Below are positions 1 to 64,000 of a DNA stretch of 64,000 nucleotides, one piece after another. How positions within the stretch are numbered: the first letter of the stretch is position 1; each line of letters begins with the position of its first letter. The translations under genes were made by a program, and so were the position numbers. The stretch is from Candidatus Glassbacteria bacterium (lineage in GTDB: Bacteria > Gemmatimonadota > Glassbacteria > GWA2-58-10): NCBI GenBank assembly GCA_019456185.1, contig VRUH01000004.1, positions 11,131 to 75,130 on the forward strand. The letters are read 5' to 3'. The notes below the pieces were generated by a model. The model saw only the letters and a list, made by a program, of their open reading frames with translations, did no database searches and was not told where the DNA came from.

Positions 1-426
1 CAGCACGGGCAGAGTCCCGCCCATCAGTGCGGTGGGCACAAGCAGGATAGCCAGGGCCAGCAGCACCCTGAACAGATCGACCAGCAGGGGCAAACCTGAG
101 AGCAGATGCCAGGCGGGAGCGACGAGGAAATGGAGCTGGGGGATCAGCCAGCTGGCCGCCAGAGCGGAGAGCGCAACCCCGGTTTCCAGCAGCACGTAGA
201 GACGGAGTCGGTCGGAGACCAGCCGGATCCGCGAACCGACCAGCCAGGCTCCGAGCGCGAGTCCGCCCATGAACGCCGCGAACACAGTGGCGGCCGAGTG
301 GAGGCTGTTGCCCAGCACGAGGGCGAACATCCTCAGCCAGATGGCCTGGTACACAAGTGCCGACACGCCGCTGAAGAGAAACAGCAGGTACAGAGAAACA
401 GTCAGGGCGGACCTGTTAAAGTTCAT
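1..426 (-). CDS. N-terminal fragment of a membrane-anchored spermidine-synthase-like (fused MFS/SpeE-type) protein; 3' end lies outside the window
   Basis: Minus-strand translation from ATG at 426 gives MNFNRSALTVSLYLLFLFSGVSALVYQAIWLRMF..., the characteristic N-terminal TM motif of membrane-bound polyamine aminopropyltransferase-like proteins. The frame is open to the window edge, so it is absent from the supplied ORF track. Confidence 0.5.
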   Translation of the reverse strand, partial: MNFNRSALTVSLYLLFLFSGVSALVYQAIWLRMFALVLGNSLHSAATVFAAFMGGLALGAWLVGSRIRLVSDRLRLYVLLETGVALSALAASWLIPQLHFLVAPAWHLLSGLPLLVDLFRVLLALAILLVPTALMGGTLPVL

Positions 427-539
427 CCGGTGTGCTCCACCGGCGTCCCGGTATCTTTTATTGAACCGGGGCCGGTACAGAGGAGTTATCTGCTAAAGCA
501 GAATATTATCCATGCGAGCTTTTCAAAGGGTCCTGCCCT

Positions 540-2111
540 TTATTCCCCCCTCGAATAAAACATCACAAGCTCGCCATTGCCGGATATCCGTGGGGAGGTA
601 TTCCCGATAATCAATCTCAGCAGAGTGATTACGTCACCAATGCTCCAGACACCGTCACCGTCAATATCGTACGACGGTTCCGCCCTGTTGCGCAAACCTT
701 TCAGCAGCAGGGTCAGGGCGTCGGCCACACTGAAGCGGTTATCGCCATTGAAATCATAGGACGATTGCAGAGCGGAACCAAATTCGTAGGCGCCGATATC
801 GGGAGCTCGTCCCGCGGGTCTCGACTTTTGCAGGAAATCTTCCGGCGGGAGCGAGTCGAGCCGGGCGAGAAGCCAGTCCGTGCCCTCCAGCCCGGAGACC
901 ATTGCGCGGACGGTATCCAGCGGCGCGGCGGCGTCGATTGCCGGGCTGGAATCCAGGGGGAAGAAATCGAATTCCGGGATACCGCGGAACAGCGGGTCGG
1001 CACGGAAGGAGTGCAGATCGTTGCCGGTATCGGTGCGCCACTGCTCCAGGCTGAGCACAGTCTCGTTGCGTTCCACCAGCGCGCTTTCCTGAACGCCCCA
1101 GAACAGGTTGTAATCGCTGATAATGGACCGCAGGTGCTCGGAATTAACCTGAATGTTGCCGCGGCTGCCGCCGGAGACGAATATATTGCCGGTGATAACC
1201 ACTTTTTCGCTGGTTGTCTGGACATTGACCCCGCTGCGACCCTCACCCGGCGCGTAATAAAGCGTATTGCCGGTGATCAGCACCCGCTTGGAACCCTGCT
1301 CGAACGTGCCGGTGTCCTGATAGACTGTGATCCCGCCCGCCAGGTTATTGTGAATCAGGTTGTTGCGGACAATAATATCGTGGACGTGGGTCATGTTGAT
1401 CGCCGCGCCGCCCGCTGCGCCGTTGTGGTGGACGTGGTTGCGCTCCACCACTCCCTCGTTCAGCACCCCGTCGCCGCCCGGGATCTCCGGGTCGCCGTTG
1501 AGATGGATCCCGTTGCCCCGGTTGTGGTGGACATGGTTGCCGCGAATGACAAACCGGTCGCCGCTGTTGGAGTGGTAAATTCCATGCTCGACCTTGCTGT
1601 TGCGGGTCTCGTTGTATTCGACAGTCAGGTCGTCGGCGAAACTGGTAAAAATACCCCAGGTATTGTTGTCGGTGAACAGGCAGCCGGAGATTCGCACGTG
1701 GTGGGAGAAACGTACCGCTGTTCCGGCTCGCCCGGCGTTACGGACTGTCAGGTTTTCCAGCACCACATAAGCAGCGTCCTGGATCCGGAGCGCATCGATA
1801 CCTTCCGGGCTGCCGTCGATAATTGCTTCCAGGCTCTCGCCACGGATCACCAGCGGGTTTGTCTCGCCTGCTTCGACAGAGACCTGCACGCCGCCCGCGT
1901 ACACGCCGTTGCTGATCAGCAGCGTATCTCCGGGGATCAGGCAGGTAACCGCCCGGGCCAGGGTGGCGAATTCGGCGCCGGGGCCGCAGTCGCTGGCGTC
2001 GTCGCCGTCCGGGCTTACGTAAAGCGTTCGGGCCTGCGCCCGTGACCCGAGCGCCAGCATGGCAACCAGCACGAGCGCCGGGAAACACTTTTTATAAAGA
2101 GTATGCGTCAT
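540..2111 (-). CDS. Secreted right-handed parallel beta-helix protein (pectate-lyase-like fold) with C-terminal type-I dockerin-like module
   Basis: Signal peptide MTHTLYKKCFPALVLVAMLALGSRAQA from ATG at 2111 (the track's longer start is TTG). PbH1-type repeats (NNTWGIFTSF..., RGNHVHHNRGNGIHLNGD). C-terminal pair of Ca-loop repeats YDFNGDNRFSVADALTLL and YDIDGDGVWSIGDVITLL. Confidence 0.8.
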   Translation of the reverse strand: MTHTLYKKCFPALVLVAMLALGSRAQARTLYVSPDGDDASDCGPGAEFATLARAVTCLIPGDTLLISNGVYAGGVQVSVEAGETNPLVIRGESLEAIIDGSPEGIDALRIQDAAYVVLENLTVRNAGRAGTAVRFSHHVRISGCLFTDNNTWGIFTSFADDLTVEYNETRNSKVEHGIYHSNSGDRFVIRGNHVHHNRGNGIHLNGDPEIPGGDGVLNEGVVERNHVHHNGAAGGAAINMTHVHDIIVRNNLIHNNLAGGITVYQDTGTFEQGSKRVLITGNTLYYAPGEGRSGVNVQTTSEKVVITGNIFVSGGSRGNIQVNSEHLRSIISDYNLFWGVQESALVERNETVLSLEQWRTDTGNDLHSFRADPLFRGIPEFDFFPLDSSPAIDAAAPLDTVRAMVSGLEGTDWLLARLDSLPPEDFLQKSRPAGRAPDIGAYEFGSALQSSYDFNGDNRFSVADALTLLLKGLRNRAEPSYDIDGDGVWSIGDVITLLRLIIGNTSPRISGNGELVMFYSRGE

Positions 2112-3648
2112 CGTTTGCGGCAAGCAGCGAAGAATTTTCCATCATTATCCTCAGCAGCGCGATTACGTCACCAATGCTCCAGACACCATCGTCGTCAATA
2201 TCGTACGACTCCTCACCCGGATTGCGCAAGCCTTTCAGCAGCAGCGACAGGGCGTCGGCGACGTTGAACCGGCCATCGTTGTTGAAATCATAGAGCGACT
2301 CTGGCCCTGCGCCCACCTCGAACGCACCGATATCCGGCCCGTCACCCGCGGGGCGCAGGTTTTCGTTGATATCCTCGATCCTGATCGAGTCCAGCCGCCC
2401 GAGCAGCCAGCCGGCGCTGTCGAGACTGGCGACCATGGCGCGCACCGTGTCCATCGGCGCGGCCGCATCCACCGCCGCGCTGGTATCCGACGGCACGAAG
2501 CTGGTGTCCGGGACCGAGACGAACGAGGGGTCGGCATAGCGGGTATGCTTATCGTTGCCGCTGTTACTACGCCAGTTGCCCAACGAGTATCCCAGCCGGT
2601 CGCTGGTGGTGACGATATTGTTGCTGCTGTCGATTCCCCAGAACAGGTTGTAGTCGCTGATCATGGTGCTGGAATAATCGGACCACATCTGCAGCACGGG
2701 CTCGAACCCGCCGGAGACCAGGATGTTGTTGACTATCACCGTGCTTTTGCTGGTGGACTGAATATTGATTACAGCGCGTCCACCGGACTTGAAATGGACC
2801 GTGTTGTGCATGATCAGCGCGCGCCTGCTGGTATATCTCTGATCATCCGTGTCCGCATAATACGTGAATCCTCCGGCGAAGTTGTTGTAAATCAGGTTAT
2901 TGCGGCAGATAATATCCTGGACGTGGGTCATGTTGATCCCGGCCCCGCCGCCGGCCCCGTTGTCGTGGATGATATTGCGCTCGACAATGCCGAAGTTCAG
3001 CACGCCGTCATCACCTGGCTCGGACATCAGCTCCGGGTCGCCGTTGAGATGGATCCCGTTGCCCCGGTTATGGTGGACATGGTTGCCGCGGATGATAAAC
3101 CGGTTGCCGCTGTTGGAATGGTAAATCCCGTGTTCGTCCCTGGCGCCGTAACTCTCGTTGTTCTCGAACAGAACATCGTCGGCGAACCCGGTGAACAGCC
3201 CCCACTTGTAGTTATTGGCGAATACGCAGTTGCGCACGGTGATATGGTCGCAGCGGATCAGGCTCAGCCCGGCGCGGCTGGAACGGCGGAACGTGAGGCC
3301 GTCAACGATAACGTGCGAGCTGTGGTCCAGACGCAGGTTGTCCCTGTTGTCCCGGTTGCTGGTGTCAATCACGGCGTTCAGGCTCTCGCCCATGAGCACG
3401 ATCGGCGCCTCGGCGGTACCATCCAGTTCCACGAGCGGTCCGCCGGTGTACTCACCCTCGCGGACGAATAAGGTGTCTCCCGCATCCAGACAGCCCAGCG
3501 CCGCCTCGAGCGTGGCGAACTCCGCTCCGGCCCCGCAGGCTGAGTTATCATCTCCGCCGGCGGACAGATAGATCGTTTTGGCCGGCGCCGGCAGCGCGGA
3601 CAGGCACAGGACGAGTGTGATTTTAAGCATGCTGGAATGAAACAGCAT
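2092..3648 (-). CDS. Tandem paralog of the beta-helix/dockerin-like secreted protein
   Basis: Same architecture and about 55% identity by eye to 540-2111 (RGNHVHHNRGNGIHLNGDPE identical; C-terminal YDFNNDGRFNVADALSLL / YDIDDDGVWSIGDVIALL). Start at ATG 3648 is preceded by GGGAGG and gives signal peptide MLFHSSMLKITLVLCLSALPAPA. Confidence 0.8.
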   Translation of the reverse strand: MLFHSSMLKITLVLCLSALPAPAKTIYLSAGGDDNSACGAGAEFATLEAALGCLDAGDTLFVREGEYTGGPLVELDGTAEAPIVLMGESLNAVIDTSNRDNRDNLRLDHSSHVIVDGLTFRRSSRAGLSLIRCDHITVRNCVFANNYKWGLFTGFADDVLFENNESYGARDEHGIYHSNSGNRFIIRGNHVHHNRGNGIHLNGDPELMSEPGDDGVLNFGIVERNIIHDNGAGGGAGINMTHVQDIICRNNLIYNNFAGGFTYYADTDDQRYTSRRALIMHNTVHFKSGGRAVINIQSTSKSTVIVNNILVSGGFEPVLQMWSDYSSTMISDYNLFWGIDSSNNIVTTSDRLGYSLGNWRSNSGNDKHTRYADPSFVSVPDTSFVPSDTSAAVDAAAPMDTVRAMVASLDSAGWLLGRLDSIRIEDINENLRPAGDGPDIGAFEVGAGPESLYDFNNDGRFNVADALSLLLKGLRNPGEESYDIDDDGVWSIGDVIALLRIMMENSSLLAANDDAYSL

Positions 3649-3876
3649 GAGAGCCTCCCGTAAAAGCACCGGTTATTGCTCTTTTCCAGTCGATGAAAAG
3701 AACCAAAAATCTCCGCTGCGCCGGACTCGCTGGACCATTTGGACAATGCCGGCCGACTTGTAAGCGCGGTTAAACAGGCGCTGCCGATCGTGCTCGCCCC
3801 GTCGCATAACGCCGCGCCGGACCTCGCGAAGTACGCCCGGGAATGCAGGTCATTTGAGCCGAAACGGATGTGCCTC

Positions 3877-4698
3877 TTACGACCTCAAGCCGACCTCGTC
3901 CATCAGCCGGGCGGTCTCGGTGTAAGCCTTGCGCACCCACTCGACAATTGCCTCCGGCTGGGGGCAGTACTCTAGCTCGATACTCAGCGCCCCGTCGATA
4001 TCCATCTCCTTGAGCACCTTCATGAACGGCCGGAAATCGATCACGCCGTCGCCGGGGGGAAAGTCGCCGTGGACCTTGCCGTCGCAGTCGGAGAAATGAA
4101 CGTGGTGCGCCTTGCCGTCGAGCAGGCGCAGCTTCTCCGGCTGGTCGCCGGCCAGGGCCACGTGGCTCACGTCGATATTGGCGAAGACGGCCGGATTGGC
4201 GACATCGTCGAGAAAGCGGGCCATGTTCTCCACGTTGTTGACGATCGAGAGTTTGAACGGTTCGAGTTCCAGCACGATCTCCAGGCCGTTCTCCCCGGCG
4301 TAATCACCAATTTGTTTGCAGCCTTCCACGGCCCAGTCCCACTGGGCCTGCGGGGGGATAACTTCCTGCTGCCAGAGGTACTCGCCCAGCACGAGCAGGA
4401 CATTGCGCGCGCCGATATCGCGGGCGAAATCGACAAACTTTTTGGTCCGCCGGACGTGGAACGCCCTGACGGGGTCGGCGAAATCGGCGATTCCCAGCGA
4501 GCAGACCGGGACCGAAATAATCGGCAGGCCGTTGTCTGCGCACACGCGGATAATGGTATCCTTTTGCTCTTTACTGATATCCCAGGCTTCGGTATGGATA
4601 TCCACCGTGTCGAAGCCGATCTCGGCGATATGGCGGATTCCCTCGCTGAACTCGATCCCAACCTGGTCGAAAGCGCTGTTGATCAGTCCCAGTTTCAT
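3877..4698 (-). CDS. Sugar phosphate isomerase/epimerase (xylose-isomerase-like TIM barrel)
   Basis: [10 protein letters not shown]...GFDTVDIH...[12 protein letters not shown] is the typical AP-endonuclease-2/xylose-isomerase-like family. SD AGGGGA lies 6 nt before ATG 4698. Stop-start coupled to the upstream gene. Confidence 0.8.
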
Positions 4699-5801
4699 GC
4701 TTGTTCCCCTTTCAGCCATTTGTCTGGTGCGACGGCGACATGGTTCACCGCCGACTCGTAAGCCGCCTCCACAACGGCCATCGTGCCCAGGTTGCTTTCA
4801 CCGCCCAGGTTCGGTTCCGCGCCCGTTTCCAGGGCGACCAGCAACTCGGCCATCGGCCCGGCGAACGCGTCAGGGAACCAGACCTCCTCCCAGCGGGGGC
4901 TGTGCCACTCGCCGTTGTCGTCAACCGTCGTGTAGTCGATCGTGCTCGGCGTACGCGCCGGGTATTTGGGCCACCCGATAGTCCCTTTGGCCAGCCCTTT
5001 GGTGCCCTCGATACGCCAGTGGATTCGGATATCGTCACCCGCCCCCTCGCGTGCCGGACCTGTCCAGACATCATCCCAGGAGGTGGCCCGCAGGCCGGTG
5101 TTATCGTATTCCAGGATGTAGAGGCAGATACCGTCCGTGTGCTCGAACTTGGTACGCGGGTCGGGGCGCGTGCTGGCGAACACGCGGTCCGGGTTGCCGA
5201 ACCAGAAGCGGAACGTATCGAGGTGATGGATCGACATGATCCGCAGGGTGCACCAGCCCTGACGTTCCTGCCACGGCATCCAGTGGGGGATAGCGCGCAT
5301 GTCGATCGTGGCCAGGACAGGTTCTCCCAGCGCCCCATGATCCAGCAGACTTTTAGCCGCGCGGATACTCTGGTCGTAGCGCATGTTCTGGTTCACCGCC
5401 AGGGTGATTCCGGCCTCGCGGCAGAGCCTGACAATCTCGGCGGCCTCGGCGTAATCCGCTCCCAGCGGTTTCTGGGCCAGGATCCCTCGGACATGGTCGG
5501 CGTGCCGGACCGTTTTACGCACCATCTCCAGCTGGATATCCGGCGGCACGCCGATATCGACCACCTCGATTTCCTTATCGGCCAGCAGCGCGTTGGCCGT
5601 GTCGTAGACTCTGGGGATCTTGTGACGGTCGGCGGCTTTGCGGGCGCTATCGCCCCTGGAGGCGATCGCCACCGGATTGAACCCGGCGTCGCGGTAGGCG
5701 ACCAGGTGGCAGTCGGCGACGATAAAGCCCGCGCCGATACACCCGATCGGCACGTCGCGGCGAGCGGGCATCACCGGCTTGTAGTCGAGTTGAACACTCA
5801 C
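4695..5801 (-). CDS. Gfo/Idh/MocA family oxidoreductase (cytoplasmic)
   Basis: Rossmann N-terminus [17 protein letters not shown] and Gfo/Idh/MocA C-terminal domain. The exact start is ambiguous: GTG 5801 follows AGGAGG by 4 nt, ATG 5771 is an alternative, and the track start is GTG 5816 overlapping the upstream stop. Confidence 0.75.
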
Positions 5802-5812
5802 GTAACCTCCTG

Positions 5813-7666
5813 TCACTTGACAATGATATCGAGCAGAGCGTTGCGCACACGGTCGTAGTCGTCGCCCCGCTGGCTCCAGGGCACGGGGTCCTTCATCTCG
5901 ACTTCATCCAGCCCGCGCGGGACAATCTCCTTGACCATCGCCAGCACCTTGTCCCTGCCGACTTTGTGCTGGGCCAGCCACATCAGCTCGAAATCCTGCT
6001 GGCCGCGGCGCATGTTCTTGAGCCGGATCGAGGGCAGGATCCGGGTCAGGCCGCGGTCCTCTTCGGGGTAAAACGGCATGCGTCCGGGGTAGAACACGAT
6101 CCCGTCGCCGTTGCCGAAATTCATCCCCCAGCTGATAAAGGTCAGCGGCTCGGTGAATACCCGCTGATGCAGCCGTCCCTTGGGTCCCTGCGAGTTGTGC
6201 TGCCAGTGGTTGCCGTGCCAGAGGAACCAGGTGTCGACTCCGTAGAGATACTTGACCCAGGCGTTGACCCGCAGGTCAACAGCTTCGGCTTCCAGGATCA
6301 CCGAGCCGTAGCGCGGGCGGGAGCCGTTGTAGAACCAGTGGTTCTTGCCCTGCTGTTTAAGTTTCGGCAGGGCTTCCAGGTCCACACCATGGCCGCCGGC
6401 CCAGATATCTATCGCCTCATCGAGTTCGGGCGTGTACTGGCGCGTGGTAAACACGGGCAGGCGCTTGCCGGGTCCGGGGTTGGAATGGACCCAGTCGGCA
6501 TGCTCCTTGATCCAGGGGAACTGCACCTTGCCCGGCTCGTCGATCATGTACCAGAAATAGGTGACATCCGGCGCGTTTTTCTCGAACCAACTCACCCACT
6601 TGTCGCTTTCGGCCCGTGTGTTCTCCATGCTGTTCATCACCCTGTCGGTGATCGCACCGTACATCCCGACCGAGAACAGTTTTTCGCCCTCGCCCTCGCC
6701 GGGGCCGTGGTAACCGTTGGCGGGAGTAAACGCACTGCCGTCGAGCCAGCCCTTGTACGAATCCATATCCGCCTGGTCGAACGGGTTGCGGTGGGCGTCG
6801 CTGCCGCCGACCAGGTCGGCCCGGTGACGGTGGGAGATGAACTTGAGCATCTTCTCGGCTTCTTCGTCGCTCAGCTCCGGGAGATAGGTCTTGATCGTGC
6901 CCACGCCGGCATAGAGCCAGATATTCGAGTGGTTCTCGTCGGGAAGGCGGGCCGGCAGCAGTTCGACACTCAGCGGGATGCGGCGTACTTCCGCGCCGTT
7001 TTCGCTGACCCGTACCGTGCTGGTATAGACTCCCGCCGGCCAGCGGCGGTCGCGGGGCAGATAGAGGTCCACCCAGAAGCCCTGGTTCTGGGCCGCCTGG
7101 CGGGGATTAATCTCCAGCGTGTTCTGCCGGCGGTTGACTTCCTGACGGGTAGGCTGGATATCCAGCGGAAACCCGCCGCGTCCTGTGCGGGCGTCGGTCG
7201 GGATCAGCGCGTCCGGAATCCAGCCGGTCATCTTCTCCGGTGCGCTGGCCTCCGATCCATAGAACCATTGCGGTTTGGTGGGGCGTCGCACGCGAAGGTA
7301 GTGCTGGCTGAACAGCTCGACAGTCCCGCCCGGACCATAAAGCATTCCACCCGAGCTCATCGCCACGCCCGCGCTCTGATGTACCGGCGGGTCGACAGCG
7401 ATCTCCACGCCCTTGGCGCCGAGGCTGTCGGCAACGACAATCACCTGGAAGGCCAGCACCTCGTTATAGAGGCCCCGCAGGCTGATCCGCCGGCCGTTCC
7501 AGATACTATTTTTGGCTTTGGAGGGATGGTCTTCCTCGTAGCGGAACACTTTCTCGCCATCGCCGAGCGCCCAGGCGTCGATTACCGCCGCCTGCGAGAT
7601 TGCGCCCGAAAGGAGAAGAGACAACAGTACGACAAAGCTCGTTTTCACCAGACTTCCGTTGGTCAC
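5813..7666 (-). CDS. Secreted hypothetical protein, glycoside-hydrolase-like (DUF4091-like impression)
   Basis: GTG start with GGAGGTG SD and signal peptide. 617 aa, Trp/Tyr-rich. Loose resemblance to the 49306-50916 product. Function not established. Confidence 0.55.
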
Positions 7667-7702
7667 TAGCGCACCTCCATCTGTAAAAGTGAGAACAGAG
7701 AA

Positions 7703-9778
7703 CTAGTTCAAATCCACGTAGGCGCCATCGGGCAGCAGGTACTCGATCGGCCAGGTTTCCTGCATGCGCTCGACAATCCCGGCCCAGTCGACCAGCTTGC
7801 CGTCGGGAGAATTGACCAGCCCGAGCCCGTCGATTGACCCGGCGGCGGCCGCGGCGAGAGTGTGGGCGTATTCGCGTCCGCTAATATCGAGTGCGGGCAG
7901 CCCGAGTTTTTCACTGGCGAATTTACTCACGATTTCCACATCCTCCACCATCTGCAGGAAATACGGCCGCCCGGTGAGCAGGGTATTATAGACGTAGTTG
8001 GCCATCACACCGGAAAGCTGGCTGTAATACTGCTCCTTCAGCGCTACCGCCGCCAGCCGGGGATCATCGATACTGGCGACAGCATAGCGCATCATGTTCT
8101 CGCCCTGGCCGCGGAAATCGAAACTGATGACATCGTAGCCCTGCTCCAGCAGTTGTTCCACCTGGTTGAAATTGTCCTCACCCAGTTTGCGACGGTGGCC
8201 GAGCCAGAGGATCGCTCTGCTGCCGGCGGACCCGGCGTTGGATTTGACATGCAGCACCGGGATACTCAACAGTCCGCTGTGGTGCAAAACGTACCTGTCG
8301 ATTGTGTAGCCGTTATGTTCAGCCGAGCCGGCTGCCTCCCAGCCGATTTCCTGCAGCGACTTGCCGTAGCGCCAGGGGACTACTGTCCAGCGCGCGATAC
8401 CGGGATAGTTTCTGCCATGGTAGATGTCCCTGATCCCGATACTGCGGGAGTCTTTCCGTTTGTGATAATAATCGCGGACGAGCTCGAGGAAATGCTTGCC
8501 GTCGGGATATTCCACCCGGACCTGGCCGGATTTGGTGGCGTTGAGCTCCTCGACATCCAGCAGTTTGAACGGTTCGAAGCCGTGGCGCTCGGGCAGACCG
8601 TTCTGACGGTCGAGGAAGCCGAAAGCGAACAACTGGTTATGGTCGCTGAAGCTGTGCGGATGGTAGCCCTCGCTGATCGCGACCTTGTCCGCATGCCCGA
8701 ACCGCCGATAAGCGGCCTCGACCTCGCGCCAGGTCTTGCGCGCGCCCTCGATCGGGAAGAAATCCTCGACGGCCACCGACAGCACAAGCGGCCGCGGGTA
8801 AGTCAGCAGGCAAAGGCCGGGATGGCCGACACCCGAGGAAACTATCCGGTGGACATCCTGCTCGGGATCGCTGTCGGGATCGCGGAAGATGCGGTTGGCC
8901 ATTCTCATCGGCAGGCTGCTGATATAGCACGACGGCAGGCCGGCGAAAATCCGCGGCTCCAGGGCCATCGCCAGCGCGCTTTGCACGCCGCCGCCGCTGG
9001 TCCCGGTGATCGCAATCCGCTCGGGATCGACTTCGGGGCGGGTGGCGAGGTAATCGAACGCCCGGATGCAGTCCCAGGCCTCGTGGCGCGCCAGGCTGGA
9101 ACCGGCCAGGTAGGCGACGTTGCCGAAGATGCCGTGTTCCCCGCAGACACGGTTGTAGCGGCTGTCGTTTTTCGTTTTATCCCAGTACTGGCTGCGCTCG
9201 CCCTGGCCCACCGGGTCGAGGCAGATAACCAGATAGCCCCGCTGAACCAGGCGGGCTGATATTTCCTGATAGTTACGGAAAGCCTTCGCAACCGGCGAGT
9301 GCCCGCAGGTTACAATGACTGCGGGACGTTTACCCTGAAACCCGGCCGGGACATACACCGCCGCGGTCACATGGAAACCGGGCAGGCTTTCAAACACCAG
9401 CTTTTCTATCCTGTAACCATCCATCTCGATAGTGCCCGTGATACGCGGCCTTAGCGGCGTTTTCTCCTCCGGCAGACCGCCGATAATCTCCAGCAGGCGG
9501 CCGCGCAGATCGCGCTGGTATTCGAGAAACTCGGTCTCGGTTCGGACAGCGGCCAGTTCGGCCTGACGGCGTTCATCCTGACGCCAGGCCATTTCCACCT
9601 GGTAGCGCAGGAACGGTGTAACCTGCATACCAGAGTCGGGCGGGGGACTGATGGCGGTGAAAATGTCCTGACCGGCGGCTGACACCGCCAGCGGTAAACT
9701 GAATGATATCAGCAGCGTAAGTAAACATATAATGCATGATCGGCGAACCGTAGCAATAAACAGGGTGAGAATTTTCAC
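7703..9778 (-). CDS. Secreted two-domain alpha/beta hydrolase (acetyl-xylan-esterase / dienelactone-hydrolase-like)
   Basis: GTG start with GAGAGGA SD and signal peptide. N-domain: VYVPAGFQGKRPAVIVTCGHS...ITGTSGGG (GxSxG). Second hydrolase-like domain: ISFDFRGQGE. Paralog of 53727-55808. Confidence 0.7.
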   Translation of the reverse strand: MKILTLFIATVRRSCIICLLTLLISFSLPLAVSAAGQDIFTAISPPPDSGMQVTPFLRYQVEMAWRQDERRQAELAAVRTETEFLEYQRDLRGRLLEIIGGLPEEKTPLRPRITGTIEMDGYRIEKLVFESLPGFHVTAAVYVPAGFQGKRPAVIVTCGHSPVAKAFRNYQEISARLVQRGYLVICLDPVGQGERSQYWDKTKNDSRYNRVCGEHGIFGNVAYLAGSSLARHEAWDCIRAFDYLATRPEVDPERIAITGTSGGGVQSALAMALEPRIFAGLPSCYISSLPMRMANRIFRDPDSDPEQDVHRIVSSGVGHPGLCLLTYPRPLVLSVAVEDFFPIEGARKTWREVEAAYRRFGHADKVAISEGYHPHSFSDHNQLFAFGFLDRQNGLPERHGFEPFKLLDVEELNATKSGQVRVEYPDGKHFLELVRDYYHKRKDSRSIGIRDIYHGRNYPGIARWTVVPWRYGKSLQEIGWEAAGSAEHNGYTIDRYVLHHSGLLSIPVLHVKSNAGSAGSRAILWLGHRRKLGEDNFNQVEQLLEQGYDVISFDFRGQGENMMRYAVASIDDPRLAAVALKEQYYSQLSGVMANYVYNTLLTGRPYFLQMVEDVEIVSKFASEKLGLPALDISGREYAHTLAAAAAGSIDGLGLVNSPDGKLVDWAGIVERMQETWPIEYLLPDGAYVDLN

Positions 9779-9955
9779 CGGTATCCTCTCTGCAAAGTTT
9801 GAGTGCGAACAGCGATTAATACCAGCTAAGATTCACGGTTAATTGAATTGATTACGGTCGGGAAGTATTGTGCGCAAGTATATAGTAAACAAATCCGCTG
9901 GTTTTTTGAAGTATCTGGTTGTCGGCACTTCAAATTCAGGACCGGGCATTTAATT

Positions 9956-9990
9956 AAAAGCCCGGCCCGGCATTATGCCGGGCCGGGCTT
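9956..9990 (-). terminator. Intrinsic terminator closing the TBDR-CTD-PorV operon
   Basis: 13-bp GC-rich inverted repeat GCCCGGCCCGGCA/TGCCGGGCCGGGC, followed on the minus strand by TTTTAATT. Lies 36 nt after the PorV-like stop. Confidence 0.6.
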
Positions 9991-10025
9991 CATCTTCACA
10001 TGAGTTCAGATCCGGAACACTGGTG

Positions 10026-11237
10026 TTAGAACCCGAAGCTCACGGTGAAGAAGTTATCGGCGGTCAGGCGGCCTTTGTTGCGATAGGCATAGTTGAACGT
10101 GATCGCCTTGCCACCGATATCACGCCTGAGGCCACCGCCGAAACTCAAGCCGCGCCAGGTGGGGTCATCACCCAGGTACTCGTAGCCGAAGTCGTCCATG
10201 CTGTCCGTGTACTCGTCGGTCTGGATCAGCCAGCCCCCACGAAGCGCCGCGGACATGAACGGGGTGAAGTTGAAGTTGATTTCCGTGCCGGTGGCATAGC
10301 TGAGCGGCGTGGTGCTGTTTCTCCACAGCTCAGTGGAAACCAGCCAGTTGGTGTTTTCGGAAGTGAGCAGGTTGTACGACAGCGCCAGCTTGACCACCGA
10401 AGGCAGACGGTAGGTGTGAGTCTGGCGGTACGCCCAGCGGTTCTCCCTGCGGGGCAGGGCGAGGGGGCTCGAGCTGTAGTCGGTATAACCTGTCGGGATA
10501 TTACCACCCATGCTCTCGGGACCGACCTCGTAAAGCAGGTTCGGACCCTTCATGGTGATGTTGGTTCCGAGGTTCTGGATCGCGAAAGCGAAACGGATCT
10601 CGCGGTCGTTGAGCTCGGTGTGGTAGATCGCACCCGCATCGATTGCGAACGCGCTGCCGCCGATGTTGTTGAACATGTCCTGGTGGACATACTTGAGGTT
10701 CATACCGGCGATGAAGCGGTCGCTGAACGTGTAGGCGAACGACGCACCCGCCTGGAAATCGTAGGCGTTAAATGTACGCCCGATACCCTGCGGGGAACTG
10801 AACGTCGTTATTTCCATCTCGGGAATGTCGAGATACCCGAAGAACGCGCCCAGCACCAGATTGCCGTCGGCAACAGGGACCGCCGCCGCGGCGTAGCTGT
10901 AGGTCAGGTCCATGGTGTAATCGACAACCGTCAGCATCACTTCCTTCTGCTGCAGGAATCCCAGTCCGGCGGGGTTCCACCAGATCGAACTGATGCCGTC
11001 GGTGACTGCCGAGTAGGCGCTTCCCATCCCGATGCCCCTGGCTCCCACTGGAATCTCGAGGAACTCAGCGGCTCTTACGCCGACAAAGGAAGCAGCATCC
11101 GGACGCCCCTGTGAGAGATACTTATCCAGACCGGTGTACTCCTGTCGCAGGATACCCTGTGCCATCAGCGGCACGGCGACGAACGACACGAGTACGCCGA
11201 GGATAATCAAGGCGCGTGTGGCCGTTTTGGTTAACAT
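10026..11237 (-). CDS. porV: PorV/LptO-like outer-membrane beta-barrel (type IX secretion shuttle/channel family)
   Basis: ATG 11237 is preceded by GGAGG (6-nt spacer). Signal peptide, then IPVGARGIGMGSAYSAVTDGISSIWWNPAGLG, the N-terminal signature of PorV/PorQ-type barrels. C-terminal aromatic-rich barrel ending in F. Confidence 0.6.
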   Translation of the reverse strand: MLTKTATRALIILGVLVSFVAVPLMAQGILRQEYTGLDKYLSQGRPDAASFVGVRAAEFLEIPVGARGIGMGSAYSAVTDGISSIWWNPAGLGFLQQKEVMLTVVDYTMDLTYSYAAAAVPVADGNLVLGAFFGYLDIPEMEITTFSSPQGIGRTFNAYDFQAGASFAYTFSDRFIAGMNLKYVHQDMFNNIGGSAFAIDAGAIYHTELNDREIRFAFAIQNLGTNITMKGPNLLYEVGPESMGGNIPTGYTDYSSSPLALPRRENRWAYRQTHTYRLPSVVKLALSYNLLTSENTNWLVSTELWRNSTTPLSYATGTEINFNFTPFMSAALRGGWLIQTDEYTDSMDDFGYEYLGDDPTWRGLSFGGGLRRDIGGKAITFNYAYRNKGRLTADNFFTVSFGF

Positions 11238-11311
11238 AAACAACCTCCATTTGGTCTCAAGAGAGAAATTCTTATCTGTGTAAGTCGTCATCTTTCATCA
11301 TCCTTTGCGAT

Positions 11312-14300
11312 TTAGTTGATGACGTAGAACTTACCAGTGTGAGTTTCTCCCCTCTCGTCCGTCACGTGGAAGAAGTACAAGCCGCTGGCCACAGTCTGGC
11401 CGAAACGGTTCCGCAGGTTCCAGGCTTCTGTCCCGCCGTGGTTGTCCCAACCCGTGAACTCACGCGGGTCGCCAGCGATACTCAGACGGTCAAAGTCATC
11501 GTAGTTACCCCAGCCGTGGCGGTTGGCGCCGATATGGTTGAGCACGTTGACCAGGTGGCCGCCCAGTGAATAAATCCGAATGGTGCAGCGCGCGGGCAGG
11601 TTGACAAACTCGATCCGCCGCTGGTCGGGTGACAGATCGAGCGCGGAGGAAGCCATGTACGGATTCGGCACCACCATCACCTTGCTCAGGTCGGCGTCGT
11701 TCGGATCAAAAGTCATCGGCTTAATGGTGAACTTCCATTTGTCACCGGGCATCAGCACGTCGGCGCCCTGGATGAATGTGTTGTCATCCCACGAGCCCAA
11801 CGCGCTGCGCAGCACCATCACAGCGCTGCCCGGCATCGTAATCGGAGCGCCGGACAGGTGGATAATGTGGCCGGCGACCCACAGGGCGCAGTCCTCGGTG
11901 TTGCCCGCCGGCAGTGATTCCACCAGCAAGGTCGAACGGTCCGACTGCGGAGCATAAGACCTCGGGCCCCAGCCCACGTTGGTTTCGCTCTTCAGCACGG
12001 ACGGGTCCACTCCAACAGGAACGAAACCCCAGCCCACGTCGTCGATATACGGGCTGAACGGAATGCTGACGCCATGGGTGCGGTCGGTTACGCTGACAGT
12101 TACGTTGCCACCCGAGCTGCTCCAGCTGATCTCGTAGGCGGCGTTCCGAATGTAGGCCTGATAGTAACCATTCTCGGAATAATGGGAAGCCCCGCTGGCG
12201 GCCAGGCTTTTGTTGCCCAGAGCAACGGTGGCGCCGGTGTAGCCGCCCGGATCGATCTGAACCTGTAAACGCCGGCCTTCGTTTAATTGCCGGCGGCCGG
12301 TGTATGTCAAGGCCGACACAGCCCAGGACACGCCATCCGCACTCATGTTCCCGGAATAAGCTAAGGTAAAAAGGTGCGAGCCTCGATTCCTGGTACGAAC
12401 GTCGACACGAAACGGATCGGTCACCGCGTTACCGCTGGCATCGGCAAACACCACGGAGCGTCTGCCGTTCTGAAAACCCATGGTCTCCATTTTGTCGGTA
12501 GCCTGGAGATAGAACACCTCTTCCGAGGTGATCCGCTCACTATTCACCGCATCCCATGACACATTGGTCAGGAATCTCGGGATAAAGGCCGGATCCTCTG
12601 TCAGCAGGGTTCCGTCACCGGCCAGGGCGACAGTCCCCCCTGCGGTCGGCGTGGCACTGTATCCGGAGGGCGGGACGTATTCATAACCGACCAGTTCCGC
12701 CGCTTTGAAGCTACTGGCATCGCTGCGGGGCTGGACCGTGTACAACTGCGCGCCGGGTCTGTTCCACAACTTACCGCTGGCGGGATCGGGCAGACTGAAG
12801 TAGGCGTCCTCACCCGGATCGTAGTTGTAATCGTAAGGAACGAGCGCATACCAGATGCGCATGCCGTTGTTCATCCGGAACAGCGGGTTGTCACTGCCAC
12901 GCGTGTCGATAAAATGGAACGCCAGGTCGCCGCCGCCGATGCTGCCTTCCCAGATCAGCTCGGAATGCGAGTCGCTGGGACCGACAAACGAGCGATACAG
13001 GCGGTAACCCTCGAAATCGTACTCCCGGTACAGCCCACTGGGATCGAGCGAGGGGTTATCCTGCAGGAAGCCATAATACGCATCGGGCGTATTGATGTTG
13101 ACGTCGCTCCAAGTGATGGTCACCTGTTTCGCGCCGGGGATAATCGTCAGTGGCGGCGGAGCCGGTGTTTCAGGCAGTATGAAGCCGCCGGCAGAGACGA
13201 TCTCGGCCACGTCATTGTAGGCCAGCACCGTGCTCAACTGATCCTGCACATCGGGATTGTCCAGATTGGGAATATCCGATGGCGGGAAAGTGAACGGCGG
13301 GTTCTTGGGCTGCACCCACGAATACACCGCGTCCAGGCTGAAGCTGTCGCGCGGTGCGAAGTCATGGTACTCGCCCCAGAAGTTGTAGGAGTTGTAGGCG
13401 TTGCGCGTACCCCACCACCACTGGTCGTAACGCGGCTCTTCCGGCAGAGGCACGCCGGGCCAGCCGTACACCGGACCGCCGGTCCAGGGATTTACGTAGC
13501 CGGGATAGAACGGAGCGGTGGGATCGTAGCGGCCGTTGCCGTAACGGTAGGCCCTACCCGTCGGATAACCGCCCTCGAGCACTTCCTCGGGCTGCATCAG
13601 GCCGTACTCTGTCGACCAGCCATGGGCGGAGCTGTTGGAGAACCGGATTTCCTCGCCCTTCCAAACGGGTTTACGCAGCATCATCATCGACACCATCGCC
13701 GGATGCCCGGTGAAGCTGCCCTCGATGCCGTCCCGGTCCGCTACGACAATGATTTCGCGCGGGAAGTAATATGCCCACGCTTCATCGCGGCCGCCGATCA
13801 GGAAGCCGTTGCCGTAGTTATAATTCAACTGCATACCGATCCAGACCTGGCCGTTAGGCGTGGAGGCGATCTGTGCCGTTATGTCCGGATTGCCGTTCCA
13901 CTTGTTGTACTCGCTCATGTTACGGAAGAACACATGGGCGTAAACCATGTTGTTGCTTTCCGCGAAGTTGAGGAAATGGAAGCGCCATTCGATCGAACCG
14001 CCCATAGCTTGGCTTTGGTTGAAACAGTCGCCATTGAAGGTAACGATAGTTTCAGCGCCGTGGAAGATCGGGGCGCCGCCGGTGGAGCGGCCTTCACGGA
14101 ACTCGGCGGGCCAGTCGGCGATGTCGCCGGGATCGGAGGTGGTATAGACCCGGCTCTGGGGTAGCCGTCTCGCGGCGTCTTCCATATCCTCACCGGCTGC
14201 TTGCAGAGATGTCAGCAGATCGAGAGCTTCCAGCGAGCAGAGCATGCCCGGGAAGCGTCCGGCCCTGGAAAGGTTGGCCAACGTGTCGTTAGCCACACCG

Positions 14301-14557
14301 TCGCCGGTGCCGTCTCGAGCGACACATAATCCCCAGTTCCAGCGACCTGGCTTGTAGATGTTACCCGAACCGCGCGGGAATTGGGTAGGCGTTCCACCGC
14401 GCATCGGTCCGCCGTAGCTCGTAGACACCGTTAAGCCGACGTTGTTGCCCTGGGCCTGGGTACTCTGCTTCCATTCTGCATTCGCAGTGGAAACGAATAG
14501 AACCAGCAGGGTCACAACCGCCAGCTTGATCGGAATAATGAGATATTTATGAAGCAT
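11312..14557 (-). CDS. Large (1081 aa) secreted protein with C-terminal T9SS sorting domain (CTD); function unknown, FN3-like segments
   Basis: AGGAGA SD and signal peptide MLHKYLIIPIKLAVVTLLVLFVSTANA. The C-terminus ...VMVVPNPYMASS...CTIRIYSLGGHLVNVL...WNLRNRFGQTVASGLYFFHVTDERGETHTGKFYVIN matches the Por_Secre_tail / FlgD-Ig-like CTD pattern. Positioned between the TBDR and PorV genes. Confidence 0.65.
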   Translation of the reverse strand: MLHKYLIIPIKLAVVTLLVLFVSTANAEWKQSTQAQGNNVGLTVSTSYGGPMRGGTPTQFPRGSGNIYKPGRWNWGLCVARDGTGDGVANDTLANLSRAGRFPGMLCSLEALDLLTSLQAAGEDMEDAARRLPQSRVYTTSDPGDIADWPAEFREGRSTGGAPIFHGAETIVTFNGDCFNQSQAMGGSIEWRFHFLNFAESNNMVYAHVFFRNMSEYNKWNGNPDITAQIASTPNGQVWIGMQLNYNYGNGFLIGGRDEAWAYYFPREIIVVADRDGIEGSFTGHPAMVSMMMLRKPVWKGEEIRFSNSSAHGWSTEYGLMQPEEVLEGGYPTGRAYRYGNGRYDPTAPFYPGYVNPWTGGPVYGWPGVPLPEEPRYDQWWWGTRNAYNSYNFWGEYHDFAPRDSFSLDAVYSWVQPKNPPFTFPPSDIPNLDNPDVQDQLSTVLAYNDVAEIVSAGGFILPETPAPPPLTIIPGAKQVTITWSDVNINTPDAYYGFLQDNPSLDPSGLYREYDFEGYRLYRSFVGPSDSHSELIWEGSIGGGDLAFHFIDTRGSDNPLFRMNNGMRIWYALVPYDYNYDPGEDAYFSLPDPASGKLWNRPGAQLYTVQPRSDASSFKAAELVGYEYVPPSGYSATPTAGGTVALAGDGTLLTEDPAFIPRFLTNVSWDAVNSERITSEEVFYLQATDKMETMGFQNGRRSVVFADASGNAVTDPFRVDVRTRNRGSHLFTLAYSGNMSADGVSWAVSALTYTGRRQLNEGRRLQVQIDPGGYTGATVALGNKSLAASGASHYSENGYYQAYIRNAAYEISWSSSGGNVTVSVTDRTHGVSIPFSPYIDDVGWGFVPVGVDPSVLKSETNVGWGPRSYAPQSDRSTLLVESLPAGNTEDCALWVAGHIIHLSGAPITMPGSAVMVLRSALGSWDDNTFIQGADVLMPGDKWKFTIKPMTFDPNDADLSKVMVVPNPYMASSALDLSPDQRRIEFVNLPARCTIRIYSLGGHLVNVLNHIGANRHGWGNYDDFDRLSIAGDPREFTGWDNHGGTEAWNLRNRFGQTVASGLYFFHVTDERGETHTGKFYVIN

Positions 14558-14616
14558 AGGTTATCTCCTGTGAATTTGCTATGGAATAACCGGCAAAATG
14601 CCAATCAGCCACGGAG

Positions 14617-17600
14617 TTAGAAAGTAAACTCGGCGCCGAAACGGATCTGCCTGGCCAAGCCATAGGCGCCCTTGTCCATCGTGGACATCATCACCGAATG
14701 GGCGATGTTGCCCTTGGCCTGCTCTTCAAGCGAAAGTACGCCGTCCTGGTTGAAATCTGCATTGAACCAGGTTTTGGTTTCCCGGCTCGCGTTGTCGTCC
14801 CACTCCATCACCACTCCGCCGCCGGCGCGCCTGTAATAGGACTCGAAGTGCAGGCCCGACGGGTATGCTGTCGGATACTTCTTGCTGAACGTGTTAAAGA
14901 TTTCGCTGAAGAGGTTGATCCGATAGGCTCTGCCCAGGCGGATCTGCTTGGTGAAACGCAGGTCCAGGTTATAGTCCCAGCGCCCGCGGAAGTAGTTGAC
15001 GCCACCGATCGGACGCCCGTTGCGGCGGGTCAGCCACGAGACGTTCTCGTCCGCGGCCATCCAGTAGGTGGAACCGGAGTTGACGATCCTGTCGTAAGCA
15101 GGCGCCCCGCTTTGCAGGGTGAACAGCGCAAAGATGCGGATGTCCCTCAGGACCGTATTGTAGATCGTCCCGGACTTGAAGTCTTCCGGGAAGAGGTAGT
15201 TGAGGGTGGCGGTCACCTTGTGGGTCACGTCACCGTTGATCGGCCTCAGCTCGTCGGGCGGAACGAAGACCGCGCCGGTTGAGGGATCGAGGAAGACGTC
15301 AAACTCACCGGTGGTGGCGTAATCACTACCGGTGGTGCGGGAGAACTGCATGGTGTACATCAGGTTGTAAGCGAAATTGTTGCTGAAGCGCTTACGCATG
15401 GTAAGGTCCATGCCCTTGATGTTACCACTGTCCCTGTTGGTGAAACCCGTGGTCCAGTCGCGAATCGGGCGTTCCTCGTGCCACTGGTAGTAGTCGCGGA
15501 AGAATTCCTTGCGAGCCACGTTGCCGATAACGTCGCGATAGTAACCCACCACGTCCATCACCATGTCATCGCTGATCAGATAGCTCACGCCGCCCTCGAA
15601 CGAGTCCGTGCGGCTGTATTCCAGACCGCCGGGGTTGCTGCCGCTGAAGATGTAGCTCATGCTGGGCAGCTGGGAGAACACGCCGTAGCTGAAACGCATC
15701 TGACTCTTGTCGGTAACCGGGAAGCCGACATCGAAACGAGGCGACCACTCGTCGATAACGTTGGCGAAATATCTCTCGCCCCAGTCGTCGCCGCTGCGGA
15801 ATCCCCAGTTGTCTACCGGATCGAACCTGTCAAAGCGCAGGCCGTAATTGAAGATGAAGTCGCCGAGATCGGTACGGTTCTGAAGGTAAAGAGCCAGTAT
15901 CGTCGGCTCGTAGTTGAACTCGTTATCTAAATCTCTGCGGAACCTCATGTTATGCAGCTCGTACTTCTGGTTCTCGAAGTCCGAGAACTGCAGGCCCAGC
16001 TTGGCGCGGTTGTAACGGTTAATCTGGAAATCGATATCGACCTTGTAGTTGTTCTGCCACTCGCGCTGGTAGAAGTAGCTGAGCCAGTAGAGGTCGTTAC
16101 CGGTAATCAGCCGGTAAGGATACTCCAGGTCCCAGTTACGGTGCCATGGACCGTCGCCGTCGGGATAATAGATCTTGCCTAAGTCGGAGCCCTGCAGCGG
16201 CATGTTCATCTCGGGGAAGGTCTCGATCTCGAAGGGGATGTCGTGCATTGACCAGCCCATGAACGTGGTGTTCTCGCTGCGGACGTAGCCATCGCGCGGG
16301 CTCCCGCTCGAAATATCCTGGGTCCTGAACCTGGTGTAACGGAATATCAGCGATGCGCTCCGGTCTGCGCTGCGGTAGAAGTCCCAGTCGCCGCCCAGCA
16401 GCAGGTTGCTTGTGCGGGTACGCCGGGCGTAGCCCTGCGGGACCACCAGCATCGTATCCGACTCGTTCTCCCAGGCCCTGGCCGGCAGGGTGGATTGAGT
16501 AATAACGCCATCGGTAAAGTAATTACCCTGGCTGCGGGGGATGCTGTTCTGGTTGCGGCTGTAGTTGATCGAGCCCAGCAGCTTCATACCCTGGAGCGGG
16601 TAGTAAGTAATCTTGCTGCTGGCCAGGCTCCTGTCGCCCCAGTTTTCCGGGACACGCACGGGGTTGCCCGGATTGAACAGCGCTGCGCTGTTGCCGGTCT
16701 TGCCGGCGTAGAAGTCGCGCCCTGCCTGGAGGTCTTCCAGGCTGAAAGCTGGGGTCTGAATGCCGAAAACCGGGTCGTTACGGACCGCGGCGTTCAGCCG
16801 CGCCACGAAATCTTCGTTGATGCCGCGGAAGCCCTCGTCGGCGTGAGTCGGCTGACGGTCGGCCATTCCCTGAATTTCACCCGAACCGTGGATGTACAGG
16901 TTGGGGATGAAGGAAAGCGGTCCGCCGATCGAGACGGTCATCTGGTTATAGCCGTAATCGGAGGTGCGGGGGTTGGTTTCATCGGTGGTGTACCTGATGT
17001 TACCGTGCCAGTCCGCGCCACCTTCCTTGGTTACGATATTGATCACACCGGACTGGGCGTTGCCGTACTCGGCCTGGAACCCGCCGGTGATGATGTCCAC
17101 CTGCTCGACCGCAGCCGCGGAGAACTCCAGAGGAGACGCATCCTCGGCGCGGGAACCGAGCTCCTGCTCCCACACCCAGCCGAGACCGCTTCTGAACGGG
17201 TCGGCGGTGTAGTTGCGCACGGTCATGCCGTCGATGATCATCACTTCTTCACCCAGGCGGCCGCCGCGGATACGCAGGCCGCGGCCAAGGGCGTCGGGAC
17301 CGCCGGTCTGCACGCCGGCCTCGAGAATCATCATGTCCTCGAGCGTGGTGGCGGGTATTTCGGCGATTTTCTCCGCGGTCATCCTCTGTTTACTGACCGT
17401 GTTATCACGCGGCATCAGCACATCGGATTCACCCTCGATAGTGATTCCCTCGAGCTGGACCACGGTGGAACTCATGTTTGAATTAACAGTCGTGGTCTGG
17501 CCGGCGAGCAGCAGTTGATCACCAATCGTCACCTTCTGATAACCGGTGTATGTGAAGGTGATATCGCGCCGTCCAGGCGGTACGTTCAGGATAAAAAAGT

Positions 17601-17802
17601 AACCGTCCGCATTGGTTACGTTTCCCAGCCTGGTGCCTTCGATCACGACCTGCGCACCCTGCAGGGGTCCGCCCGTATCGGCGTCCCGGACTGTGCCCTC
17701 AACCTTGGAGGTATTGAGCTGAGCCATTGCAGGCAAGGCCCAGATCAATGCAGAGAGCAGCAGTATGCCGGACCTTCCGAAAAGACGTTTGTTAATCGAC
17801 AT
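14617..17802 (-). CDS. TonB-dependent outer-membrane receptor, SusC/RagA-like (CarbopepD_reg domain + plug + barrel)
   Basis: ATG 17802 with AAGGAGG SD. Signal peptide MSINKRLFGRSGILLLSALIWALPAMAQ. N-terminal carboxypeptidase-regulatory-like beta-sandwich (GTVRDADTGGPLQGAQVVIEG...), then plug region (DIITGGFQAEYGNAQSGVINIVTKEG). C-terminal ...AEFTF. Confidence 0.75.
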   Translation of the reverse strand: MSINKRLFGRSGILLLSALIWALPAMAQLNTSKVEGTVRDADTGGPLQGAQVVIEGTRLGNVTNADGYFFILNVPPGRRDITFTYTGYQKVTIGDQLLLAGQTTTVNSNMSSTVVQLEGITIEGESDVLMPRDNTVSKQRMTAEKIAEIPATTLEDMMILEAGVQTGGPDALGRGLRIRGGRLGEEVMIIDGMTVRNYTADPFRSGLGWVWEQELGSRAEDASPLEFSAAAVEQVDIITGGFQAEYGNAQSGVINIVTKEGGADWHGNIRYTTDETNPRTSDYGYNQMTVSIGGPLSFIPNLYIHGSGEIQGMADRQPTHADEGFRGINEDFVARLNAAVRNDPVFGIQTPAFSLEDLQAGRDFYAGKTGNSAALFNPGNPVRVPENWGDRSLASSKITYYPLQGMKLLGSINYSRNQNSIPRSQGNYFTDGVITQSTLPARAWENESDTMLVVPQGYARRTRTSNLLLGGDWDFYRSADRSASLIFRYTRFRTQDISSGSPRDGYVRSENTTFMGWSMHDIPFEIETFPEMNMPLQGSDLGKIYYPDGDGPWHRNWDLEYPYRLITGNDLYWLSYFYQREWQNNYKVDIDFQINRYNRAKLGLQFSDFENQKYELHNMRFRRDLDNEFNYEPTILALYLQNRTDLGDFIFNYGLRFDRFDPVDNWGFRSGDDWGERYFANVIDEWSPRFDVGFPVTDKSQMRFSYGVFSQLPSMSYIFSGSNPGGLEYSRTDSFEGGVSYLISDDMVMDVVGYYRDVIGNVARKEFFRDYYQWHEERPIRDWTTGFTNRDSGNIKGMDLTMRKRFSNNFAYNLMYTMQFSRTTGSDYATTGEFDVFLDPSTGAVFVPPDELRPINGDVTHKVTATLNYLFPEDFKSGTIYNTVLRDIRIFALFTLQSGAPAYDRIVNSGSTYWMAADENVSWLTRRNGRPIGGVNYFRGRWDYNLDLRFTKQIRLGRAYRINLFSEIFNTFSKKYPTAYPSGLHFESYYRRAGGGVVMEWDDNASRETKTWFNADFNQDGVLSLEEQAKGNIAHSVMMSTMDKGAYGLARQIRFGAEFTF

Positions 17803-18061
17803 AGATCCTCCTTCAGGATCCTTCTGGAACAATTTGCGAATGTAAATGCTTCCTGTTGCCTTCTTTGCGCCTGACCGAAATTCCTGAAAACCGCTCATCT
17901 CTTTCAAGCCACTCATCAGTGCAAGTGCTTCATTCGCCCTCCTTGGAATTGAGTTGTGGTTTCGCTGGAACATTCGGTACGAAAGATGAGTTCCAGCATT
18001 TTGTCGAAATTTAAACCGAGCAGAGCAATTACTTTCCGTTGCCCCTCTTCGGAAATAAAAG

Positions 18062-18090
18062 TTGACGAGATTGCGAATAGTTTATATATT
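18062..18090 (+). promoter_or_regulatory. Near-consensus sigma70-type promoter (TTGACG-N17-TATATT) oriented away from the TBDR operon
   Basis: TTGACG at 18062-18067, 17-nt spacer, TATATT at 18085-18090. No protein-coding gene starts downstream on the plus strand. Confidence 0.45.
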
Positions 18091-18096
18091 AACGTA

Positions 18097-18175
18097 GCAA
18101 TCCCTTGGGATTGCGCTTGTGGCCCATGCCGGATGAACCTTGGCGGAACTGACGGCATGGGCCCTTTTATATTAT
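18097..18175 (+). ncRNA. Candidate small RNA (about 78 nt; a second repeat copy could extend it to about 170 nt)
   Basis: Predicted TSS about 7 nt after the -10. A 5' hairpin GCAATC-ccttgg-GATTGC, then an 11-bp perfect stem GGCCCATGCCG/CGGCATGGGCC followed by CTTTTATATT. A second copy of the terminator-like hairpin plus TTTCTTATTCGTT sits at 18211-18265. Confidence 0.3.
18100..18164. repeat. 65-bp direct repeat copy 1 (hairpin-containing)
   Basis: The 40-nt core CCATGCCGGATGAACCTTGGCGGAACTGACGGCATGGGC is identical to copy 2; the flanks carry 4 mismatches. Confidence 0.9.
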
Positions 18176-18189
18176 TCCGTTCAAACAAA

Positions 18190-18253
18190 AATCCCCTGGA
18201 TTGCGCTCGTGGTCCATGCCGGATGAACCTTGGCGGAACTGACGGCATGGGCA
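18190..18253. repeat. 65-bp direct repeat copy 2 (period 90 bp)
   Basis: See copy 1. The stem holds 10 bp including one G-U wobble. Confidence 0.9.
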
Positions 18254-18376
18254 TTTCTTATTCGTTGTCAGAAATTTGCTCTGAGCAAAAACTTGTTTTT
18301 CATCAATGAATTATGATCTTTTTGTCCTTTTTTATAATCCAGATTACCAGCTTTATATGGTGAATCCCGGATGAAA

Positions 18377-19696
18377 TCAGGCTGGAACTCCTTCCAGCCT
18401 GGATGTTTTGCTCGTTGATTTTCTCGTTCTGGCTACCGGCTGGGATCCGTCGTCGTGATCGCCGAGCATGTGCTGCAGGACGAGGGCGCGCGCGCCGCTG
18501 AATGTAGGATTCTGCAAGGAGCACGGTACAATCAGGTCCGGCAGGTGCTCCATCGGGTACGGCGCCCTGCTGCGAAGCTGGTCCAGCAGCTCGGGATAAA
18601 TCAGTTTCCACGCCTTTACGAGGTGGCCGCACAGAATGATCCGCTCCGGGTCGAGTCCGTTGTTGATATTGGCCAGGCCCGCTCCCAGCCATTTCGCGGT
18701 TTCCCGCAAGGCCTTGCGCGCATCGGAATCTCCCTCGACAGCCATATCGATCAGTCTGATCGCCTGGCTGCCGAAATCGTCTTCCCTCGGCTGACCGGAA
18801 AGCTCACAATAACGGTCGACAATACCCTCGAACGACGCCTTGTCCTCCCAGGTAGTGCCTTTGGAAGGTGTTTCGTAATCCCCGTCGATCTCCACAATCC
18901 CCGAGTAGAACCTACCGTCCATGAACCGGGCTCCGTTATAGAGCTTCCCGTGGATTACCGTACCGATGCCCACACCCTCGCAGACGAGAACGTAAACGAA
19001 ATTACTCAGCCCCCTCGCCTCATCGGCAAACCAAAACTCGGCTACCGCACCTGCCTTGGCGTTATTTTCAACAAAGACAGGGCACTCGAAATGGCGCTCG
19101 ACCGGTTTGCGGCAGGAAACGTTTTTCCAGCCCAGACGGTTGTTCCAGAAGATCATGCCGGTCTCCGAATTAAGCACCGCAGCGACAATCACGCTTACGC
19201 CGGCCAGGGGCTGCGTAAATTCATCGACCATCTCCGCAAGTCTGGCGGCGCAGAGATCGAAGAATTTGTCGGCGTCGTTGGGGAAAGTTTCGATTTGTTG
19301 TTGAGAAAGGACTTCGCCTGAAAGGTCGCAGACCGACAGGGTAGCATGGCGAATGGTTGTATCAATCGATCCGTAAATCCGGTAACTCGGGCTGACCCTC
19401 AGGTTGACCGGCTTGCGGCCCAGCGCGTTGGCGTCGTCCTGGCTCGCCTCGTAGATCGCACCCTCGCCGATAAGCTCGCTGGTGATCTTGGAAACAGTGC
19501 TCTGGTTCAGCCCTGTGCTCCTCGACAGTCTGACCCGGGAGATCGGACCGTGTGTGATGATTGTATTCAATACCGCCGAGCGGTTGAGTGCCCGGATTTT
19601 CTTGTGGGCATGCGGCATTAATTTTTTTACCCGTATAGTTCCTGAGATACGGTATGGAGGGAATGACATCTTGTCGTTCCAAATACCAAACGACAA
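18377..19696 (-). CDS. ROK-family transcriptional regulator (NagC/XylR/Mlc-like) with N-terminal HTH
   Basis: HTH LNRSAVLNTIITHGPISRVRLSRSTGLNQSTVSKI, then the ROK sugar-kinase-like fold. Start uncertain: TTG 19696, ATG 19669 or ATG 19618. Confidence 0.7.
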   Translation of the reverse strand: MSFGIWNDKMSFPPYRISGTIRVKKLMPHAHKKIRALNRSAVLNTIITHGPISRVRLSRSTGLNQSTVSKITSELIGEGAIYEASQDDANALGRKPVNLRVSPSYRIYGSIDTTIRHATLSVCDLSGEVLSQQQIETFPNDADKFFDLCAARLAEMVDEFTQPLAGVSVIVAAVLNSETGMIFWNNRLGWKNVSCRKPVERHFECPVFVENNAKAGAVAEFWFADEARGLSNFVYVLVCEGVGIGTVIHGKLYNGARFMDGRFYSGIVEIDGDYETPSKGTTWEDKASFEGIVDRYCELSGQPREDDFGSQAIRLIDMAVEGDSDARKALRETAKWLGAGLANINNGLDPERIILCGHLVKAWKLIYPELLDQLRSRAPYPMEHLPDLIVPCSLQNPTFSGARALVLQHMLGDHDDGSQPVARTRKSTSKTSRLEGVPA

Positions 19697-20103
19697 AACG
19701 CTGTACTCATATCTGTTTAGCCGCTAACTGTTGAGAATCCCGGTCAAGTAATTTACATGGGAAATGAGTGGATAGGTATCTGCAAAAATTTTCTTTCGGA
19801 AAGAATATTTGTATTATATTAGCATATTCCGCAATCGTTGTCAAGAAAGAAGTCCAAAAAAACAGAGCAAAACCGTGAATCGTGTTCGCAACTGTGATCC
19901 CGTTATCTAAAGTACAAGCAAGGGTGTCCGGGATGAAAAAACGCCTGTTGGCACAACACCGGTTTCTGGAAAGAAATCTTTTTTTTCCATCAAACTAAAT
20001 ATTAACACAATCCATCGAAAAAAGATTATCCGGGCAATCTGGTTTCAACTAGATTATTTTCTGGAAACTTGAGAACAGCAGAATAATCCTTGTAGTTTAA
20101 CCC

Positions 20104-22575
20104 ATGTCACGTCCGGATGATAAAACTGTCATACTGAGCCGGAACATACCGGGAACGCAAACCATCGTTACAGGGGAGGGACAATTGATCATTACAATTC
20201 GCCGTCTGACTCAAGTGGCTCTGTCGGTATTCATGTTTGCAATCGGTACAGCTGCCTGCGGAGTTGAACAGTCCCGTCCTGTTCAGCCGTCGGATACCGC
20301 GGATCAGGCCGCCTGGCGTGTAATCGGTCCGGGCGGTGGCGGAGCGCAGTTCCTCTCGACAATCAACCCGCAGGACCCGGATCACGTTTTTGTCCGCTGC
20401 GACATGACCGGGGCCTATCTGACAGTCGATGGCGGCAAGAGCTGGCGCATGTTTAACCTGCGCACGGTTGTCCGCGATTTCGAGTTCGACCCATCCAACC
20501 CGAGCACGGTTTATGCCTCCAACAGCGGGGTCTATCGCAGCGATGACCGCGGCGGGAGCTGGCGGCTGATCTATCCCCGTCCCGAGGATATCGCCGAGGA
20601 ATTGATGGTGGGCGATCACGCTAACCACGGCTTCCGCACGAAAGATAGTGAGGTGCTCCGCAGCATTCCCCAGGTCCTGGTCGATCCGGAGGATGGGAAC
20701 AACCTCTATATCGGTGATGTCCGCCAGGACGGGGTCAGGGTGATGCACAGTCCGGACCGCGGCGCAAGCTGGCGCCGGGTGGCAACGGTGGAAGGCTCCG
20801 GCGTGCTGAATATCTTCCCCGGATCATGGTACGGCGAACCGGACCAAATCGTCCTGTTTACCACCACTTCCGGCTGGCGGATCGACACCGGAGCCGGAAG
20901 CGCCGAGGAGATCGAACTGCCGCGCCAGGATATCCTGGTCGCCGATGGCGGCTACACTGCCGGCGGGGCAGTCTTCTATGTAACTGCCCGGACCAGTGAG
21001 GAGTCAGGTAAATTGGCGGGCGGCGTGTACCGTTCCTCCGACGGCGGCGCAAGCTGGCGGCAGATCAACAACGGTCTTGCCGGCGACTGGAAGAGCGGCA
21101 TGCGCGTACCCGGGTTTTACGCCCTGGCGGTCTGCGAAAGCGCTCCCGAAGTGGCGTATTTATCCTGCGGCTACAATCCGGTCGTCCGGGCAGATGGTGA
21201 GGTGGAGCGCCGCTTCGGCGTGTTCAAAACCACTGACGGCGGCGAAAGCTGGCATTGGGTATACCGGGCGACCAGTGAAAAAGTGCTCAGCGAGAACCAC
21301 GAGGGCGGCTGGATGGTCGAAAACTACGGCCCCGAGTGGGGCGAGTACCCGCTCAGCCTGGGCGTGAGCCCGACCGACCCCGAGATCTGCTGGGCCAACG
21401 ATTTCGGCACCACCTACCGCACGCTCGACGGAGGCGCACACTGGGCGCAGGTATATACCAGCCAGATGCCCGACGGTTCCTGGGTCAGCCGGGGCCTTGA
21501 TGTCACCACCAACTACGGCGTCCATTTCGACCCGTTCGACCCGCTGCACGTATTTATCTCCTACACCGATATCGGCGCGTTCCACAGCTTCAACGGCGGA
21601 GAGAGCTGGGTCCACTCTATCGAGGGCGCGCCGCGCGCCTGGCGCAACACCTGCTACTGGATGGTGTTCGATCCCGAGCTCAGGGGACGGGCCTGGGGAG
21701 TCTGGGGATCGGGCCACGACCTGCCCCGGCCCAAGATGTTCCGCAGCGGGCGGTTCGACCGCTACGTGGGCGGCGTGACAGTCTCCGATGACGCCGCCCG
21801 CACCTGGCGACAGAGTAACGAGGGGATGCCGCCCAACACGGTCAGCACCCATATCCTGCTGGACCCCGACAGCCCGGCCGAGTCGCGCACGCTCTATGTC
21901 AGCGGCTTCGGCAAGGGAGTGTTCAAGAGCACCGACGGCGGGGCGACCTGGACGCTGAAAAACGAGGGGATCGCGGGTAACCTCAACGCCTGGCGGATAA
22001 CCCGTACTCCAGACGGCAGACTCTACCTGCTGGTGGCCCGCGGCCTGGAGAAGAGCCAGGTGGTGGACGGCGCGATGTACACCAGCACCGACGGGGCCGA
22101 AAGCTGGCAGCCGCTGGCTATGCCGCCCGGGGTCAACGCGCCCAACGACCTGATCTACGACCCGGCCGAGCCGCGGCGGATGTATCTCAGCTGCTGGCCG
22201 GAGCCGGTGAACGGGGTCGATAAAGGCGGCGGGTTGTGGCGCACCGGGGACGGCGGCGCGAGCTGGAAGCTGGTGTTCCGCGAGGACGCCCATGTCTACG
22301 GCGCGGCGCTGGACCCGGAGAATCCGAACACGGTGATAATCAACGGCTTCGACAGCGCGGCGTTTCGCTCCGATGACCGCGGGGAGAGCTGGTATCGGCT
22401 GGAGGGCTACAATTTCAAGTGGGGACACCGCCCGGTGTTCGATGTCCACAACCCCGGCATGATCTACCTGACCACCTTCGGCGGCAGCGTGTTCCACGGC
22501 CCGGCCACGGGCGTGCCCGGAGCGTTCGAGGATATCCTGGAGCCCACCTGGCAGAAATGGTACGGCAGGTACTGA
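20104..22575 (+). CDS. BNR/Asp-box repeat beta-propeller lipoprotein (GH74-xyloglucanase / sialidase-like)
   Basis: At least 8 Asp-box motifs (S-x-D-x-G-x-S/T-W: DGGKSW, DRGGSW, DGGASW, DGGESW, DGGAHW, DGGATW...). An alternative TTG start at 20185 gives lipoprotein signal MIITIRRLTQVALSVFMFAIGTAAC. The AT-rich 400-bp region upstream is shared divergently with the ROK gene. Confidence 0.7.
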   Translation: MSRPDDKTVILSRNIPGTQTIVTGEGQLIITIRRLTQVALSVFMFAIGTAACGVEQSRPVQPSDTADQAAWRVIGPGGGGAQFLSTINPQDPDHVFVRCDMTGAYLTVDGGKSWRMFNLRTVVRDFEFDPSNPSTVYASNSGVYRSDDRGGSWRLIYPRPEDIAEELMVGDHANHGFRTKDSEVLRSIPQVLVDPEDGNNLYIGDVRQDGVRVMHSPDRGASWRRVATVEGSGVLNIFPGSWYGEPDQIVLFTTTSGWRIDTGAGSAEEIELPRQDILVADGGYTAGGAVFYVTARTSEESGKLAGGVYRSSDGGASWRQINNGLAGDWKSGMRVPGFYALAVCESAPEVAYLSCGYNPVVRADGEVERRFGVFKTTDGGESWHWVYRATSEKVLSENHEGGWMVENYGPEWGEYPLSLGVSPTDPEICWANDFGTTYRTLDGGAHWAQVYTSQMPDGSWVSRGLDVTTNYGVHFDPFDPLHVFISYTDIGAFHSFNGGESWVHSIEGAPRAWRNTCYWMVFDPELRGRAWGVWGSGHDLPRPKMFRSGRFDRYVGGVTVSDDAARTWRQSNEGMPPNTVSTHILLDPDSPAESRTLYVSGFGKGVFKSTDGGATWTLKNEGIAGNLNAWRITRTPDGRLYLLVARGLEKSQVVDGAMYTSTDGAESWQPLAMPPGVNAPNDLIYDPAEPRRMYLSCWPEPVNGVDKGGGLWRTGDGGASWKLVFREDAHVYGAALDPENPNTVIINGFDSAAFRSDDRGESWYRLEGYNFKWGHRPVFDVHNPGMIYLTTFGGSVFHGPATGVPGAFEDILEPTWQKWYGRY

Positions 22576-22714
22576 AACTGATTTACTGCCTCAATGCTTG
22601 ATAAGGCCCCGTCAGGGGCCTTTTTTTGTGCCCCCGCTCCATTCGATCCATCCCGCCAAACCGCACGGAACAGCCCGTTCGCACCGAAAAGATATTTTCG
22701 CGATAATTATCTAT

Positions 22715-24787
22715 TCACTTCACCCACGCCGGCCAGCTCACCTCCGGGCGGTAGTTGGACTCGTTGTAAGCAGGTGGCCGCACGGGTGCGTAAAGGCTGT
22801 CCCCGTCGAATGCGTCGGACTGGGTGTAGATATAGATCCACTCCGGGTCCCAGGTAATTATCTCGTCGCGCGCATCGCCGGTCAGATCGTGGACCAGGCA
22901 GGCCAGGTCCGGGTGGCCGTCGTCGGGGAACATCACCGCGCGCCGCCCCCAGCCGTCCACCATCCCGCCGGATATAGGGTTGGTACTGAGCAAAATCAGC
23001 TCGGTCCCGTCGCCCCGCCAGTTGACCGGCAGGATCGGCGAGCCCTGGTGGATCGGCTCGAAGTCGATAATTTTTTCACCCTGTGCTGAGTAGAGCGTGA
23101 TCAGTCCCGGTTCGCCCCAGAAATTGATGTTGCACATCTCAAGGCCCGGAATATCCGGGCGGAACTGGCCGATCGAGGGCGTCTGGGCGTGGCCCACCCT
23201 GTCGTGCAGCAGGATCTTGCCGTCGATATCCGCCACCGCCACCCCGTCGTCACTGGCGGTGATAAACACCCGCTCGGGCCCCTGTCCCAGGCTGAAATCC
23301 CCGGCCACTATCCCGTCGGCGTGCTCCTGCAGTTTGTCGTCCAGGCTCCAGATTATCGTCCCGTCATGGTCGAACAGCGTGTAGCCCAGGAACACCTCGT
23401 CGCGCCCGTCGCGGTCGTAGTCGTAAAAGTAGGGGTAGTGGCCCAGGTTGGCGCTGTTGGTCCAGAGCAGGTTGAACTGGTTGTCGAAGGCCCACAGCCG
23501 GGTGTGACGGTCCTTGATGATAAAATCCAGCGGCTTGCCCGTGCCGCGAAGGTCACAGAAGCTGAAGCAGTCGACATTCAGGTAGTGAAGGTGGTCGCGG
23601 CGGTAGTAGTGGTCGTATTCGTCCCAACTGGTCTCGCCGGGCAGGATCCTGCTTTCGGGAACCAGGTGCTGCTGCTCGAGTTCTCCGGTTTTGCCATTAA
23701 GGATTTTGATCCAGCGCTCATCGGCGTAAACCACTTCCGCCTCGCCGTCCCCGTCGAAATCATGGATCTGTACAGCCACGTCGTAGGTGACCCAGGCGTG
23801 GTCCGGGTCCGGGGTGCCGGTCTGCCACAGCACACGGCCGTCGGCGTCCAGCGCGGTCATGCAGCTTATCCGGTTGTAGTTCCGCCCCAGGAACGCGATA
23901 TTCTGCACCAGCAGGAAATCCGTGCGCTTGTCGCCGTCCAGGTCGCCCAGGCGCATCGCCCGGGCCACGCCGAACTCGCTGGTCCTGATCCGTTTCCATA
24001 GTACGGGCCGGGGATTGGTCCGGCGAAGGCTGTCCAACTCGGCCTGGCGGGCTGTTGCGGCCCGCTCGAATTTTTTCTTAGCATCCGCGGTGGCGGTCAC
24101 AGTCACATTGTGGTAACGTACCGGGGCCTGGGGGATCAGGCCCACCTTGCCGCCGGAGTAACGGCTGTCGTTTACGTCGAATTTTTTTACCCCGTCTACA
24201 TAACAGCGAATCCGATCACCTTTGGTTTCGACCCTGAATGTCCGGGGCCGGGTCAGATCCAGCTCCATCGTGCCCGTGCCGAGTATTTTCCAGCCGTCGC
24301 GACGGAAATCCTTTTCCCCGTCGCGGTAGCGCAGGCTCAGCGTGTCGCCGGGGCCGAAAGCGAACACGTAGTAATGACGGCCGTCCCGGTAGCGGAAGAC
24401 AATCCCCGACATGTCCTTGGTGCTCAGGGGAGTGATATCCACTTCCAGCGCGTAGTCCTCCCACAGTAGGTCGCCGGTGACAATGATCGGGTAGATATAG
24501 TCTTTCGTCCAGACCGTGCTGTTGTAACCCATGTAGTCCAGCACCTTGCCGCCCTCGTGCTCGAACACGTACCACTCGTCGGGCGTGCGGTTGTTGACCA
24601 GCTCCCAGCTGTCCATGAACTCCATCGGCACGTGATGGTACTCCGGGAAAGCGGGCGAGGCCCACTGGGCGAACTTGCCGGGGGAGAGAGTGGAAAAATC
24701 CGTGTGGAACAGCAGGGTGTCGGCGGGAGCGGCGGAGAGCAGAGATGCAGCTAGAATCGTAAAACATACGAACAATAAGTTGCGCAT
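22715..24787 (-). CDS. Secreted FG-GAP/VCBS-type beta-propeller protein with N-terminal DUF1080-type jelly-roll domain (rhamnogalacturonan-lyase-like impression)
   Basis: GGAGG SD and signal peptide. The N-domain resembles the DUF1080 protein at 36543 (SGIVFRY...YYVF...IRCYVDG...GGKVGL...YHNVTV). The C-terminal part has Ca-loop repeats LGDLDGDKRTDFLL, DFDGDGEAEVV, DYDRDGRDEVFL. Confidence 0.6.
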   Translation of the reverse strand: MRNLLFVCFTILAASLLSAAPADTLLFHTDFSTLSPGKFAQWASPAFPEYHHVPMEFMDSWELVNNRTPDEWYVFEHEGGKVLDYMGYNSTVWTKDYIYPIIVTGDLLWEDYALEVDITPLSTKDMSGIVFRYRDGRHYYVFAFGPGDTLSLRYRDGEKDFRRDGWKILGTGTMELDLTRPRTFRVETKGDRIRCYVDGVKKFDVNDSRYSGGKVGLIPQAPVRYHNVTVTATADAKKKFERAATARQAELDSLRRTNPRPVLWKRIRTSEFGVARAMRLGDLDGDKRTDFLLVQNIAFLGRNYNRISCMTALDADGRVLWQTGTPDPDHAWVTYDVAVQIHDFDGDGEAEVVYADERWIKILNGKTGELEQQHLVPESRILPGETSWDEYDHYYRRDHLHYLNVDCFSFCDLRGTGKPLDFIIKDRHTRLWAFDNQFNLLWTNSANLGHYPYFYDYDRDGRDEVFLGYTLFDHDGTIIWSLDDKLQEHADGIVAGDFSLGQGPERVFITASDDGVAVADIDGKILLHDRVGHAQTPSIGQFRPDIPGLEMCNINFWGEPGLITLYSAQGEKIIDFEPIHQGSPILPVNWRGDGTELILLSTNPISGGMVDGWGRRAVMFPDDGHPDLACLVHDLTGDARDEIITWDPEWIYIYTQSDAFDGDSLYAPVRPPAYNESNYRPEVSWPAWVK

Positions 24788-24811
24788 TTCAATCCTCCAG
24801 ACTCTAGTAAA

Positions 24812-25621
24812 TTAGGATCGCTTTTTCTTCGGCACCGCCCGGGTGGCCCCGGTCGAAATCCCGCCGTCGACCAGCAGCGTCTGCCCGGTGATATAGCGGC
24901 TGCTTTCGGAGGCCAGGAACACCACCGCCCCGTCCAGGTCGTGGGGCCGGCCCGGACGCTTGAGCGGAATCCGGTCGGTCAGGTACTCCAGCCACTCGCG
25001 GTCCTCGTACATCACCGCGTTCTGGGCGGTCTTGAACCAGCCCGGCGCCAGGCAGTTGACCGTGATCCCATGGGGGCCCCAGTCGTCGGCCAGGCTCATC
25101 GTCAGCTGCCTCACCCCGCCCCGGCTGGCGCAGTAGGGCGCCAGCCCCGCGTAGCCGAACACGCTGGTTACACTGCCGATATTGATTATCCGCCCGTAGC
25201 CCGCCGGGATCATTTTCTTTGCCGCTTCCTGGGCGGTAAAGAAAGTGCCTCGTAAATTGGTGTCCAGCACCAGATTCCAGTCGTCCCAGGTTATCTCTGT
25301 CGAGGGCTTGCGGACGTTGCAGCCGGCGTTGTTGACCAGGATGTCGATCCGGCCGTAATGCTCGTGCGCCGCAGCGGCCATCGCGATGATACTCTCCCGG
25401 TCGCGGACGTCGAGTTCCAGCGGCAGCGCCCGCCGCCCGATTTTTTCGATCTCGGCCTTGAAATCACCGAGCGAATCCAGTCTGCGGCTGGTGATCGCAA
25501 GGTCGGCTCCCGCCCGGGCCAGCGCCCGCGCAAAATACTGTCCCAGGCCGCGGCTGCAGCCGGTGACAATCGCCACCCGGCCCGAGAGGTCGAACAGTTT
25601 GGCATGTTTATTATCGGACAT
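24812..25621 (-). CDS. SDR-family oxidoreductase (gluconate-5-dehydrogenase / KduD-like)
   Basis: GRVAIVTGCSRGLGQ cofactor motif; classical 269-aa SDR with a YxxxK region; AAGGAA SD. Confidence 0.8.
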   Translation of the reverse strand: MSDNKHAKLFDLSGRVAIVTGCSRGLGQYFARALARAGADLAITSRRLDSLGDFKAEIEKIGRRALPLELDVRDRESIIAMAAAAHEHYGRIDILVNNAGCNVRKPSTEITWDDWNLVLDTNLRGTFFTAQEAAKKMIPAGYGRIINIGSVTSVFGYAGLAPYCASRGGVRQLTMSLADDWGPHGITVNCLAPGWFKTAQNAVMYEDREWLEYLTDRIPLKRPGRPHDLDGAVVFLASESSRYITGQTLLVDGGISTGATRAVPKKKRS

Positions 25622-25655
25622 TGCGACAGTTCCTTAATTTGTTAAAATAATGTAG

Positions 25656-25675
25656 GGGAGAGGCATGCCTCGCCC
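25656..25675. terminator. GCATGC-centred palindromic hairpin between the ADH and SDR genes
   Basis: GGGaGAGGCATGCCTCgCCC with one mismatch. Same family as the palindromes at 33784 and 34744. Confidence 0.35.
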
Positions 25676-25686
25676 GAAAGTTCTTG

Positions 25687-26718
25687 TCAGGGTCGCAGGA
25701 TAACTTTGAACAGCCCCGGCTCGCCATCATAGAGCCGCTTGAACCACGACGGACCCTCCTCCAGCGGGGCCACCGCGGATATCAGCGGATCGACCCGCAC
25801 TTTGCCGGACTCCAGCAGTTCCAGGCATTCCGGGTATTCCCCGGCCGAGGCGCAGCTTCCCCTGATCGTGATCTCGCGCACCACCGCCCGCTGCAGCGGC
25901 AGCCCGGCCACGGGACGGAAATTACCGACCAGCACGCATGTCCCCTGCTTGGCCAGGCAGGTTACCGCCGCGGCCAGGGTCTCATCCACCCCCACCGCGT
26001 CGAACGAGAGCGCCGCGCCACCTCCGCCGGTCAGCTTGCGGGTTTCGGCGGCGATATCGGTTTCCCGCGGGTCGAATGTTTTATCCGCGCCAAGTTCGGC
26101 GGCCAAGGCCAACCTCTCTTGATTAACATCCACCGCCCAGACCTGCTCGACACCCCGGGCTTTAAGCACTTGAACGATTAAAATACCGATCATCCCCGCG
26201 CCGAACACCACCGCCGGGCCGCCCGGCACGCTGCCCGCCCGGTTGACCGCGTGCAGCGCCACGCTCAGCGGCTCCACGCAGGCCGCCTGCTCGAATGAAA
26301 CTTTATCGGGTATTTTGTAAATACCACGCGCCGGCACGGTAACATACTCCGCGCAGGCCCCGTCCTGACAGTACTCGTCGCAACTGACTCCGAATACTTT
26401 CCTGTGTTCGCAGAGGTTTACATTTCCGCTCTCGCAGCAGGCGCATTTGCCGCAGTAGATCGTGCTGTCGAATGTCACCCGTTGGTTGGGGTCGATACCG
26501 CTGACCTCGCTGCCGGGCTGGATCACAATCCCGGCGGCCTCGTGGCCCATCACCACCGGCGGAATCCGCCGCCCCGTGCTGCCGTCCATCCCGTGGACGT
26601 CGCTGCCGCAGATTCCGACTGCCCGCACCCGGATCAGAACCTCGTCGGGGGCCGGCTCGGGGTCCGGGCGCTCGATGATTACCAGTTTATTGTATTCTTC
26701 CAGCAGAAGTGCTTTCAT
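25687..26718 (-). CDS. Zn-dependent medium-chain dehydrogenase (sorbitol / L-idonate / threonine dehydrogenase-like)
   Basis: GICGSDVHG Zn site, a second Cys cluster CGKCACCESGNVNLC, Rossmann GAGMIGIL. Confidence 0.8.
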   Translation of the reverse strand: MKALLLEEYNKLVIIERPDPEPAPDEVLIRVRAVGICGSDVHGMDGSTGRRIPPVVMGHEAAGIVIQPGSEVSGIDPNQRVTFDSTIYCGKCACCESGNVNLCEHRKVFGVSCDEYCQDGACAEYVTVPARGIYKIPDKVSFEQAACVEPLSVALHAVNRAGSVPGGPAVVFGAGMIGILIVQVLKARGVEQVWAVDVNQERLALAAELGADKTFDPRETDIAAETRKLTGGGGAALSFDAVGVDETLAAAVTCLAKQGTCVLVGNFRPVAGLPLQRAVVREITIRGSCASAGEYPECLELLESGKVRVDPLISAVAPLEEGPSWFKRLYDGEPGLFKVILRP

Positions 26719-26905
26719 TCGGATATCCTTCCGTGGTTGGTCGATCGTTCAAATAATACGGACGGCGGTGCTGGAGGTCAACTGTCCAGTTGCTGCCGAG
26801 CCAGTTGACATGGCAGGGTTGGGGATGTTAGGCTGTTGCGGAGGATCAATCTTGTACAGCATTGCTGAGACAGTCTTCTATCCGAGTACAGAACGGGAGG
26901 ACAAG

Positions 26906-27301
26906 ATGGGCAAGGTGCCGGCGCCGAAAGGACCGTATTCGCCGTGGGTCAAGGCCGGCGGTTTTATCTATGTCTCCGGCCAGGGCCCGGTGGATATCGA
27001 CACCGGCGAGCCGTTCCTGGGCGATATCGCCCGGCAGACCGAGATGACCCTGGACAACGTGGCCGCCGTGCTGGCCGATGCAGGCGCGGGGCTGGGCGAT
27101 GTGGTCAAGACCACGGTTTTCCTGACAGACATCAACGATTTCACCCGCATGAACGAAGTCTACGCCAGATATTTCGGAGACAGCAAGCCCGCGCGCAGCA
27201 CGGTCCAGGTGGCCAAACTGCCGACAGGAATCAATCTCGAGATAGAGGCGGTGGCGGTGGACCCGGCCGCCGGAATCGATATCGTGCGCCTGGGCGACTG
27301 A
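26906..27301 (+). CDS. RidA/YjgF-family reactive-intermediate deaminase
   Basis: 131-aa product with PAPKGPYSPWVKAGGFIYVSGQ and a C-terminal RSTVQVAKLP motif; GGGAGG SD. The long track ORF 26462-27301 is antisense of the ADH gene in its 5' part. Confidence 0.8.
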   Translation: MGKVPAPKGPYSPWVKAGGFIYVSGQGPVDIDTGEPFLGDIARQTEMTLDNVAAVLADAGAGLGDVVKTTVFLTDINDFTRMNEVYARYFGDSKPARSTVQVAKLPTGINLEIEAVAVDPAAGIDIVRLGD

Positions 27302-27337
27302 TCGATCGTTAACCTTTCCACCTCCCCGGAGGCGCCG

Positions 27338-29017
27338 ATGAGATCCAAGCTGATCCTGGCCGGTTTAATCGTCCTGGCGGCATCGCTGGCCGCCTGCGCC
27401 GGAAAAACAAGTCCCAAATTCGATATCCTGATCACCGGTGGGACCGTAATCGACGGCACCGGCGCTCCGCGCAGGCAGGTCGATGTGGGTATCATCGCCG
27501 ATACGATCGCCGCGGTGGGGGACCTGGCTGGAGCCTGGTCCGGCCGGCTGATCAACGCCTCCGGGCGGATTGTCGCTCCCGGGGTGATCGACATCCACGG
27601 CCACAGCGATTACAGCATCCTGGTGGACGGCACCGCCCAGAGCAAGATCCGCCAGGGCGTGACCACCGAGATTATCGGCGAGGCGCTCTCCGCGGGGCCG
27701 ATCAGCAGGGCAGGACAGAATTTCAAGCGGGTCGAGGCGCCGCTGTGGGACGCGGATATCGAGTGGAGTACCCTCGGCGAGTATTTCCAGGTGCTCGAGC
27801 GCAGGGGGAGCTCGATCAATATCGGCTCGTTCGTGGGTACGATGAGCGTGCGGCGCTACGTGATCGGCGACACCAACCGCAACCCTTCCGATGTGGAACT
27901 GGACAGCATGTGCGTGCTGGTGGACGCGGCCATGCGCCAGGGCGCGCTGGGAGTGTCCTCGGCTCTGCTGGGCAGCCCGCTCACCACCGCTGAGCTGATT
28001 GCGATGGCCAGGGTGGCCTCGCGCCACGGCGGGATTTACAGCACCCATGTTCGTGATGAGGGTTCGCTGATATTTTCCTCCCTGGACGAGGCGTTCCGGA
28101 TCGGCCGCGAGGCGGATCTCCCGGTCGACGTTATCCATCTCAAAGTGGCTGAGCGCGACCTGTGGGGCAGGATGGACAGCGTGCTGGCCCGGTTCGAGCA
28201 GGCGCGCGAGGAGGGGCTCGACGTCACCGCCAACATGTACCCCTATATCGCCGGGCAGAACAACCTGTCGGCCCTGATTCCGCCGGAGGGACAGGACGGC
28301 GGCCGGGATAAGATGCTCGAGCGGCTGCATGACCCCGGCTGGCGCAGGCAATTCAAGGAAACGCTCTATGCCGGCGGCCGCCCCGACTGGTACAACCACT
28401 ACACCTCCAGCGCCGGCTGGGAAAGCATGCTGGTTGTCTCGACAAAGGCTGAAAAGAATCAGGACCTGATCGGCAGGCGGATGAGCGAGGTGATCGAGAT
28501 GCGCGGCGGCGAGCCCACCGACGTCCTGTTCGACTTGCTGCTGGAGGAGGGCGGCTCCGTGCCGACAGTCTATTTCCTGATGAGCGAGGAGGATGTCCGC
28601 ACGGCGATGGTCCATCCGCTGGTCTCGTTCTGCAGCGACGGGGTGGCGGTCCGCCCCGAGGGTCCGTTGGGCAAGGGCAAACCGCACCCGCGCTGGTACG
28701 GAAGTTTCCCGCGGATTCTGGGCCGCTACGCCCGCGATCAAAAGGTCCTGAGCCTGGAGTCGGCTGTCCATAAGATGACCTGGCAGAATGCAGAAAAACT
28801 GGGTATCACCGGGCGCGGTCTGATCAAAGTGGGTATGGCAGCCGACCTGATGCTCTTCGACCCGGAAAGTGTGCTTGACCGCGCCACGTTCAGCGACCCG
28901 CATCACTACCCCGAGGGAATCGAATACGTGCTGGTCAACGGCACGGTTGTCATCGATAAGGGCGAGCACACGGGCGCGCTGCCGGGCCGGATTATCTACG
29001 GCCCGGGCAGGGAATAA
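27338..29017 (+). CDS. D-aminoacylase (N-acyl-D-amino-acid deacylase; amidohydrolase superfamily) lipoprotein
   Basis: Lipobox LAAC; PGVIDIHGHSD metal-binding motif; about 560 aa, typical of the D-aminoacylase family; adjacent to RidA. Confidence 0.75.
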   Translation: MRSKLILAGLIVLAASLAACAGKTSPKFDILITGGTVIDGTGAPRRQVDVGIIADTIAAVGDLAGAWSGRLINASGRIVAPGVIDIHGHSDYSILVDGTAQSKIRQGVTTEIIGEALSAGPISRAGQNFKRVEAPLWDADIEWSTLGEYFQVLERRGSSINIGSFVGTMSVRRYVIGDTNRNPSDVELDSMCVLVDAAMRQGALGVSSALLGSPLTTAELIAMARVASRHGGIYSTHVRDEGSLIFSSLDEAFRIGREADLPVDVIHLKVAERDLWGRMDSVLARFEQAREEGLDVTANMYPYIAGQNNLSALIPPEGQDGGRDKMLERLHDPGWRRQFKETLYAGGRPDWYNHYTSSAGWESMLVVSTKAEKNQDLIGRRMSEVIEMRGGEPTDVLFDLLLEEGGSVPTVYFLMSEEDVRTAMVHPLVSFCSDGVAVRPEGPLGKGKPHPRWYGSFPRILGRYARDQKVLSLESAVHKMTWQNAEKLGITGRGLIKVGMAADLMLFDPESVLDRATFSDPHHYPEGIEYVLVNGTVVIDKGEHTGALPGRIIYGPGRE

Positions 29018-29186
29018 CGTAAAAAAGCAGGAGTAAGAAGAAAAGATTAGCTTTGCAGAATAACAGGAGAGAGAGTGAGACCTCCGGCCTAAGGGTATGT
29101 GTATTGAAGTCTTAGTTATGACCTAATATGTGTTAAGCATTTTATAATGACCAGATGGGTAACCTTCTGTATTCATTAAACTGATG

Positions 29187-29828
29187 TTAGGAGCCATCTC
29201 TTTTTTCGATTGCTTTTCTCTTTTCCTCAGGTAGCGATTGGTATAAGGCATCAACTTCTTTTGGTTGTGTTATCCTATCATGAGCTATGAAGTTAACCAG
29301 ACGAAACATTTTTTGGACTGTATCGATATCGTCTTTTAAATCCAATACTCCAGGATGAACGGCTTCGTTTCCAGTGACCCTTACAATATCAAGTGCCTTT
29401 TGAATTCCTACGGGCATTCCATCTTTTACTAATGAGGCTATATCTTCATTGATATTTTTGCCCGGTTTACCCAATTGCTTACATAATTTTTGAATGCATA
29501 AACGCAATAGGGCAGCGGCTGCTCTCGGCGATTTAGGCGTTATGGATTTTGCTTCATTGAAATCATCTTGAATATCTTTTTTTAAATCCGGATTAGGAGT
29601 ATCGGAGATTTCAATGTCCGGCAAAATCATTTTTTTATTGACCCAAACGGCTTGATTATTACATGCGTTGCATTTTGAAATATACAGATAATCTGCTGGG
29701 TTATCTGCATCGGGAGAAGCGCTATCATCTTTGAACCATTTTATTACCCTGTACCAGAATTGTTGAGCGTGAGCATTACAAACAGGACATTCAAAACTTC
29801 TTTTTTTATAATTTGGAACTACAGCCAT
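29187..29828 (-). CDS. DUF4145-like (HEPN-clan, Abi-like) protein with N-terminal Cys4 zinc-ribbon; sits in an AT-rich islet
   Basis: CPVCNAHAQ...CNACNNQ zinc-ribbon; C-terminal AAALLRLCIQKLCKQLG...IASLVKDG.MPVGIQKALDIVRVTGNEAVHPG fits the DUF4145 pattern (iR..GN.aaH). GC is about 38% against the ~63% surroundings. Strong SD AGGAGG. Confidence 0.6.
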   Translation of the reverse strand: MAVVPNYKKRSFECPVCNAHAQQFWYRVIKWFKDDSASPDADNPADYLYISKCNACNNQAVWVNKKMILPDIEISDTPNPDLKKDIQDDFNEAKSITPKSPRAAAALLRLCIQKLCKQLGKPGKNINEDIASLVKDGMPVGIQKALDIVRVTGNEAVHPGVLDLKDDIDTVQKMFRLVNFIAHDRITQPKEVDALYQSLPEEKRKAIEKRDGS

Positions 29829-30042
29829 TTATCCTCCTGGCAAGAGTTTTGTTAAATATAACGCATGTCAAAGCAAAAAAAAAGACACACTTGTAGATGC
29901 AAGGTATTACCTGTTTATTGCTGATTCTTTTAATATTAAGGATACTTCACTACACTTGGCCTAACAGGAGGAGGACAGTTAACTGTTCAATGCCTATTAA
30001 TAGCGATTCTGGCTTCTGACTCCTGACTTCTAAGGTAGACCT

Positions 30043-30846
30043 ATGAATAGTAAAATAAATATAGCTTTAGTGGGACTTATTCTACTTTGCCTGGCGCCTT
30101 CTTTCTCCCCCGCACAGTACCAGGACACTGAGCGTCAGTGGGAAAAAATCTACGGCAACCGGCTGTTCGAGCTGATCGAGGAACGTCCGCTGGCCTGGCT
30201 CCCGTTCGGCGTACTCGAGCGCCACGGCGAACACCTTCCCTGGGGCCTGGACGGCGACAAGGCTCACCTGGTCTGTGTGCGGCTGGCCGGGAAAATGGGC
30301 GGAGTGGTGCTGCCTGCCAGCAACCTGGCCGGGGTTCACGGCGACCGCCGTCCTGACCAGGACGAGGAGCAGTTCCGCAGAACGCACCGTGAGGTCGGCG
30401 ATTTTCTTTTCAGCGAGGGTTTTCTGCACCGTTTCCTGCTCGAATCGTTCGATGGCCTGGCCAATCTGGGTTTCGCTGTGATTGTCGCCTACTCCGGCCA
30501 CTGGTCCTCCATTCAGGGTGAAATCCTTAAGGCCGCGGCGGAGGAATTTAATTCTACCGGCAAGGCCATTGTGATACCGTTCGGCGAGATCATGGCCTGC
30601 GGTGTGGTAGATCATGGAGCCAAATACGAGAGTTCGATGTGGGCCGCGCTGGTGCCCGGCGGCGTCAGGATGGATTCAATTGTGGACTACAGCACCGGCC
30701 GCAAGGACTGGTACCGGGGCAAGGAGATCGCCAGCCAGATCAGCGCCGAGTTCGGCGAAGAAGTGTTGAAAATGATCGAAGACTACATGGCCCGTGAGTT
30801 GGACAAGGCGTTCAGCAGCGTGGATAACGGCAGGGGAGAGGAATGA
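30043..30846 (+). CDS. Creatininase-family metal-dependent amidohydrolase (creatinine amidohydrolase / MftE-like) with predicted signal peptide
   Basis: LAWLPFGVLERHGEHLPWGLD matches the creatininase GxxExHGxHLPxxxD motif. Only the first ~30 nt of the N-terminal signal peptide MNSKINIALVGLILLCLAPSFSPAQ are AT-rich. Confidence 0.65.
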   Translation: MNSKINIALVGLILLCLAPSFSPAQYQDTERQWEKIYGNRLFELIEERPLAWLPFGVLERHGEHLPWGLDGDKAHLVCVRLAGKMGGVVLPASNLAGVHGDRRPDQDEEQFRRTHREVGDFLFSEGFLHRFLLESFDGLANLGFAVIVAYSGHWSSIQGEILKAAAEEFNSTGKAIVIPFGEIMACGVVDHGAKYESSMWAALVPGGVRMDSIVDYSTGRKDWYRGKEIASQISAEFGEEVLKMIEDYMARELDKAFSSVDNGRGEE

Positions 30847-31763
30847 GCGCTAAGAGGCTGATGTTATTCATCATCTGTTATGCTGTTACCGGTTGCGGCG
30901 AAATATCCAAACAAAAATCACCCGCCCCGCTAACGCTGCCGATCAAGCTGTTCACTCATCACGATACCTCGATGTCGATGCTCAACATGCTCTATGTCAG
31001 TTCGCCGTGGCAGGCCGGCGAGTACATGGCGCTGGATTTTCCAGAGCACAGTTGGGGGAAGAATTTCAGCGGTGTGAGCACTGACACCCGCGACGGCAAT
31101 CCGCACCCCAGCCGCTGGCAGTTCAACGCTGATTCAACCGAGGCCTGGTACGAGGTAACCGCCCGCGATGGAAACCTGTACCGTGCCTCGGCCAGCGTGG
31201 ACTCGATGGCTGTCCGGCTGGAAATGAAATTCACCAATCGTACCCAGCAGCCGATCAGCGATATCCGTATCCTGGTCTGCACCAGGCCGAACACCATGCG
31301 GGCATTCGCGGATACTTCGTTCGCCATGACCTGGGTGGCGGTAGATGGCAAACCGGTGCAGTTGGGCGAGGGCACGACGATGATCGGCGAAGTGCCCGAG
31401 GACCACGTGCGGCATGTGATGAATATTCGTGGAGGACCTGATAACCGCGATCTTGGCGATCTCGGCTGGTTCACCGCCTCCTGGGGCAAGCCGTTTTGCC
31501 GCCTGGCCGAGGAGCACGCCTGGCCGCCGGTTGTCGCCACCCACGCGCGCGGGGACATGACCCGTTGGCTGGGCACGATCTGGAACCCCTCGCGAGCCAT
31601 ATTCTCCAACCCGCGTATCCCGTGTATCCACTCTGACCCTGTGCCCGCGGACTGTCCCCCCGGTGAATCGACCGTGGCCCGGGGCGCGGTGTTTTTCCAC
31701 AACGGGACCATGGCTGGCCTTATCGAGCGCGCGGGCCAATGGAAGGATAGTCTGACGGAATAG
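30843..31763 (+). CDS. Lipoprotein of unknown function (novel family, paralog A)
   Basis: Lipobox VTGC. Conserved blocks shared with 32678-33637: HSPWQ, FPEH.WG, FNADSTEA, GGPDNR, WLATIW, VRGAVFFH. ATGA overlap with the upstream stop. Confidence 0.7.
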   Translation: MSAKRLMLFIICYAVTGCGEISKQKSPAPLTLPIKLFTHHDTSMSMLNMLYVSSPWQAGEYMALDFPEHSWGKNFSGVSTDTRDGNPHPSRWQFNADSTEAWYEVTARDGNLYRASASVDSMAVRLEMKFTNRTQQPISDIRILVCTRPNTMRAFADTSFAMTWVAVDGKPVQLGEGTTMIGEVPEDHVRHVMNIRGGPDNRDLGDLGWFTASWGKPFCRLAEEHAWPPVVATHARGDMTRWLGTIWNPSRAIFSNPRIPCIHSDPVPADCPPGESTVARGAVFFHNGTMAGLIERAGQWKDSLTE

Positions 31764-31783
31764 CTCCGACGAAAGGATTTGAG

Positions 31784-32665
31784 ATGGACAGGCGTGCTTT
31801 TATCACCAGTTGTGCCGCGGGAGCGTTGGCCGCCGGACAGTTGTATTCCGGCCCTGCCGCTGAAGCCGAAAAAGGCCTGGCGGTAAAATATCCGAACGAC
31901 AGAAATATCGAATCGGATCCCGACGTGCTGATGGTCGAGGGATTCGAGCGGGACGACTGGCGCGACAAGTGGCAGGAAATCAGCGGGAACAGCCGCAAAT
32001 ACGGCCTTATCGAAGCCGATCCGGAAAAAGTGCTGACCGGTGAGCACTGCCTGCGGCTGGATTTTGTCCCCGAGGCGGGCAAGGGCGCGGCCGGCTGGAT
32101 GCACCACTGGTGGGATGGCTCCGAGGTGGCCTACATGCGTTACTACTTCAGACTCAGTGCGGGTGGCAACTGGGGTAATCAGAAAATCATGCAGCTCCAC
32201 GGCCACCCCAGAGGTAAGCGCTACGGTACCGGTGCCGGCAACCGCCCCACCGGCTACGACTGGTTCTGTACGGGAACGGGGATCGGTGGGAAGGATGGCC
32301 CGCCCTGGAACAGGGTTATCCTCTACACCTACTACCCGCACCAGATTGGGCCCTACGGTGATAACGTGACGCCGAACCAGGGCTGGCAGCCCTCTGTGGA
32401 CGAGGAGCGCTGGACCTGCTATGAGTATATGATCAAGCTCAACGACGTGGGCAACTTCAATGGAGAGCAACGGCTGTGGATCGATGGCCGCCTGGCGATA
32501 GAACAAACCGGCATGGAGTGGCGTAAAAGCGAAGACATGGTGATCAACAACGTGATGCAACCCACCTACACCCACACTCCTCCCGCGGATGGACGCCGGC
32601 GCTCGCTGTGGCTCGATAATCTCGTGGTGGCTCGCTGCTATATCGGTCCGCTGAACAGGATTTAG
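31784..32665 (+). CDS. Tat-exported hypothetical protein (possible jelly-roll glycan-active enzyme; function unknown)
   Basis: Twin-arginine signal MDRRAFITSCAAGALAAG; aromatic-rich 293 aa; AAAGGA SD. Confidence 0.6.
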   Translation: MDRRAFITSCAAGALAAGQLYSGPAAEAEKGLAVKYPNDRNIESDPDVLMVEGFERDDWRDKWQEISGNSRKYGLIEADPEKVLTGEHCLRLDFVPEAGKGAAGWMHHWWDGSEVAYMRYYFRLSAGGNWGNQKIMQLHGHPRGKRYGTGAGNRPTGYDWFCTGTGIGGKDGPPWNRVILYTYYPHQIGPYGDNVTPNQGWQPSVDEERWTCYEYMIKLNDVGNFNGEQRLWIDGRLAIEQTGMEWRKSEDMVINNVMQPTYTHTPPADGRRRSLWLDNLVVARCYIGPLNRI

Positions 32666-32677
32666 ACCGGAGGTAAG

Positions 32678-33637
32678 ATGAATCGGGTAACGGCTTTAGC
32701 AATATTTCCAGTTGTCGCGCTGCTGGCTTGTTCCTCGGAGAGCATCCAGAGGCAAACCATACCGGACCCGGTGCCCGGTCTTTCAACCTTCACTGAGATG
32801 CGTACCGGCGGCGTGCGGGATATTTTTATCCACTCGCCGTGGCAGCCGGAAAAATCCCTGTCGCTTGGCTTCCCCGAGCACTGCTGGGGAGCCGGTTTGC
32901 CCAACACCAGTCACGACAGCCGGGAGCCGGTAGCCTCACCGTGGGGCTTCAACGCGGACTCCACGGAAGCCTCGTACGAAAACGTGCCGAAGCCTGATGT
33001 TGTTTACCGTGCCAGGGCATGGGCGGACTCGATGGCGGTCTGGTTGAGCGCGACGATAGTCAACCGCACCGACGAGCCGATCACCGATATCCGCTCATTG
33101 GTCTGCCTCAAGCCCGATTCGCACAAGGGCGCGCCGAAACGGCCCGATGCGATTGCCGGTTTCCGCGATACGAGTTTCAGCCGCACATGGATATTCGTGG
33201 ATGGCCGTCCCGTGCGGCTCGGCGAGGAGACCACCTATAACGGGGATATCCCCGACAGGGGCTGGGCCGAGCACGAAATCCGCAGCAAGATCAACTGGGG
33301 CGTGAATATCAAGGGCGGGCCGGACAACCGCACGATCCGGGATGTCGGCTGGTTCCGCGGCAACAGCCCTGGACGGATCGTGGAGGAGCTGGCCGAGCCG
33401 CCGCTGATCGCGGTCCGTGACGAGTTCCACGAGGACCGCTGGCTGGCCACGATTTGGCAGCCGGCGCGGGTGTTGTTCAGCAACCCGCAGAACCCCTGTT
33501 TCCACTCCGACCCCTCGTTCCCCGACTGCCCGGCCCGCGACTCAGTGACCGTGCGCGGCGCGGTGTTTTTCCACCAGGGTTCGCTGAAGGGCCTGCTGGC
33601 GCGGGTGGAAAACTGGCGGGCAAGTGTGCCGGAGTAA
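32678..33637 (+). CDS. Lipoprotein of unknown function (paralog B of 30843-31763)
   Basis: Lipobox LLAC; GGAGG SD; about 40% identity to paralog A across the full length. Confidence 0.7.
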   Translation: MNRVTALAIFPVVALLACSSESIQRQTIPDPVPGLSTFTEMRTGGVRDIFIHSPWQPEKSLSLGFPEHCWGAGLPNTSHDSREPVASPWGFNADSTEASYENVPKPDVVYRARAWADSMAVWLSATIVNRTDEPITDIRSLVCLKPDSHKGAPKRPDAIAGFRDTSFSRTWIFVDGRPVRLGEETTYNGDIPDRGWAEHEIRSKINWGVNIKGGPDNRTIRDVGWFRGNSPGRIVEELAEPPLIAVRDEFHEDRWLATIWQPARVLFSNPQNPCFHSDPSFPDCPARDSVTVRGAVFFHQGSLKGLLARVENWRASVPE

Positions 33638-33733
33638 ATAACTATAGCTGTTGTCAAAAGTCTTTCTTTTTGAAAAGGAAAGAAGACATTAAGAATGGTA
33701 CGGAAAAACTTCCATTGCTAAAGAAAATCGTAG

Positions 33734-33753
33734 GGGCGACACATGTGTCGCCC
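33734..33753. repeat. Perfect 20-bp palindrome GGGCGACACATGTGTCGCCC
   Basis: Sits between convergent genes; member of the GGGCGA-N8-TCGCCC palindrome family. Confidence 0.8.
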
Positions 33754-33783
33754 GTCAACCTGTGCACCTGCTGAATTCTTTGC

Positions 33784-33803
33784 GGGCGAGGCATGCCTCG
33801 CCC
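33784..33803. repeat. Perfect 20-bp palindrome GGGCGAGGCATGCCTCGCCC
   Basis: Lies 30 bp after the previous palindrome. Near-identical to the hairpin at 25656. Confidence 0.8.
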
Positions 33804-33955
33804 CTACAACGTTTGGTGTTAACGGGGGTGTAAGAATTCTCATTCTGTTGCATAAGAGGCCCGGACAAAACGAGGTTTTACCGGTGGCTGCGGACAAAAT
33901 CGGGTCAATATGCAGTGAGAAAATATGAGAAAAAACGAGTGGAAAATGAAAACCT

Positions 33956-34480
33956 CTAAACACTATATGTTGTGGTTTGAGAAATACGTCCGACCGCGCC
34001 CTTGGCAGTATTATAGGGCTTTTGCTTGTATCCTTTTACAGCCTCAATACAGACCTTAACCACAATATTTCGGAATTGCGTAAGTGTTATATTCACAGTC
34101 ACATCAGGATCAATATTTTGCATAGACATTTTCCCGTCGGAGAAGAAAAACTGCCAATATTTACCTTCATGTACAACATCGCATCTGACATCGTACAAGA
34201 AGTCAATTATTTCTCTGAGAGTCAAAGGTTTTTGATTAGGATTAATAATATTGTGCCTGAATCCGTTTTTTAGGTATTCTCGTTCCTGTTGTGGGACAAT
34301 TTCCTCAAAAAACTTTCGTGTGTAAATCCTCGATTTTCCTTCCTTATTGAAGTTATGGTAAAGCTTCGAAATGTTTTCTGCGCATATCAGCAAGAAAAGC
34401 AATTGAAGGGATTCGCGGTCGGGCTTAATTCGGGGCAAATCGTCTGCCAAGGATATGAGCCTTTGCGCTTGATGCATCAT
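33956..34480 (-). CDS. Hypothetical small protein with an Rx4H (HEPN-like) motif in an AT-rich islet; possible Abi-like RNase
   Basis: About 35-38% GC. LYDVRCDVVHEGKYW carries R-x4-H. Start uncertain: ATG 34480 or TTG 34516. No homolog recognised. Confidence 0.45.
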   Translation of the reverse strand: MMHQAQRLISLADDLPRIKPDRESLQLLFLLICAENISKLYHNFNKEGKSRIYTRKFFEEIVPQQEREYLKNGFRHNIINPNQKPLTLREIIDFLYDVRCDVVHEGKYWQFFFSDGKMSMQNIDPDVTVNITLTQFRNIVVKVCIEAVKGYKQKPYNTAKGAVGRISQTTTYSV

Positions 34481-34743
34481 TATTGTAGCTTCATGTTTTT
34501 GATCATTTGGGCCCAAACTCTCTAAGCTTTCAACGAACTGCCTCGCATCTTCAAGTCTATTAAAAAAAAGGAGAATAAAAGTCTAGCCACTCATTCATGG
34601 CCTCAACTCCTGTTTAGAGAATACAGCAAAAAGTTATCATAAAGATATGTCTAAGTTATACAGCGAAATAATACAGGTAAATTCAATAGATATTTTGATC
34701 ATGCTGATGAATCTCTCTCGCCATTAGAGGGTTATATATTACA

Positions 34744-34775
34744 ACAAAGGGACACGGCATGCCGTGTCCCTTTGT
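34744..34775. terminator. 32-bp perfect palindrome AACAAAGGGACACGGCATGCCGTGTCCCTTTGTT (bidirectional intrinsic terminator)
   Basis: GC stem flanked by AAA/TTT on both arms; 36 nt after the stop of the 34811-36232 gene. Confidence 0.6.
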
Positions 34776-34810
34776 GTTTAAAGAATAATTTTGTTGCTAA
34801 TACAGATCTA

Positions 34811-36232
34811 TCATCTTTCCAGTTCGGGTATTTTCACATCGTAGCGCGAGGCCTGCATCAGCACGTGGCGCGTATCGCTCAGCGGCCAGGGCCACGGGCA
34901 AGATGGCAGGTAGTTGAGGTCCACTTCCACCATCGCCACGCCGGGCCGCTCGGTGGCCTCGGCCAGCAGGGCGCCCCACGGGCCGTAGATCCTGCTCTCC
35001 ACGTCGTAGCCGCAGCTTGCCACGTAGACATGGTTCTCTATCGCCCGCGCGGCGATCAGGGTGTTGTTGCCGCCCCAGATCGGCAGCAGGATAATCTCCG
35101 CGCCGGCGGCGGCAAGCGCGCGCGCCGGATCGACAAACCAGCTGTCCCAGCAGATCATGATCCCAACGCGGCCGAAATCAGTCTCCCAGACCGGGTAACT
35201 GTCGCCGGCGCTGCAGCCCTGGTCGTACTCTCCCTCGGGCAGATGGACCTTGCGGTACTTGCCCTTAACTTCGCCGTCGCGCCCGATCAGCACGGCGGTG
35301 TTGTAAATCACCGCTCCCTCACGCTCGCCCAGCGCCGCCACGATATACATCCCGTGCTCTCTGGCCACTTTACTAAGGGCCTCGGTGGTCGGGCCGGGAA
35401 TCGGCTCGGCGACATGCTGGTATTTGCTGGCGCCTCCACCGGGCCGGCCCACGCCGATCAGGTTGATTCCCTCGCCGAGACAGACGATATCCGCACCCTG
35501 AGCACCTGCTTTATCCGCCACGGCGCAGAACTCGGCGACTGTTTCGGCCACCGATGAGTTCCCGCCGGGACGGCAGTTGACAGTTGCCAGTTGCACCACG
35601 CGATGCGGCGGCGGCCGGACCTCGATCAACTGGATATTGTCCCACCAGACACGGCCCTGGGGCGCCTGGCTGATAAACAGCTCAAGTGCCACGCTGCGCG
35701 CCGATTCGGGGGCCTGGAACGTGTGCTCCACGAACCGCCACTCTCCATCGGTGATCCCATTCTGCGGCGGGTATTCACGCGTATTGCCGATCTTCCCGCC
35801 CTGCGCGTTGCGCCACTCCAGGCGGGCGAACACCCGGTGGTGAGTCTGCCGGATACCCGTCGAGGCGAAAGCGGCGGAGAAAGTGTAAAACGCTCCGCCC
35901 TCGATTCCCTCGACCACCTTGCGCCAGCAGCCGCGGGCTGAGCTGTTGGAGGCGCCGTAGAGGCTGAGACTGCCCCGGCCGGTCATGCTTTTGTTCAGGT
36001 CGACACTGAACTCCGGGCTGATCTCCTGGCGCTGGCAGGCTGTTTCCCACCCAGCGCCGGAGGAATCGAACGTGTCCTGGCTCAGCAGGGTTTTCCCATC
36101 GTGAGAGTGACCCGGCAGCGGCAGGGCCAGCAGCGCCAGCAGGATCAGGGTTGGATGGATCAGGGCCGCTTCCACGGTGCGCCCGGGTGCAGCCGTGAGG
36201 GTTGATTCCTGCTTACCGGTAAGTCTGGTCAT
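34811..36232 (-). CDS. Secreted carbon-nitrogen hydrolase (nitrilase superfamily) with about 200-aa N-terminal beta-sandwich-like extension
   Basis: C-terminal 270 aa show the C-N hydrolase fold with catalytic Cys in GIMICWDSWF, plus E and K. The N-terminal signal peptide and Trp-rich domain (RVWWDNIQL) are unusual for this family. Confidence 0.7.
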   Translation of the reverse strand: MTRLTGKQESTLTAAPGRTVEAALIHPTLILLALLALPLPGHSHDGKTLLSQDTFDSSGAGWETACQRQEISPEFSVDLNKSMTGRGSLSLYGASNSSARGCWRKVVEGIEGGAFYTFSAAFASTGIRQTHHRVFARLEWRNAQGGKIGNTREYPPQNGITDGEWRFVEHTFQAPESARSVALELFISQAPQGRVWWDNIQLIEVRPPPHRVVQLATVNCRPGGNSSVAETVAEFCAVADKAGAQGADIVCLGEGINLIGVGRPGGGASKYQHVAEPIPGPTTEALSKVAREHGMYIVAALGEREGAVIYNTAVLIGRDGEVKGKYRKVHLPEGEYDQGCSAGDSYPVWETDFGRVGIMICWDSWFVDPARALAAAGAEIILLPIWGGNNTLIAARAIENHVYVASCGYDVESRIYGPWGALLAEATERPGVAMVEVDLNYLPSCPWPWPLSDTRHVLMQASRYDVKIPELER

Positions 36233-36389
36233 CCTGGTCTCCTCCAGGCAGAGATTTTCAGTTTCCGAAATGTTTTTGGCAGGCCGGGCGGAAAAATTGA
36301 AACCATCCGGCTGGCTGGCGTGTCATATATAACAGAAGCAACAAGTTATTTCACGGTCTCGGAAAAATTCACGGGTAAGGGAGGGCGCA

Positions 36390-36485
36390 ATGAGCAAGCG
36401 CGAGCTTTTCAACATGGTCTGGCACACTGCGGTTGTGATCACCATATATTTCGGACTGGTTTACATGCCAGTCGGCATGGCTTGA
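36390..36485 (+). CDS. Small hydrophobic protein, 31 aa (MSKRELFNMVWHTAVVITIYFGLVYMPVGMA)
   Basis: GGGAGGG SD 7 nt upstream; TATATA -10-like element about 45 nt upstream; followed immediately by an intrinsic terminator. Plus-strand gene inside a minus-strand block. Too short for the ORF track. Confidence 0.4.
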   Translation: MSKRELFNMVWHTAVVITIYFGLVYMPVGMA

Positions 36486-36504
36486 CAGCAGCGTATGTCG
36501 GATC

Positions 36505-36541
36505 GGCCGCACTCTGACAATTGGAGTGGCGGCCTTTTTTT
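36505..36541 (+). terminator. Intrinsic terminator GGCCGCACTC-tgacaattg-GAGTGGCGGCC followed by TTTTTTT
   Basis: 10-bp stem with one bulge followed by 7 Ts, 20 nt after the stop of the 31-aa ORF. Confidence 0.65.
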
Positions 36542-36542
36542 G

Positions 36543-37193
36543 TCAATTTCCGTTCAGAACTTTTATCCTGATATTGCGGAAATCGACCCCGGTCTGGTGG
36601 TTCTGCACGCCGATATGGCCGCTGCGGGGCCGCTGTGCAAGGGGAGTCAAACCGCCCTGGCCCACCGTGTACTCGTCCATGTTCGCCCGTGTAACCTCCG
36701 TTCCGTTCAGCTCGATCACCACCAGGGGACCGTCGCAGGTGATCCGGAAATGGTTCCATTCTCCCGGAGAGTTGGCCGCACCCTGCCTGGCAGCCACCTG
36801 GTAATAAATACTCCCCGTCTGCTGTGCCGGCTTGATGTCGCGGTGTTTTTCAGCCTCGTCGTCAAGCACCTGGATCTCCATCCCGGTCTGCGAGACATGG
36901 CTTTCGGGCGGAAACCTCAGGCCGACCCCGCTGTTGCCCTCCGGCGGGATTTTCCAGTCCAGTTCGAGAATAAAATCGGCGTAGGTCTCGTCTGTGGCCA
37001 GCCAGCCGCCTCCCCCGCCCACGCAGCGCAGAACTCCGTCCTCGGCTTTCCAGGCGGCGATATCGCCGCCATCGGCGTGCCAGCCCTCCAGGGTGCGGCC
37101 ATCGAAGAGCGGTACGAAACCATCTCCGCCGCAGCCGTTAAGAGTCAAACTCAATAAGACAGCTACCACCGCCAGCAGGACTCCGTTTCTCAT
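36543..37193 (-). CDS. DUF1080 (3-keto-disaccharide-hydrolase-type jelly-roll) lipoprotein
   Basis: Lipobox LNGC; FDGRTLEGW...GNSGVGLRF...EIQVLDD...NGTEV...GHIGVQNHQTGVDFRNIRIK is the canonical DUF1080 pattern. Confidence 0.8.
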   Translation of the reverse strand: MRNGVLLAVVAVLLSLTLNGCGGDGFVPLFDGRTLEGWHADGGDIAAWKAEDGVLRCVGGGGGWLATDETYADFILELDWKIPPEGNSGVGLRFPPESHVSQTGMEIQVLDDEAEKHRDIKPAQQTGSIYYQVAARQGAANSPGEWNHFRITCDGPLVVIELNGTEVTRANMDEYTVGQGGLTPLAQRPRSGHIGVQNHQTGVDFRNIRIKVLNGN

Positions 37194-37220
37194 TGGTCCC
37201 CCGCAAGATGTACGGTTCGA

Positions 37221-38087
37221 TTACTCGAAAGCGCCGGCTTTTTTGAGCATGTTGGCCAGGTCCTTGCAGTGGCTGTGCTGGGTAATCATCAGCGCGGTCT
37301 GGCCGCCGGCGTTCTTTTCCTGAAGGTCGATACCGAGGTCGAACAGCATGTTGAAAATGCCGATATAACCGGCTTTTCGGTATGTCCAGAGCGCCCCTTC
37401 CGCGGCGTGCATCAATGCGTTGTGGCCGGAGTTATCGCGGAGTTTTTGGTTGGCTCCGGCCTCAAGGAGCAGCTCGAAAGTTTTTTTGAGCCCGCGGAAC
37501 GCTGCGGCCATCAGCGGGGTGCGGCCCCTGTCGCTTGCAGCGTTGACATCGGCCCCGGCCTCGATCAGCGCCCTGAGCACGGGCAGGCGGTTTTTTTCCT
37601 GGAGAGTGCCGCCGCCGCTGCGCACCTGGGCTATCACCGCCGTGCGGCCCTTGCTGTCAGGGGCTTTGACGTCAGCCCCGGCCTCCAGTAGAATTTTCAC
37701 GCGCGAAACTGTTTTGGACCTGCCGATCGAGGCCATCCGGGTGGCCCAGACAGTTGCCAGGATCAACGGGGTATTGCCGCGTTTATCGGCTGCGTTGACG
37801 TTCGCCCCGGCCGCTACAAGCGCTTCCATCACCGGAGCCTGTCCGTGTCTCGACGCGGCCATCAGCGCGGTCTCTCCGTCCGTGGCCGGGGCATTTGCCG
37901 CCGCTCCCGAGTGCAGCAACAGTTTGATCGCGGAAAGCTGGCCCAGGCCGGCCGCGATAACAAGCGGGGTCAAACCCTGCTTATCGGGCTCATCGAGATT
38001 TACTTTGTCCGCCAGGGAGCGGACCTTATTCATCTCAGCCTGCTTGATCGCTTTTATCAGGCGTGTATGCCTATTGTCGAATATCAT
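37221..38087 (-). CDS. Ankyrin-repeat protein
   Basis: At least 6 ANK repeats (G.TPL..AA..G....V..LL..GA..N). Confidence 0.8.
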   Translation of the reverse strand: MIFDNRHTRLIKAIKQAEMNKVRSLADKVNLDEPDKQGLTPLVIAAGLGQLSAIKLLLHSGAAANAPATDGETALMAASRHGQAPVMEALVAAGANVNAADKRGNTPLILATVWATRMASIGRSKTVSRVKILLEAGADVKAPDSKGRTAVIAQVRSGGGTLQEKNRLPVLRALIEAGADVNAASDRGRTPLMAAAFRGLKKTFELLLEAGANQKLRDNSGHNALMHAAEGALWTYRKAGYIGIFNMLFDLGIDLQEKNAGGQTALMITQHSHCKDLANMLKKAGAFE

Positions 38088-38254
38088 GCCGGTTATCCGC
38101 TGAAGTTATATTCGTCCGCCGCAGGACCAAGTTTAGCACTCGCAGGCCCGCGCGGTCAAGTGCCAGCCGTATTCAGTAGCGATTCGCGGGAGAGACGGAT
38201 CGAGGGATGGATCTCAACTGATCGGCGCAGCGGACGGTGAAAAGGGGCGCGAAA

Positions 38255-39214
38255 CTACCGGGACCACGGTTTCAGGCTGATTCTGAAGAACGAGGAGTTT
38301 TTCAACTTGTAGTCTTCGATCATCGTGTCGTTGCGGTATGTTTCGAACTTGCGGTAGAGAGTTCCTCCGCCCTCGAGCATCAGCTTCCAACCCCTGCCGA
38401 CCTGTGCGGAAAGGAACGGACCGGCGGTGATATTCGAGTAACGCAGCCCGTCGATACCCCCGGCCGCTCCGGTCATGCCGAACGCGCCCAGGCCGTAGCG
38501 GTCGCCATCGACACGCACGGCTCCGCCGATCTCAAGCCCGCGGCCAGTGCGCCAGGTAAGCTCGGTAACTGTGGGCAGGATAATTCTGAGGTGCGGGTTA
38601 GCGCCGAAAGGGCTTTCCAGGTGGACCAGGGGCAGGAGCAAGTTGTCGCCGAACGAGGTGGACCAGCTTGCTCCGAGACCGACTACAAATCCGCCGGACA
38701 GAACCCGGTCCAGGAGCAGACCGGCCTGGACCCGCCAGTGGCCTGAATCGGCGCCGCCCTCGAAATCGCTGTATACTCCGGGGTTGATTTGAATGATTGT
38801 CCGCCATTTAGGGGATGGACGCAGGAGCAGTGCCGCCTGGTATTCTGCTCCGTGGAGCCTGTCCAGCCGGTAGGCCGAGCTGGTGATCGACAGATTTTCG
38901 TACATTACCCGGCGCTGGTGGTAGGCCAGGCCGTGCATGATCGACCACCTTGTACCGCCCTCTCGATCCCTGCCCGGTCTGCGGATGCCGATGGGGGGGA
39001 GGTTCAGTTTTACACGCAGGGTGGTGAGTTCCACTTTGGCGCCGGGGTTGAACTCCGGCCCCGGACCGTCGAGTTCAGCCCCGGCAATGAACTCGTAATT
39101 CAGGCTGAGGGGGGAAAAGCCGCCAATCCTGCGTCCTCCGCGCTGGGCGTACAGTTCGCCGCCGGCCAGGGCAATTAACAGCGCCAGCAGTATTATCCTG
39201 TCACCTGTCCTCAC
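38255..39214 (-). CDS. Secreted hypothetical protein, probable outer-membrane beta-barrel
   Basis: GTG start with GGAGG SD; signal peptide; alternating hydrophobic pattern; C-terminal aromatic. Confidence 0.5.
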   Translation of the reverse strand: MRTGDRIILLALLIALAGGELYAQRGGRRIGGFSPLSLNYEFIAGAELDGPGPEFNPGAKVELTTLRVKLNLPPIGIRRPGRDREGGTRWSIMHGLAYHQRRVMYENLSITSSAYRLDRLHGAEYQAALLLRPSPKWRTIIQINPGVYSDFEGGADSGHWRVQAGLLLDRVLSGGFVVGLGASWSTSFGDNLLLPLVHLESPFGANPHLRIILPTVTELTWRTGRGLEIGGAVRVDGDRYGLGAFGMTGAAGGIDGLRYSNITAGPFLSAQVGRGWKLMLEGGGTLYRKFETYRNDTMIEDYKLKNSSFFRISLKPWSR

Positions 39215-39231
39215 GGTTCAGCCTCCGGCCG

Positions 39232-39740
39232 TTATGTCTGAATCAACCGTTCCAGCATTCCACTGACGATTTCAATCTCTTGCTCGTTAACCTCGTGTCC
39301 CAGGCCGTCGTAGAGGTGCATGTCCACTTCGGCGTTCATCCTCCGCAGAGCCTCGGCTGTTTCCTCTCGACCCTCTTGCAAGGGAATATAGGGGTCGGGG
39401 TCCCCGCAGCCAAGAGAGACGGGAGTACTCTCGAGTGAGCCCGGAGCGGGCCGGATGGGTGGCGGCCAATTCCAGGGCCATGCAGGCGCCCTGGGAAAAA
39501 CCGATCAAAGCCGTGCTTTCAAGTCCGAGGCCCGCGCTGCCGGCCCGGCGCAGCAGCCCCTCGATCGTCCTCATTGAAATGCCTGGCGCCCAGTTTCTCC
39601 AGGTCCGTACGGGCGATCCTTTCCTGAGCGTTTACCGTACCTGTCAGCAGGATAAAAATAGCGGTGCGAAGCAAGAGTTTCTCTCCAATAGGTGCGTTTG
39701 CAACAAAAGGGGCCGCACCTCGTAACGGGATACGGCCCAA
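39232..39740 (-). pseudogene. Disrupted phospholipase/carboxylesterase-family (alpha/beta hydrolase, PF02230-like) gene split over three frames
   Basis: N-terminal fragment with signal peptide (39519-39740); middle fragment with GFSQGA nucleophile motif (39287-39574); C-terminal fragment MHLYDGLGHEVNEQEI (39232-39321), each in a different frame. Confidence 0.45.
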
Positions 39741-39767
39741 TTTAAAGAATAAACTGAAGATACCCGG

Positions 39768-41516
39768 CTACCTGTTTTTCCGGTTATAGTCGATCTGCCG
39801 CTTGATCCCGGCAAGACGCTCCCGCATCGTGGTAATTTTATTTACGTGACGCTGGGTACTCCTAACCATCTTGGGATCATTCGTGGAAATTTCCCGCAAA
39901 TCAGCCATGGCCTTGGCATAATAACTCAAGGCACGGTCGACTCTTGCATGGTTCATTATGCCGAAGCCGATAAGAGCGTCAATATCCGCAACCTCATCGG
40001 AGGCGTAGTCCAGCTCCCTGGCGTATTCCAGGTAGGCTGTGGCTCGAAAATAATGAGCCATTTCGTTCATATATATGTCATTGGTCTCCAGCGCGGCGGT
40101 TAAGGCGGTGACAGCCCGCGGGTAGTCCTTGATTTTCTGGAGGTTGATTACACCGATCTGAAAATTCAAAGCCGCTTTCTGGGCATCCTCCGCGCAATTG
40201 ACCGCCTTTTCGTAATAGTCTATCGCTTCGTCGAATTTTCCGGCCAGATGGGCGTAGATACCCAGGTTATAGCAAGCGCCGGGAAATGCAGAATCCAACT
40301 CCGCGATCCTCCGCAGGGTTTCGATCTCCTTCCCGGTATCGTTGAGTTCGTGCTGCAACGTGGCCAGAAAATTCAATCTTTGACAATGAGATTCTATCCA
40401 GGATGGGTCGGACGGGTTGCCTGCCGAGTTGGATATCTCGCAGCCACGGGTCATGTAATCAAGGGCTTTGCGATCCAGGGGTCCGGATGTGTCCGATTTG
40501 CAGGCCGCTTCGAGTTCACCGGCTTTGTTGTAATAGTAGTCGGCCATCAGATGCCGGACATCGGCGTCTTCGTCCCTGATCCCGATCAATTTTTCATAGA
40601 CCTCGATGGCCTCGTCCTGTCGCTCGAGCCTTGTCAGGCTGGTGGCCCAATAGTGGGTGTACGTGTAGCGCTCCGGATCTATTTCCGCCAGTTTGCTGAA
40701 ATGCCTGAGTGCGCCCTCATAGTCATTGCTGGTGTAATAGTAATGGTTGGCCAGTATTTCGTGGGTTGGCACGTGCGAGGGATCGATATTGGTGAGGATT
40801 TCATTGAACCTGGCGACTGCCTCGGCGTACCGCTTCAGCTTCATTAAGCTCATCGCCACCATAAAGTTGAAAGTGCGATTTTCCGGCTCCATGGCTACCA
40901 GCTTACGATAGTTTTTCAATGCCTTATTCATGTTTTTCCGTGCTGGAAATAGTTTCCATACCTTGTCGTATATTTTATTGTTATAATAGGGGCGGGCAAT
41001 TGACATCGTTATGATCAGCTTTCTGGCGGCGAAGACCACATCGACAAACTCTCCGGCCAGGTTCCAACTCTTCTTCTCGCTTTCCACCGAATACCACTTA
41101 CTCTCTATCGTATAATCATCTTTCGTATAGTGGTCTTTCGGATAAATGTAAGTGACCTGGGCCGAGAATTCCGTTCCCGTGCCACCCGGCTGGCTGATTG
41201 TCGAGCGGGCAAAGATAATCGACTGGAGGTCTTCCATCATCTGCGGCAGGACTGAATCCGGGATGGCTTTGACTCCGGTCATGTTGTGCTCTTGCAGGTA
41301 GTTCTCGTATTCCTTTTGAGTGACGCTCTCGAAATATCGGCATTTATCGAGGACGTCGGTCAGGTCCCATTGGAACTCTTCCTTTACCTTCCGGTCTATT
41401 TCAGTTTCGGACTCTGGGGGCAGCACCAGAATTTTCGGCCAGCCGGCCTGTGCCGGTCTGCTTAGGAGGATGAAAAAAACCAGCATCACCAGGAGACGAC
41501 CCGGGAAGACAGTCAT
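39768..41516 (-). CDS. Secreted tetratricopeptide-repeat (TPR) protein
   Basis: Signal peptide; multiple TPR-like W-LG-Y / A-Y-A-P-NP helical repeats across 582 aa. Confidence 0.7.
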   Translation of the reverse strand: MTVFPGRLLVMLVFFILLSRPAQAGWPKILVLPPESETEIDRKVKEEFQWDLTDVLDKCRYFESVTQKEYENYLQEHNMTGVKAIPDSVLPQMMEDLQSIIFARSTISQPGGTGTEFSAQVTYIYPKDHYTKDDYTIESKWYSVESEKKSWNLAGEFVDVVFAARKLIITMSIARPYYNNKIYDKVWKLFPARKNMNKALKNYRKLVAMEPENRTFNFMVAMSLMKLKRYAEAVARFNEILTNIDPSHVPTHEILANHYYYTSNDYEGALRHFSKLAEIDPERYTYTHYWATSLTRLERQDEAIEVYEKLIGIRDEDADVRHLMADYYYNKAGELEAACKSDTSGPLDRKALDYMTRGCEISNSAGNPSDPSWIESHCQRLNFLATLQHELNDTGKEIETLRRIAELDSAFPGACYNLGIYAHLAGKFDEAIDYYEKAVNCAEDAQKAALNFQIGVINLQKIKDYPRAVTALTAALETNDIYMNEMAHYFRATAYLEYARELDYASDEVADIDALIGFGIMNHARVDRALSYYAKAMADLREISTNDPKMVRSTQRHVNKITTMRERLAGIKRQIDYNRKNR

Positions 41517-41624
41517 GACTAAGCTCCATTCGAACTGAAATCAGGGACTGATCATGGCATCGACCGCAATTAATTGTGGTGACGATGGCGGGCACTACCT
41601 CCCGAACGGCAGTTTGAAAAAACA

Positions 41625-41795
41625 TTATCTAACCTTAGATACCATCCCGGATTGTTGGTTGTTCCAAATCTGAGCGAAATCTTTCGTCCTTTTCAGCTTG
41701 AAGCGAGGGGTTCCTATCGTTTTTACAATATAATATAACACTATCATCGGGACACCATAGAGCACTCGGGCTGCGACACCTGTCAGCACTTTCAT
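41625..41795 (-). CDS. Small membrane protein, 56 aa (MKVLTGVAARVLYGVPMIVLYYIVKTIGTPRFKLKRTKDF...)
   Basis: Strong SD AAAAAGGAGG 5 nt before ATG 41795; one predicted TM helix and a basic tail; lies between the MarR and TPR genes on the same strand. Not in the ORF track (<60 aa). Confidence 0.4.
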   Translation of the reverse strand: MKVLTGVAARVLYGVPMIVLYYIVKTIGTPRFKLKRTKDFAQIWNNQQSGMVSKVR

Positions 41796-41879
41796 CCATT
41801 CCTCCTTTTTGTGGTGAACATTATCACCGTAACTATTCCCGTCTCCTCAGAAGCGGACGGTAAAAAAGGCAACGCCGGA

Positions 41880-42329
41880 TCAACCTCTCAACTTATCGAG
41901 CAGCTCGTTGAGCCTGGCCGCCTGATGGCTGCTGACAGGATGGAATTTTTCGATCCGTTCACCGGCGGAACGGTCGAGTTCATTAAGCAGCTCAAGACCC
42001 TTGTCCGTGATGAGGATATCCACTGCGCGACGGTCCCGCTGGCACTCGCTGCGACAGACAAGGTCTTTCTGTCTTAATTTTTCAACCAGCCGGCTGGCAT
42101 TGGATTCCCTGTCAAGCATCCGTTCCCGGAGGTCGTTGACCGAGGCAGGTCCGGGGTACCTGCCTCGCAGGATCCTAAGAACGTTATACTGCTGGGAAGA
42201 AACTCCGAATTTCTTCAGCCGCCGGTCATTCGACGAATTCAGCCAATTGCCGGTGAACAGCAGATTTGCGATCAGTTTCTCATGCTCGCTGCCGAAACTC
42301 TTCTGCTTGATTTCCTGCTCGATCTTCAA
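41880..42329 (-). CDS. MarR-family transcriptional regulator
   Basis: Winged-helix block QYNVLRILRGRYPGPASVNDLRERMLDRESNASRLVEKLRQKDLVCRSECQRDRRAV. Confidence 0.8.
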   Translation of the reverse strand: MKIEQEIKQKSFGSEHEKLIANLLFTGNWLNSSNDRRLKKFGVSSQQYNVLRILRGRYPGPASVNDLRERMLDRESNASRLVEKLRQKDLVCRSECQRDRRAVDILITDKGLELLNELDRSAGERIEKFHPVSSHQAARLNELLDKLRG

Positions 42330-42516
42330 TTGATTTTCTCCTCGAGGTTAAGTTGTCAATACCTGAAGTCAATTGTCACCAAATCCCTTGAAAATAGTTC
42401 TTTAACTCAGGTAAAAAATGTGATAGGATGGATATCGACTACACTTTTCGTGGTTTCCCGAAAATACTGTTTGGATGATAATCCGCTGATTCAGAAATTG
42501 AGTTTGGAGGCGACAG

Positions 42517-43433
42517 TGACTGACAGCAATGACATGGGTAAAATCGGGCGCAGGGGGTTTATCAGCACCGTACCGGGGATGGCTGCCGCGATTGCCGCCG
42601 TGCCGGGCGTGATGCAGGCTGCAGGAGAGAAGCCGGGCGGCTTGAAGGCGGGCGATGTGCGGAAGTATCTGATGGGCCTGGACGGCGGGTGGGTAAGGAA
42701 AGACAATACCGTGGATACGTTCAAATCCGGGAAAGCAATAAACGAGGTGACTGGGATTGCGGTGGGCTGGATGTCTTACACGTGGGCGCTGAAACGGGCA
42801 CTCGAACAGGGCTGTAACATGTTTGTCACCCATGAGCCTACATATTATAACCACCGTGACAACGATGAGGAGATTTTCCGTTTCAAGAAAGTTGAACAAA
42901 AGCGCGAGTTTATCGAAAGCAGCGGCCTGACGATCCTGCGCTGTCACGACCTGTGGGACCAGTTTCCCGATGAGGGGATCCCGAACTCGTGGGGCAGGGT
43001 CCTTGATCTGGGCGATCCGGTCGACGGGGGCGGATATTATTACGTGTATGACGGCGAAGGCCGTAAAGCCGTACATGTCGCCCGGAGAGTGGCTCGAAAA
43101 GTAACCTCGATGGGCCAGCCCGGCGTGCAGTTTATCGGTGACGGGGACCGGACAGTGAACCGGATTGTGATCGGCTGCGGAGCCATTACGCCGATGTTCG
43201 ACTTTATCGAGGAATTTAACGCAGATATGGCTATTTGTTCCGACGACGGGTTCACCTACTGGCGCGACGGCGCATTTGCAGTTGATACCGGGTTTCCCGT
43301 GGTGATTGTCAACCATCCGGTGACCGAGGAGCACGGGATGAAACTGCTGGCGGCCAGGCTGAAAGGAGCTTTCCCCCAAGTGCCGGTACATCATATCCCA
43401 CAGAACTGCATGTACAAAGTGTTTACTGCATGA
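42517..43433 (+). CDS. Tat-signal protein, Nif3/DUF34-like dinuclear-metal fold (tentative)
   Basis: GTG 42517 follows GGAGG by 6 nt. RR motif MGKIGRRGFISTVPGMAAAIAAVPGVMQA. CNMFVTHEP and VVIVNHPVTEE resemble Nif3 His-rich motifs. The track's longer ORF starts inside the MarR gene on the opposite strand. Confidence 0.45.
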
Positions 43434-43602
43434 CCGGCTACAGGGTCGAAACGGATGCGGGCCGGCACGTTCATTGCGGATCGCCTGGCTACGGGGAGTT
43501 GCCCGGAAGGTTGGTGCGGGCAATGAACGTGCCGGCCCGCACCGCAGCTCGCAAAATTCACACGTCAATATCAAGATTACTGCCAGGATTTCGATGTGCA
43601 TA

Positions 43603-43639
43603 AACGCAAACAGCCCTGTCGATCAGGGCTGTTTGCGTT
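43603..43639. terminator. Bidirectional terminator hairpin between convergent genes (16-bp perfect stem AACGCAAACAGCCCTG / 5-nt loop)
   Basis: Perfect inverted repeat located between the ends of genes 42517-43433 (+) and 43662-45449 (-). Confidence 0.6.
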
Positions 43640-43661
43640 AGATCCGCAGGCGGAACTGATT

Positions 43662-45449
43662 CTATTCCATCACTGGCAGGATAATCAGGCTGGCCATCCC
43701 ATCGCCGTGGTATACCTGCTGCTCGGCGACAACCATCTTTGTCTTGTCCGCGATTCCAGCGCCTGGTGTATTCAGGTTACGGGCGAACCTGGGAAAATTG
43801 CTGCTTGAAATTTCCACCCGGATTCTGTGGCCGGGCAGGAATGTTATCGCGGTCGGCCGCAGGCTGATTGTAAGATCGTACCGTTGGCCGGGAGTAAGTT
43901 CGTTCCAGCTGTCGAGTCCCTCGCGTTGGGGAGCGCGGATGATCCCGCCGGTTATGTTGATCGCGCGGCCGTCGGGATGGACATCCACCAGCTTGGCGGT
44001 GAAATCGGTATTGACTGCGCTGGATGATGCCCAGAGTTTGACTTTCACCGGACCGATTACGGTGATGGACTGGCCGAGCTTGTCGCTCGAATACACCAGG
44101 ACGTCGTCGCGTCGCTCCACGGGCCGCTGATCATATGGGCCCTGTGTGACAATCGACTCGCGGCAGCAGTCGTTACCGCCGAGAGTCGGTACTGGATTGG
44201 AGGGATCGTAGCTGAATTTGTCGACGGTTTCTCCCGCTGATGGCGGTGTCATATCCAGGGTCCCGTCGCCCAGCAGGCTGTTTGCCCCCTTGACGGAGTG
44301 GAAATAGTAACTGATCTGCTTTGCGCCCTCGGGGGGCCATGACCCGTAATCGCGCCACTTGTTCTCGCCCATCACGAACAACCTCACCGGCGGTTTGTCC
44401 ATCAACCCGTTGTCTTTACCTTTGAGCCAGTAATTGAACCAGTCCAGTTGGAGTTGACGGCTGTCGAGCGCCGCCTTCGGTCCGAAATCGAGTTGCCCTG
44501 ATTCGGGATGGCCGAAACTGCCATGGAACCACGGGCCGATAACCAGACGCGACCCCTCCCGTGCCTGAGACGATCCTCCTATGGATATCATTCCGGCGAA
44601 ATTCTCCAGCGTCCCTTCAAGGAACACGTCGTACCACCCGCCCATGTTGAATGCCGGCGCTTTGATATCCTCGTATCTGCGTGATACGCTAAGGTTTTTC
44701 CAGTAGTCGTCGTAGGTGGGATGAGCCAGCCACTCATTGTACCAGGGCACCTCTCGCCCCAGCATGGCCGGGATTTCGCTCAGCGGGAGCACACGGAACA
44801 ACTGGTCCCAGTCCAACGGCTCGGCGCCCATGTCCTGCCCCACGCGCGCGGAGATACTCAGCGCACCCCACATGGTGTTGAAACTGAGCGCGAACACTCC
44901 GCCGCTGTAAATCCAGTGGCGGTAAAAATCGCTGGCGGCCACAACCGGCAGCATGCACATCAGGCTTTCGTGAGCCTGTGAGGCCGGCAGCCACTGGGTC
45001 GCCCCCACGTAGCTGCCGCCGAACGTCCCAAGCTTGCCGTTCGACCAGCTCTGGGCGGCGCACCAGGCCTGAGTGTCGTAACCATCGGTCGCCTCGTTGA
45101 CAAACGGGTCGAACTCTCCGTAGCTGTCGTACTTGCCGCGCACGTCCTGCAGCACCACTGCGTAGCCCCTCTCGGCTAACCGATAGCCCGTACCGGGATC
45201 GAAATTATTGTACGGCGTGCGCATCAACAGCACTGGCCACTTTCCTGCGGAGTCCGGGTGGTAGATATCGGTCGAGAGCAATGTCCCGTCGCGCATCGGC
45301 ACCTTGACGTTGAATTCGGCTTTGACATCATAAAGATTTTCCTGTGCTCGCGCCGGAGGAGCGGCTGACAGGAGGAGGCAGGTAATTACGGTCAACAGCC
45401 TGCCAGTCAGCCAGTCTGTCGGTATGCGGCCATGTCCTGCGAGTTTCAT
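43662..45449 (-). CDS. CocE/NonD-family hydrolase (S15 X-Pro dipeptidyl-peptidase-like), secreted
   Basis: LLMRTPYN, GYAVVLQDVRG, FGGSYVGATQW (GxSxG) and the C-terminal beta-sandwich domain are typical of CocE/NonD. Confidence 0.8.
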   Translation of the reverse strand: MKLAGHGRIPTDWLTGRLLTVITCLLLSAAPPARAQENLYDVKAEFNVKVPMRDGTLLSTDIYHPDSAGKWPVLLMRTPYNNFDPGTGYRLAERGYAVVLQDVRGKYDSYGEFDPFVNEATDGYDTQAWCAAQSWSNGKLGTFGGSYVGATQWLPASQAHESLMCMLPVVAASDFYRHWIYSGGVFALSFNTMWGALSISARVGQDMGAEPLDWDQLFRVLPLSEIPAMLGREVPWYNEWLAHPTYDDYWKNLSVSRRYEDIKAPAFNMGGWYDVFLEGTLENFAGMISIGGSSQAREGSRLVIGPWFHGSFGHPESGQLDFGPKAALDSRQLQLDWFNYWLKGKDNGLMDKPPVRLFVMGENKWRDYGSWPPEGAKQISYYFHSVKGANSLLGDGTLDMTPPSAGETVDKFSYDPSNPVPTLGGNDCCRESIVTQGPYDQRPVERRDDVLVYSSDKLGQSITVIGPVKVKLWASSSAVNTDFTAKLVDVHPDGRAINITGGIIRAPQREGLDSWNELTPGQRYDLTISLRPTAITFLPGHRIRVEISSSNFPRFARNLNTPGAGIADKTKMVVAEQQVYHGDGMASLIILPVME

Positions 45450-45500
45450 CCGGTTTCCTTGCGCGCGGTTGTTTGAGGTGAGGCTGGTCAGTTCATTCCA

Positions 45501-46736
45501 TCATCTGATCGTAAATTGTGCAGACGGTGGTTCGGACCATGAGCGGTAGGCGGCGGCGACTTTGCCGGTGTCGGCATCTCCGGAATGGACCCACACCCGG
45601 TAACGGGCTCTCAGCGGCTTGCCCGCTACCAGCCAGTACGGCTCGATTCCCGGCCAGGCGATTCCGCTGAACCCGTAGTGGCGAAGGCACCAGCCGTTGG
45701 GGAAGTCGATATTATCTTCGTGGTCGAAAATTGCCGCGCCCGAATACTCATCGCTTCCGCCGAAACGCGCCGAAAAGTCGGCCCAGGCGAATGGAACACG
45801 GTTACTGTCGTCGCTCTGTACTCCACCGCTGGTGGTAATAACCGGCTCCTCGAACGGCGCAAACCGGAGGCTGAATCCACCGTAACCCTTGATATCCGCC
45901 GACCCCTGGATCCCCACCGGGTCTTCTGTCGCCTCCCAGCTCAGCTCGAAATCCATGATCCGGCCAAGCTCCGAGCCGCGATAGACCGTAACCCACACCC
46001 GCTCGTCCACGATCCGCCGGCCGCTGTCGGTATACCATCCGTTCCGGGCTCCCAGCCTGGCGAATACTGGTCCGGTTTCGCGCACCAGCCAGTCGTCGAA
46101 CTGCTGCTTTACGCCCCTGATATCCCACAGGCTGAGAGTGTCTTCTCCCACGAACACCTGAGGCCAGGTCCAGAAGATACCCCGGTGATGGTAATGGTCC
46201 TCGGGGAAATCGTCGCTGATTATCCGTCCTGCCGGAGTCCGGACCGGATGGAAATAACTGGCGCGGCGCCTGTCCTCGGGGACTCCGTCGGCCAGGTGCA
46301 TGCCGTAAACATAGCCGATTGCCGGAGAGCCGTTTTCGGTAACGAGCAATCTTTCTGCCGATACGGAATCGAATTCGAACGGGCTTTCTGCGAGCTCACG
46401 TCGGCGGACCGTGAACGTCTGCCGCATTTCAGAGTCACTTTCCGGCGGCCGCCAGAGGAATACCAGTTGACCTGTGCCGGTGAACTGGACAGGAACGGCT
46501 GTGGCTGGAGCTCCTCCTGCCGTGATAACTTCCCAATCTTGCCCCCCGGGGTCGAAACCCGGCGGAATCTCGGCCATGATCGGCACATGTACCGCGGAAG
46601 AGGTTCGCGGCGGATAGGTTGCAACCAGCCGGTACAGGTCACTGCCCGGTCCTTTTTTCCCGCCGCAGCCGGGAAGCAGCAGAAAGCCGCAGATCAAGGT
46701 GGTCCAAGCCACCGGGATTGCCAATCTGGTCGTCAC
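45501..46736 (-). CDS. PmoA-like (DUF6807) lipoprotein, partner of Gfo/Idh/MocA oxidoreductase
   Basis: Lipobox LLPGC; DHYHHRGIFWTWP block. Start lies 4 nt after the stop of the upstream Tat-Gfo/Idh/MocA gene. Confidence 0.5.
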   Translation of the reverse strand: MTTRLAIPVAWTTLICGFLLLPGCGGKKGPGSDLYRLVATYPPRTSSAVHVPIMAEIPPGFDPGGQDWEVITAGGAPATAVPVQFTGTGQLVFLWRPPESDSEMRQTFTVRRRELAESPFEFDSVSAERLLVTENGSPAIGYVYGMHLADGVPEDRRRASYFHPVRTPAGRIISDDFPEDHYHHRGIFWTWPQVFVGEDTLSLWDIRGVKQQFDDWLVRETGPVFARLGARNGWYTDSGRRIVDERVWVTVYRGSELGRIMDFELSWEATEDPVGIQGSADIKGYGGFSLRFAPFEEPVITTSGGVQSDDSNRVPFAWADFSARFGGSDEYSGAAIFDHEDNIDFPNGWCLRHYGFSGIAWPGIEPYWLVAGKPLRARYRVWVHSGDADTGKVAAAYRSWSEPPSAQFTIR

Positions 46737-46739
46737 CGG

Positions 46740-48056
46740 TCAGCCCTCCCTGATTTCGCGGGCCACCGGGTCATAGCTTACCCTCCTGCCGATATCGGCG
46801 GCACGGTGGGCCATGATCGCGGCCAGGGAATGGCTGAATCCGTGCTCCACGGTGGCGTTGGGGTCCTTGCGGGTCCGAAGGCACTGGACCCAGTTGAGCA
46901 TGTGGTCCATGCCCGCCGGGTCTGGTTGGACTTCGATCCCAGCACCCTGCCCTTGCCCTTCGTGCATGGCGAACGCGCTGGTGGGGTACTGGCGGTTTCC
47001 TGGTTCCAGACGCTCCGGCAGCACCCGGCCCTCGCCGGTAATTTTCCAGGTCTTGGTGTCCAGCACTCCGGCGGTGCCGTAGAACATCGCCTCGGCTCTC
47101 ATCGAGCTGTTGCCGAACCTGGTTTCGTAATGAACCAGGAAACCGCCGGGGTATTTGAATGAGGCGTGAATGGTGTCGTAGTGCTCGCGGTTGGGCCAGG
47201 TCAAGGTGGCCCCGGTGGCGGTGACGCTTTCCGGCCACTGCTCGTCCATGTACCAGTGGAGCAGGTCCGTATGGTGAGCGCCCAGCAATCCAACCACACC
47301 AATCGAGTAATCGCCGTAGAGGTGCCAGCAGCGAAACCGGCGGGCATCGAACGCCCGGGCGGGCAGGTGCATCTGATATCCCTCCCAGTCGATATCGCCT
47401 GCATGGACATTGCCGTACTGCCGCTCCCAGCGCGGCCCCGCGTCGTTCCACTTGAGTTCCACCACACAGACCTTGCCCAGTTTGCCTGCCTGGACAAGCT
47501 GCGCCCCGCCCATGTAGATCGGGTCGCTGCGGCGCTGGGTGCCGATCTGCACTACCCGGCCGTTGGTACGCACCGCGGCCACCGCCTCGCTGGCCTCCCC
47601 GACAGTCATCGCCATCGGTTTCTCGCAGAACGCATCCTTGCCGGCGCGGCAGGCCGCGGCCAGGATCGTGCTGTGACCGAGGTCCGAGGTGGTGACCATC
47701 ACCGCATCCACCTCCGGGCTTTCCAGCATGTCCGTGTACCGTTTGAATACTTTTGGTTTTGCGCCGAACTGTTCGGTTATCTGCCCAATCCTCGCCTCCC
47801 GGTTGATCTTCCAGACATCGCAGACCGCGGAGACGGTGAAATTTTCCTCATTGTGAAACCCGGCCATCGATTCCAGCAGGTAAGCCGCCCGGTTGCCGCA
47901 GCCGATCACGCCGATATTGATCCGGTCGTTGGCGCCGGGAACGCGGGCACGGGAGACGGCGCTATCGCTCAGCAGCGCCCCGGCGACTGAGGCGGCGGAG
48001 GCGGAAATGAACCGTCGGCGGCCCATGGGGTTGATTTGGCGGTTATTTGCAGGCAT
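46740..48056 (-). CDS. Tat-exported Gfo/Idh/MocA-family oxidoreductase
   Basis: Twin-arginine signal MGRRRFISASAASVAGALL; Rossmann INIGVIGCGNRAAYLL. Confidence 0.8.
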   Translation of the reverse strand: MPANNRQINPMGRRRFISASAASVAGALLSDSAVSRARVPGANDRINIGVIGCGNRAAYLLESMAGFHNEENFTVSAVCDVWKINREARIGQITEQFGAKPKVFKRYTDMLESPEVDAVMVTTSDLGHSTILAAACRAGKDAFCEKPMAMTVGEASEAVAAVRTNGRVVQIGTQRRSDPIYMGGAQLVQAGKLGKVCVVELKWNDAGPRWERQYGNVHAGDIDWEGYQMHLPARAFDARRFRCWHLYGDYSIGVVGLLGAHHTDLLHWYMDEQWPESVTATGATLTWPNREHYDTIHASFKYPGGFLVHYETRFGNSSMRAEAMFYGTAGVLDTKTWKITGEGRVLPERLEPGNRQYPTSAFAMHEGQGQGAGIEVQPDPAGMDHMLNWVQCLRTRKDPNATVEHGFSHSLAAIMAHRAADIGRRVSYDPVAREIREG

Positions 48057-48356
48057 GGCTTACCTCCCGGCGAGGATAAAAGAAATGGATGGCTATGCTT
48101 TGTCCTTGCGGTCTGTCTGCGGGTGATTATAACACCCGGCGGGAATGGCGGTCAATCGTTTCAGAGGGAAGTCGTCTCAGCCGTTGCCGTTGCTTTTGCG
48201 GATCTCGATAGCCATGCGCTACCGGTCCATCAGCCATGCAATACTTGTCCAGCCGCTTTCAATGGTTAAATTATGGAGCGAACTGTATTTCTGTTCCATG
48301 AGCCTGTGCGAAGCAGCAGCTTAACCGCAACCGCCGCCTGCCGGCAGGAGGAACAC

Positions 48357-49238
48357 ATGGCCCGACTCATATCTTATCTCCGTCTATCCGGTTACTTTTG
48401 TCTCACTCTGGCCGTGCTGACCGCAGCCATGGTGATTTCACCGCCGAGCGAAGGGCTGGCAATGGACAATCTCAAAATCGCAATCGCCCAGCCGCGCTGC
48501 ACCGACAGCGACCTGGATGGCAACCTGGCCCGGCTGGGAGCGCTGACGGCCCGGGCAGCCGGCGAGGGAGCCGGAATCGTCTTTTTCCCCGAGACTGTTG
48601 ATCTGGGCTGGGTAAACCCTGACGCCCACAGGCTGGCCGGGCCGGTGCCGGGAGGAGAAGCCGCGGAGGCGGTCTGCGCGATGGCTGCGGAGAACGGGAT
48701 CTGGATCGGGATCGGGCTGAACGAAAAGGACGGCGACAAGCTCCACGACACGGTGGTGCTGGTAAACAGCGAGGGCAAGATCGTGCTTAAGCACCGCAAG
48801 ATCAACCTGCTGGACTGGCTGATGGACCCGCCGTACACCCCGGGCGCTCCGGCCGATATTTCCACGGTCGAAACACCGTTCGGCAGGGTGGGTCTGCTGA
48901 TCTGCGCCGACAGTTTCAAGGAAGAACTGGTGCGGAAACTGGCCGGCCAGAAACCTGACCTGGTCTATATCCCCTACGGTTGGGCGGCAAAACAGCCCGA
49001 CTGGCCGGAACACTCGTTCAGCCTGGTTCAGCGGGTGCAGAAAACCGCCAAAGCGATCGGCGCGCCGGTGATCGGCCCAAATCTGGTGGGCAGGATCAGC
49101 AAAGGCCCGTGGACAGGATATACCTACGAGGGCCTCAGCACCGCCGCCGATGCTTTCGGGATGAGTCTGGTGCAGGGCAAGTGGAACCGGGAGGACCTGA
49201 TTCTGCTCGAGATCGAGCCGGGAAATATCTACAACTGA
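48357..49238 (+). CDS. Secreted carbon-nitrogen hydrolase (nitrilase superfamily)
   Basis: AGGAGG SD before ATG 48357; signal peptide; catalytic E (FPE), K (HRK) and C (LICADS). Confidence 0.75.
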   Translation: MARLISYLRLSGYFCLTLAVLTAAMVISPPSEGLAMDNLKIAIAQPRCTDSDLDGNLARLGALTARAAGEGAGIVFFPETVDLGWVNPDAHRLAGPVPGGEAAEAVCAMAAENGIWIGIGLNEKDGDKLHDTVVLVNSEGKIVLKHRKINLLDWLMDPPYTPGAPADISTVETPFGRVGLLICADSFKEELVRKLAGQKPDLVYIPYGWAAKQPDWPEHSFSLVQRVQKTAKAIGAPVIGPNLVGRISKGPWTGYTYEGLSTAADAFGMSLVQGKWNREDLILLEIEPGNIYN

Positions 49239-49305
49239 CAACACCCGTATCACTCACTGGATGAGAATTCCGCAAGCTTGAGCATTCAAAGGAAGCGAGC
49301 TGAAG

Positions 49306-50916
49306 ATGGCCAGATTTCTTACCGTATTGATCTTTGTTGCCGTTGCCTCCTCCGCCAACGCGGCGGTCGATATCTGGGTGCACCCGTGGCTGGCCCCGAT
49401 GGAGAAGGCGGCTGTGCGGCCCTCGGCGGTCCCGGAGATAATCGCGCTGGCGGTCACTCCCGGCGAGTACGAGCCGGGCGCATTCGCCGTCCGCAGCGAC
49501 AGAAACGCCACCCTAGCAGTCTGGCTCGTTCCCGGACGTGGCCCCGGCGGCATCCCTCCCGACTGGTGCGAGCTGCACGTTGTCGAGAGCCTGGCCGACA
49601 GCACCGAGCCTAATCGACTTTACGCTTTCTCACTGCCGGTTGATGTTGTAAAAGATCAAACGCGCTATTTCTGGCTCACTGTCCGGCCGCCAGCGGGGAC
49701 GCCTGCCGGTACCTACCGGGCGAGTGTGCGGGTTAGCGCTGACGGATTCGAGCAATCGGTAAAGATAGCCTGCACCGTGCTGCCCTTCGAGCTGCGGCCG
49801 GCGAAAGTCGCCAGCGGGGCGTTCATGGCCGGTACCAATCTTCCGGAAAGCTACTACCGCGACATGAAAGAACACGGCCTGGACGCGATCCAGTTTTTCT
49901 GGGGCGGAACGGGCGTGGAGATCAGCAATGTCGATGGCGAAATCGTGCTCGATTTCAGCCGCACGGAGCGGTTCATGCGCCGGGTTGCCGCCGCCGGGCT
50001 GAAAGGGCCGGTCACCTTCAGCCTGGGCAACGACCACAGCCTGCACTACGAGCGAAGGATCGCCGAGGCGTTCGGCTTTGAAGTGATCACGGAGGAGAAA
50101 GTGGGCAACAAGGCCGTGATCGGCCCGCGGGTGACTCCCGAACTGGACAGCCTGTTCGTGGAGGGCCTTCGCCAGATAAGAGACTGGTGGGAGGAGATGG
50201 CCTGGCCCCAGGAGCTGGTAATCCTGATCTACGACGAACCAACCGAGCGCCTGCTGGCCCGCTGCAAACAACGATACGACCTGCTGAAATCGGTCATGCC
50301 GGGAACGAGGGTCTACGGCGTGGTGATGAACCGCAGGACGTGGGCCGAGAGCATGGTCGACCAGTGCGATATCGTGGTCTCGAACGGCGATTTTCTGGGC
50401 TGCCTCGAGGTGACGCAGAACTACGATCTCGGTTACTGGGTCTACAGCTTTCCGCTCAGGGCCGTGCATGTCAGCCGTCACGACATGGGGTTCCTGCCCT
50501 GGCGGGTCCGGGCCGAGGGCGCGTTTTTCTGGATGTACAACTACTGGAATTATGACCCCGACAACTGCGCGGTGTATCGTGATCCGGTCAACCCCGGCCT
50601 GCCGGTGCGCTCAACTCCCTGGGAGGCTATCCGCGAGGGCCACGACGACCTGCGCTACGCGGCTACCGCGGAGTGGCTGATCGGCCGCGCGCCAACCGGG
50701 CTGAAACAGAAAGCGCAGCGCAGGCTGGAGGAAATCAGGATGTCGGTCGTGCCGAACCGCCGCAGGCGGGCCCCGCGCGGCGAGTTCCACGACGAGATGA
50801 GCGTGCTGGCCCACTACAGCGAACCCCAGCGCGTGCGCGAGGAGTTGATACACCTGATAATGGAGTTACTGGGAGAGGGCTATCCGGGTGATAAGGAGAA
50901 AAATTGGGAACTGTAA
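49306..50916 (+). CDS. Secreted hypothetical protein (TIM-barrel glycosidase-like impression; function unknown)
   Basis: Signal peptide MARFLTVLIFVAVASSANA; 536 aa; Trp-rich C-terminal block AFFWMYNYWNYDPDN. Confidence 0.55.
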   Translation: MARFLTVLIFVAVASSANAAVDIWVHPWLAPMEKAAVRPSAVPEIIALAVTPGEYEPGAFAVRSDRNATLAVWLVPGRGPGGIPPDWCELHVVESLADSTEPNRLYAFSLPVDVVKDQTRYFWLTVRPPAGTPAGTYRASVRVSADGFEQSVKIACTVLPFELRPAKVASGAFMAGTNLPESYYRDMKEHGLDAIQFFWGGTGVEISNVDGEIVLDFSRTERFMRRVAAAGLKGPVTFSLGNDHSLHYERRIAEAFGFEVITEEKVGNKAVIGPRVTPELDSLFVEGLRQIRDWWEEMAWPQELVILIYDEPTERLLARCKQRYDLLKSVMPGTRVYGVVMNRRTWAESMVDQCDIVVSNGDFLGCLEVTQNYDLGYWVYSFPLRAVHVSRHDMGFLPWRVRAEGAFFWMYNYWNYDPDNCAVYRDPVNPGLPVRSTPWEAIREGHDDLRYAATAEWLIGRAPTGLKQKAQRRLEEIRMSVVPNRRRRAPRGEFHDEMSVLAHYSEPQRVREELIHLIMELLGEGYPGDKEKNWEL

Positions 50917-52412
50917 ACGGCTCTTACAAGCGACTGATAAAACTTGTCCGCGAAACTGGCATATTGCACTCCGTGGCGGAGTTGCTGGAGTGGGACCAGG
51001 AAGTCTGCATGCCCGCCGGGGGGAATGCCCACCGGGCGGAGCAGATGGCATTGCTGGCCGGGATGGTGCACGAGAAAATCACCGCGCCCGAGATCGGAGA
51101 GCTGCTGGCTGAATGCGAGCAGGCTGGTTTCCCCGCCGGCGGCAGGGAGGAGGCCAATGTCCGCGAAATCGGGCGCAGGTACCGTAAAAAAACCTGCTTG
51201 CCTGTCGAACTGGTCCGTGAACTGGCCCGGGTGACAGCCAACGCCCACCCGGTGTGGGTACAGGCGCGAAGCAGCAGGGATTTCTCCCTGTTCCGTCCCC
51301 ACCTGGAGCGGATTGTGGCCCTCAAGCGCGAACAGGCGGCGGCGGTCGGCTACGAAAGCAGCCCCTACGATCCCCTGCTGGACGATTACGAGCCGGGGGA
51401 AACCGCCGGTCATCTGGCCGGGCTGTTCGACGGCCTGGCGCCGGCACTTGCCTCTCTGCTGTCCGGAATCCGGGAGGCTCCGCGCAAGCCTGACAGCACG
51501 CTGGTCCGCCGCCGTTACCCGGCCGAGGCTCAGCGTAAGCTGGGTATCGAGGTCTCGCGGGCGATCGGGTTCGATTACGAACGCGGCCGGGTGGACACGG
51601 TTGTCCACCCGTTCTGCCTCACGGTCGGTCCCGGCGATGTGCGGATCACCACCCGCTATAACGAGCGGTTCTTCAACGAAGCCTTTTTCGGTTTCATGCA
51701 CGAGACCGGCCACGGCCTCTACGAGCAGGGGCTGGTGGCGGAGGATTTCGGCCTGCCCGCGGGCGAGAGCGTATCGCTGGGGATCCACGAGTCTCAGTCC
51801 AGACTCTGGGAAAACGCGATCGGCCGGGGAAAGCCGTTCTGGAAGTTCTTCTTCCCTAGGCTGGCCGCGGCGTTCCCCGACGCCCTGGCGGGCGTGAGTC
51901 TGGACGACTGGCTGCTGGCGATCAACGAGGTGAAGCCCTCGTTTATCCGGGTCGAGGCCGATGAGATCACCTACAACCTCCATATCATCCTGCGGTTCCA
52001 AATCGAGCGGGCGCTGATCGAGGGCGACCTGGACGTGGCGGACCTGCCGGATGCCTGGAACGGAAAGTTCAGCGAAATGTTCGGGCTGGAGGTCCCCGAC
52101 GACTCCCAGGGCGTGCTGCAGGATGTCCACTGGTCGGCCGGGCTGTTCGGCTATTTCCCCACTTACTGCCTGGGCAACATCTGCGCGGCCCAGTTTTTCG
52201 CGGCCGCCAGGGAACAGATCCCTGGACTGGAGTCCGGCCTGGAAGCGGGTGAGTTCGCGCCGCTGCTGGAATGGCTGCGGGAGAAAATCCACCGCCGGGG
52301 GATGCTCCTGATGCCCCGGGAGCTGGTCCGCGATGTCACCGGCAAGGAGCTTTCGGTGGACTGCCTGCTGAGTTACCTGGCAGAAAAATTCGGCAACCTG
52401 TACGGGATCTGA
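50904..52412 (+). CDS. M32-family metallocarboxypeptidase (carboxypeptidase Taq-like)
   Basis: HETGHGLYEQG (HExxH plus downstream E); HPF motif; DVHWSAGLFGYFPTYCLGN. TTG start with AAGGAGA SD. Confidence 0.85.
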   Translation: MGTVNGSYKRLIKLVRETGILHSVAELLEWDQEVCMPAGGNAHRAEQMALLAGMVHEKITAPEIGELLAECEQAGFPAGGREEANVREIGRRYRKKTCLPVELVRELARVTANAHPVWVQARSSRDFSLFRPHLERIVALKREQAAAVGYESSPYDPLLDDYEPGETAGHLAGLFDGLAPALASLLSGIREAPRKPDSTLVRRRYPAEAQRKLGIEVSRAIGFDYERGRVDTVVHPFCLTVGPGDVRITTRYNERFFNEAFFGFMHETGHGLYEQGLVAEDFGLPAGESVSLGIHESQSRLWENAIGRGKPFWKFFFPRLAAAFPDALAGVSLDDWLLAINEVKPSFIRVEADEITYNLHIILRFQIERALIEGDLDVADLPDAWNGKFSEMFGLEVPDDSQGVLQDVHWSAGLFGYFPTYCLGNICAAQFFAAAREQIPGLESGLEAGEFAPLLEWLREKIHRRGMLLMPRELVRDVTGKELSVDCLLSYLAEKFGNLYGI

Positions 52413-52415
52413 TTT

Positions 52416-53378
52416 ATGACTCCGCCACGTAATCTCCGCTTGATATTTCACCTGGTACTTTTATCCCTGACAGCGCTCGTTTGCGCCACGACGAGCGATA
52501 TGTTGCACCCGGAAATGAGCATCGCGAGCGGCGAATCTGCCGTTGCGGAGCTGGCTGTCTGCGGCTGGGACGAAGTGTTTATCCTGCGGCTCGAGGGGCC
52601 GACCGACAGTATCGGCCGGGTGGTCTGGAGCTGGAATGCCGCCGATGAGCAGGACCTTCCCGATACGATGAAAACCAGGTTCGGTTCAACCGACGACTGC
52701 AAGCCGGTGGACGGCGGCCGGGCGATCCTGGTCACCTCCTCGGGCGATGGGGTAGCGCTGGTGGAGCGGGCCACAAAAAAAGTGCTGTTCTGGGCTTCGG
52801 CGGTCAACGCCCACAGCGCCGACCTTCTGCCCGGAGGTCTGGTGGCTGTGGCCGCCTCGCATGACCCGGACCGGCCCGGAGACAGGCTGGTGCTGTTCGC
52901 GCCCGGTACTCCCGGCCGCGAGATAGCTCACTACGAATTACCCAGCGGGCATGGAGTTGTCTGGGACAGCCGGCGCGAACTGCTTTACGCTCTGGGCTAC
53001 GACCTGGTCCGGGTGTTCAGGCTGAGTGGCGGTTTGACCGGGGAAGGTGCGCTGGAGGAAGTCAGCCGGATCGAGCTGCCGGCCACGGGCGGCCACGAGC
53101 TGTATCCGGTCCCCGGCACGCCGTACCTGAGCGTGAGCACGAGCAGGCAGTGCTGGCTGCTGGACCGGGACACGGAGACGGTTGTTCCCCATCCGGTGCT
53201 GGCGGACCATGCCGGTGTGAAATCGATCGGTGTCAATCCCCGCAGCGGCCAGCTGGCCTGGACCGAGGCCGAGGGCAGCCACTGGTGGGCCACCAGGATC
53301 AGGATGCTCGATCCGCCGAATCTCGTCCGGATGCCCGACCGTCGGCTCTACAAGGTCCGCTGGCTCGAGCAGGAGTGA
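52416..53378 (+). CDS. Secreted hypothetical protein (beta-propeller-like)
   Basis: Signal peptide; no recognised family. Confidence 0.5.
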   Translation: MTPPRNLRLIFHLVLLSLTALVCATTSDMLHPEMSIASGESAVAELAVCGWDEVFILRLEGPTDSIGRVVWSWNAADEQDLPDTMKTRFGSTDDCKPVDGGRAILVTSSGDGVALVERATKKVLFWASAVNAHSADLLPGGLVAVAASHDPDRPGDRLVLFAPGTPGREIAHYELPSGHGVVWDSRRELLYALGYDLVRVFRLSGGLTGEGALEEVSRIELPATGGHELYPVPGTPYLSVSTSRQCWLLDRDTETVVPHPVLADHAGVKSIGVNPRSGQLAWTEAEGSHWWATRIRMLDPPNLVRMPDRRLYKVRWLEQE

Positions 53379-53474
53379 ATTTCAGGCGCCTGCTAGTGTT
53401 GTGTCCCGGAAGTATATGTAGTAACTCGAAGCTCTGGTAATGGTTCGATCAACTCAAGCAGAAATCCCACCTGG

Positions 53475-53523
53475 CCCCCCTTTGGTAAAGGGGGGAAGCG
53501 GCCTCCCCCTTTCGTAAAGGGGG
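53475..53523. repeat. Tandem pair of near-identical hairpins CCCCCC-TTTGGTAAA-GGGGGG and CCCCC-TTTCGTAAA-GGGGG
   Basis: Two 19-21-nt palindromes 9 nt apart, about 100 nt after the plus-strand operon ends. A further hairpin CCCG-gagg-CGGG plus TTTTTGTT lies at 53613-53640. Confidence 0.7.
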
Positions 53524-53726
53524 ATCGAGGGGGATTTATAATTCGTTTTATGTACATTATTTGCAGGACACCACAGTAGTTGCCGTTACAATTCAGCCAC
53601 CCTTATCGGCCCGTCTGCTGATCCCGGAGGCGGGCTTTTTGTTGTCGTGGGACTTGACACGAAACCCGCTGCTGTCGTTTATTGAGAGAGATCGAGCGAT
53701 CAACATTCTCGCACGGGGACACAACG

Positions 53727-55808
53727 ATGATAAGCAGAATTATCGGTACGGCAATGCTGATGTCTCTAACCGTCCCGCCTCTTCCGGCCTTTTCGGCTTT
53801 CAGCATCGAGGACCTGACCGTGCTGGATGCGCCCGCGGACACGATGATGCGGGCATATCTCACGGAAAAAGTCGGCCGCCAGTTCGCCAGGCGCGATTCC
53901 CTGCTGGCCGGTTTCACCACGAAGGCGCAATGGGAGCGGCACGCGGATTATATCAGGGAAAAATTCCGTGAGTGGACCGGGCCGTTCCCCGAACGTTCCC
54001 CCCTGAAAGCCCGAGTCGCCGGAGTATTGCAGCGCGAGGGCTACCGGGTGGAAAAGCTCTGCTTCCAGAGCAGGCCGGGATTCTATGTCAGCGCGAGTCT
54101 TTACGTGCCGGCCGCCGGCAGCGGACCATTCCCCGCCGTGCTCTATGCAGTCGGCCACTCTATCGCCGGCAAGGCGGCCGCCTATGTCCAGCCCTACTGT
54201 ATCGCCCAGGCCCGTAAAGGGTTTGTCGTGATGGTGATTGACGCGGTGGGCCAGGGAGAGCGCAGGCAGGAGGAGTACTTCGTGTTCGGAGGGTCGCCGG
54301 GTTCCGTCCACCAGGCCGTCGGTTTCCAGGCATTCCTGGCCGGAACGCACGTGTTCAACCTGATGGTCTGGGACGCGATCCGTGCGCTGGATTATCTGGA
54401 ATCCCGGCCGGAAGTCGACAGGCACAGGATAGGGATTACGGGGAGCTCGGGCGGCGGAATGATGAGTACCTATATCCTGCCGTTCGAGAACCGGATCGCC
54501 GCGGCTGTTCCGGCCTGCAATCCCAATACCTGGCTGGCCCGCGTAAAGGCCGGCCTGGCGACCGACCACGAGCAGGTATTCTTCGGCGCGTTCTCCGAGC
54601 TTGTCGACCCCCGCGGCGACCCGCTGCTATGTCTGGCCCCCCGTCCGCTGCTGATCGACGCCACCAGCCGCGACCAGCTCAACCCGCCGATGGGAGTCTG
54701 GGCGCTGGACAGCTGGCTCTACCGCGCCTGGGCCTCGTACGGCTCGCCGGAAAAAATCCATACTTCGATGGTTGACGCCGAGCACGCTTACAACCGCGAT
54801 CAGCGCGAGGCAGCCTACGCCTGGTTTCGGCGCTGGCTGGGGGACGGAGGGCCGGCAGGTTTCAGCGAGGGAGAATTGGAAATCGAGCCGGAAAGTCTGT
54901 TATGGAGCGCTCCGGACGGCAGTGTGTTCGAGCTGCCCGGCAGCCGCGATCCGCACAGCCTGGTCCTGGAGTACTTCCAGCACAACCGCGCCCGCTGGAA
55001 CACCGGGCCGGGCACCCCGGAATTCAACCATCGAGTGCGAGATGCGCTTCGCGAGGTGACCGGGATCGGCCGCAACCCCGCAGCGCCGGCGGTAGAAATA
55101 ATCGCCGCCGGGAGCAGCGATGGCGTTGAGCGGACAAAATTGCTGTTCCGGCCCGAGCCAGGGATTGTCCTGCCCGCGGTGCTGATCGGACCGGTTGAGG
55201 GCGACTGGAAAAAGTTTACGATTTATCTGAATGACCTGGGTAAACAGGGACTCGCGGCGGATTCGCTTGAATACAAAGAGTTCCTCGAAGACGGCGGCAG
55301 CCTGCTGGCGGCGGACTTGCGCGGCCAGGGCGAGACAGCGCCGGGGCTGGAGGGTAAGTTCTGGGATTTCCTGGCCGGTGACCCACCGCCGTCGCAGAAG
55401 ATCCGTGATATCCTTGCGGTCCTGTCCTGGGTCAAGGCCGAGTATCCGGATGTCCCGGTCACTATCCGCGCAGTCGGGACCTCGGGACTGTGGGCTGCGA
55501 TTGCCGCCGTGCTGGACGGCCGGGTCGACGGGCTGTACCTGGCAGAAACTCCGGTGGATTTCGCCGACATGCTGGAGACAAAACTGCCGCGCTACAACGA
55601 AGAGTTGATCCTGCCGGGTATCCTGGCCAGGCTTGACATGCAGCAGGTTTACCAGGCTCTCTGCCCGCTACCGGTTACACTCGATTCACCCCTGCGCGCG
55701 GACCGTCAGCCTGCCGGGCTGGAATTCCTGCGGCAGCGATTCGCGCCGGTCAGCGAGCGGTACGCCAGCGCGGGCAAACCGGATAATTGGGCCGTGAAGG
55801 TTGAGTGA
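53727..55808 (+). CDS. Secreted two-domain alpha/beta hydrolase (paralog of 7703-9778)
   Basis: VYVPAAGSGPFPAVLYAVGHS, ITGSSGGG (GxSxG), second-domain ADLRGQGE. Same length and block order as the 7703-9778 product. Confidence 0.7.
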   Translation: MISRIIGTAMLMSLTVPPLPAFSAFSIEDLTVLDAPADTMMRAYLTEKVGRQFARRDSLLAGFTTKAQWERHADYIREKFREWTGPFPERSPLKARVAGVLQREGYRVEKLCFQSRPGFYVSASLYVPAAGSGPFPAVLYAVGHSIAGKAAAYVQPYCIAQARKGFVVMVIDAVGQGERRQEEYFVFGGSPGSVHQAVGFQAFLAGTHVFNLMVWDAIRALDYLESRPEVDRHRIGITGSSGGGMMSTYILPFENRIAAAVPACNPNTWLARVKAGLATDHEQVFFGAFSELVDPRGDPLLCLAPRPLLIDATSRDQLNPPMGVWALDSWLYRAWASYGSPEKIHTSMVDAEHAYNRDQREAAYAWFRRWLGDGGPAGFSEGELEIEPESLLWSAPDGSVFELPGSRDPHSLVLEYFQHNRARWNTGPGTPEFNHRVRDALREVTGIGRNPAAPAVEIIAAGSSDGVERTKLLFRPEPGIVLPAVLIGPVEGDWKKFTIYLNDLGKQGLAADSLEYKEFLEDGGSLLAADLRGQGETAPGLEGKFWDFLAGDPPPSQKIRDILAVLSWVKAEYPDVPVTIRAVGTSGLWAAIAAVLDGRVDGLYLAETPVDFADMLETKLPRYNEELILPGILARLDMQQVYQALCPLPVTLDSPLRADRQPAGLEFLRQRFAPVSERYASAGKPDNWAVKVE

Positions 55809-55815
55809 GTGTTCA

Positions 55816-56748
55816 ATGCCGCATAAAATTTTGAGTTTCGGCGAAATTCTCTGGGACCTGCTGCCTGACGGGCCGGTGCTGGGCGGCGCGCCGTTCAATC
55901 TGGCCTACAGACTGGCCGAGTTGGGAGAGCACGCGCTGATCGCCAGCAGGGTGGGTGATGACGACCTGGGCAGCAGCGCGTTGATCGCCGCGCAAAAGCT
56001 TGGAGTGGACACTTCGCTGGTGCAATCCGACCCGGACCGTCCCACCGGAACGGTGGAAGTAAAACTTAGCGGCGGCGAGCCGGAGTTCCGGATCGTTTCC
56101 GGGGTGGCCTTCGACTGGATCGAACTGACCGCCGGCCTCGACGACGCCGCGGCGGGTGCGGACTGTATCTGTTTCGGCAGCCTGTCCCAGCGCGCGGAGA
56201 TATCGCGAAAGACGATCCAGACCTTGCTGTATTGCCACCTGAAAGTACTTACGTTCTGCGACATTAACCTTCGCCGGGACTGCTACAGCGCGGACACTGT
56301 GGAGGACTCGCTGCTGCGGGCCGATATTTTCAAGCTGAACGAAACGGAAGTACCCGAGGTCTCCGCGATCCTGTTCGATGAGCAACTGTCCCCTCAAACT
56401 TTTGCCCGGCAGGTGCTGGAGCAGTTCAACCCCAGAACCGTGCTGGTGACTCTGGGCGAAAGGGGAGTATTGGCTGTGACCGGGAACACAGATCCTGTAT
56501 ATGTTCCGGGATACAGGGTGCAGGTAGTGGATACGGTTGGCAGCGGCGATGCATTCAGCGCGGGGTTCCTGCACCGCTTCTTGGCCGGCGATACCCTGGC
56601 CGGGTCCTGCGATTTCGGCTGCAGGCTGGGTGCGCTGGTATCTGCCCGCAAGGGAGGGACCGCCGCGGTGGAGCAACAGGCGCTGGAGAGTTTCGGGAAA
56701 GAGGAAGAAAAAATAGCGGATCCCAGGTTCCGCGAATACGGGGTATAA
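55816..56748 (+). CDS. PfkB-family carbohydrate kinase (2-dehydro-3-deoxygluconokinase / fructokinase-like)
   Basis: N-terminal GEILWD...GGAPFN and C-terminal DTVGSGDAFSAGFL PfkB signatures. ATG 55816 chosen; the track start is TTG 55801. Confidence 0.8.
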   Translation: MPHKILSFGEILWDLLPDGPVLGGAPFNLAYRLAELGEHALIASRVGDDDLGSSALIAAQKLGVDTSLVQSDPDRPTGTVEVKLSGGEPEFRIVSGVAFDWIELTAGLDDAAAGADCICFGSLSQRAEISRKTIQTLLYCHLKVLTFCDINLRRDCYSADTVEDSLLRADIFKLNETEVPEVSAILFDEQLSPQTFARQVLEQFNPRTVLVTLGERGVLAVTGNTDPVYVPGYRVQVVDTVGSGDAFSAGFLHRFLAGDTLAGSCDFGCRLGALVSARKGGTAAVEQQALESFGKEEEKIADPRFREYGV

Positions 56749-56750
56749 AA

Positions 56751-56780
56751 AAAGGGCCGCTGTCAGCGGCCCTTTCTCTT
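56751..56780. terminator. Bidirectional intrinsic terminator AAAGGGCCGC-tgtca-GCGGCCCTTTCTCTT
   Basis: 7-bp GC stem with an upstream A-tract and downstream T-tract, between convergent genes. Confidence 0.75.
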
Positions 56781-56857
56781 GAATCGGATAACCGGGCGGC
56801 CGCCGAGGTCCACTGTATCTGCTATGGAACACTGTGCCAGGCCTGATCGGCCTGGGC

Positions 56858-58054
56858 CTACTCCAGGAGCAGGAGATAGACATTGCAGTCGCCGCCGGAA
56901 TCGGAGGTAAAGGTTATCATCTTATCGTCCGGGCTGAACCGCGGGTGCGGATGGGCTATCTGCCTGCTGAACTTGCCGCCGTGCCGGAATATTTTACGGG
57001 GCTTGAGGTTGATTCCATCGCGCTTGTAGATAGTCAGGTAGGGCTTCTCGGCGGTGCCGTCCCCGACGATCAGCTTGCTGTCCGATGAGCCGTGGTTGTG
57101 GAACTGTGAGTCCTTTGTCGGTATCTCGAGACGGGCGCCGGTGTTGATATCTATTATCCCGATGAATTCTCCCCGCTTGTCGGTCCCGTGATAGCCTACT
57201 CGAACTCCGTCCCCGAACCAGTACTCGTGACCGATACTTACCTGGGGTACTTCCTCTACACGCAGCTTCCTTTTTCCGCTGCCATCGGTCCTGATAAGCC
57301 ACATCCGCTGGGCCACGTTTTTCCAGGGACCCTCGTGACAGAAAAGGACCAGTTCCGGGTCGGTAGGGGAGGTCTGTACATGGGTAAACCATGCGTTCTC
57401 GCGAAAGAATTCCGTGCTTTCCGACCCATCTGTCGCCACCCTGACCAGGATACTCAACGGCTTTGCCGCCCAGTGCTCCTTCTGAGAGGAGTAAATGACT
57501 TTAGTTTGAGTCTTAAGCTCAAGTTCCTGGGAATAGCCGAAAACGAGGTTCTTCTCATCGGAGGTGATCGAGAGGATGGTATTGCCGGTAAAACCATCCG
57601 GGATGGTGAAAAGCTCCTTTTCCTGGAAGTTGCTGGTATTTACGGACTTGACCACCCGGCCATCGATGAAATAGACCTCTCCCCTGCCAGGGGCGAAACA
57701 CGGGGTGTGCACCTTAAGGTCCTGGCAATCGGTCAACTGGGTAAATTTTCCGGTTTCCAGATCGCCGTAAAAAATATTCCAGCTTCCGGACCTGTCCGAA
57801 TTGAAAACTATTTTTCGGCAATCGTTGGACAGGTCGTTGTTGGTGAAATAGAGATGGTGGTCCTCGGAGGCAGCCGTGGTAAACTGGACCACGGTCAGGC
57901 CTGACTCGGGGGAGATGATCCGTTTCATTTCCGATGGGTAGACTTTACCCTTGCCCGCGCCCAGGGCGGTGGCGACTGAGATCACGGTGAAAAAAAACAG
58001 GGTCCCGGCGGCATTTGGGATTTTTATGACAGTGCGCACGCCTGTTTCAGCCAT
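56858..58054 (-). CDS. Oligogalacturonide-lyase-like (PL22-type) / TolB-like beta-propeller protein, secreted
   Basis: GGAGG SD; signal peptide; propeller repeats; C-terminal HPHPRFSPDDKMITFTSD resembles the Ogl-family tail. Confidence 0.5.
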   Translation of the reverse strand: MAETGVRTVIKIPNAAGTLFFFTVISVATALGAGKGKVYPSEMKRIISPESGLTVVQFTTAASEDHHLYFTNNDLSNDCRKIVFNSDRSGSWNIFYGDLETGKFTQLTDCQDLKVHTPCFAPGRGEVYFIDGRVVKSVNTSNFQEKELFTIPDGFTGNTILSITSDEKNLVFGYSQELELKTQTKVIYSSQKEHWAAKPLSILVRVATDGSESTEFFRENAWFTHVQTSPTDPELVLFCHEGPWKNVAQRMWLIRTDGSGKRKLRVEEVPQVSIGHEYWFGDGVRVGYHGTDKRGEFIGIIDINTGARLEIPTKDSQFHNHGSSDSKLIVGDGTAEKPYLTIYKRDGINLKPRKIFRHGGKFSRQIAHPHPRFSPDDKMITFTSDSGGDCNVYLLLLE

Positions 58055-58169
58055 GAGATACCTCCGTTACATCTTGGAGTTCAGAGTACAGAAAACAAGA
58101 GTCTGCCCCGATAGGGGGCAGACTCTTGTACGTCCCCTTTGCATGGTATCATTCTGTTCCGTGTTGCAA

Positions 58170-59156
58170 TCAGCCGCCGATCAGCAGCAGTTCCCAGTCC
58201 TCGCTGTGCACCGAGCGTTCCATCGCCTCCAGCGCCGCGATAGGCGGGATCAGGCTCTCGTGGCTGCGCGGCTCCTCGCCGGTCTGGAACATCCTGATCA
58301 TCTTCGAATACATGTAGTCCGTGCCGTTCTCGACTTCGAACCGGGGCTTGATCTGCTGCAAGCCCTTGCTCAAGCCCACGTACAGGTCCCAGCCGCTTAC
58401 GGGCACGTAGGTGGCAATCAGCCCGCCGGTGTACTTGAACTGGAACGTGAAACGGCCCCGGTTGCGGGTTGCACGCACTGCCTCCACATCATCGCCGAAG
58501 AACCTGAACAGGCGTTCGACCGTGTGGATGCCATAGAAGAAAATGCCGCCGTACTTGCTGGTAATACTGCTGGGGCCGGTGATCACCACCGAGCGGATAT
58601 CATCCGGGTCGAGCGCGGCCACCTGGGCCACCATATCATCCATTACCGGGTTGACCGCGGCCGAACTCATCGAGGTGATCGGCGTGCCCTTGCTCTCGGC
58701 GATCTCGATCAGCTTGAGCCCGTTTTTGGCCCGGTAGCAGAAGGGTTTGTCGACGAAGGTGGGGATCCCGGCCTCGACAAACGGGATCGCCGAGGCGACG
58801 TGGTACTTGGCATGGCGATGGTCGATAATCAGCGCATCGATCTGACCCATCAACTCGCTCTGGTGCTTGACTATCTTGGGAATGCGGCCCTTTTCGGCGG
58901 CGTTGCGCGCGAACTCGTCGGTTTCGCCCCAGACGGCCACCACCTCGACCCCCGGGAACATCTTACGCTCGTTGAACGTCCTGCCGATCCCGATAGTGTG
59001 GCTGTTCTCGGCCCCGATAATACCCACGCGGACTTTTTTGCCCGTGCCCGTATCCGGCGGTCCGGGAGCGGTCTGTGCCCGCACGGCCGCTGCGGCTGTC
59101 AGCGCTGCCAGCGCTCCAGCACCGAGCGTATGCATGAACTGGCGGCGATCTGTCAT
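58170..59156 (-). CDS. Tat-exported Gfo/Idh/MocA-family oxidoreductase
   Basis: MTDRRQFMHTLGAGALAALTAAAAVRAQT twin-arginine signal; VRVGIIGAENSH Rossmann; AGGAGG SD. Confidence 0.8.
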   Translation of the reverse strand: MTDRRQFMHTLGAGALAALTAAAAVRAQTAPGPPDTGTGKKVRVGIIGAENSHTIGIGRTFNERKMFPGVEVVAVWGETDEFARNAAEKGRIPKIVKHQSELMGQIDALIIDHRHAKYHVASAIPFVEAGIPTFVDKPFCYRAKNGLKLIEIAESKGTPITSMSSAAVNPVMDDMVAQVAALDPDDIRSVVITGPSSITSKYGGIFFYGIHTVERLFRFFGDDVEAVRATRNRGRFTFQFKYTGGLIATYVPVSGWDLYVGLSKGLQQIKPRFEVENGTDYMYSKMIRMFQTGEEPRSHESLIPPIAALEAMERSVHSEDWELLLIGG

Positions 59157-59271
59157 CGCGTCCTCCTGAAAAAACTGAGTTTTATGATGGAGAAACCCGG
59201 TCGGTTAAAAACCCGCAACAGAGAAGGGGCTCGGTTGCAGGCCCCATTCCGATTGAAACCAGGCACAAGTC

Positions 59272-60627
59272 TTATCCTACTTCCGGTACTTCCTTCAGGG
59301 CTTCCTCGATCATGGCCGCCGGGTACTCGTAATCCTCGAGGGCATGCTCGTGGTACTTCTCATAAGCGGTAAGGTCCAGGTGGCCGTGGCCGCTGAAGTT
59401 GAAGGCGATACATTTCTCCTCGCCGCTTTCCTTGCATTTCAGCGCTTCGATAATCGCGGCGCGGACAGCGTGGGTCGTCTCGGGAGCGGGAATGATCCCC
59501 TCGGTCTGGGCGAACAGCGTACCGGCCTCGAAACACTCGATCTGGTGCAGGCTCATCGCCTCGATCAGGCCCAGTTCCTTGAGGTGGCTCACCAGCGGGG
59601 CCATCCCGTGGTAGCGCAGGCCGCCGGCGTGGATACCGGGCGGGACAAACACGTGGCCCAGGGTGTACATTTTCAGCAGCGGAGTCATCTGGCCCGTGTC
59701 GCCGAAATCGTAGCGGAATGGACCCTTGGTCAAGGTGGGGCAGGCGGCCGGCTCGATGGCGATAATGCGGATGTCCTTGCCGCCGATCTTATCCGGGATG
59801 AACGGGAAAACGAACCCGGCAAAATTACTGCCGCCGCCCGCGCAGCCGATCAGCACGTCGGGAAAATCGCCGGCTATCTCGAACTGGAGTTTCGCTTCCT
59901 GGCCGATCACGGTCTGGTGGAGCATCACGTGGTTCAGCACGCTGCCGAGCGAGTAGTTGGTATCGTCGTGGGTGGCGGCGTCCTCCACCGCCTCGCTGAT
60001 CGCCATCCCCAGGCTGCCGGTGGTGCCGGGGAAGCGTTCGTTGAACGCTCGTCCGCTCTGGGTCCGGTCGCTGGGACTGGAATAGACTTCGGCGTTCCAG
60101 ATATGCATCAGGTTCTTGCGCATCGGTTTCTGCTCGTAACTGACCCGCACCATGTAAACCGTGCATTCCAGACCGAATTTGTTGCAGGCCAGGGCCAGCG
60201 CGCTGCCCCACTGACCCGCTCCGGTCTCGGTGGAGATCCGCTTGATACCGGCTTCCTTGTTGTAGTATACCTGGGCCACCGATGTATTGGGCTTGTGGCT
60301 GCCGGCCGGACTGACGCTCTCGTTTTTGTAGTAGATTCTGGCCGGCGTGCCCAGGGCTTTCTCCAGGTTAAACGCCCTGTGCAGCGGGGTCGGCCGCCAG
60401 ATTTTGAGCATATCGTTGATCGGGTCGGGAATCTCGATCCAGCGCTCGGAGGAAACTTCCTGCTGGATCAGCGCCATCGGGAAGATCGGCGCCAGCGCCT
60501 CGGGTCCCAGCGGCTTGCCGTCGGCCGGATTCAGCGGAGGAGCCATCGGCGCGGGCAGGTCCGCGACAACGTTGTACCACTTCTGGACCAGATCCTTTTC
60601 AGAGAGAACAATCCGGTAGTCGGCCAT
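59272..60627 (-). CDS. TrpB2-type tryptophan-synthase-beta-like PLP-dependent enzyme
   Basis: 451 aa; PLP-lysine region SHKPNT; [13 protein letters not shown]; GGGSNFAGF. This is the long TrpB2 form. Confidence 0.8.
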
Positions 60628-60929
60628 CTTTTAAACTCCGTGGAATGCTTAACAAAACCAGTGCGGACAGGTTGATAACGAAAGAAAGCAATAGTTAACA
60701 CCTGACTCAGCACGTGTCAAATTTTTCTCGTTAATGTCCTGACCCGTGCCGGAGGTGGTTTCAGCGGCGTGCCCGTAAGATTGTGTTGATAATCGATTTG
60801 CGGCGTTTTAGATTGTTCACCTCTCTGGCGGGTATGTCTCGTGTTTTTTCCCGCCGACGACTTGGGCGGGAACCATCGCCGCCGGCATGGCAGCCTGGCA
60901 TTCGGCCTGTAAAGAGAGCAGCGGGAGTG

Positions 60930-61742
60930 ATGGAGATAATCGACGCCCATACCCATTTTTTTCCCGATCAGGTGGCGGCCGGGGCGATCTCCAGGCTGGA
61001 GGCGTCATCCGGGGAGAAAGCCTTCCACGACGGCACCCTGGCGGGCTTGCTCGGCTCGATGGATAAAGCCGGGATAGCGACCAGTCTGGTCCTGCCGGTG
61101 GCGACCAACCCGGAGAAAGTGTCATCGCTCAACCGCTTCTCCGCCTCGCTTGGCCAGGAGCGGGTGGTGATGGCCGGGGCGCTGCACCCCAGGTCACTGT
61201 CCTGGCGCGAGGAGCTGGACGAAATGCTGGAGTTGGGATTCAGGTCGCTCAAGCTGCATCCCGATTACCAGGAATTCTATCCGGACGACCCTGAGCTGCT
61301 GCCGTTTTTCGCCGCGGTCCGCGATGCCGGGGTGACGGTGATTTTCCACGCCGGGGCCGACCTGAGCTACAAGCCGCCCTACGGCGGCCCGCCCGCGCGG
61401 ATCGCCCGGCTGATGGACAGCCTGCCGGGACTGCGGGTCTACGCCACCCACATGGGCGGTTTCCGGATGTGGGATGAAGCGGAGCGCTGCCTGGTGGGCC
61501 GCGAGGACGTGGTGCTGGACACCTCGTTCAGTTTCGGCTACATGCCCGCTGAGCGGATCAGGTCGATAATCCGGGACCACGGCGCCGACCGGGTGATGTT
61601 CGGCTCCGACAGCCCCTGGCTCGATCAGAGCGAGCAGGTGGCTAAGCTGAGGCGGCTGGCTCTGGAGAGCGAAACCGAGGAAAAAATTCTCGGCCGCAAC
61701 GCGCGCCGTCTGCTCGATGGCTGGATTGTACCGGCGGAATAA
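60930..61742 (+). CDS. Amidohydrolase-2-family (PF04909-like) TIM-barrel metal-dependent hydrolase
   Basis: MEIIDAHTHFF metal-binding HxH start; GGGAG SD. The track's longer ORF begins upstream without support. Confidence 0.7.
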   Translation: MEIIDAHTHFFPDQVAAGAISRLEASSGEKAFHDGTLAGLLGSMDKAGIATSLVLPVATNPEKVSSLNRFSASLGQERVVMAGALHPRSLSWREELDEMLELGFRSLKLHPDYQEFYPDDPELLPFFAAVRDAGVTVIFHAGADLSYKPPYGGPPARIARLMDSLPGLRVYATHMGGFRMWDEAERCLVGREDVVLDTSFSFGYMPAERIRSIIRDHGADRVMFGSDSPWLDQSEQVAKLRRLALESETEEKILGRNARRLLDGWIVPAE

Positions 61743-61775
61743 GGCCGGCTGTCTGTCACCGCGCAATGATCCCGT

Positions 61776-62747
61776 TCAAGCTATCGAGACATCGTTGGGG
61801 CTGGTCGATTCGATCAGGAAATCGTAGCAATTGTCCTTGTTTTTCTCGTCGGCCCGCAATTTCATCGCCTGGCGGGGATGCTGGTTCAGGTGGCCGCTGA
61901 TCCCGTAGATGTCGTTGAAGCCCCACTCGATCGTTTTGCGCAGCGGCACGAATTCTTCCTGGATCACCCTGTAGAGAGACCGCACGTCGAACTTCGGGTT
62001 CTTGAGGAAATTCAGCAGCAGTTCCAGGTTGCAGTTACCCGCGCCCCGGCCGATCCCGCTGACCGTGGCGTCAAGCAGGTTGACCCCGTCGATTATCGCC
62101 TGCTGGGTGTTGGAGAAAGCGAGCTGCTGGTTGTTATGGGCGTGGAAGCCGAGTTCCTTGTTCGGTGCGTACTTGCGGTAGAGATCCAGATAATAGGTGA
62201 TCTGCTCGGAATAGAACGCGCCGAAACTGTCCACCAGGTAGAGGTAGTCGATCTCCTTGACCTCATTGACCTGACTCAGCGATTCGATCAGATCGCTCTC
62301 GATCGCGGCGGAGACGGCCATGATGTTGACCGTGGTCTGGTAGCCCAGGTCCTTGGAGCGCTTGACCAGGTCGATTCCCTTGTCGATATCGGGTACGTAG
62401 CAGGCCACGCGGATCATGTCCAGCGGGCTGTCATCGATCGGTTTCAGCTTCGAGACGTCAACCCGCCCGACATCGTACATCACCGCCACCAGCGGCCGGA
62501 ACTCCGAATCGCAGGAATCGATTACCGCTTTGATGTCCTCGTCGTCGCAGAAATTCCATTTGCCGAATTTTTCCCTGGTGTATTCGTCGCTCACTTCGAG
62601 CTTCTTGCCGAGCTCGATAATATCGACTCCCGCCGCGCAGACCGCCCGGTAGACAGCTTTGACAAAATCGTCGGTGAACTGGTAGTTGTTGATCAGGCCA
62701 CCATCGCGGATCGTGCAGTCCAGAACTTTGATTTCCTCGCGAAACAT
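61776..62747 (-). CDS. HMGL-like / DRE-TIM metallolyase-family aldolase
   Basis: DCTIRDGG and GFHAHNN motifs; GGAAGGAG SD before ATG 62747. Confidence 0.75.
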   Translation of the reverse strand: MFREEIKVLDCTIRDGGLINNYQFTDDFVKAVYRAVCAAGVDIIELGKKLEVSDEYTREKFGKWNFCDDEDIKAVIDSCDSEFRPLVAVMYDVGRVDVSKLKPIDDSPLDMIRVACYVPDIDKGIDLVKRSKDLGYQTTVNIMAVSAAIESDLIESLSQVNEVKEIDYLYLVDSFGAFYSEQITYYLDLYRKYAPNKELGFHAHNNQQLAFSNTQQAIIDGVNLLDATVSGIGRGAGNCNLELLLNFLKNPKFDVRSLYRVIQEEFVPLRKTIEWGFNDIYGISGHLNQHPRQAMKLRADEKNKDNCYDFLIESTSPNDVSIA

Positions 62748-62962
62748 CGGGCGGTCTCCTTCCAATGGGAATCTACAGTACTACGGTGCAATGGTTTGCG
62801 TAATAATGTCATCTCGTCCAGAGTATGGCGCTGTCCGAGGCAGGCAAACAGATTAATCACTTTTGCCCGAAACATCAAGGGTGCGCCGCCAGCAGCTTCC
62901 GGACTGCCTGGCAGTTTGTGATCCGGTAATGATTGTTTTACTTGATGAAAATTGCAGGTTCT

Positions 62963-64000
62963 TTAATTCTCCACCGCCAGAAATTTTTTCTTTTTCTCGT
63001 ATTTCCCCTTCCGATCCGCGCGCGCCAGCCCCTGGCGGATCAGCCGGAGATTGACAAACGTCCGGTTGGCCAGGTAGAGGTAAACCGGCCTGGTATCGCC
63101 GTTCGCTGCTTGCTCCGGGTCCTCGCGGAGGTAGACTTTCCTGCCGGCGGTGAGTTGGCGAAGGTACTGCACGGCTTGCGCCGTTTTACCTTTCAGGGGC
63201 CGCAGCCCGATCAGGCGCACAGCTTCTCCGTTGTCCAGTTCCAGCTCCACCGGGGATTTCACTTTCGCGATCCTGAAATAGTTCTCCCTGGGGCGTGAGC
63301 GTTCATTGACCCGCGAACCGTAGTTTTTCCTGCGCGGGCCGGTTTTGGCGGTCAGGCCCACCGGGTCCTTGAACCGGTAAGGCAGATCGTCGAGCAATCC
63401 CTCCGGGTCCACCGGTTCCCGCTCCGGCCGCGCTAGAGCCAATACCGGCGGGGAATCGCAATTGGCCATCCGCCGCACCAAAGACTCGAGGCACCGTTCG
63501 TTTATCTCATAGCCCACCGAGCTGCGGTCCAGCCGGGCGGCGGCGAGCGCCGTGGTCCCGGACCCGGCGAACGGGTCGAGCACGGTTTCGCCGCCGAAGG
63601 TGAACATCCTGATCAGCCGCCGGGGCAGCTCCTCGGGGAACGCGGCCAGATGGTTTCTCGAACGCTCTCCCGGTATCTTCCATTGCCCGCTGAAATATTC
63701 CGACCACTCACTGTTACTCAATTTTGCCGCTTCCTTGCGCTCGCGGCTGATTGCGGGGGCTTTGCCGGGTTTTTTGAACAGCAGGATAAACTCGTAGTTC
63801 AGCCGCAGAATCCCGTTGCGCGGATAGGGGAACGAACCCATCACGGTGCCGCCGCCGGTGGTGTGGGTGCTGGTCACCTTGCGCCAGATTATCGCGCCCA
63901 TGTAATCCAGTCCGGCGCTCTCGCAGAAGCGGATTATCTCGGTACGGATCGGGATCACCTTGTAGCGGCCGTAGTGGGCAGAGCGGGCGAACTGGTCGCC
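62963..64000 (-). CDS. Beta-class DNA methyltransferase (N4-C/N6-A, PF01555-like) with C-terminal degenerate SNase-like OB-fold domain; 5' end beyond the window
   Basis: Motif I LDPFAGSGTTALAA near the middle of the visible part. The frame is open to position 64000 (GDQFARSAHYGRYKVIPIR...); the DPPY motif is expected upstream. The C-terminal 150 aa (VELELDNGEAVRLIGLRPLKG...RPVYLYLANRTFVNLRLIRQGLA) resemble a thermonuclease fold lacking the catalytic D/E. Confidence 0.65.
   Translation of the reverse strand, partial: GDQFARSAHYGRYKVIPIRTEIIRFCESAGLDYMGAIIWRKVTSTHTTGGGTVMGSFPYPRNGILRLNYEFILLFKKPGKAPAISRERKEAAKLSNSEWSEYFSGQWKIPGERSRNHLAAFPEELPRRLIRMFTFGGETVLDPFAGSGTTALAAARLDRSSVGYEINERCLESLVRRMANCDSPPVLALARPEREPVDPEGLLDDLPYRFKDPVGLTAKTGPRRKNYGSRVNERSRPRENYFRIAKVKSPVELELDNGEAVRLIGLRPLKGKTAQAVQYLRQLTAGRKVYLREDPEQAANGDTRPVYLYLANRTFVNLRLIRQGLARADRKGKYEKKKKFLAVEN

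Follow-up and report, generated by a model that had tools for sequence, protein, structure and literature searches.

A multiplied gene cassette of Candidatus Glassbacteria joins a TonB-dependent transporter, a protein with a T9SS-like tail, and a PorV/PorQ-family barrel and looks like a nutrient capture system

Three co-directional genes form an operon

We analyzed a 64-kb stretch of DNA (here, the window) and found three open frames on its minus strand, at 14617..17973, 11312..14557, and 10026..11291, which we call G1, G2, and G3. Features given below lie on the minus strand unless stated otherwise. G1 (14617..17802) encodes a TonB-dependent transporter of 1,061 aa, G2 (11312..14557) encodes a secreted multidomain protein of 1,081 aa, and G3 (10026..11237) encodes an outer-membrane β-barrel of the PorV/PorQ family. 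A preliminary description of this DNA had started G1 at 17973, which is simply the most upstream ATG in that frame. We found that the most likely start is the ATG at 17802, which fits a Shine-Dalgarno (SD) sequence (GAAGGAGG, 5 nt upstream), a predicted Sec signal peptide, and the lengths of the homologues (1,046 to 1,074 aa). The G2 start at 14557 is preceded by the SD sequence CAGGAGA, and the G3 ATG at 11237 is preceded by GGAGG. With the revised starts, 59 nt (14558-14616) separate G1 from G2 and 74 nt (11238-11311) separate G2 from G3, in agreement with the preliminary description.

An intrinsic terminator follows G3 at approximately 9953..9991. Its hairpin begins 35 nt 3' of the G3 stop, and folding gave a 16-bp GC-rich stem followed by UUUU, with an energy of -44.2 kcal/mol (z = -6.4 versus shuffled sequences). 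A simple promoter/terminator consensus scan did not report this hairpin and returned 11 hits, which is at chance level (9.6 expected). The co-directional genes, their short gaps, the separate SD sequences, and the single strong terminator at the end bear out the earlier claim of an operon. That description had drawn its comparison from the Bacteroidota. The host is not a member of that phylum: we found that G2 is identical to a protein of a Candidatus Glassbacteria MAG, and Candidatus Glassbacteria is a class within the Gemmatimonadota in GTDB (PMC11316326). No further copy of the cassette was found within the 64-kb window.

G1 is a complete TonB-dependent transporter

From N to C terminus, G1 consists of a signal peptide, a CarboxypepD_reg extension, a linker, a plug, and a 22-strand barrel. 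Pfam matched CarboxypepD_reg (E = 2e-15) and Plug (E = 2e-9), and the AF2 model (pLDDT 84.6) has 22 barrel strands after the plug. With both plug and barrel present, G1 is a true, complete TonB-dependent transporter. The best Foldseek matches were PirA (7e-27), PhuR, PfeA, FepA, and BtuB, with E values from 1e-27 to 1e-24. The closest folds are thus classical siderophore and cobalamin transporters, and TbpA and XusA were also among the structural matches. G1 had been described as SusC-like. It scored 52 bits against TIGR04056 (cutoff, 368.25), aligning only N-terminally at model positions 2 to 217 of 981, and no SusC-type structure was among its best 50 Foldseek matches. This score and the fold ranking rule out a SusC identity.

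Two short segments of G1 drew our attention. The disordered linker that joins the N-terminal extension to the plug contains a candidate TonB box (STVVQLEGITIEGE; 17428..17469, aa 112-125), so named for its position and its resemblance to such boxes. The motif reads VVQLEGITIEG, the family consensus VELEGITVEGE is conserved, and pLDDT falls below 50 at residues 114 to 130 of the AF2 model. The second segment is an EF-hand-like Ca-binding loop (DFNQDGVLSLEE; 14722..14757, aa 1016-1027) in the 83-aa last extracellular loop (L11), placed between strands 21 and 22 by the AF2 model. E1027 does not vary among 88 homologues, and D1016, N1018, D1020, G1021, and L1023 each reach a conservation of 90% or more.

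G2 is a multidomain protein with a carbohydrate-enzyme-type fold

G2 has a Sec signal peptide, with cleavage after ANA, and no lipobox. Pfam returned no family match, T9SS-CTD included, for G2 or any of 46 homologues, and a PDB sequence search with G2 returned nothing. Pfam likewise gave no SusD match in G2, and no SusD family was present in any annotated related locus. It had been stated that the C-terminal sorting domain is the sole recognizable module of this protein. The AF2 model (pLDDT 83.5) also shows a β-supersandwich of the type found in carbohydrate enzymes, an FN3-like domain, and further β-sandwiches, so that statement has to be given up.

The N-domain (13178..14470, aa 30-460) is a locus-specific module modeled as a galactose-mutarotase-like β-supersandwich. 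In the best structural matches, the supersandwich is a non-catalytic accessory domain of (α/α)6 enzymes, and the G2 model is without the catalytic (α/α)6 helical partner domain. The modeled fold gives an indirect hint of sugar binding, and the N-domain is the putative glycan-binding part of G2. G2 could instead act enzymatically at the surface, as a new glycoside hydrolase, lyase, or epimerase, with the transporter and the anchor acting as in the capture model proposed below. Numerous acidic, aromatic, His, and Arg residues of the N-domain are invariant, and we found no recognizable CTD on the neighboring enzymes of the window; with secretion tails absent from these, an extracellular depolymerase would otherwise be missing. 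The lack of such tails also weighs against the capture model. However, no catalytic family was detected by sequence in the 46 members, and both the accessory nature of the supersandwich in the best matches and the lack of the helical domain speak against catalysis. We consider an enzymatic G2 rather unlikely and favor a binding protein.

The FN3-like domain follows (12728..13177, aa 461-610). It is conserved across paralogues (mean identity, 63%), with a block PPPLTIIPG..VTITWSD...YDFEGYRLYRS and a β-sandwich secondary structure. Next comes a β-sandwich region at about aa 641-960 (11678..12637), a species-specific module whose evolution is treated below.

The G2 tail resembles T9SS C-terminal domains

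The best-conserved part of G2 is its C-terminal domain (11315..11677, aa 961-1081), a divergent T9SS type-A-like domain of the PorZ/PorU kind. We found an Ig-like β-sandwich at the extreme C terminus that resembles solved CTDs, with the PorZ and PorU tails nearest. The isolated domain scored 14.2 bits against PF18962 (cutoff, 27) and 16 bits against TIGR04183 (cutoff, 23). It contains a family-specific insertion of about 35 aa (11429..11533, aa 1009-1043; pLDDT 58 to 62) with invariant R1013, G1015, W1016, D1023, G1036, N1039, H1040, and G1042, just behind an invariant H1008. When we removed the insertion in silico, the scores rose to 18.5 bits (versus 27) and 22.1 bits (versus 23), both still below cutoff, and the tail aligned end to end with PF18962 (positions 3 to 73 of 75) and with the PorZ tail (E = 3e-10). 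We attribute the subthreshold scores of G2 to this invariant insertion. Among the model types, TIGR04183 gave an E value of 1e-4, PorZ 3e-10, and the type B model TIGR04131 only 0.03. The assignment of a T9SS CTD to G2 stands in part: no model reaches its cutoff, and the fold and the insertion-free alignment fit a T9SS-type tail. In our judgement, the tail is homologous to type A CTDs, though it lies under every curated threshold. As had been proposed, the slot beside the transporter is taken by a protein that is not a lipoprotein and that ends in a T9SS-type C-terminal domain.

G3 is a PorV/PorQ-family barrel

G3 is 403 aa long with its signal peptide, a length shared by almost all homologues, and its paralogues are 65 to 88% identical. 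It scored 143 bits against the PorV/PorQ family model NF033709 (cutoff, 90), covering profile positions 2 to 326 of 326. It stayed below the equivalog cutoffs of both PorQ (NF033711, 72.4 bits versus 220) and PorV (NF033710, 55 bits versus 250). Its closest solved relative is Flavobacterium johnsoniae PorV (chain 6h3i_F, E = 9e-7). By these profile scores, G3 is a separate PorV/PorQ-family branch, nearer PorQ, and the earlier reading of a PorV-like third gene holds.

G3 could also be read as a FadL-type channel that passes a hydrophobic or amphipathic substrate and is unrelated to the G2 tail. There is a weak Toluene_X (PF03349) match to G3 (E = 4.9e-5), and homologues carry faint Toluene_X marks. 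This match reached 22.4 bits, under the cutoff of 29.7, and spans only a 57-residue stretch, whereas the PorV family model is well exceeded. Cross-hits are to be expected between the FadL and PorV families, which have a fold class in common. The nearest solved relative being PorV and the co-divergence of G3 with the G2 tail (below) also argue against a FadL-type channel, which we regard as very improbable. We rejected a FadL identity and kept the PorV/PorQ-family assignment.

The cassette is conserved, and its parts co-diverge

We fetched 64 related loci. The order and orientation G1>G2>G3 was found in 46 of the 46 loci with sufficient DNA, with no counterexamples; the other 18 end at a contig edge precisely where the missing gene is expected. 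This is far beyond chance and supports the proposal that the triplet is conserved in relatives. Ten MAGs carried at least 3 to 12 copies each, with 11 in DATKXY and 12 in CAYLSM. We also found three distant cassettes (L071 to L073) in which all three components are present and the large protein is 26 to 38% identical, in the tail region only.

Partial Mantel tests, which are liberal on related sequences, linked the N-domain of G2 to the G1 barrel when G3 was controlled for (r = 0.66, p = 0.0005) and the G2 tail to G3 when the G1 barrel was controlled for (r = 0.32, p = 0.0005). Neither cross term was significant, giving a double dissociation. The co-diverging segments adjoin on the DNA (G1 3' with G2 5', and G2 3' with G3). 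Part of this pattern could therefore stem from exchange by recombination among paralogues.

One module of G2 is homogenized within genomes

The region at about aa 641-960 of G2 behaved differently from every other G2 segment. Here alone, identity within genomes exceeded identity between genomes, by 0.13 to 0.31. Against one paralogue, dS in this module was 0.10 (elsewhere, 1.1 to 1.5) and dN/dS was 1.14. Low synonymous divergence (pS < 0.4) was found in 16 of 58 within-genome pairs for this module and in 0 to 1 pairs for the other segments. The module is homogenized inside each genome by gene conversion. Its identity across the paralogues of a genome suggests contact with something shared and species-specific. 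Here, a single domain of a multigene family alone evolves in concert, a clean natural case that points to a putative shared partner.

Such a pattern might also be read as a cell-surface layer or adhesin array, in which barrel-tethered G2 paralogues assemble through aa 641-960 and the transporter is a mere neighbor. Homogenization per genome, fast change between species, and a dN/dS of about 1.1 in one pair are as expected of mutually interacting or exposed units, and copies are many per genome. Yet every cassette has a transporter that co-diverges with the G2 N-domain, and the loci hold substrate-specific enzymes and regulators (below). A lattice role of the middle module is, moreover, compatible with the capture model and not an alternative to it. 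We give a layer or array in place of capture little credence.

The surroundings resemble those of a carbohydrate utilization locus

Directly upstream of the cassette lies a gene for a ROK-family regulator or kinase (18377..19696; Pfam ROK, E = 4e-35). A ROK gene occupies the equivalent position in 11 related loci; in others, that position is taken by HisKA_3/GerE or sigma-54 two-component regulators. Downstream, Pfam matches identified a block of co-directional genes (540..9778): an AXE1/S9-like esterase (7703-9778), a GH123-like gene (5813-7666), a GFO/IDH/MocA oxidoreductase (4695-5816), a xylose-isomerase-like TIM barrel (3877-4719), and two β-helix proteins (2092-3669 and 540-2123). On the other flank, Pfam matched a Sortilin/BNR-repeat protein (20104-22575, plus strand) and an RGL11-like protein (22715-24787, minus strand). 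In the orthologous locus L005, synteny extends to the esterase, the GH123-like gene, and the GFO gene. Other cassette loci were accompanied by a BNR_2 sialidase-like gene and an SSF transporter, by Hepar_II_III and FGE-sulfatase genes, by Melibiase/GHL6 genes, by GH43-like genes, or by sensors and two-component regulators.

The window, with its ROK, AXE1-like, GH123-like, β-helix, RGL11-like, and BNR genes, and the similar related loci agree with the earlier proposal of PUL-like surroundings. Under the operational definition of a PUL (a transporter/partner pair with carbohydrate-active enzymes and a regulator), the locus is one; the strict definition by SusC/SusD does not apply to it.

A T9SS-type route may carry G2 across the outer membrane

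The literature reports T9SS genes in Gemmatimonadetes (PMC11285876), and we found canonical CTD proteins (FlgD_ig/Por_Secre_tail) on contigs bearing G2-family genes. In two relatives (P0097 and P0095), the N-module of G2 sits on a canonical FlgD_ig/Por_Secre_tail tail, with no adjoining transporter or PorV-like gene, a natural experiment that we count in favor of the capture model. No core T9SS genes (SprA/Sov, PorK/L/M/N) were found within the 64-kb window, and no SprA-sized open frames were found in about 1 Mb of Glassbacteria DNA.

A different export route is suggested by Oar, a TonB-dependent transporter needed for secretion of the PopC protease in Myxococcus xanthus (PMC6434023). G1 might likewise work outwards and export G2, with G3 holding or shuttling it, so that surface display would be independent of a T9SS. 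Oar-dependent secretion is documented, G1 has the Oar-type architecture (a similar size of about 1,060 aa and an N-terminal CarboxypepD_reg domain), and the Oar-like barrel PF25183 is present in a minority of G1 paralogues and in distant cassettes. A non-lipoprotein such as G2 also requires some route across the outer membrane, and the host T9SS is one that we infer. Against this, the window's G1 itself had no PF25183 match at E values up to 0.01. The likeness of the G2 tail to T9SS tails and of G3 to PorV/PorQ points to a T9SS route, and the N-module occurs with canonical T9SS tails where there is no transporter. Unlike Oar, G1 stands in a sugar-catabolic context with a partner bearing T9SS-type signals. 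The varied catabolic genes and regulators and the diversification of barrel and N-domain fit import of multiple substrates better than export of one type of protein. The chance that the cassette is a secretion device seems to us small, and we return to import.

The cassette as a putative counterpart of SusC/SusD

SusC/SusD-type loci are the accepted explanation of glycan foraging in Bacteroidota. To our knowledge, TonB-dependent transporters are abundant in the other phyla of the FCB group and SusD is lacking there. Like SusC/SusD (RagA/RagB), the cassette places a large transporter with a CarboxypepD_reg-type extension directly upstream of its partner, occurs as many paralogous pairs per genome with varied sets of CAZyme-like genes and a regulator of their own, and shows co-diversification of partner and barrel. 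Unlike it, the cassette has a β-rich, 1,080-aa Sec protein with a T9SS-type tail in place of a SusD TPR lipoprotein, an obligatory PorQ/PorV-like barrel, a transporter that fails the SusC model, and a Glassbacteria host. It appears to be a so far undescribed parallel to Bacteroidota nutrient capture by SusC/SusD, one that uses no lipoprotein.

In Porphyromonas gingivalis, PorQ-PorZ and PorV-PorU are housekeeping components of the secretion machine, each present in single copy, and we know of no such pair coupled to a transporter gene. The cassette shares with them a PorV/PorQ-family barrel and a surface protein with a PorZ/PorU-related tail, the barrel scoring nearer PorQ and the tail nearest PorZ. 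In contrast to these pairs, that of the cassette is multiplied up to at least 12 times per genome and shares its operon with a TonB-dependent transporter. The body of G2 bears no relation to the PorZ β-propellers, and the G2 tail has the invariant 35-aa insertion. Type B CTD cargo can also be encoded alongside a cognate PorP/SprF-like barrel for surface anchorage, as with SprB-SprF (PMC9143113). The principle of one cargo and one dedicated adjacent outer-membrane barrel is the same, but the cassette barrel is PorV/PorQ rather than PorP/SprF, the tail is nearer type A and PorZ, and a transporter belongs to the unit. TbpA/TbpB and XusA/XusB, pairs that occur outside PULs, likewise join a TonB-dependent transporter to a surface-exposed capture protein; TbpB and XusB are lipoproteins, whereas G2 is a non-lipoprotein that we propose is held on a separate barrel.

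On balance, we lean towards the view that the cassette serves to capture and import glycans (nutrients) as the Glassbacteria counterpart of SusC/SusD, built of other parts. G1 would be the importer, energized by TonB. Sec would export G2, and the C-terminal domain would then signal its passage across the outer membrane on a T9SS-type route. In the T9SS, PorZ and PorU are the two proteins for which anchoring through PorQ and PorV, respectively, is known (PMC12365241), and the G2 tail may, in the same manner, be left uncleaved and be retained on its dedicated PorQ-like G3. The co-divergence of the tail with G3 and the strict adjacency of the two genes favor such binding. Binding to G3 would tether G2, presumably exposed at the cell surface, beside G1. 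The N-terminal β-supersandwich may then bind the target glycan and, through contact with G1, pass it to the barrel. The neighboring esterases, lyase-like or hydrolase-like proteins, and sugar-catabolic enzymes would process the substrate, and a locus-specific regulator (here, ROK) would control the operon. The many cassettes of a genome, with their differing N-domains and barrels, would serve differing substrates.

More speculatively, the cassette could be a third way to supply a TonB-dependent transporter with a surface capture partner, one that uses neither SusD nor a Slam lipoprotein. A T9SS-type cargo would retain its PorZ-like tail on its own PorQ-like barrel, giving a "utilisome" of three proteins, with copies for many substrates, in Glassbacteria and in at least some other lineages with distant cassettes. 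The capture proteins of one species would share a homogenized, fast-evolving stalk (aa 641-960), by which they would dock on one another or on a shared surface structure specific to the species. We find this wider proposal plausible but stop short of calling it probable. If true, the role of PorV/PorQ-family barrels would widen: known as parts of secretion present in single copy, they would also serve as modular surface anchors present in many copies. The cassette offers a concrete, testable answer to how polymers could be captured without SusD in an uncultured class, and a transporter with a large tail-bearing protein and a PorV-like barrel is an annotation signature for nutrient uptake loci in MAGs. 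Our searches of the searchable literature turned up no account of either transporter/CTD/PorV cassettes or transporters of Glassbacteria, in keeping with the earlier claim that the arrangement is outside the described PUL paradigm.

The leader contains a repeated two-hairpin element

The leader between the ROK gene and G1 is 575 nt long and contains two tandem copies of an element of about 70 nt (18080..18262) whose consensus fold is two hairpins. An Rfam search of the leader gave no family match; the sole hit (CRISPR-DR26, E = 0.86) is at chance level. We found two exact 38-nt cores, where chance predicts 0. We found the element at the equivalent position in orthologous loci as well, with three copies in L005 and one in L001. 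It is possibly a cis-regulatory RNA or an operator.

Organization and conservation of the three-gene cassette

All three open reading frames lie on the minus strand, at 14617..17973 (G1, encoding a TonB-dependent transporter), 11312..14557 (G2, encoding a 1,081-aa tail-bearing protein), and 10026..11291 (G3, encoding a PorV/PorQ-family barrel). We confirmed the three-gene layout at 10026-17973 given in the preliminary description; the 5′ limit of G1 (17973) was the sole correction needed. From our reading of the junction, G1 most likely starts at the ATG at 17802, with GAAGGAGG 5 nt before it. The resulting 1,061-aa product fits the lengths of its homologues (1,046 to 1,074 aa) and has a Sec signal peptide, MSINKRLF...LPAMA/Q. 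G2 starts at 14557, preceded by CAGGAGA, and has a signal peptide that ends in ANA/E and no lipobox. G3 starts at the ATG at 11237, preceded by GGAGG, and encodes 403 aa, as do nearly all its homologues. With these starts, we exactly reproduced the intergenic gaps of 59 and 74 nt reported previously. We also found the single terminator that had been placed after the last gene, a GC-rich hairpin with a 16-bp stem and a trailing UUUU, 3′ of G3 (−44.2 kcal/mol; z, −6.4).

The triplet had initially been interpreted in Bacteroidota terms. That frame is wrong: the G2 sequence recurs unchanged (100% identity) as FVQ81_02595 in a metagenome-assembled genome (MAG) of Candidatus Glassbacteria, which GTDB ranks as a class within Gemmatimonadota (PMC11316326). 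Scanning one genome for each GTDB species, we found 60 loci from 11 assemblies, 9 of which are titled Ca. Glassbacteria or Gemmatimonadales. The other two, one labeled "archaeon" and one a 2.7-kb "Deltaproteobacteria" contig, probably reflect taxonomic mislabeling and misbinning. The "archaeon" assembly, DATKXY (SMAG_U14205; loci L009, L011, L013, and others), contains 11 Glassbacteria-type cassettes with outer-membrane proteins, and the "Deltaproteobacteria" contig (L032, QMLQ01000384) carries a G2/G3 fragment. The proposed conservation of the triplet in relatives was borne out. We fetched 64 related loci, and the order G1>G2>G3 and its orientation were unchanged in all 46 that were long enough; in the remaining 18, a contig end falls exactly where the missing gene is expected. 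The numbers of cassette copies per MAG, as lower bounds, are 12, 11, 7, 6, 5, 5, 4, 3, 3, and 3.

Predicted features of the transporter and the PorV-like barrel

G1 matches the Pfam families CarboxypepD_reg and Plug. In its AF2 model (pLDDT, 84.6), the N-terminal extension leads into a disordered linker, where VVQLEGITIEG is a candidate TonB box, and then into a plug and 22 strands; its top fold matches are PirA, PhuR, PfeA, FepA, and BtuB (E, 1e−27 to 1e−24). The earlier designation of G1 as SusC-like did not hold, as the SusC/RagA model scored 52 bits against a required 368 and matched the N terminus only. Another transporter of this general class raises the idea that G2 is exported outward through G1, as for Oar (PMC6434023). 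The G1 protein of the window does not match the Oar-like barrel family PF25183, though some of its paralogues do, and we give this idea little credence. We propose instead that G1 would act as an importer.

The last extracellular loop of G1 is 83 aa long, with a helical insertion bearing a canonical 12-residue EF-hand-like loop, DFNQDGVLSLEE (aa 1016 to 1027; 14722-14757, minus strand), that at least 90% of 88 homologues share. G2 contains an invariant acidic DGxGDG..D motif at aa 82 to 91. The two may be Ca-dependent docking sites.

The third gene had been called PorV-like, and we agree. G3 passes the PorV/PorQ family model NF033709 (143 bits; cutoff, 90), and its sole solved relative by sequence is Flavobacterium johnsoniae PorV (E, 9e−7). 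It scored 72 bits with the PorQ model and 55 bits with the PorV model, both under the equivalog cutoffs. The score with the FadL model was also under the cutoff, and we regard a FadL-type channel as very improbable.

G2 carries a putative, divergent C-terminal sorting domain

Neither G2 nor any of 46 homologues matched a Pfam family. In the AF2 model of G2 (pLDDT, 83.5), residues 30 to 460 (the N-domain) exceed 90; they are followed by an FN3-like domain (461 to 610), further beta-sandwiches (~620 to 950), and a C-terminal domain (961 to 1081), which we call the tail. The tail aligned with the C-terminal 90 positions of the PorZ model (E, 4e−6 for the whole protein and 3e−7 for the domain alone). 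It contains an insertion of ~35 aa (1009 to 1043) in which eight residues are invariant and the model has low confidence. When this insertion was removed in silico, the tail aligned end to end with Por_Secre_tail (PF18962 positions 3 to 73 of 75, 18.5 bits), with the PorZ tail (E, 3e−10), and with the PorU tail (E, 0.003), and it scored 22.1 bits with TIGR04183 (cutoff, 23). The claim that G2 has a type IX secretion system (T9SS) C-terminal sorting domain (CTD) was supported by the end-to-end alignments after deletion of the insertion but not by the scores, which stay under curated thresholds. From its sequence, we read the tail as a divergent, type-A-like tail.

Canonical CTD proteins are present on contigs bearing G2-family genes, and T9SS genes have been stated to be identified in Gemmatimonadetes (PMC11285876). 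Together, these indirectly support a T9SS in Glassbacteria.

Cassettes lie in PUL-like surroundings

Upstream of the window cassette is a ROK regulator gene. Downstream are genes for an AXE1/S9-like esterase, a GH123-like protein, a GFO/IDH/MocA oxidoreductase, a xylose-isomerase-like TIM barrel, and two beta-helix proteins, with BNR/sortilin and RGL11-like genes on the other side. The rest of the window (24812-26718, 31784-32665, 49306-50916, and 53682-58054) encodes SDR, Zn-ADH, PL14-like, second GH123-like, and second AXE1-like proteins, a PfkB kinase, and a PL22-type oligogalacturonate lyase. This wealth of uronate- and pectin-type catabolic genes hints at pectic or uronate-containing substrates, and the region as a whole may be one large polysaccharide degradation island. 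Neighbors of other cassettes include a BNR_2 sialidase-like gene with an SSF transporter, a Hepar_II_III-like gene with an FGE-sulfatase, Melibiase/GHL6, and GH43-like genes, and the regulators there are ROK, HisKA_3/GerE, single receiver domains, and sigma-54 systems. We found the SusD family at none of the annotated loci, in the window or among its relatives.

Between the ROK gene and G1, the leader contains tandem ~70-nt elements (18080-18262, minus strand), each made of two hairpins, GGGCCCATGCCG...CGGCATGGGCC and GCAATCC..GGATTGC. There are two copies in the window, three at the orthologous locus L005 (2100-2470), and one at L001 (~6380-6480); the element is in none of the other fetched loci and matched no Rfam family. 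It may act as a cis-regulatory RNA, as an array of sRNAs, or as a site bound by a protein, restricted to this orthologue group.

We also observed three low-GC stretches (18001-20000, 28001-30000, and 40001-42000; ~51% versus ~60% for the window), which may be mobile or defense-related islands. A DUF4145 gene (29187-29828) adjoins the 28- to 30-kb stretch, and a DNA methylase is encoded at 62963-63958.

Parts of the cassette co-diverge in pairs

Over 34 complete triplets, mean paralogue identity was 74% for the G2 tail, 73% for the G1 N-terminal extension plus plug, 68% for G3, 63% for the G2 FN3-like domain, 54% for the G1 barrel, 39% for the G2 N-domain, and 38% for G2 611 to 950. In partial Mantel tests, which are liberal on related sequences and here compare co-diverging segments that are also neighbors on the DNA, the N-domain followed the G1 barrel when G3 was controlled for (r, 0.66; P, 0.0005), and the tail followed G3 when the G1 barrel was controlled for (r, 0.32; P, 0.0005). 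The cross terms were not significant (tail/barrel, r of 0.09; N-domain/G3, r of 0.10). This pattern is a double dissociation.

We lean toward reading the whole cassette as a polysaccharide utilization locus (PUL)-like unit for capture and import. According to this model, G2 would leave the cytoplasm through Sec, cross the outer membrane by a T9SS-type route, and retain its PorZ-like tail, bound to G3 as a dedicated PorQ-like barrel, and its N-domain would hand glycan to the G1 barrel. In Porphyromonas gingivalis, PorQ and PorV anchor PorZ and PorU (PMC12365241) in the manner that we propose for the G2 tail on G3, and cognate PorP-like carriers do much the same for type B cargo (PMC9143113). 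G2 could be an enzyme rather than a binder, which we consider unlikely. A cassette serving mainly as a surface lattice or adhesin would also use an anchored G2; next to a transporter and PUL-like surroundings, we judge that role improbable.

No part of the cassette falls outside known families or fold classes. What appear to be undescribed are the combination, in which a transporter shares an operon with a capture protein that bears a tail and with a PorQ-like anchor of its own, and its multiplication, with as many as 12 or more versions in one genome and PUL-like surroundings. We found no description of a transporter/CTD/PorV-type combination in the searchable full-text literature, which covers part of the journals; within that coverage, the arrangement appears to lie outside the described PUL paradigm, as first suggested. 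We regard the cassette as a variation on transporter-centered nutrient uptake loci with a surface partner, relevant to PULs, T9SS, and the ecology of the FCB group.

One G2 module is homogenized within genomes

G2 aa ~641 to 960 (11678-12637, minus strand; the same module in L005 to L067) is genome specific, not locus specific. In 40-aa bins, within- minus between-genome identity was +0.13 to +0.31 in this module only and at most +0.06 elsewhere in G1, G2, and G3. Orthologous loci across MAGs are 68 to 84% identical in the N-domain and only 31 to 39% in the module, whereas paralogues inside one MAG are 31 to 49% identical in the N-domain and 67 to 88% in the module. The pS was <0.4 in the module in 16 of 58 within-genome pairs, versus 0 to 1 pairs for other segments, and the homogenized tracts have sharp boundaries at ~aa 600 to 640 and ~aa 960. 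Gene conversion is recurrent and confined to this one module.

The source MAG holds at least two cassettes, that of the window and one with a transporter of the P0285 cluster. Between the G2 gene of the window and the paralogue beside P0285 (locus L074), dS was 0.10 in the module and 1.1 to 1.5 in the rest of the gene; dN/dS was 1.14 in the module and 0.15 in the tail (dS, 1.1). Change in the module after conversion, between species, is fast and possibly positively selected. On the simplest reading, the module would contact a shared, species-specific partner; a surface glycan, the attachment machinery, and other G2 molecules are examples. It may instead be exposed and subject to diversifying selection. 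The length of 972 aa assigned to the L074 paralogue is an artifact of a scaffold gap (a run of N's) that splits the gene (13150-13700); its true N terminus, with a signal peptide, lies upstream.

Distant relatives and alternative tails

A G2-family profile matched 4,036 proteins at an E of ≤1e−3 and 1,413 at ≤1e−10. Many are 1,000 to 1,350 aa long and have in common only the FN3-like and pre-tail regions plus the tail. We inspected three distant matches, whose large proteins are 26 to 38% identical to G2 around the tail only. L072 and L073 encode a transporter (946 aa, PF25183), a 1,165-aa protein, and a PorV-like protein (351 to 355 aa), in that order, and L071 (a 6.45-Mb genome, 69% GC) encodes a transporter, a PorV-like protein, an NHL protein, and a tail-bearing protein. 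Because these distant loci also have the three components, the three-component logic is older and wider than the G2 family. At L073 (11969-13003 and 9001-11274, both minus strand), a second PorV-like gene adjoins genes for a 757-aa Por_Secre_tail protein and a Peptidase_M15 protein. A PorV-like barrel and a tail-bearing protein may form a more general unit, with or without a transporter.

In the retrieved proteins P0097 and P0095, the G2 N-domain (58% identity) is fused to a canonical FlgD_ig/Por_Secre_tail tail, and neither a transporter nor a PorV-like gene adjoins. This natural experiment agrees with the Mantel tests: since the N-domain with a canonical tail stands without these genes, the special tail and G3 go together. 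In L070 (JGI 3300083231 contig Ga0675942_0000156, 8001-18433) and L068 (8001-9896), the N-domain is joined to a dockerin plus a canonical FlgD_ig tail, beside PQQ-propeller/dockerin/FlgD_ig and multi-cohesin proteins. Cohesin-dockerin (cellulosome-like) parts occur there together with T9SS-type tails, apparently in a diderm MAG.

Follow-up and report, generated by a model that had tools for sequence, protein, structure and literature searches.

What is encoded between the regulator and the receptor operon of a glycan-uptake module in an uncultured Glassbacteria bacterium? The two genes that delimit this space both lie on the − strand of the window, i.e. the whole 64-kb stretch of DNA analysed here. 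One of them (18377..19618) encodes a sugar-sensing regulator of the ROK family (Pfam ROK, E = 3.3e-35), which is 100% identical to a 'Candidatus Glassbacteria' protein at NCBI. The other (14617..17802) is the first gene of the outer-membrane receptor operon and encodes a TonB-dependent receptor (TBDR) with CarboxypepD_reg and Plug domains. Between the ROK stop codon and the TBDR start we found an element that is antisense to both genes: its promoter is divergent from the TBDR gene, and the predicted RNA gene converges on ROK. The first-pass annotation had noted a promoter that points away from the TBDR operon and has no ORF behind it, and the − strand position of both neighbours agrees with this. 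The locus is PUL-like, with the element immediately 5' of the receptor gene.

On the + strand, a sigma-70-type promoter, TTGACG-N17-TATATT, is located at 18062..18090. An AT-rich, UP-element-like stretch, AAATAAAAG (18053..18061), abuts the -35 box on its 5' side and may act as an UP element. The first copy of the element (A unit, 18096..18176; covariance-model match of 100.5 bits) is predicted to yield a small RNA (sRNA) of about 75–80 nt. Judging from the geometry of promoter and terminator, this RNA would start at about 18096-18097 and have its 3' end in the T-tract CTTTTATATTATT (18164..18176). Its predicted 5' end forms a hairpin of 7 pairs, GCAATCC-CTTG-GGATTGC (18097..18114). A long hairpin follows (18121..18163), with a perfect 11-bp stem, GGCCCATGCCG/CGGCATGGGCC (arms 18121-18131 and 18153-18163), and a loop of 21 nt; the T-tract of the putative intrinsic terminator is directly 3' of this stem. 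A simple terminator scanner did not list the long hairpin because the 21-nt loop exceeds its loop limit of 3–8 nt; RNAalifold recovered the long stem independently. The promoter, the hairpins and the T-tract had all been described in the first-pass annotation, and they are present as described. The promoter agrees with the consensus at 10 of 12 positions, but as a match in a single sequence it is at chance level (one found, 0.9 expected from shuffles).

The element is repeated in tandem. A direct repeat of 55 nt (18108-18162 and 18198-18252) is 96% identical and has a spacing of 90, as had been reported, with an identical core that measures 39 nt (18124-18162 = 18214-18252) instead of the reported 40; 0 such matches are expected by chance. 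The second copy (B unit, 18187..18266, + strand) is promoter-less, as no -35/-10 pair was found upstream of it. Its 5' hairpin (18190-18202) is degenerate; a long hairpin of 10 bp including one U·G pair (18211-18253) and a T-rich tail (18254-18266) follow. We found B units in five lineages (the window, L023, L016, L002 and L033), in which they come after an A unit, at about 72–90 nt. The annotation had regarded the second copy simply as a second terminator. This does not fit the comparison, since B units maintain their hairpin through compensatory changes, while the last B unit has no T-tract in four of these five lineages.

Tandem GC-rich imperfect palindromes of variable copy number in an intergenic region bring to mind REP/BIME elements, and a dispersed repeat would speak against an RNA gene of the kind the annotation had proposed. 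No further copies were detected in the window by pattern search, BLAST or the covariance model; there are two copies, both at this locus. Degenerate-pattern scans of 185,579 species-representative genomes and of JGI metagenomes gave one genuine genome match, with three copies within 310 bp at the same locus, and the genuine metagenome matches were all syntenic. Six other genome matches and five other metagenome matches were GC-rich sequence without the flanking hairpin and look random. We therefore rejected a dispersed REP/BIME-type repeat, as the copies are confined to the ROK-TBDR locus in window, genomes and metagenomes alike. The present element further differs from REP/BIME in its own conserved promoter and T-tract and in a loop that is more conserved than the stem.

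The element was found at the syntenic position in eight Glassbacteria/Gemmatimonadota lineages, whose ROK proteins are 75–100% identical to that of the window, with one to five tandem copies per locus. One MAG contig carries two ROK-sRNA-TBDR modules, each with a separate sRNA variant. The predicted sRNA gene is thus an integral part of the ROK/TBDR module. In all cases it is situated between ROK and TBDR, it has been copied along with them, and its tandem arrays expand and decay. More distant ROK-TBDR loci (ROK 49–54% identical) are without the element, and we found no positional analogues of it there; the element is therefore non-essential to the module. It is this conservation across lineages that makes the element significant, not the promoter match in a single sequence nor the fold z-score of the 185-nt region (-2.5 on the + strand, -3.9 on the − strand).

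The conserved features include the promoter. A -35/-10 pair with 16–17-nt spacing was present at a fixed distance in all A units but the decayed L002d, and in each lineage 4–7 nt separate the end of the -10 box from the conserved ACGCAGCAA. The promoters at the matching position elsewhere are TTGACA-N17-TACAAT, TTGACA-N17-TACATT, TTGACA-N17-CATTAT, TTGACA-N17-CACTAT, TTGACT-N17-TACCAT, TCGACC-N17-TAAGCT, TCGACC-N17-TAGGCT, TTACTT-N16-TATACT and GTTGTC-N17-TACGCT. In the alignment, most A units have AAATAAA(T/A)G 5' of the -35 box. Nearly all A units preserve the 5' hairpin, some of them by way of U·G pairs; the loop of this hairpin is free in sequence (CCAG, GUAA, CUUG), and its stem is longer in L006 and L004 (GCAGCAA/UUGCUGC). 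All A units have 4–5 T's at the end of the long stem or a few nucleotides off, on the + strand only.

A covariation analysis showed that 93.6% of the cells of the long stem are paired, compared with 33–48% in slid controls. Compensatory double changes occur in 4 of the 11 pairs, including GC to AU in four units. The observed number of double-change cells was reached in 2 of 500 shuffles and the covariation score in 3 of 500, in a test that ignores the kinship between lineages. Because the lineages are closely related, the covariation amounts to a few independent events, and the support it lends is modest. In the intact A units, ten G·U pairs on the + strand stand against two A·C pairs, which would be G·U on the − strand. 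This ratio, together with the orientation of the T-tract and the promoter, points to + as the transcribed strand. Boxes, compensatory changes, G·U pairs and T-tracts thus bear out, in eight lineages, the layout of promoter, structured RNA and intrinsic terminator that had been proposed from the window.

The same data bear on the possibility that there is no RNA gene at all and that the element is passive or acts at the DNA level, for example as a palindromic protein-binding site next to which the + strand promoter and T-tract are coincidental. In a variant of this explanation, REP/BIME-like stem-loops in the ROK 3' UTR would stabilise the − strand mRNA. The − strand indeed folds no worse than the + strand, changes that arise symmetrically in a palindrome can be mistaken for compensatory ones, and the copy number varies as in REP arrays. 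Against this stand promoter boxes at a fixed distance in the A units of eight lineages (L002d excepted), T-tracts on the + strand only, the 10:2 ratio in favour of + strand pairing, a loop conserved far beyond what an operator spacer would show, and the absence of dispersal. We consider a passive element very unlikely.

In the putative RNA, the loop of the long hairpin is more conserved than its stem. Across 17 units, the 14-nt core CUUGGCGGAAYUGA is almost invariant (18139..18152 in the window, CTTGGCGGAACTGA, forming the 3' half of the loop), while the 5' half (18134-18138) is variable. G52, G53, G55, G56, A57 and A58 are invariant and their flanks nearly so, and C39, C40, G41, G42 and A43 form a second invariant block. 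The 3' half is a candidate seed or protein-recognition site; its invariance suggests a seed. A weak 3-bp inner helix is retained in the consensus, and together with tandem G·A pairs it may make the conserved region partly structured. This would suit protein recognition better than a seed. A longer inner helix of 5–6 bp, predicted by RNAfold for L002, L016 and L023, is broken in the window and was discarded. We also dismissed hammerhead-like CUGA/GAA motifs, which are not conserved and have no counterpart in Rfam.

The conserved loop might alternatively reflect a coding sequence. An eight-codon ORF, ATG CCG GAT GAA CCT TGG CGG AAC TGA (MPDEPWRN, elsewhere MPEDSWRN), has its start codon in the 5' arm of the long stem and its stop codon where the loop ends on the 3' side. 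It is found in both window copies (W1 and W2) and in L002a, L002c, L002e, L016a, L016b and, with a GTG start, L023a. Several of the differences are in third positions or conservative (D/E swaps, AAC/AAT), and L002e keeps the stop codon despite a change from TGA to TAA. On the other hand, the start codon is missing in L002d, L016c, L023b and L002b, of which the last has a promoter that matches the consensus perfectly; in L006 the frame is shifted by a 1-nt deletion, and L004 would encode a different peptide. There is no Shine-Dalgarno (SD) sequence upstream, although this organism uses strong ones. Moreover, the ATG is inside the 11-bp GC stem and its changes are compensated in the opposite arm, which indicates a constraint on structure. 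Start-codon loss and frameshift led us to reject the ORF, and a peptide product is barely credible. No ORF through the repeat is conserved, in line with the earlier view that such ORFs merely echo the duplication.

If the loop is a seed, the neighbouring receptor mRNA is a candidate target. The TBDR upstream region and leader (17803..18061, − strand), which according to the alignment and the distant loci belong to the module, contain a covarying hairpin (17964-17997) and a strong SD site (17938-17945) with a tiny uORF (17934..17917). The translation initiation region is invariant and forms a hairpin, GGAUCC-UGAAGGA-GGAUCU (17803-17821), the AAGGA of whose loop overlaps the SD. A 28-nt stretch of loop and stem pairs with the 5' end of the TBDR leader at -35 kcal/mol in L016 and L002. 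Against dinucleotide shuffles, the complementarity of the loop alone was marginal in these two lineages (4/100 and 9/100); in the window, L023 and L004 it did not exceed the shuffles, and we rejected the leader as a conserved target.

The start of ROK fared no better. The linker of the window RNA contains CUUGUGG, which matches CCACAAG in ROK codons 4–6; this was not significant in any lineage, and in the others the pairing is lost through synonymous codon differences. Pairing of the linker with TBDR codons 5–7 or with the conserved CAUUCGCAAA element showed no co-variation. Nor did we find evidence for a common ROK operator: the conserved palindrome ATTCTTTCCGAAAGAAT in the ROK upstream region is absent from the sRNA and TBDR promoters. 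A duplex scan of the entire window revealed no site at a translation start; its best sites other than the element itself fall within coding regions. One perfect match of 11 nt (43649-43659) lies just ahead of the terminator of a peptidase S15 gene, in its 3' UTR; by chance, about 0.3 matches of this kind would be expected. The proposed control of the receptor operon is suggested by the invariant synteny and the duplication of the whole module; pairing with the TBDR leader or the ROK start is not significant.

In all loci, the one perfect complement that we found is the antisense strand of the element itself. This raises the possibility of a mainly local role without a trans target, as a cis-antisense RNA or as a transcriptional insulator. 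In the first case, the RNA would pair perfectly with the ROK 3' UTR or with a read-through RNA from ROK to TBDR and direct it to processing or decay; in the second, polymerase collision and the hairpins would stop ROK read-through into a tightly controlled receptor operon. Such a role is a serious alternative because the RNA gene converges on ROK, whose stop codon lies 20–120 nt beyond the sRNA terminator. The unit converges on ROK in every case, with a gap of about 22–25 nt in L004 and L006 and of 50–120 nt elsewhere; in the window, the stop codon is about 110 nt past the B unit. There is no clear − strand terminator in between, and we found no canonical one for ROK in the spacer. The arrangement also stays intact when the module is duplicated, and the local search gave no trans target. 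However, the constancy of the loop sequence UGGNGGAA across lineages (17 units) is something that a purely cis-acting RNA would not require. In addition, the G·U pairs indicate selection on the fold of the + strand RNA rather than on mere complementarity, and the distant relatives do without the element. We consider an exclusively local function rather unlikely.

A protein is another conceivable partner. Sponge sRNAs such as CsrB, RsmX, RsmY and RsmZ present repeated hairpins with GGA loops, occur in multiple copies and end in an intrinsic terminator. The tandem hairpins described here, with conserved GGA-containing loops and a predicted terminator, are similar in these respects. Its GGA motifs (CCGGA, GGAGGA, CGGAA) are similar to the TBDR ribosome-binding site, which is rich in GGA and enclosed in a hairpin. 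As a decoy of this type, the RNA would use these motifs to sequester a translational repressor, for instance CsrA, and the number of binding sites would rise with the number of tandem copies. Both invariant loop blocks contain GGA (C39 C40 G41 G42 A43 and G55 G56 A57 A58), tandem G·A pairs and an apical loop of 5 nt may give the loop the form of a structured rod, the arrays comprise 1–5 units, Rsm/Csr families are often multicopy, and the TBDR initiation region is itself an invariant hairpin whose AAGGA loop overlaps the SD. Yet there are merely 2–3 GGA motifs per about 80 nt, with about 1.2 expected by chance, which is far fewer than in the CsrB/Rsm RNAs. Half of the first GGA is within the stem, the GGA of the 5' hairpin is not conserved (GGGGUU in L002a, GGGUU in L016), and the Rfam Csr/Rsm models do not match. 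A CsrB/RsmZ-type decoy is accordingly improbable.

A broader version, in which the hairpins are regulated attenuators or decoys within the module and a protein or small ligand recognises GA...UGGNGGAA...GA, appears to us similarly doubtful. Here, for example, a CsrA-like repressor might also bind the invariant GGA hairpin at the TBDR ribosome-binding site. Binding to the RNA would then either draw the repressor away from the receptor mRNA or turn termination off; with termination off, transcription from the promoter would continue in antisense direction into the gene of the ROK repressor. If this were true, the module would contain an autonomous RNA switch that links the expression of repressor and receptor in a phylum without known riboregulation; our literature search found no regulatory RNA described for Glassbacteria or Gemmatimonadota.

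Known RNA families do not cover the element. The window gave no Rfam match at gathering score. At E <= 10, the region 17800-18420 had merely two implausible matches, both outside the element, and at E <= 1 the element remained unmatched in six related loci. The Rfam 15 families without a match to it include FopS, GibS, OmrA-B, PrrF and CsrB/Rsm as well as riboswitches and ribozymes. The element thus probably represents a new sRNA family, as predicted from its conserved features.

Tandem sRNA pairs that regulate mRNAs for TonB-dependent receptors or iron uptake are known as OmrA/OmrB in E. coli and PrrF1/PrrF2 in Pseudomonas. Like these, the present units are adjacent, near-identical copies that are homogenised within a genome: W1 and W2 have a lineage-specific loop variant in common. 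OmrA/B and PrrF have a promoter for each copy, unlike the B unit, they are not situated between a regulator and its receptor operon, and there is no homology according to the Rfam search. A different parallel is offered by the DonS-type RNAs of Bacteroides PULs, which are cis-antisense sRNAs beside a susC-like gene and are proposed to repress the locus. Our predicted RNA is likewise antisense in a glycan-utilisation locus and adjoins a susC-like gene. DonS-type RNAs, however, overlap the 5' part of that gene, whereas the present RNA is directed away from the receptor and runs towards the 3' end of ROK, so that an overlap, if there is one, would involve the ROK 3' UTR.

FopS and GibS of Bacteroides thetaiotaomicron are short multicopy sRNAs with a Rho-independent terminator that regulate polysaccharide-utilisation loci; FopS, which has been deposited in Rfam, represses translation of a SusC-type TonB-dependent receptor mRNA, the first gene of a PUL (PMC11697453). 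The present element similarly belongs to a PUL-like locus and adjoins a receptor gene with CarboxypepD_reg and Plug domains. It comes from another phylum, has another type of promoter and matches FopS in neither sequence nor structure. The seed of FopS is its single-stranded 5' end, while the conserved stretch found here is in the loop of the terminator hairpin; the copies of FopS are dispersed throughout the genome, while these are tandem and locus-bound; and the loop shows no significant pairing with the TBDR leader.

Taken together, we favour a small non-coding RNA gene whose product probably acts as a riboregulator of the ROK/TBDR module, base pairing through its conserved loop. A dedicated riboregulator of a nutrient-uptake module is the most likely reading because eight related lineages have retained the element in a matching position, as one to five tandem units. 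The promoter at 18062-18090 (+) would drive a transcript of about 75–80 nt, which would fold into the 7-bp hairpin at its 5' terminus and the long GC-rich hairpin, joined by a short and variable linker, with a U-tract after the second hairpin as intrinsic terminator. The B unit would be transcribed by read-through alone, giving a longer transcript in which the loop occurs twice. The exposed loop would then pair with its target, the likeliest being an unlinked or not-yet-sampled mRNA in trans; pairing in cis, either with the 3' UTR of the convergent ROK gene or with a transcript that reads through from ROK, might take place as well or instead. By analogy, trans-acting control would resemble that of outer-membrane receptor mRNAs by FopS, OmrA/B and PrrF.

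The predicted RNA is among the few candidate sRNAs outside the Bacteroidota that are physically part of a glycan-uptake (PUL-like) module. With an RNA of about 75 nt, an invariant loop of 14 nt and natural copy-number variants, it offers a compact and testable system, and the covariance model built here can be used for annotating the element in MAGs. If the sRNA controls the receptor, RNA-level control of outer-membrane glycan transporters would have arisen independently in a second phylum.

On the plus strand of the window, between the minus-strand genes for a sugar-sensing ROK-family regulator (19618..18377) and a TonB-dependent receptor with CarboxypepD_reg and Plug domains (TBDR, 17802..14617), lies a predicted small RNA gene. 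A motif search placed a promoter-like site, TTGACG-N17-TATATT, at 18062-18090. It is followed by a 7-bp 5' hairpin (GCAATCC/GGATTGC, 18097-18114), a perfect 11-bp stem with a 21-nt loop found by inverted-repeat search (GGCCCATGCCG/CGGCATGGGCC, 18121-18131/18153-18163) and, directly 3' of this stem, the tract CTTTTATATTATT. A second copy starts 90 nt further on and is 96% identical over 55 nt. The first-pass annotation had described this layout at these places; the repeated core is there as well, although its exact length is 39 nt and not the 40 claimed (chance expectation 0). Without comparison, the evidence from this single window is weak. One promoter-like site was observed in the region against 0.9 expected in shuffled sequence, and the fold z-score was -2.5 on the plus strand and -3.9 on the minus strand.

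We therefore rest the case on comparison, using contigs that encode ROK proteins 75-85% identical to that of the window, and a search of the JGI metagenomes and of 185,579 species-representative genomes with a degenerate hairpin pattern. The feature is real and conserved. It is present in 8 lineages or paralogues, with two units each in the window, L023/L024/L027 and L033, three in L016, five in L002 and a single one in L006, L004/L005/L025 and L032. All copies occupy the interval that runs from the ROK stop codon to the TBDR start codon, and are encoded on the other strand from the two genes. The sole genuine match among the species-representative genomes was one Gemmatimonadales MAG, with three copies inside 310 bp at the syntenic locus; other single matches in genomes and metagenomes fell in GC-rich sequence lacking the flanking hairpin and look random. 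The end of the L033 contig (a Logan contig, 1785-1807) is adapter contamination in the assembly: it carries AGATGTGTATAAGAGACAG, a Nextera transposase adapter.

These results exclude a dispersed REP element, the alternative that the first-pass annotation had named as refuting its proposal: all genuine genome and metagenome matches are syntenic, and neither a 3-mismatch pattern search, short-word BLAST nor a covariance model found a further copy in the 64-kb window. The Rfam scan it had suggested gave no family match in Rfam 15 for the window or six related loci. It had also been right to dismiss the ORFs running through the repeats, which are not conserved, so that coding was rejected. An 8-codon ORF in the hairpin (MPDEPWRN/MPEDSWRN) was likewise rejected, as four units lack its start, among them the unit whose promoter is best, and L006 is frameshifted.

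The TBDR gene is the first of a PUL-like operon that also contains hydrolases and an outer-membrane protein, and the gene directly behind it encodes a 1081-aa protein (11312-14557, minus strand) without a Pfam match. L023 and L006/L032 have this protein at the equivalent place, and it is possibly a SusD-like partner of unknown family. The window derives from a metagenome scaffold in ENA, and its ROK protein is 100% identical to one encoded by an NCBI 'Candidatus Glassbacteria' MAG. On contig JBMXTN010000068.1 (GCA_054474335.1) two complete ROK-sRNA-TBDR modules, L006 and L032, follow one another with a MerR-family gene between them, each with its own promoter-bearing unit. The two RNAs have diverged more from each other than from their orthologues in other lineages, and the L032 RNA is closer to that of L023 than to its neighbor on the same contig. 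Regulator, RNA and receptor were therefore inherited and duplicated as a whole. More distant loci (ROK 49-54% identical) have the same synteny but neither the element nor an antisense promoter-terminator pair; the RNA is a recent addition within one clade.

Units fall into two types. A units have a -35/-10 pair, both hairpins, of which the 5' one is intact, and 4-5 T's. Their promoters include TTGACA-N17-TACAAT, -TACATT, -CATTAT and -CACTAT, TTGACT-N17-TACCAT and some weaker forms, with 4-7 nt between the end of the -10 box and a conserved ACGCAGCAA; an AT-rich AAATAAA stretch lies upstream in most. B units lack a promoter, their 5' hairpin is degenerate, and in five lineages one lies ~72-90 nt downstream of an A unit. 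In L002 an A+B dimer and its promoter were duplicated, and the -10 box is missing from one copy. In this copy (unit d, 2448-2518, minus strand) TTGACA is kept and a C run (CCCCCCCCTCCC) replaces the -10 box, through either decay of the copy or an artefact of assembly. Such arrays expand and decay. The two window copies share a lineage-specific loop variant, AUGAACC, which indicates homogenisation between them.

In an alignment of 17 distinct units, the long stem was paired in 93.6% of cells, compared with 33-48% when the partner was slid by 1-3 columns, and RNAalifold found it without prior structure input. Both sides had changed in 4 of its 11 pairs: four units have AU in place of GC, and the other changes are AU to GC and, twice, CG to UA. 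The observed number of double-change cells was reached in only 2 of 500 column shuffles. The aligned sequences are close relatives and represent few independent events, all of which point the same way. Intact A units contain 10 G·U pairs on the plus strand against 2 A·C pairs, which would be G·U on the minus strand, and T-tracts and promoters occur on the plus strand only. The fold is thus constrained in a plus-strand RNA, not in the ROK/TBDR mRNA or in DNA. In the loop, the 5' half varies, while the 3' half (CUUGGCGGAAYUGA) hardly does, and G52, G53, G55, G56, A57 and A58 are identical in all 17 units. A weak helix of 3 bp, together with tandem G·A pairs, may close it and leave an apical UUGGC.

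For this conserved, promoter-equipped, terminator-ended, strand-specific, structured and module-bound element, we propose transcription from the plus-strand promoter into an RNA that would act as a riboregulator through its conserved loop. The first-pass annotation had suggested a cis or trans regulator of the receptor operon; the conserved synteny agrees with this, but pairing to the TBDR leader does not bear it out. In the window, L023 and L004 the loop was no more complementary to the leader than to shuffled versions of it, and in L016 and L002 only marginally more so. The leader start of the latter two (L016 ~3020-3050, GCCGUCCUGAUUCAYCGCCGGAGUUCCCGG) has ~26 bp of complementarity to the loop and upper stem (-35 kcal/mol) and looks as if the sRNA hairpin had been copied there in inverted and expanded form; the window lineage has no such match. 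Complementarity to the ROK start region was not significant in any lineage, and a 7+5-bp match there in the window was rejected because synonymous differences abolish the pairing elsewhere. A window-wide duplex scan gave no site at a translation start. An 11-nt perfect complement of the loop core (CAGUUCCGCC...) lies at 43649-43659 (within 43636-43660, minus strand), in a peptidase S15 3' UTR immediately before its terminator hairpin, but ~0.3 such matches are expected in the window by chance.

The only perfect complement of the element in any locus is its own antisense strand. Cis-antisense or insulator action against the ROK 3' UTR or read-through transcripts is a serious rival: in L004 and L006 only ~22-25 nt separate the sRNA terminator from the ROK stop codon, and no minus-strand terminator is evident for ROK. 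However, a cis-antisense RNA would need no invariant loop, and the asymmetric conservation of the loop is seed-like; a trans target outside the sampled DNA is thus most likely for the proposed riboregulator. A weaker rival, a CsrA-type decoy, is suggested by the invariant GGA-containing loop blocks and by a GGA-bearing hairpin at the TBDR ribosome-binding site. At window 17790-17850 (minus strand), a block of ~48 nt that spans the TBDR start codon is identical across six lineages and nearly so in L032. It can fold into a GGAUCC-UGAAGGA-GGAUCU hairpin that partly sequesters the Shine-Dalgarno site directly ahead of the AUG, and a compensatory change (AGAUCC...GGAUCU) preserves this hairpin in distant relatives; it resembles the binding site of a translational regulator.

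Several other features of the locus were observed. The TBDR leader (17917-17945, minus strand) has, at 17938-17945, the strong Shine-Dalgarno site AAGGAGGG and, 3' of it, a tiny uORF, an arrangement shared by L002, L016, L006, L004, L023, L032, L009 and L011. The uORF reads ATG AAG CAC TTG CAC TGA in the window (17934..17917), MKQVF in L023 and MKHGF in L032 (5 codons), MKQR in L009, and is a bare ATG TAG in L002, L016, L006 and L004. This conserved mini-uORF or start-stop ~130 nt upstream of the receptor gene suggests translational or attenuation control. Upstream of it, a hairpin at 17964-17997 (minus strand, GCTGGAAC...GTTCCAGC) varies in sequence and keeps its pairing (GCCGGAG...CTCCGGC elsewhere), with a conserved CUGAUUCAC on its 5' side in most lineages. 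On the ROK side, the divergent ROK/BNR-Sortilin intergenic region contains an AT-rich palindrome, ATTCTTTCCGAAAGAAT (19786-19810), whose distance upstream of the ROK start is ~175-187 nt. It is also conserved in L016, L002, L006 (AATATTCTTGCAGAAAGAATATT) and L032 (AATATTCCGAATATT, ~400 nt upstream), is not found at the sRNA or TBDR promoters, and is a candidate ROK operator. Finally, a 10-11-bp inverted repeat at 18377-18402 (CAGGCTGGAA/TTCCAGCCTG) overlaps the last ROK codons and the stop codon, followed by TGTTTTGCT on the plus strand. It was flagged as terminator-like and could stop sRNA read-through, but is not kept as a hairpin in L016 or L002.

The closest functional analogue is FopS/GibS of Bacteroides, a multicopy sRNA family that ends in a terminator and represses the SusC-type receptors of PULs (PMC11697453). 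Our element is related to it neither in sequence nor in structure, differs in seed placement and is module-bound, whereas FopS genes are scattered. The element shares a tandem-pair architecture and the link to TonB-dependent receptors with OmrA/OmrB and PrrF1/PrrF2. In those pairs, which are unrelated in sequence, each copy has its own promoter, unlike the B units. Glassbacteria are named in a comparison of Gemmatimonadota lineages (PMC11596202), and our literature search found no paper on sRNAs in Glassbacteria or Gemmatimonadota. The element, bound as it is to a glycan-uptake module, is best read as a predicted sRNA family that is new but belongs to a known general kind and is restricted to a small clade of uncultured Gemmatimonadota.

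Follow-up and report, generated by a model that had tools for sequence, protein, structure and literature searches.

The stretch of DNA analysed here (the window) comprises 64,000 nt of contig VRUH01000004.1 from a Candidatus Glassbacteria bacterium. Between an amidohydrolase gene and a gene for a creatininase-family protein, both on the plus strand, it contains an AT-rich islet of about 1 kb with a GC content of 37%, vs 59.1% for the 64-kb window (Table 1). The GC content of 50-nt segments between approximately 29000 and 30100 ranges from 0.26 to 0.52 and that of the flanks from 0.62 to 0.68, and the 1-kb segment 29001-30000 (GC 0.375 against 0.591) is the top tetranucleotide outlier of the entire window (z=6.46). 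An earlier note on this DNA had described such an islet and placed its end at 30072; the islet itself is borne out by these values and that position lies inside the AT-rich stretch, but the foreign composition runs past the creatininase start codon (30043) for approximately 45 nt into the open reading frame (ORF), reaching about 30087. Both islet edges are placed to within about ±50 bp. Two regions with a milder drop in GC content (17.5-20.5 kb and 40.7-42.5 kb) sit within large native-looking genes. No tRNA gene was found in the 64-kb window.

Table 1. Features of the AT-rich islet, its flanking genes and the second islet (positions in the window)
Feature	Position	Strand	Basis or remark
Amidohydro_3 amidohydrolase, left flank	27338..29017	+	
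Imperfect inverted repeat, left arm	29017..29040	.	24 nt, 75% complementary to the right arm
Native amidohydrolase-creatininase spacer remnant with old ribosome-binding site (AAAGCAGGAG)	29018..29033	+	Aligns to the L083 spacer
Inserted AT-rich DNA	29034..30087	.	GC and 4-mer profile, empty sites in L003/L083, junction alignments
RAZR/PD-T7-4-family gene, 213 aa (stop codon included)	29187..29828	-	ORF list, PADLOC, phmmer, Foldseek
DUF4145/divergent HEPN RNase domain (predicted), aa 84-213	29190..29579	-	Pfam PF13643; 54% identity to the E. coli RAZR HEPN part
Putative catalytic motif R150-x7-H158 (DIVRVTGNEAVHPG)	29355..29381	-	Alignment to 9y9c; corresponds to E. coli RAZR R146/H154
Cys4 zinc-ribbon domain, aa 1-69, putative phage-trigger sensor	29622..29828	-	Invariant Cys, AF2 strands
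Shine-Dalgarno AGGAGG	29833..29838	-	4 nt upstream of ATG, read from sequence
Imperfect inverted repeat, right arm	30013..30036	.	Pairs with the left arm
Creatininase-family protein, right flank	30043..30846	+	
First ~15 creatininase codons, apparently insert-supplied	30043..30087	+	GC3 0.13 vs 0.75 for the rest
Second-islet ORF	33956..34516	-	

The islet carries one substantial ORF, which confirms the single minus-strand gene with a strong Shine-Dalgarno sequence that had been read from this DNA before; the largest other ORF inside the islet is at most 43 aa. The GC3 of this gene is 0.29; that of its neighbours is 0.72-0.83. A scan of the islet, including the region upstream of the gene, revealed neither a sigma-70-like promoter nor a terminator above chance, and a scan with Rfam yielded no regulatory or antitoxin RNA at threshold, the sole sub-threshold match (BcKCsr7, 27.7 bits vs 59) being a hairpin in a second AT-rich islet described below.

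The encoded 213-aa protein is matched over its full length by the PADLOC model of PD-T7-4 (PDLC04109; E=2.7e-84, 279.9 bits; residues 3-212 on model positions 5-208 of 211). Pfam DUF4145 (PF13643) was identified on residues 91-171 (E=1.8e-13, 50.8 bits vs a cut-off of 23.1) and phrog_1305 of PHROGs was matched with E=1.5e-28; no NCBIfam model matches the protein. PD-T7-4 was found by functional selection in E. coli, and its single-gene abortive-infection defence was shown experimentally (PMC9519451); it has since been renamed RAZR, for ring-activated zinc-finger RNase (Nature 2026, PMC13017515). RAZR consists of an N-terminal Cys4 zinc-ribbon sensor and a C-terminal DUF4145, a divergent HEPN RNase (PMC13017515). 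In a phmmer search against PDB sequences, the RAZR chain 9y9c_OA ("DUF4145 domain-containing protein") was matched over residues 7-211 (E=1.1e-55), and the same chain was the sole significant PDB match in a Foldseek search with the AF2 model of the protein (pLDDT 84.8; E=6e-8, prob 1.0). As a whole, this model superposes poorly on 9y9c (TM 0.39-0.45, rmsd 10 Å), probably because the orientation of the two domains differs and because, in the deposited structure, the HEPN part is also a prediction that was fitted. Overall identity to E. coli RAZR is 45%, and the next closest protein found anywhere is 58% identical to the islet protein.

The islet gene needs no obligatory partner within the islet, where there is no second sizeable ORF, and its neighbours are native metabolic genes. 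Because the family match is full length and the active site is intact, the islet gene is, as judged from its sequence, a bona fide member of the RAZR/PD-T7-4 family with intact catalytic residues and zinc ligands. These searches thus agree with the earlier note, which had proposed an N-terminal Cys4 zinc ribbon, a C-terminus of the DUF4145/HEPN clan and, on that basis, a single-gene abortive-infection or defence module, the last of which now appears as a predicted PD-T7-4 system. The system is already known: the family has a name and a solved structure, and what had been put forward as a candidate is less novel for that reason; new are the lineage and the sensor variant.

The N-terminal Cys4 pattern of the islet protein is C14-x2-C17 ... 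C53-x2-C56. All four cysteines, which correspond to C16, C19, C49 and C52 of E. coli RAZR, are invariant in an alignment of the protein with 27 homologues of 48-58% identity (28 sequences); by homology, the ribbon is predicted to bind zinc. Beta strands are present in the AF2 model at residues 11-13, 20-27, 48-53, 59-63 and 66-69. This domain is 30% identical to the zinc-finger domain of E. coli RAZR, and the loop between the two Cys pairs is six residues longer in the islet protein. The E. coli residues that contact the trigger, R29, Y31, R35, T41 and E43 (positions from PMC13017515), are R27, I29, S38, P44 and D46 in the islet protein, such that one of five is kept. Variation within RAZR is greatest in the zinc-finger domain, which sets phage specificity (PMC13017515). 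Since the sensor domain is so strongly diverged, its trigger is expected to differ from coliphage proteins, and the phage trigger of the islet protein is probably different from those of E. coli RAZR. In the linker between the domains, P70 and D81 are invariant and P78 and N79 are conserved in at least 90% of the 28 sequences, while the E. coli linker residues AGN68-70, described as non-conserved, correspond to IEI in the islet protein.

The C-terminal domain is all-helical in the AF2 model, with weak Foldseek matches to the HEPN proteins 2q00, 4nqf and Csm6'. R150, N154 and H158 are invariant across the 28-sequence alignment, and the corresponding substitutions R146A or H154A in E. coli RAZR abolish defence (PMC13017515); by homology, the islet protein is predicted to be an active RNase. 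Residues of the oligomer interface of E. coli RAZR are less well kept: V21, D179, D180 and R184 correspond to A19, H183, D184 and Q188 (one of four identical), so that two of three dimer-dimer salt-bridge residues are changed (D179 to H183 and R184 to Q188) and D180 is kept as D184. These positions are also variable across the RAZR-family alignment, so that the contacts behind higher-order assembly may be others, or the assembly itself may differ.

Searches with the amidohydrolase identified three syntenic relatives, all of which lack the RAZR gene. In L003 (amidohydrolase 81%, creatininase 66%), the two flanking genes overlap by 4 bp (ATGA) with a GC content of 0.57-0.70 throughout; in L083 (80% and 69%), they are separated by a 32-bp spacer with a ribosome-binding site; and in L084 (69% and 64%), approximately 1.9 kb with an opposite-strand, native-GC gene of 469 aa lies between them. 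The site is therefore empty in the two closest syntenic relatives and otherwise occupied in the third, indicating that the islet is an insertion in the Candidatus Glassbacteria genome. On the left, the amidohydrolases of L083 and of the window have similar C-termini (IIYGPGKE and IIYGPGRE, respectively, before the stop), and the stop codon in the window is thus native. It is followed by the spacer remnant, which aligns to the 32-bp L083 spacer aagataaatcagaaaacaggagg. On the right, no DNA similarity to the creatininase signal-peptide codons of the relatives is present until approximately 30110; this late return of similarity, together with the AT-rich first 15 codons, indicates that the insert appears to have taken the place of the creatininase gene start, in frame.

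The longest inverted repeat is located exactly at both islet edges, and its 18 of 24 matches beat 500 of 500 shuffles; its significance is uncertain, as real-sequence controls reach 17 of 24, one match fewer. A transposon- or MITE-like element was rejected, considering that this edge repeat is marginal against the controls and that its left arm overlaps the apparent native spacer. No convincing target-site duplication was seen at the islet edges. An integron cassette was also rejected because no attC core pair (RYYYAAC...GTTRRRY, 30-130 nt spacing) occurs on either strand between 28980 and 30120. In plasmids, no DNA match for the islet was found as a possible donor. Integrase and transposase families are absent among the genes called within ±10 kb of the islet, in line with the lack of mobility genes reported previously, and the horizontal acquisition proposed on compositional grounds is upheld by the k-mer deviation and by the empty amidohydrolase/creatininase junction in L003 and L083. 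The RAZR islet is most probably a recent horizontal insertion into a native metabolic operon junction.

The genomic context was looked up for four homologues located on long contigs. Two of them (L163 and L167) are flanked by hsdM and hsdS in type I restriction-modification (R-M) operons, one (L164) adjoins an ApeA-HEPN gene, and one (L165) is located at the end of a prophage, with AbiJ and an integrase next to it. Further homologues are encoded by 10 GenBank phage records and by at least 101 IMG/VR contigs. These contexts fit a mobile defence gene; the solitary place of the islet gene in a metabolic operon is unusual, not contradictory.

A second one-gene AT-rich islet (~33640-34810; 4-mer z=5.6) is located 3.6 kb from the RAZR islet. 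Its ORF has no match in Pfam or PADLOC and belongs to a family of approximately 185 proteins of about 190 aa, all annotated as hypothetical, in which the motifs IMMHQxQR and LYxVRCDVVHEG (R-x4-H) are invariant. The copy in the window lacks the N-terminal ~27 residues of the family; the upstream DNA codes for them in a different frame, on the far side of an A8 run (34561-34568), indicating a +1 frameshift. L003, the closest relative covering both sites, has neither islet, and in another metagenome-assembled genome (MAG) a 73%-identical homologue of the second-islet protein is encoded alone, directly downstream of NADH-dehydrogenase (nuo-type) genes. The model of a full-length family member (P0122) is confident (pLDDT 89), and its best PDB match, the HEPN RNase AbiV, is not significant (E=1.5). 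A relationship between this family and RAZR was rejected (hhalign probability 0.3%), as was a common element for both islets, the ends of which share no sequence above the shuffled expectation; no mobility gene was found at either islet. The second islet is the less ordinary object of this neighbourhood. It is conceivable, if rather unlikely, that an unrecognised, integrase-independent route delivers defence genes singly to operon junctions in these high-GC lineages and that the second gene represents a new HEPN-like abortive-infection family.

We consider it quite probable that the islet as a whole is a recent horizontal insertion of approximately 1 kb with an intact RAZR gene that acts as a ring-triggered RNase defence. 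The family membership, the intact catalytic residues and zinc ligands, the foreign composition and the insertion relative to two relatives are direct observations of this analysis, and homology to the E. coli system suggests that RNase activity, oligomerisation, ring-triggered assembly and abortive infection or phage defence would accompany them in Glassbacteria. RAZR becomes active once 24 copies assemble around phage ring proteins (Gp77 of SECphi27 and the portal Gp8 of T7, T3 and SECphi18), and activated RAZR cleaves ssRNA non-specifically, blocks translation and leads to abortive infection (PMC13017515). By analogy, the resting islet protein may form inactive dimers or linear oligomers, and its N-terminal Cys4 zinc ribbon might bind a large ring-shaped phage protein, e.g. 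a portal. By wrapping around this ring, the protein would bring its paired DUF4145/HEPN domains into a new arrangement in which the composite R150/H158 site is active, and the active enzyme would then cut ssRNA (tRNA, rRNA and mRNA) non-specifically. Translation would stop, and the infected cell would die or arrest before phage release, which amounts to abortive infection.

The gene might alternatively be a silent or decaying passenger from illegitimate recombination, neither expressed nor functional in Glassbacteria and without a role in defence. The scan of the islet for promoters and terminators fits such a passenger, and DNA that is still at 37% GC, unameliorated, might be expressed poorly by a host of 59% GC; yet the ORF is full length, every invariant family residue is intact and its AGGAGG Shine-Dalgarno sequence is perfect. 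The absence of partner and mobility genes could likewise point to a stranded gene, but in RAZR a single gene makes up the complete system (PMC13017515). The apparent frameshift in the second islet gene nearby indicates that such islets can decay, whereas the RAZR islet is carried with identical sequence by two assemblies. On balance, we regard a silent passenger as improbable.

It seems equally doubtful that this RAZR-family RNase is used otherwise, for example as a stress- or plasmid-responsive toxin or as an R-M accessory, with an activator other than a phage ring protein. The sensor, with its 30% identity and one of five contact residues kept, is compatible with a different use, although zinc-finger variation is precisely what sets phage specificity in the RAZR family (PMC13017515), and the architecture and linker (P70, P78-N79 and D81) are conserved. 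Two of the four sampled homologues lie between hsdM and hsdS, but no R-M genes were identified within ±10 kb of the islet. DS-38, a HEPN and Zn-finger defence protein, has been proposed to use its Zn finger in another way (bioRxiv 10.1101/2025.01.08.631726). A chimeric join of foreign low-GC DNA into a high-GC contig during assembly or binning is hardly credible: although the source is a MAG and the composition changes abruptly, the flanks on either side are native and adjacent to each other in relatives, which indicates an insertion and not an end-to-end join, a native spacer remnant is retained, the insert is fused in frame with the creatininase ORF, and the locus with its junctions and the same neighbours was assembled independently in ENA scaffold_216 and in the 4.2-kb Logan contig SRR8799001_14155 (run SRR8799001), so that it is not the artefact of one assembler.

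The RAZR islet, read as a recently inserted defence gene, extends the RAZR mechanism to Candidatus Glassbacteria, which is uncultured and distant from the enterobacteria in which this mechanism has been studied. Its naturally diverged sensor (30% identity) could serve to test whether, as the RAZR model centrally holds, the protein senses the geometry of the ring rather than its sequence. The comparison with the empty sites indicates that a self-contained defence gene can land in a metabolic operon and re-code the first codons of the downstream gene, and this landing came without recognisable mobility machinery. Apart from the lineage and the sensor variant, the islet gene is a typical representative of a defence family that was already known.

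Like RAZR, the proteins AbiV, ApeA and Csm6 and the HEPN toxins of HEPN-MNT systems are alpha-helical HEPN RNases with suicidal RNA cleavage. RAZR-type proteins differ from them in the spacing of the catalytic pair (R-x7-H, vs the canonical R-x4-6-H of other HEPN RNases), in the fused zinc-ribbon sensor, in having no antitoxin or partner, and in their activation by assembly on a ring scaffold (PMC13017515). The DUF4145 genes in the type I R-M operons of L163 and L167 are homologous to the islet gene, with 53% identity (tblastn) and the same length; these copies sit between hsdM and hsdS, whereas the islet copy is solitary in a metabolic operon. In sedentary chromosomal integrons, PD-T7-4 is reported to be one of the most frequent defence cassettes (bioRxiv 10.1101/2024.07.02.601686), and such cassettes are likewise compact single-gene units that move without a mobility gene of their own; unlike them, the islet has no attC-like pair and no integron integrase nearby.

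The closest characterised system is RAZR^Ec of E. coli UMB1727 (9y9c), which has the same two-domain layout, Cys4 ribbon, linker and R-x7-H motif, is also encoded by a single gene, and is of similar length (219 aa for the deposited 9y9c chain vs 213 aa). The islet protein differs from it in the sensor (30% identity), the longer Cys loop, the contact residues (one of five kept) and the HEPN interface residues (two of three changed). Many E. coli homologues adjoin or overlap an integrase (PMC9519451), whereas the islet gene does not, and it belongs to a Glassbacteria MAG of an uncultured host. In Klebsiella variicola, RAZR^Kv is a family member with another zinc-finger domain and another phage range, and protection against phages by abortive infection has been demonstrated for the E. 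coli and Klebsiella homologues (PMC13017515). RAZR^Kv is 78% identical to RAZR^Ec, compared with 45% for the islet protein, and this shift in zinc finger and phage range provides a precedent for expecting a different trigger for the islet protein as well.

The window contains a second one-gene AT-rich islet, located 3.6 kb from the islet that carries the RAZR/PD-T7-4 gene (see the table of features). Searches of Pfam and PADLOC with its 186-aa ORF gave no match, and the ORF was assigned to an unnamed family of approximately 185 members, the proteins of which are about 190 aa in length and share the invariant motifs IMMHQxQR and VRCDVVHEG (R-x4-H). When the modelled fold of a family member was compared with known structures, the HEPN RNase AbiV came out as the top match, a likeness that is not significant (E = 1.5). 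The second islet, like the RAZR islet, is absent from the relative L003. The closest homologue of its gene is likewise solitary, with NADH-dehydrogenase (nuo-type) genes on one side and an aminotransferase gene on the other, so that the pattern of a lone gene among housekeeping genes is seen again.

Coordinates and properties of features of the two islets and of their homologues (positions in the window unless a contig is named)
Feature	Position	Details
Second one-gene AT-rich islet	33640-34810	ORF 33956..34516, minus strand; GC ~0.40; 4-mer z = 5.6
A8 run	34561-34568	inside 34517-34598, 5' of the second-islet ORF
GC-rich perfect palindromes (three)	33730-33757, 33783-33805, 34751-34772	CATG-centred, e.g. 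gggacacggCATGccgtgtccc; flanking the second islet
Closest second-islet homologue	L169 (JBHPKC010000001.1) 5001-5585	73% identity; Gemmatimonadota MAG
Imperfect inverted repeat	29017-29040 and 30013-30036	24 nt, 75% complementary; exactly at both RAZR islet edges
5' end of the creatininase gene (~15 codons)	30043-30087	MNSKINIALVGLILL; GC3 0.13 vs 0.75 in the remainder
RAZR homologues in type I R-M operons	L167 4226-11611; L163 2157-7835	between hsdM and hsdS

Minus-strand reading of the second-islet gene from an ATG at 34598 gives MNEWLDFYSPFF; were the homopolymer one base shorter, the reading would run on as NRLEDARQFVESLESLGPNDQKH..., in agreement with the N-terminus of the family. Judged from the sequence, the gene seems to be frameshifted; the shift could stem from an error in sequencing or from phase variation, or the gene could be a pseudogene. 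The palindromes around this islet may be terminators or REP-like elements, and the one at 34751-34772 has a sub-threshold Rfam match to BcKCsr7 (27.7 bits).

The inverted repeat at the edges of the RAZR islet is the longest of the region and outscores 500 of 500 shuffles, although real-sequence controls are only one match lower. The creatininase gene appears to owe both its present start codon and the N-terminal portion of its signal peptide to the insert, joined in frame, and the old spacer and ribosome-binding site persist as a remnant at 29018-29033. In the relative L084 (Ga0214473_10000284), the amidohydrolase of which is 69% identical, the same junction (5675-7620) holds a different insert, composed of a native-GC minus-strand gene encoding 469 aa with a twin-arginine-like signal and a spacer of 0.48 GC. 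This lineage therefore varies at the amidohydrolase/creatininase junction.

Among the RAZR homologues of alignment A1, a subgroup of 260-270 aa (for example, proteins P0045, P0048, P0082, P0086, P0104, and P0108) has about 55 extra residues inserted in the zinc-ribbon loop between the two Cys pairs. This insertion falls in the sensor region, and the long-loop subgroup may represent a distinct trigger-recognition variant. Other homologues are embedded in type I R-M operons on two long contigs, in one of which (L167) hsdS is directly followed by a second, different DUF4145 gene encoding 238 aa.
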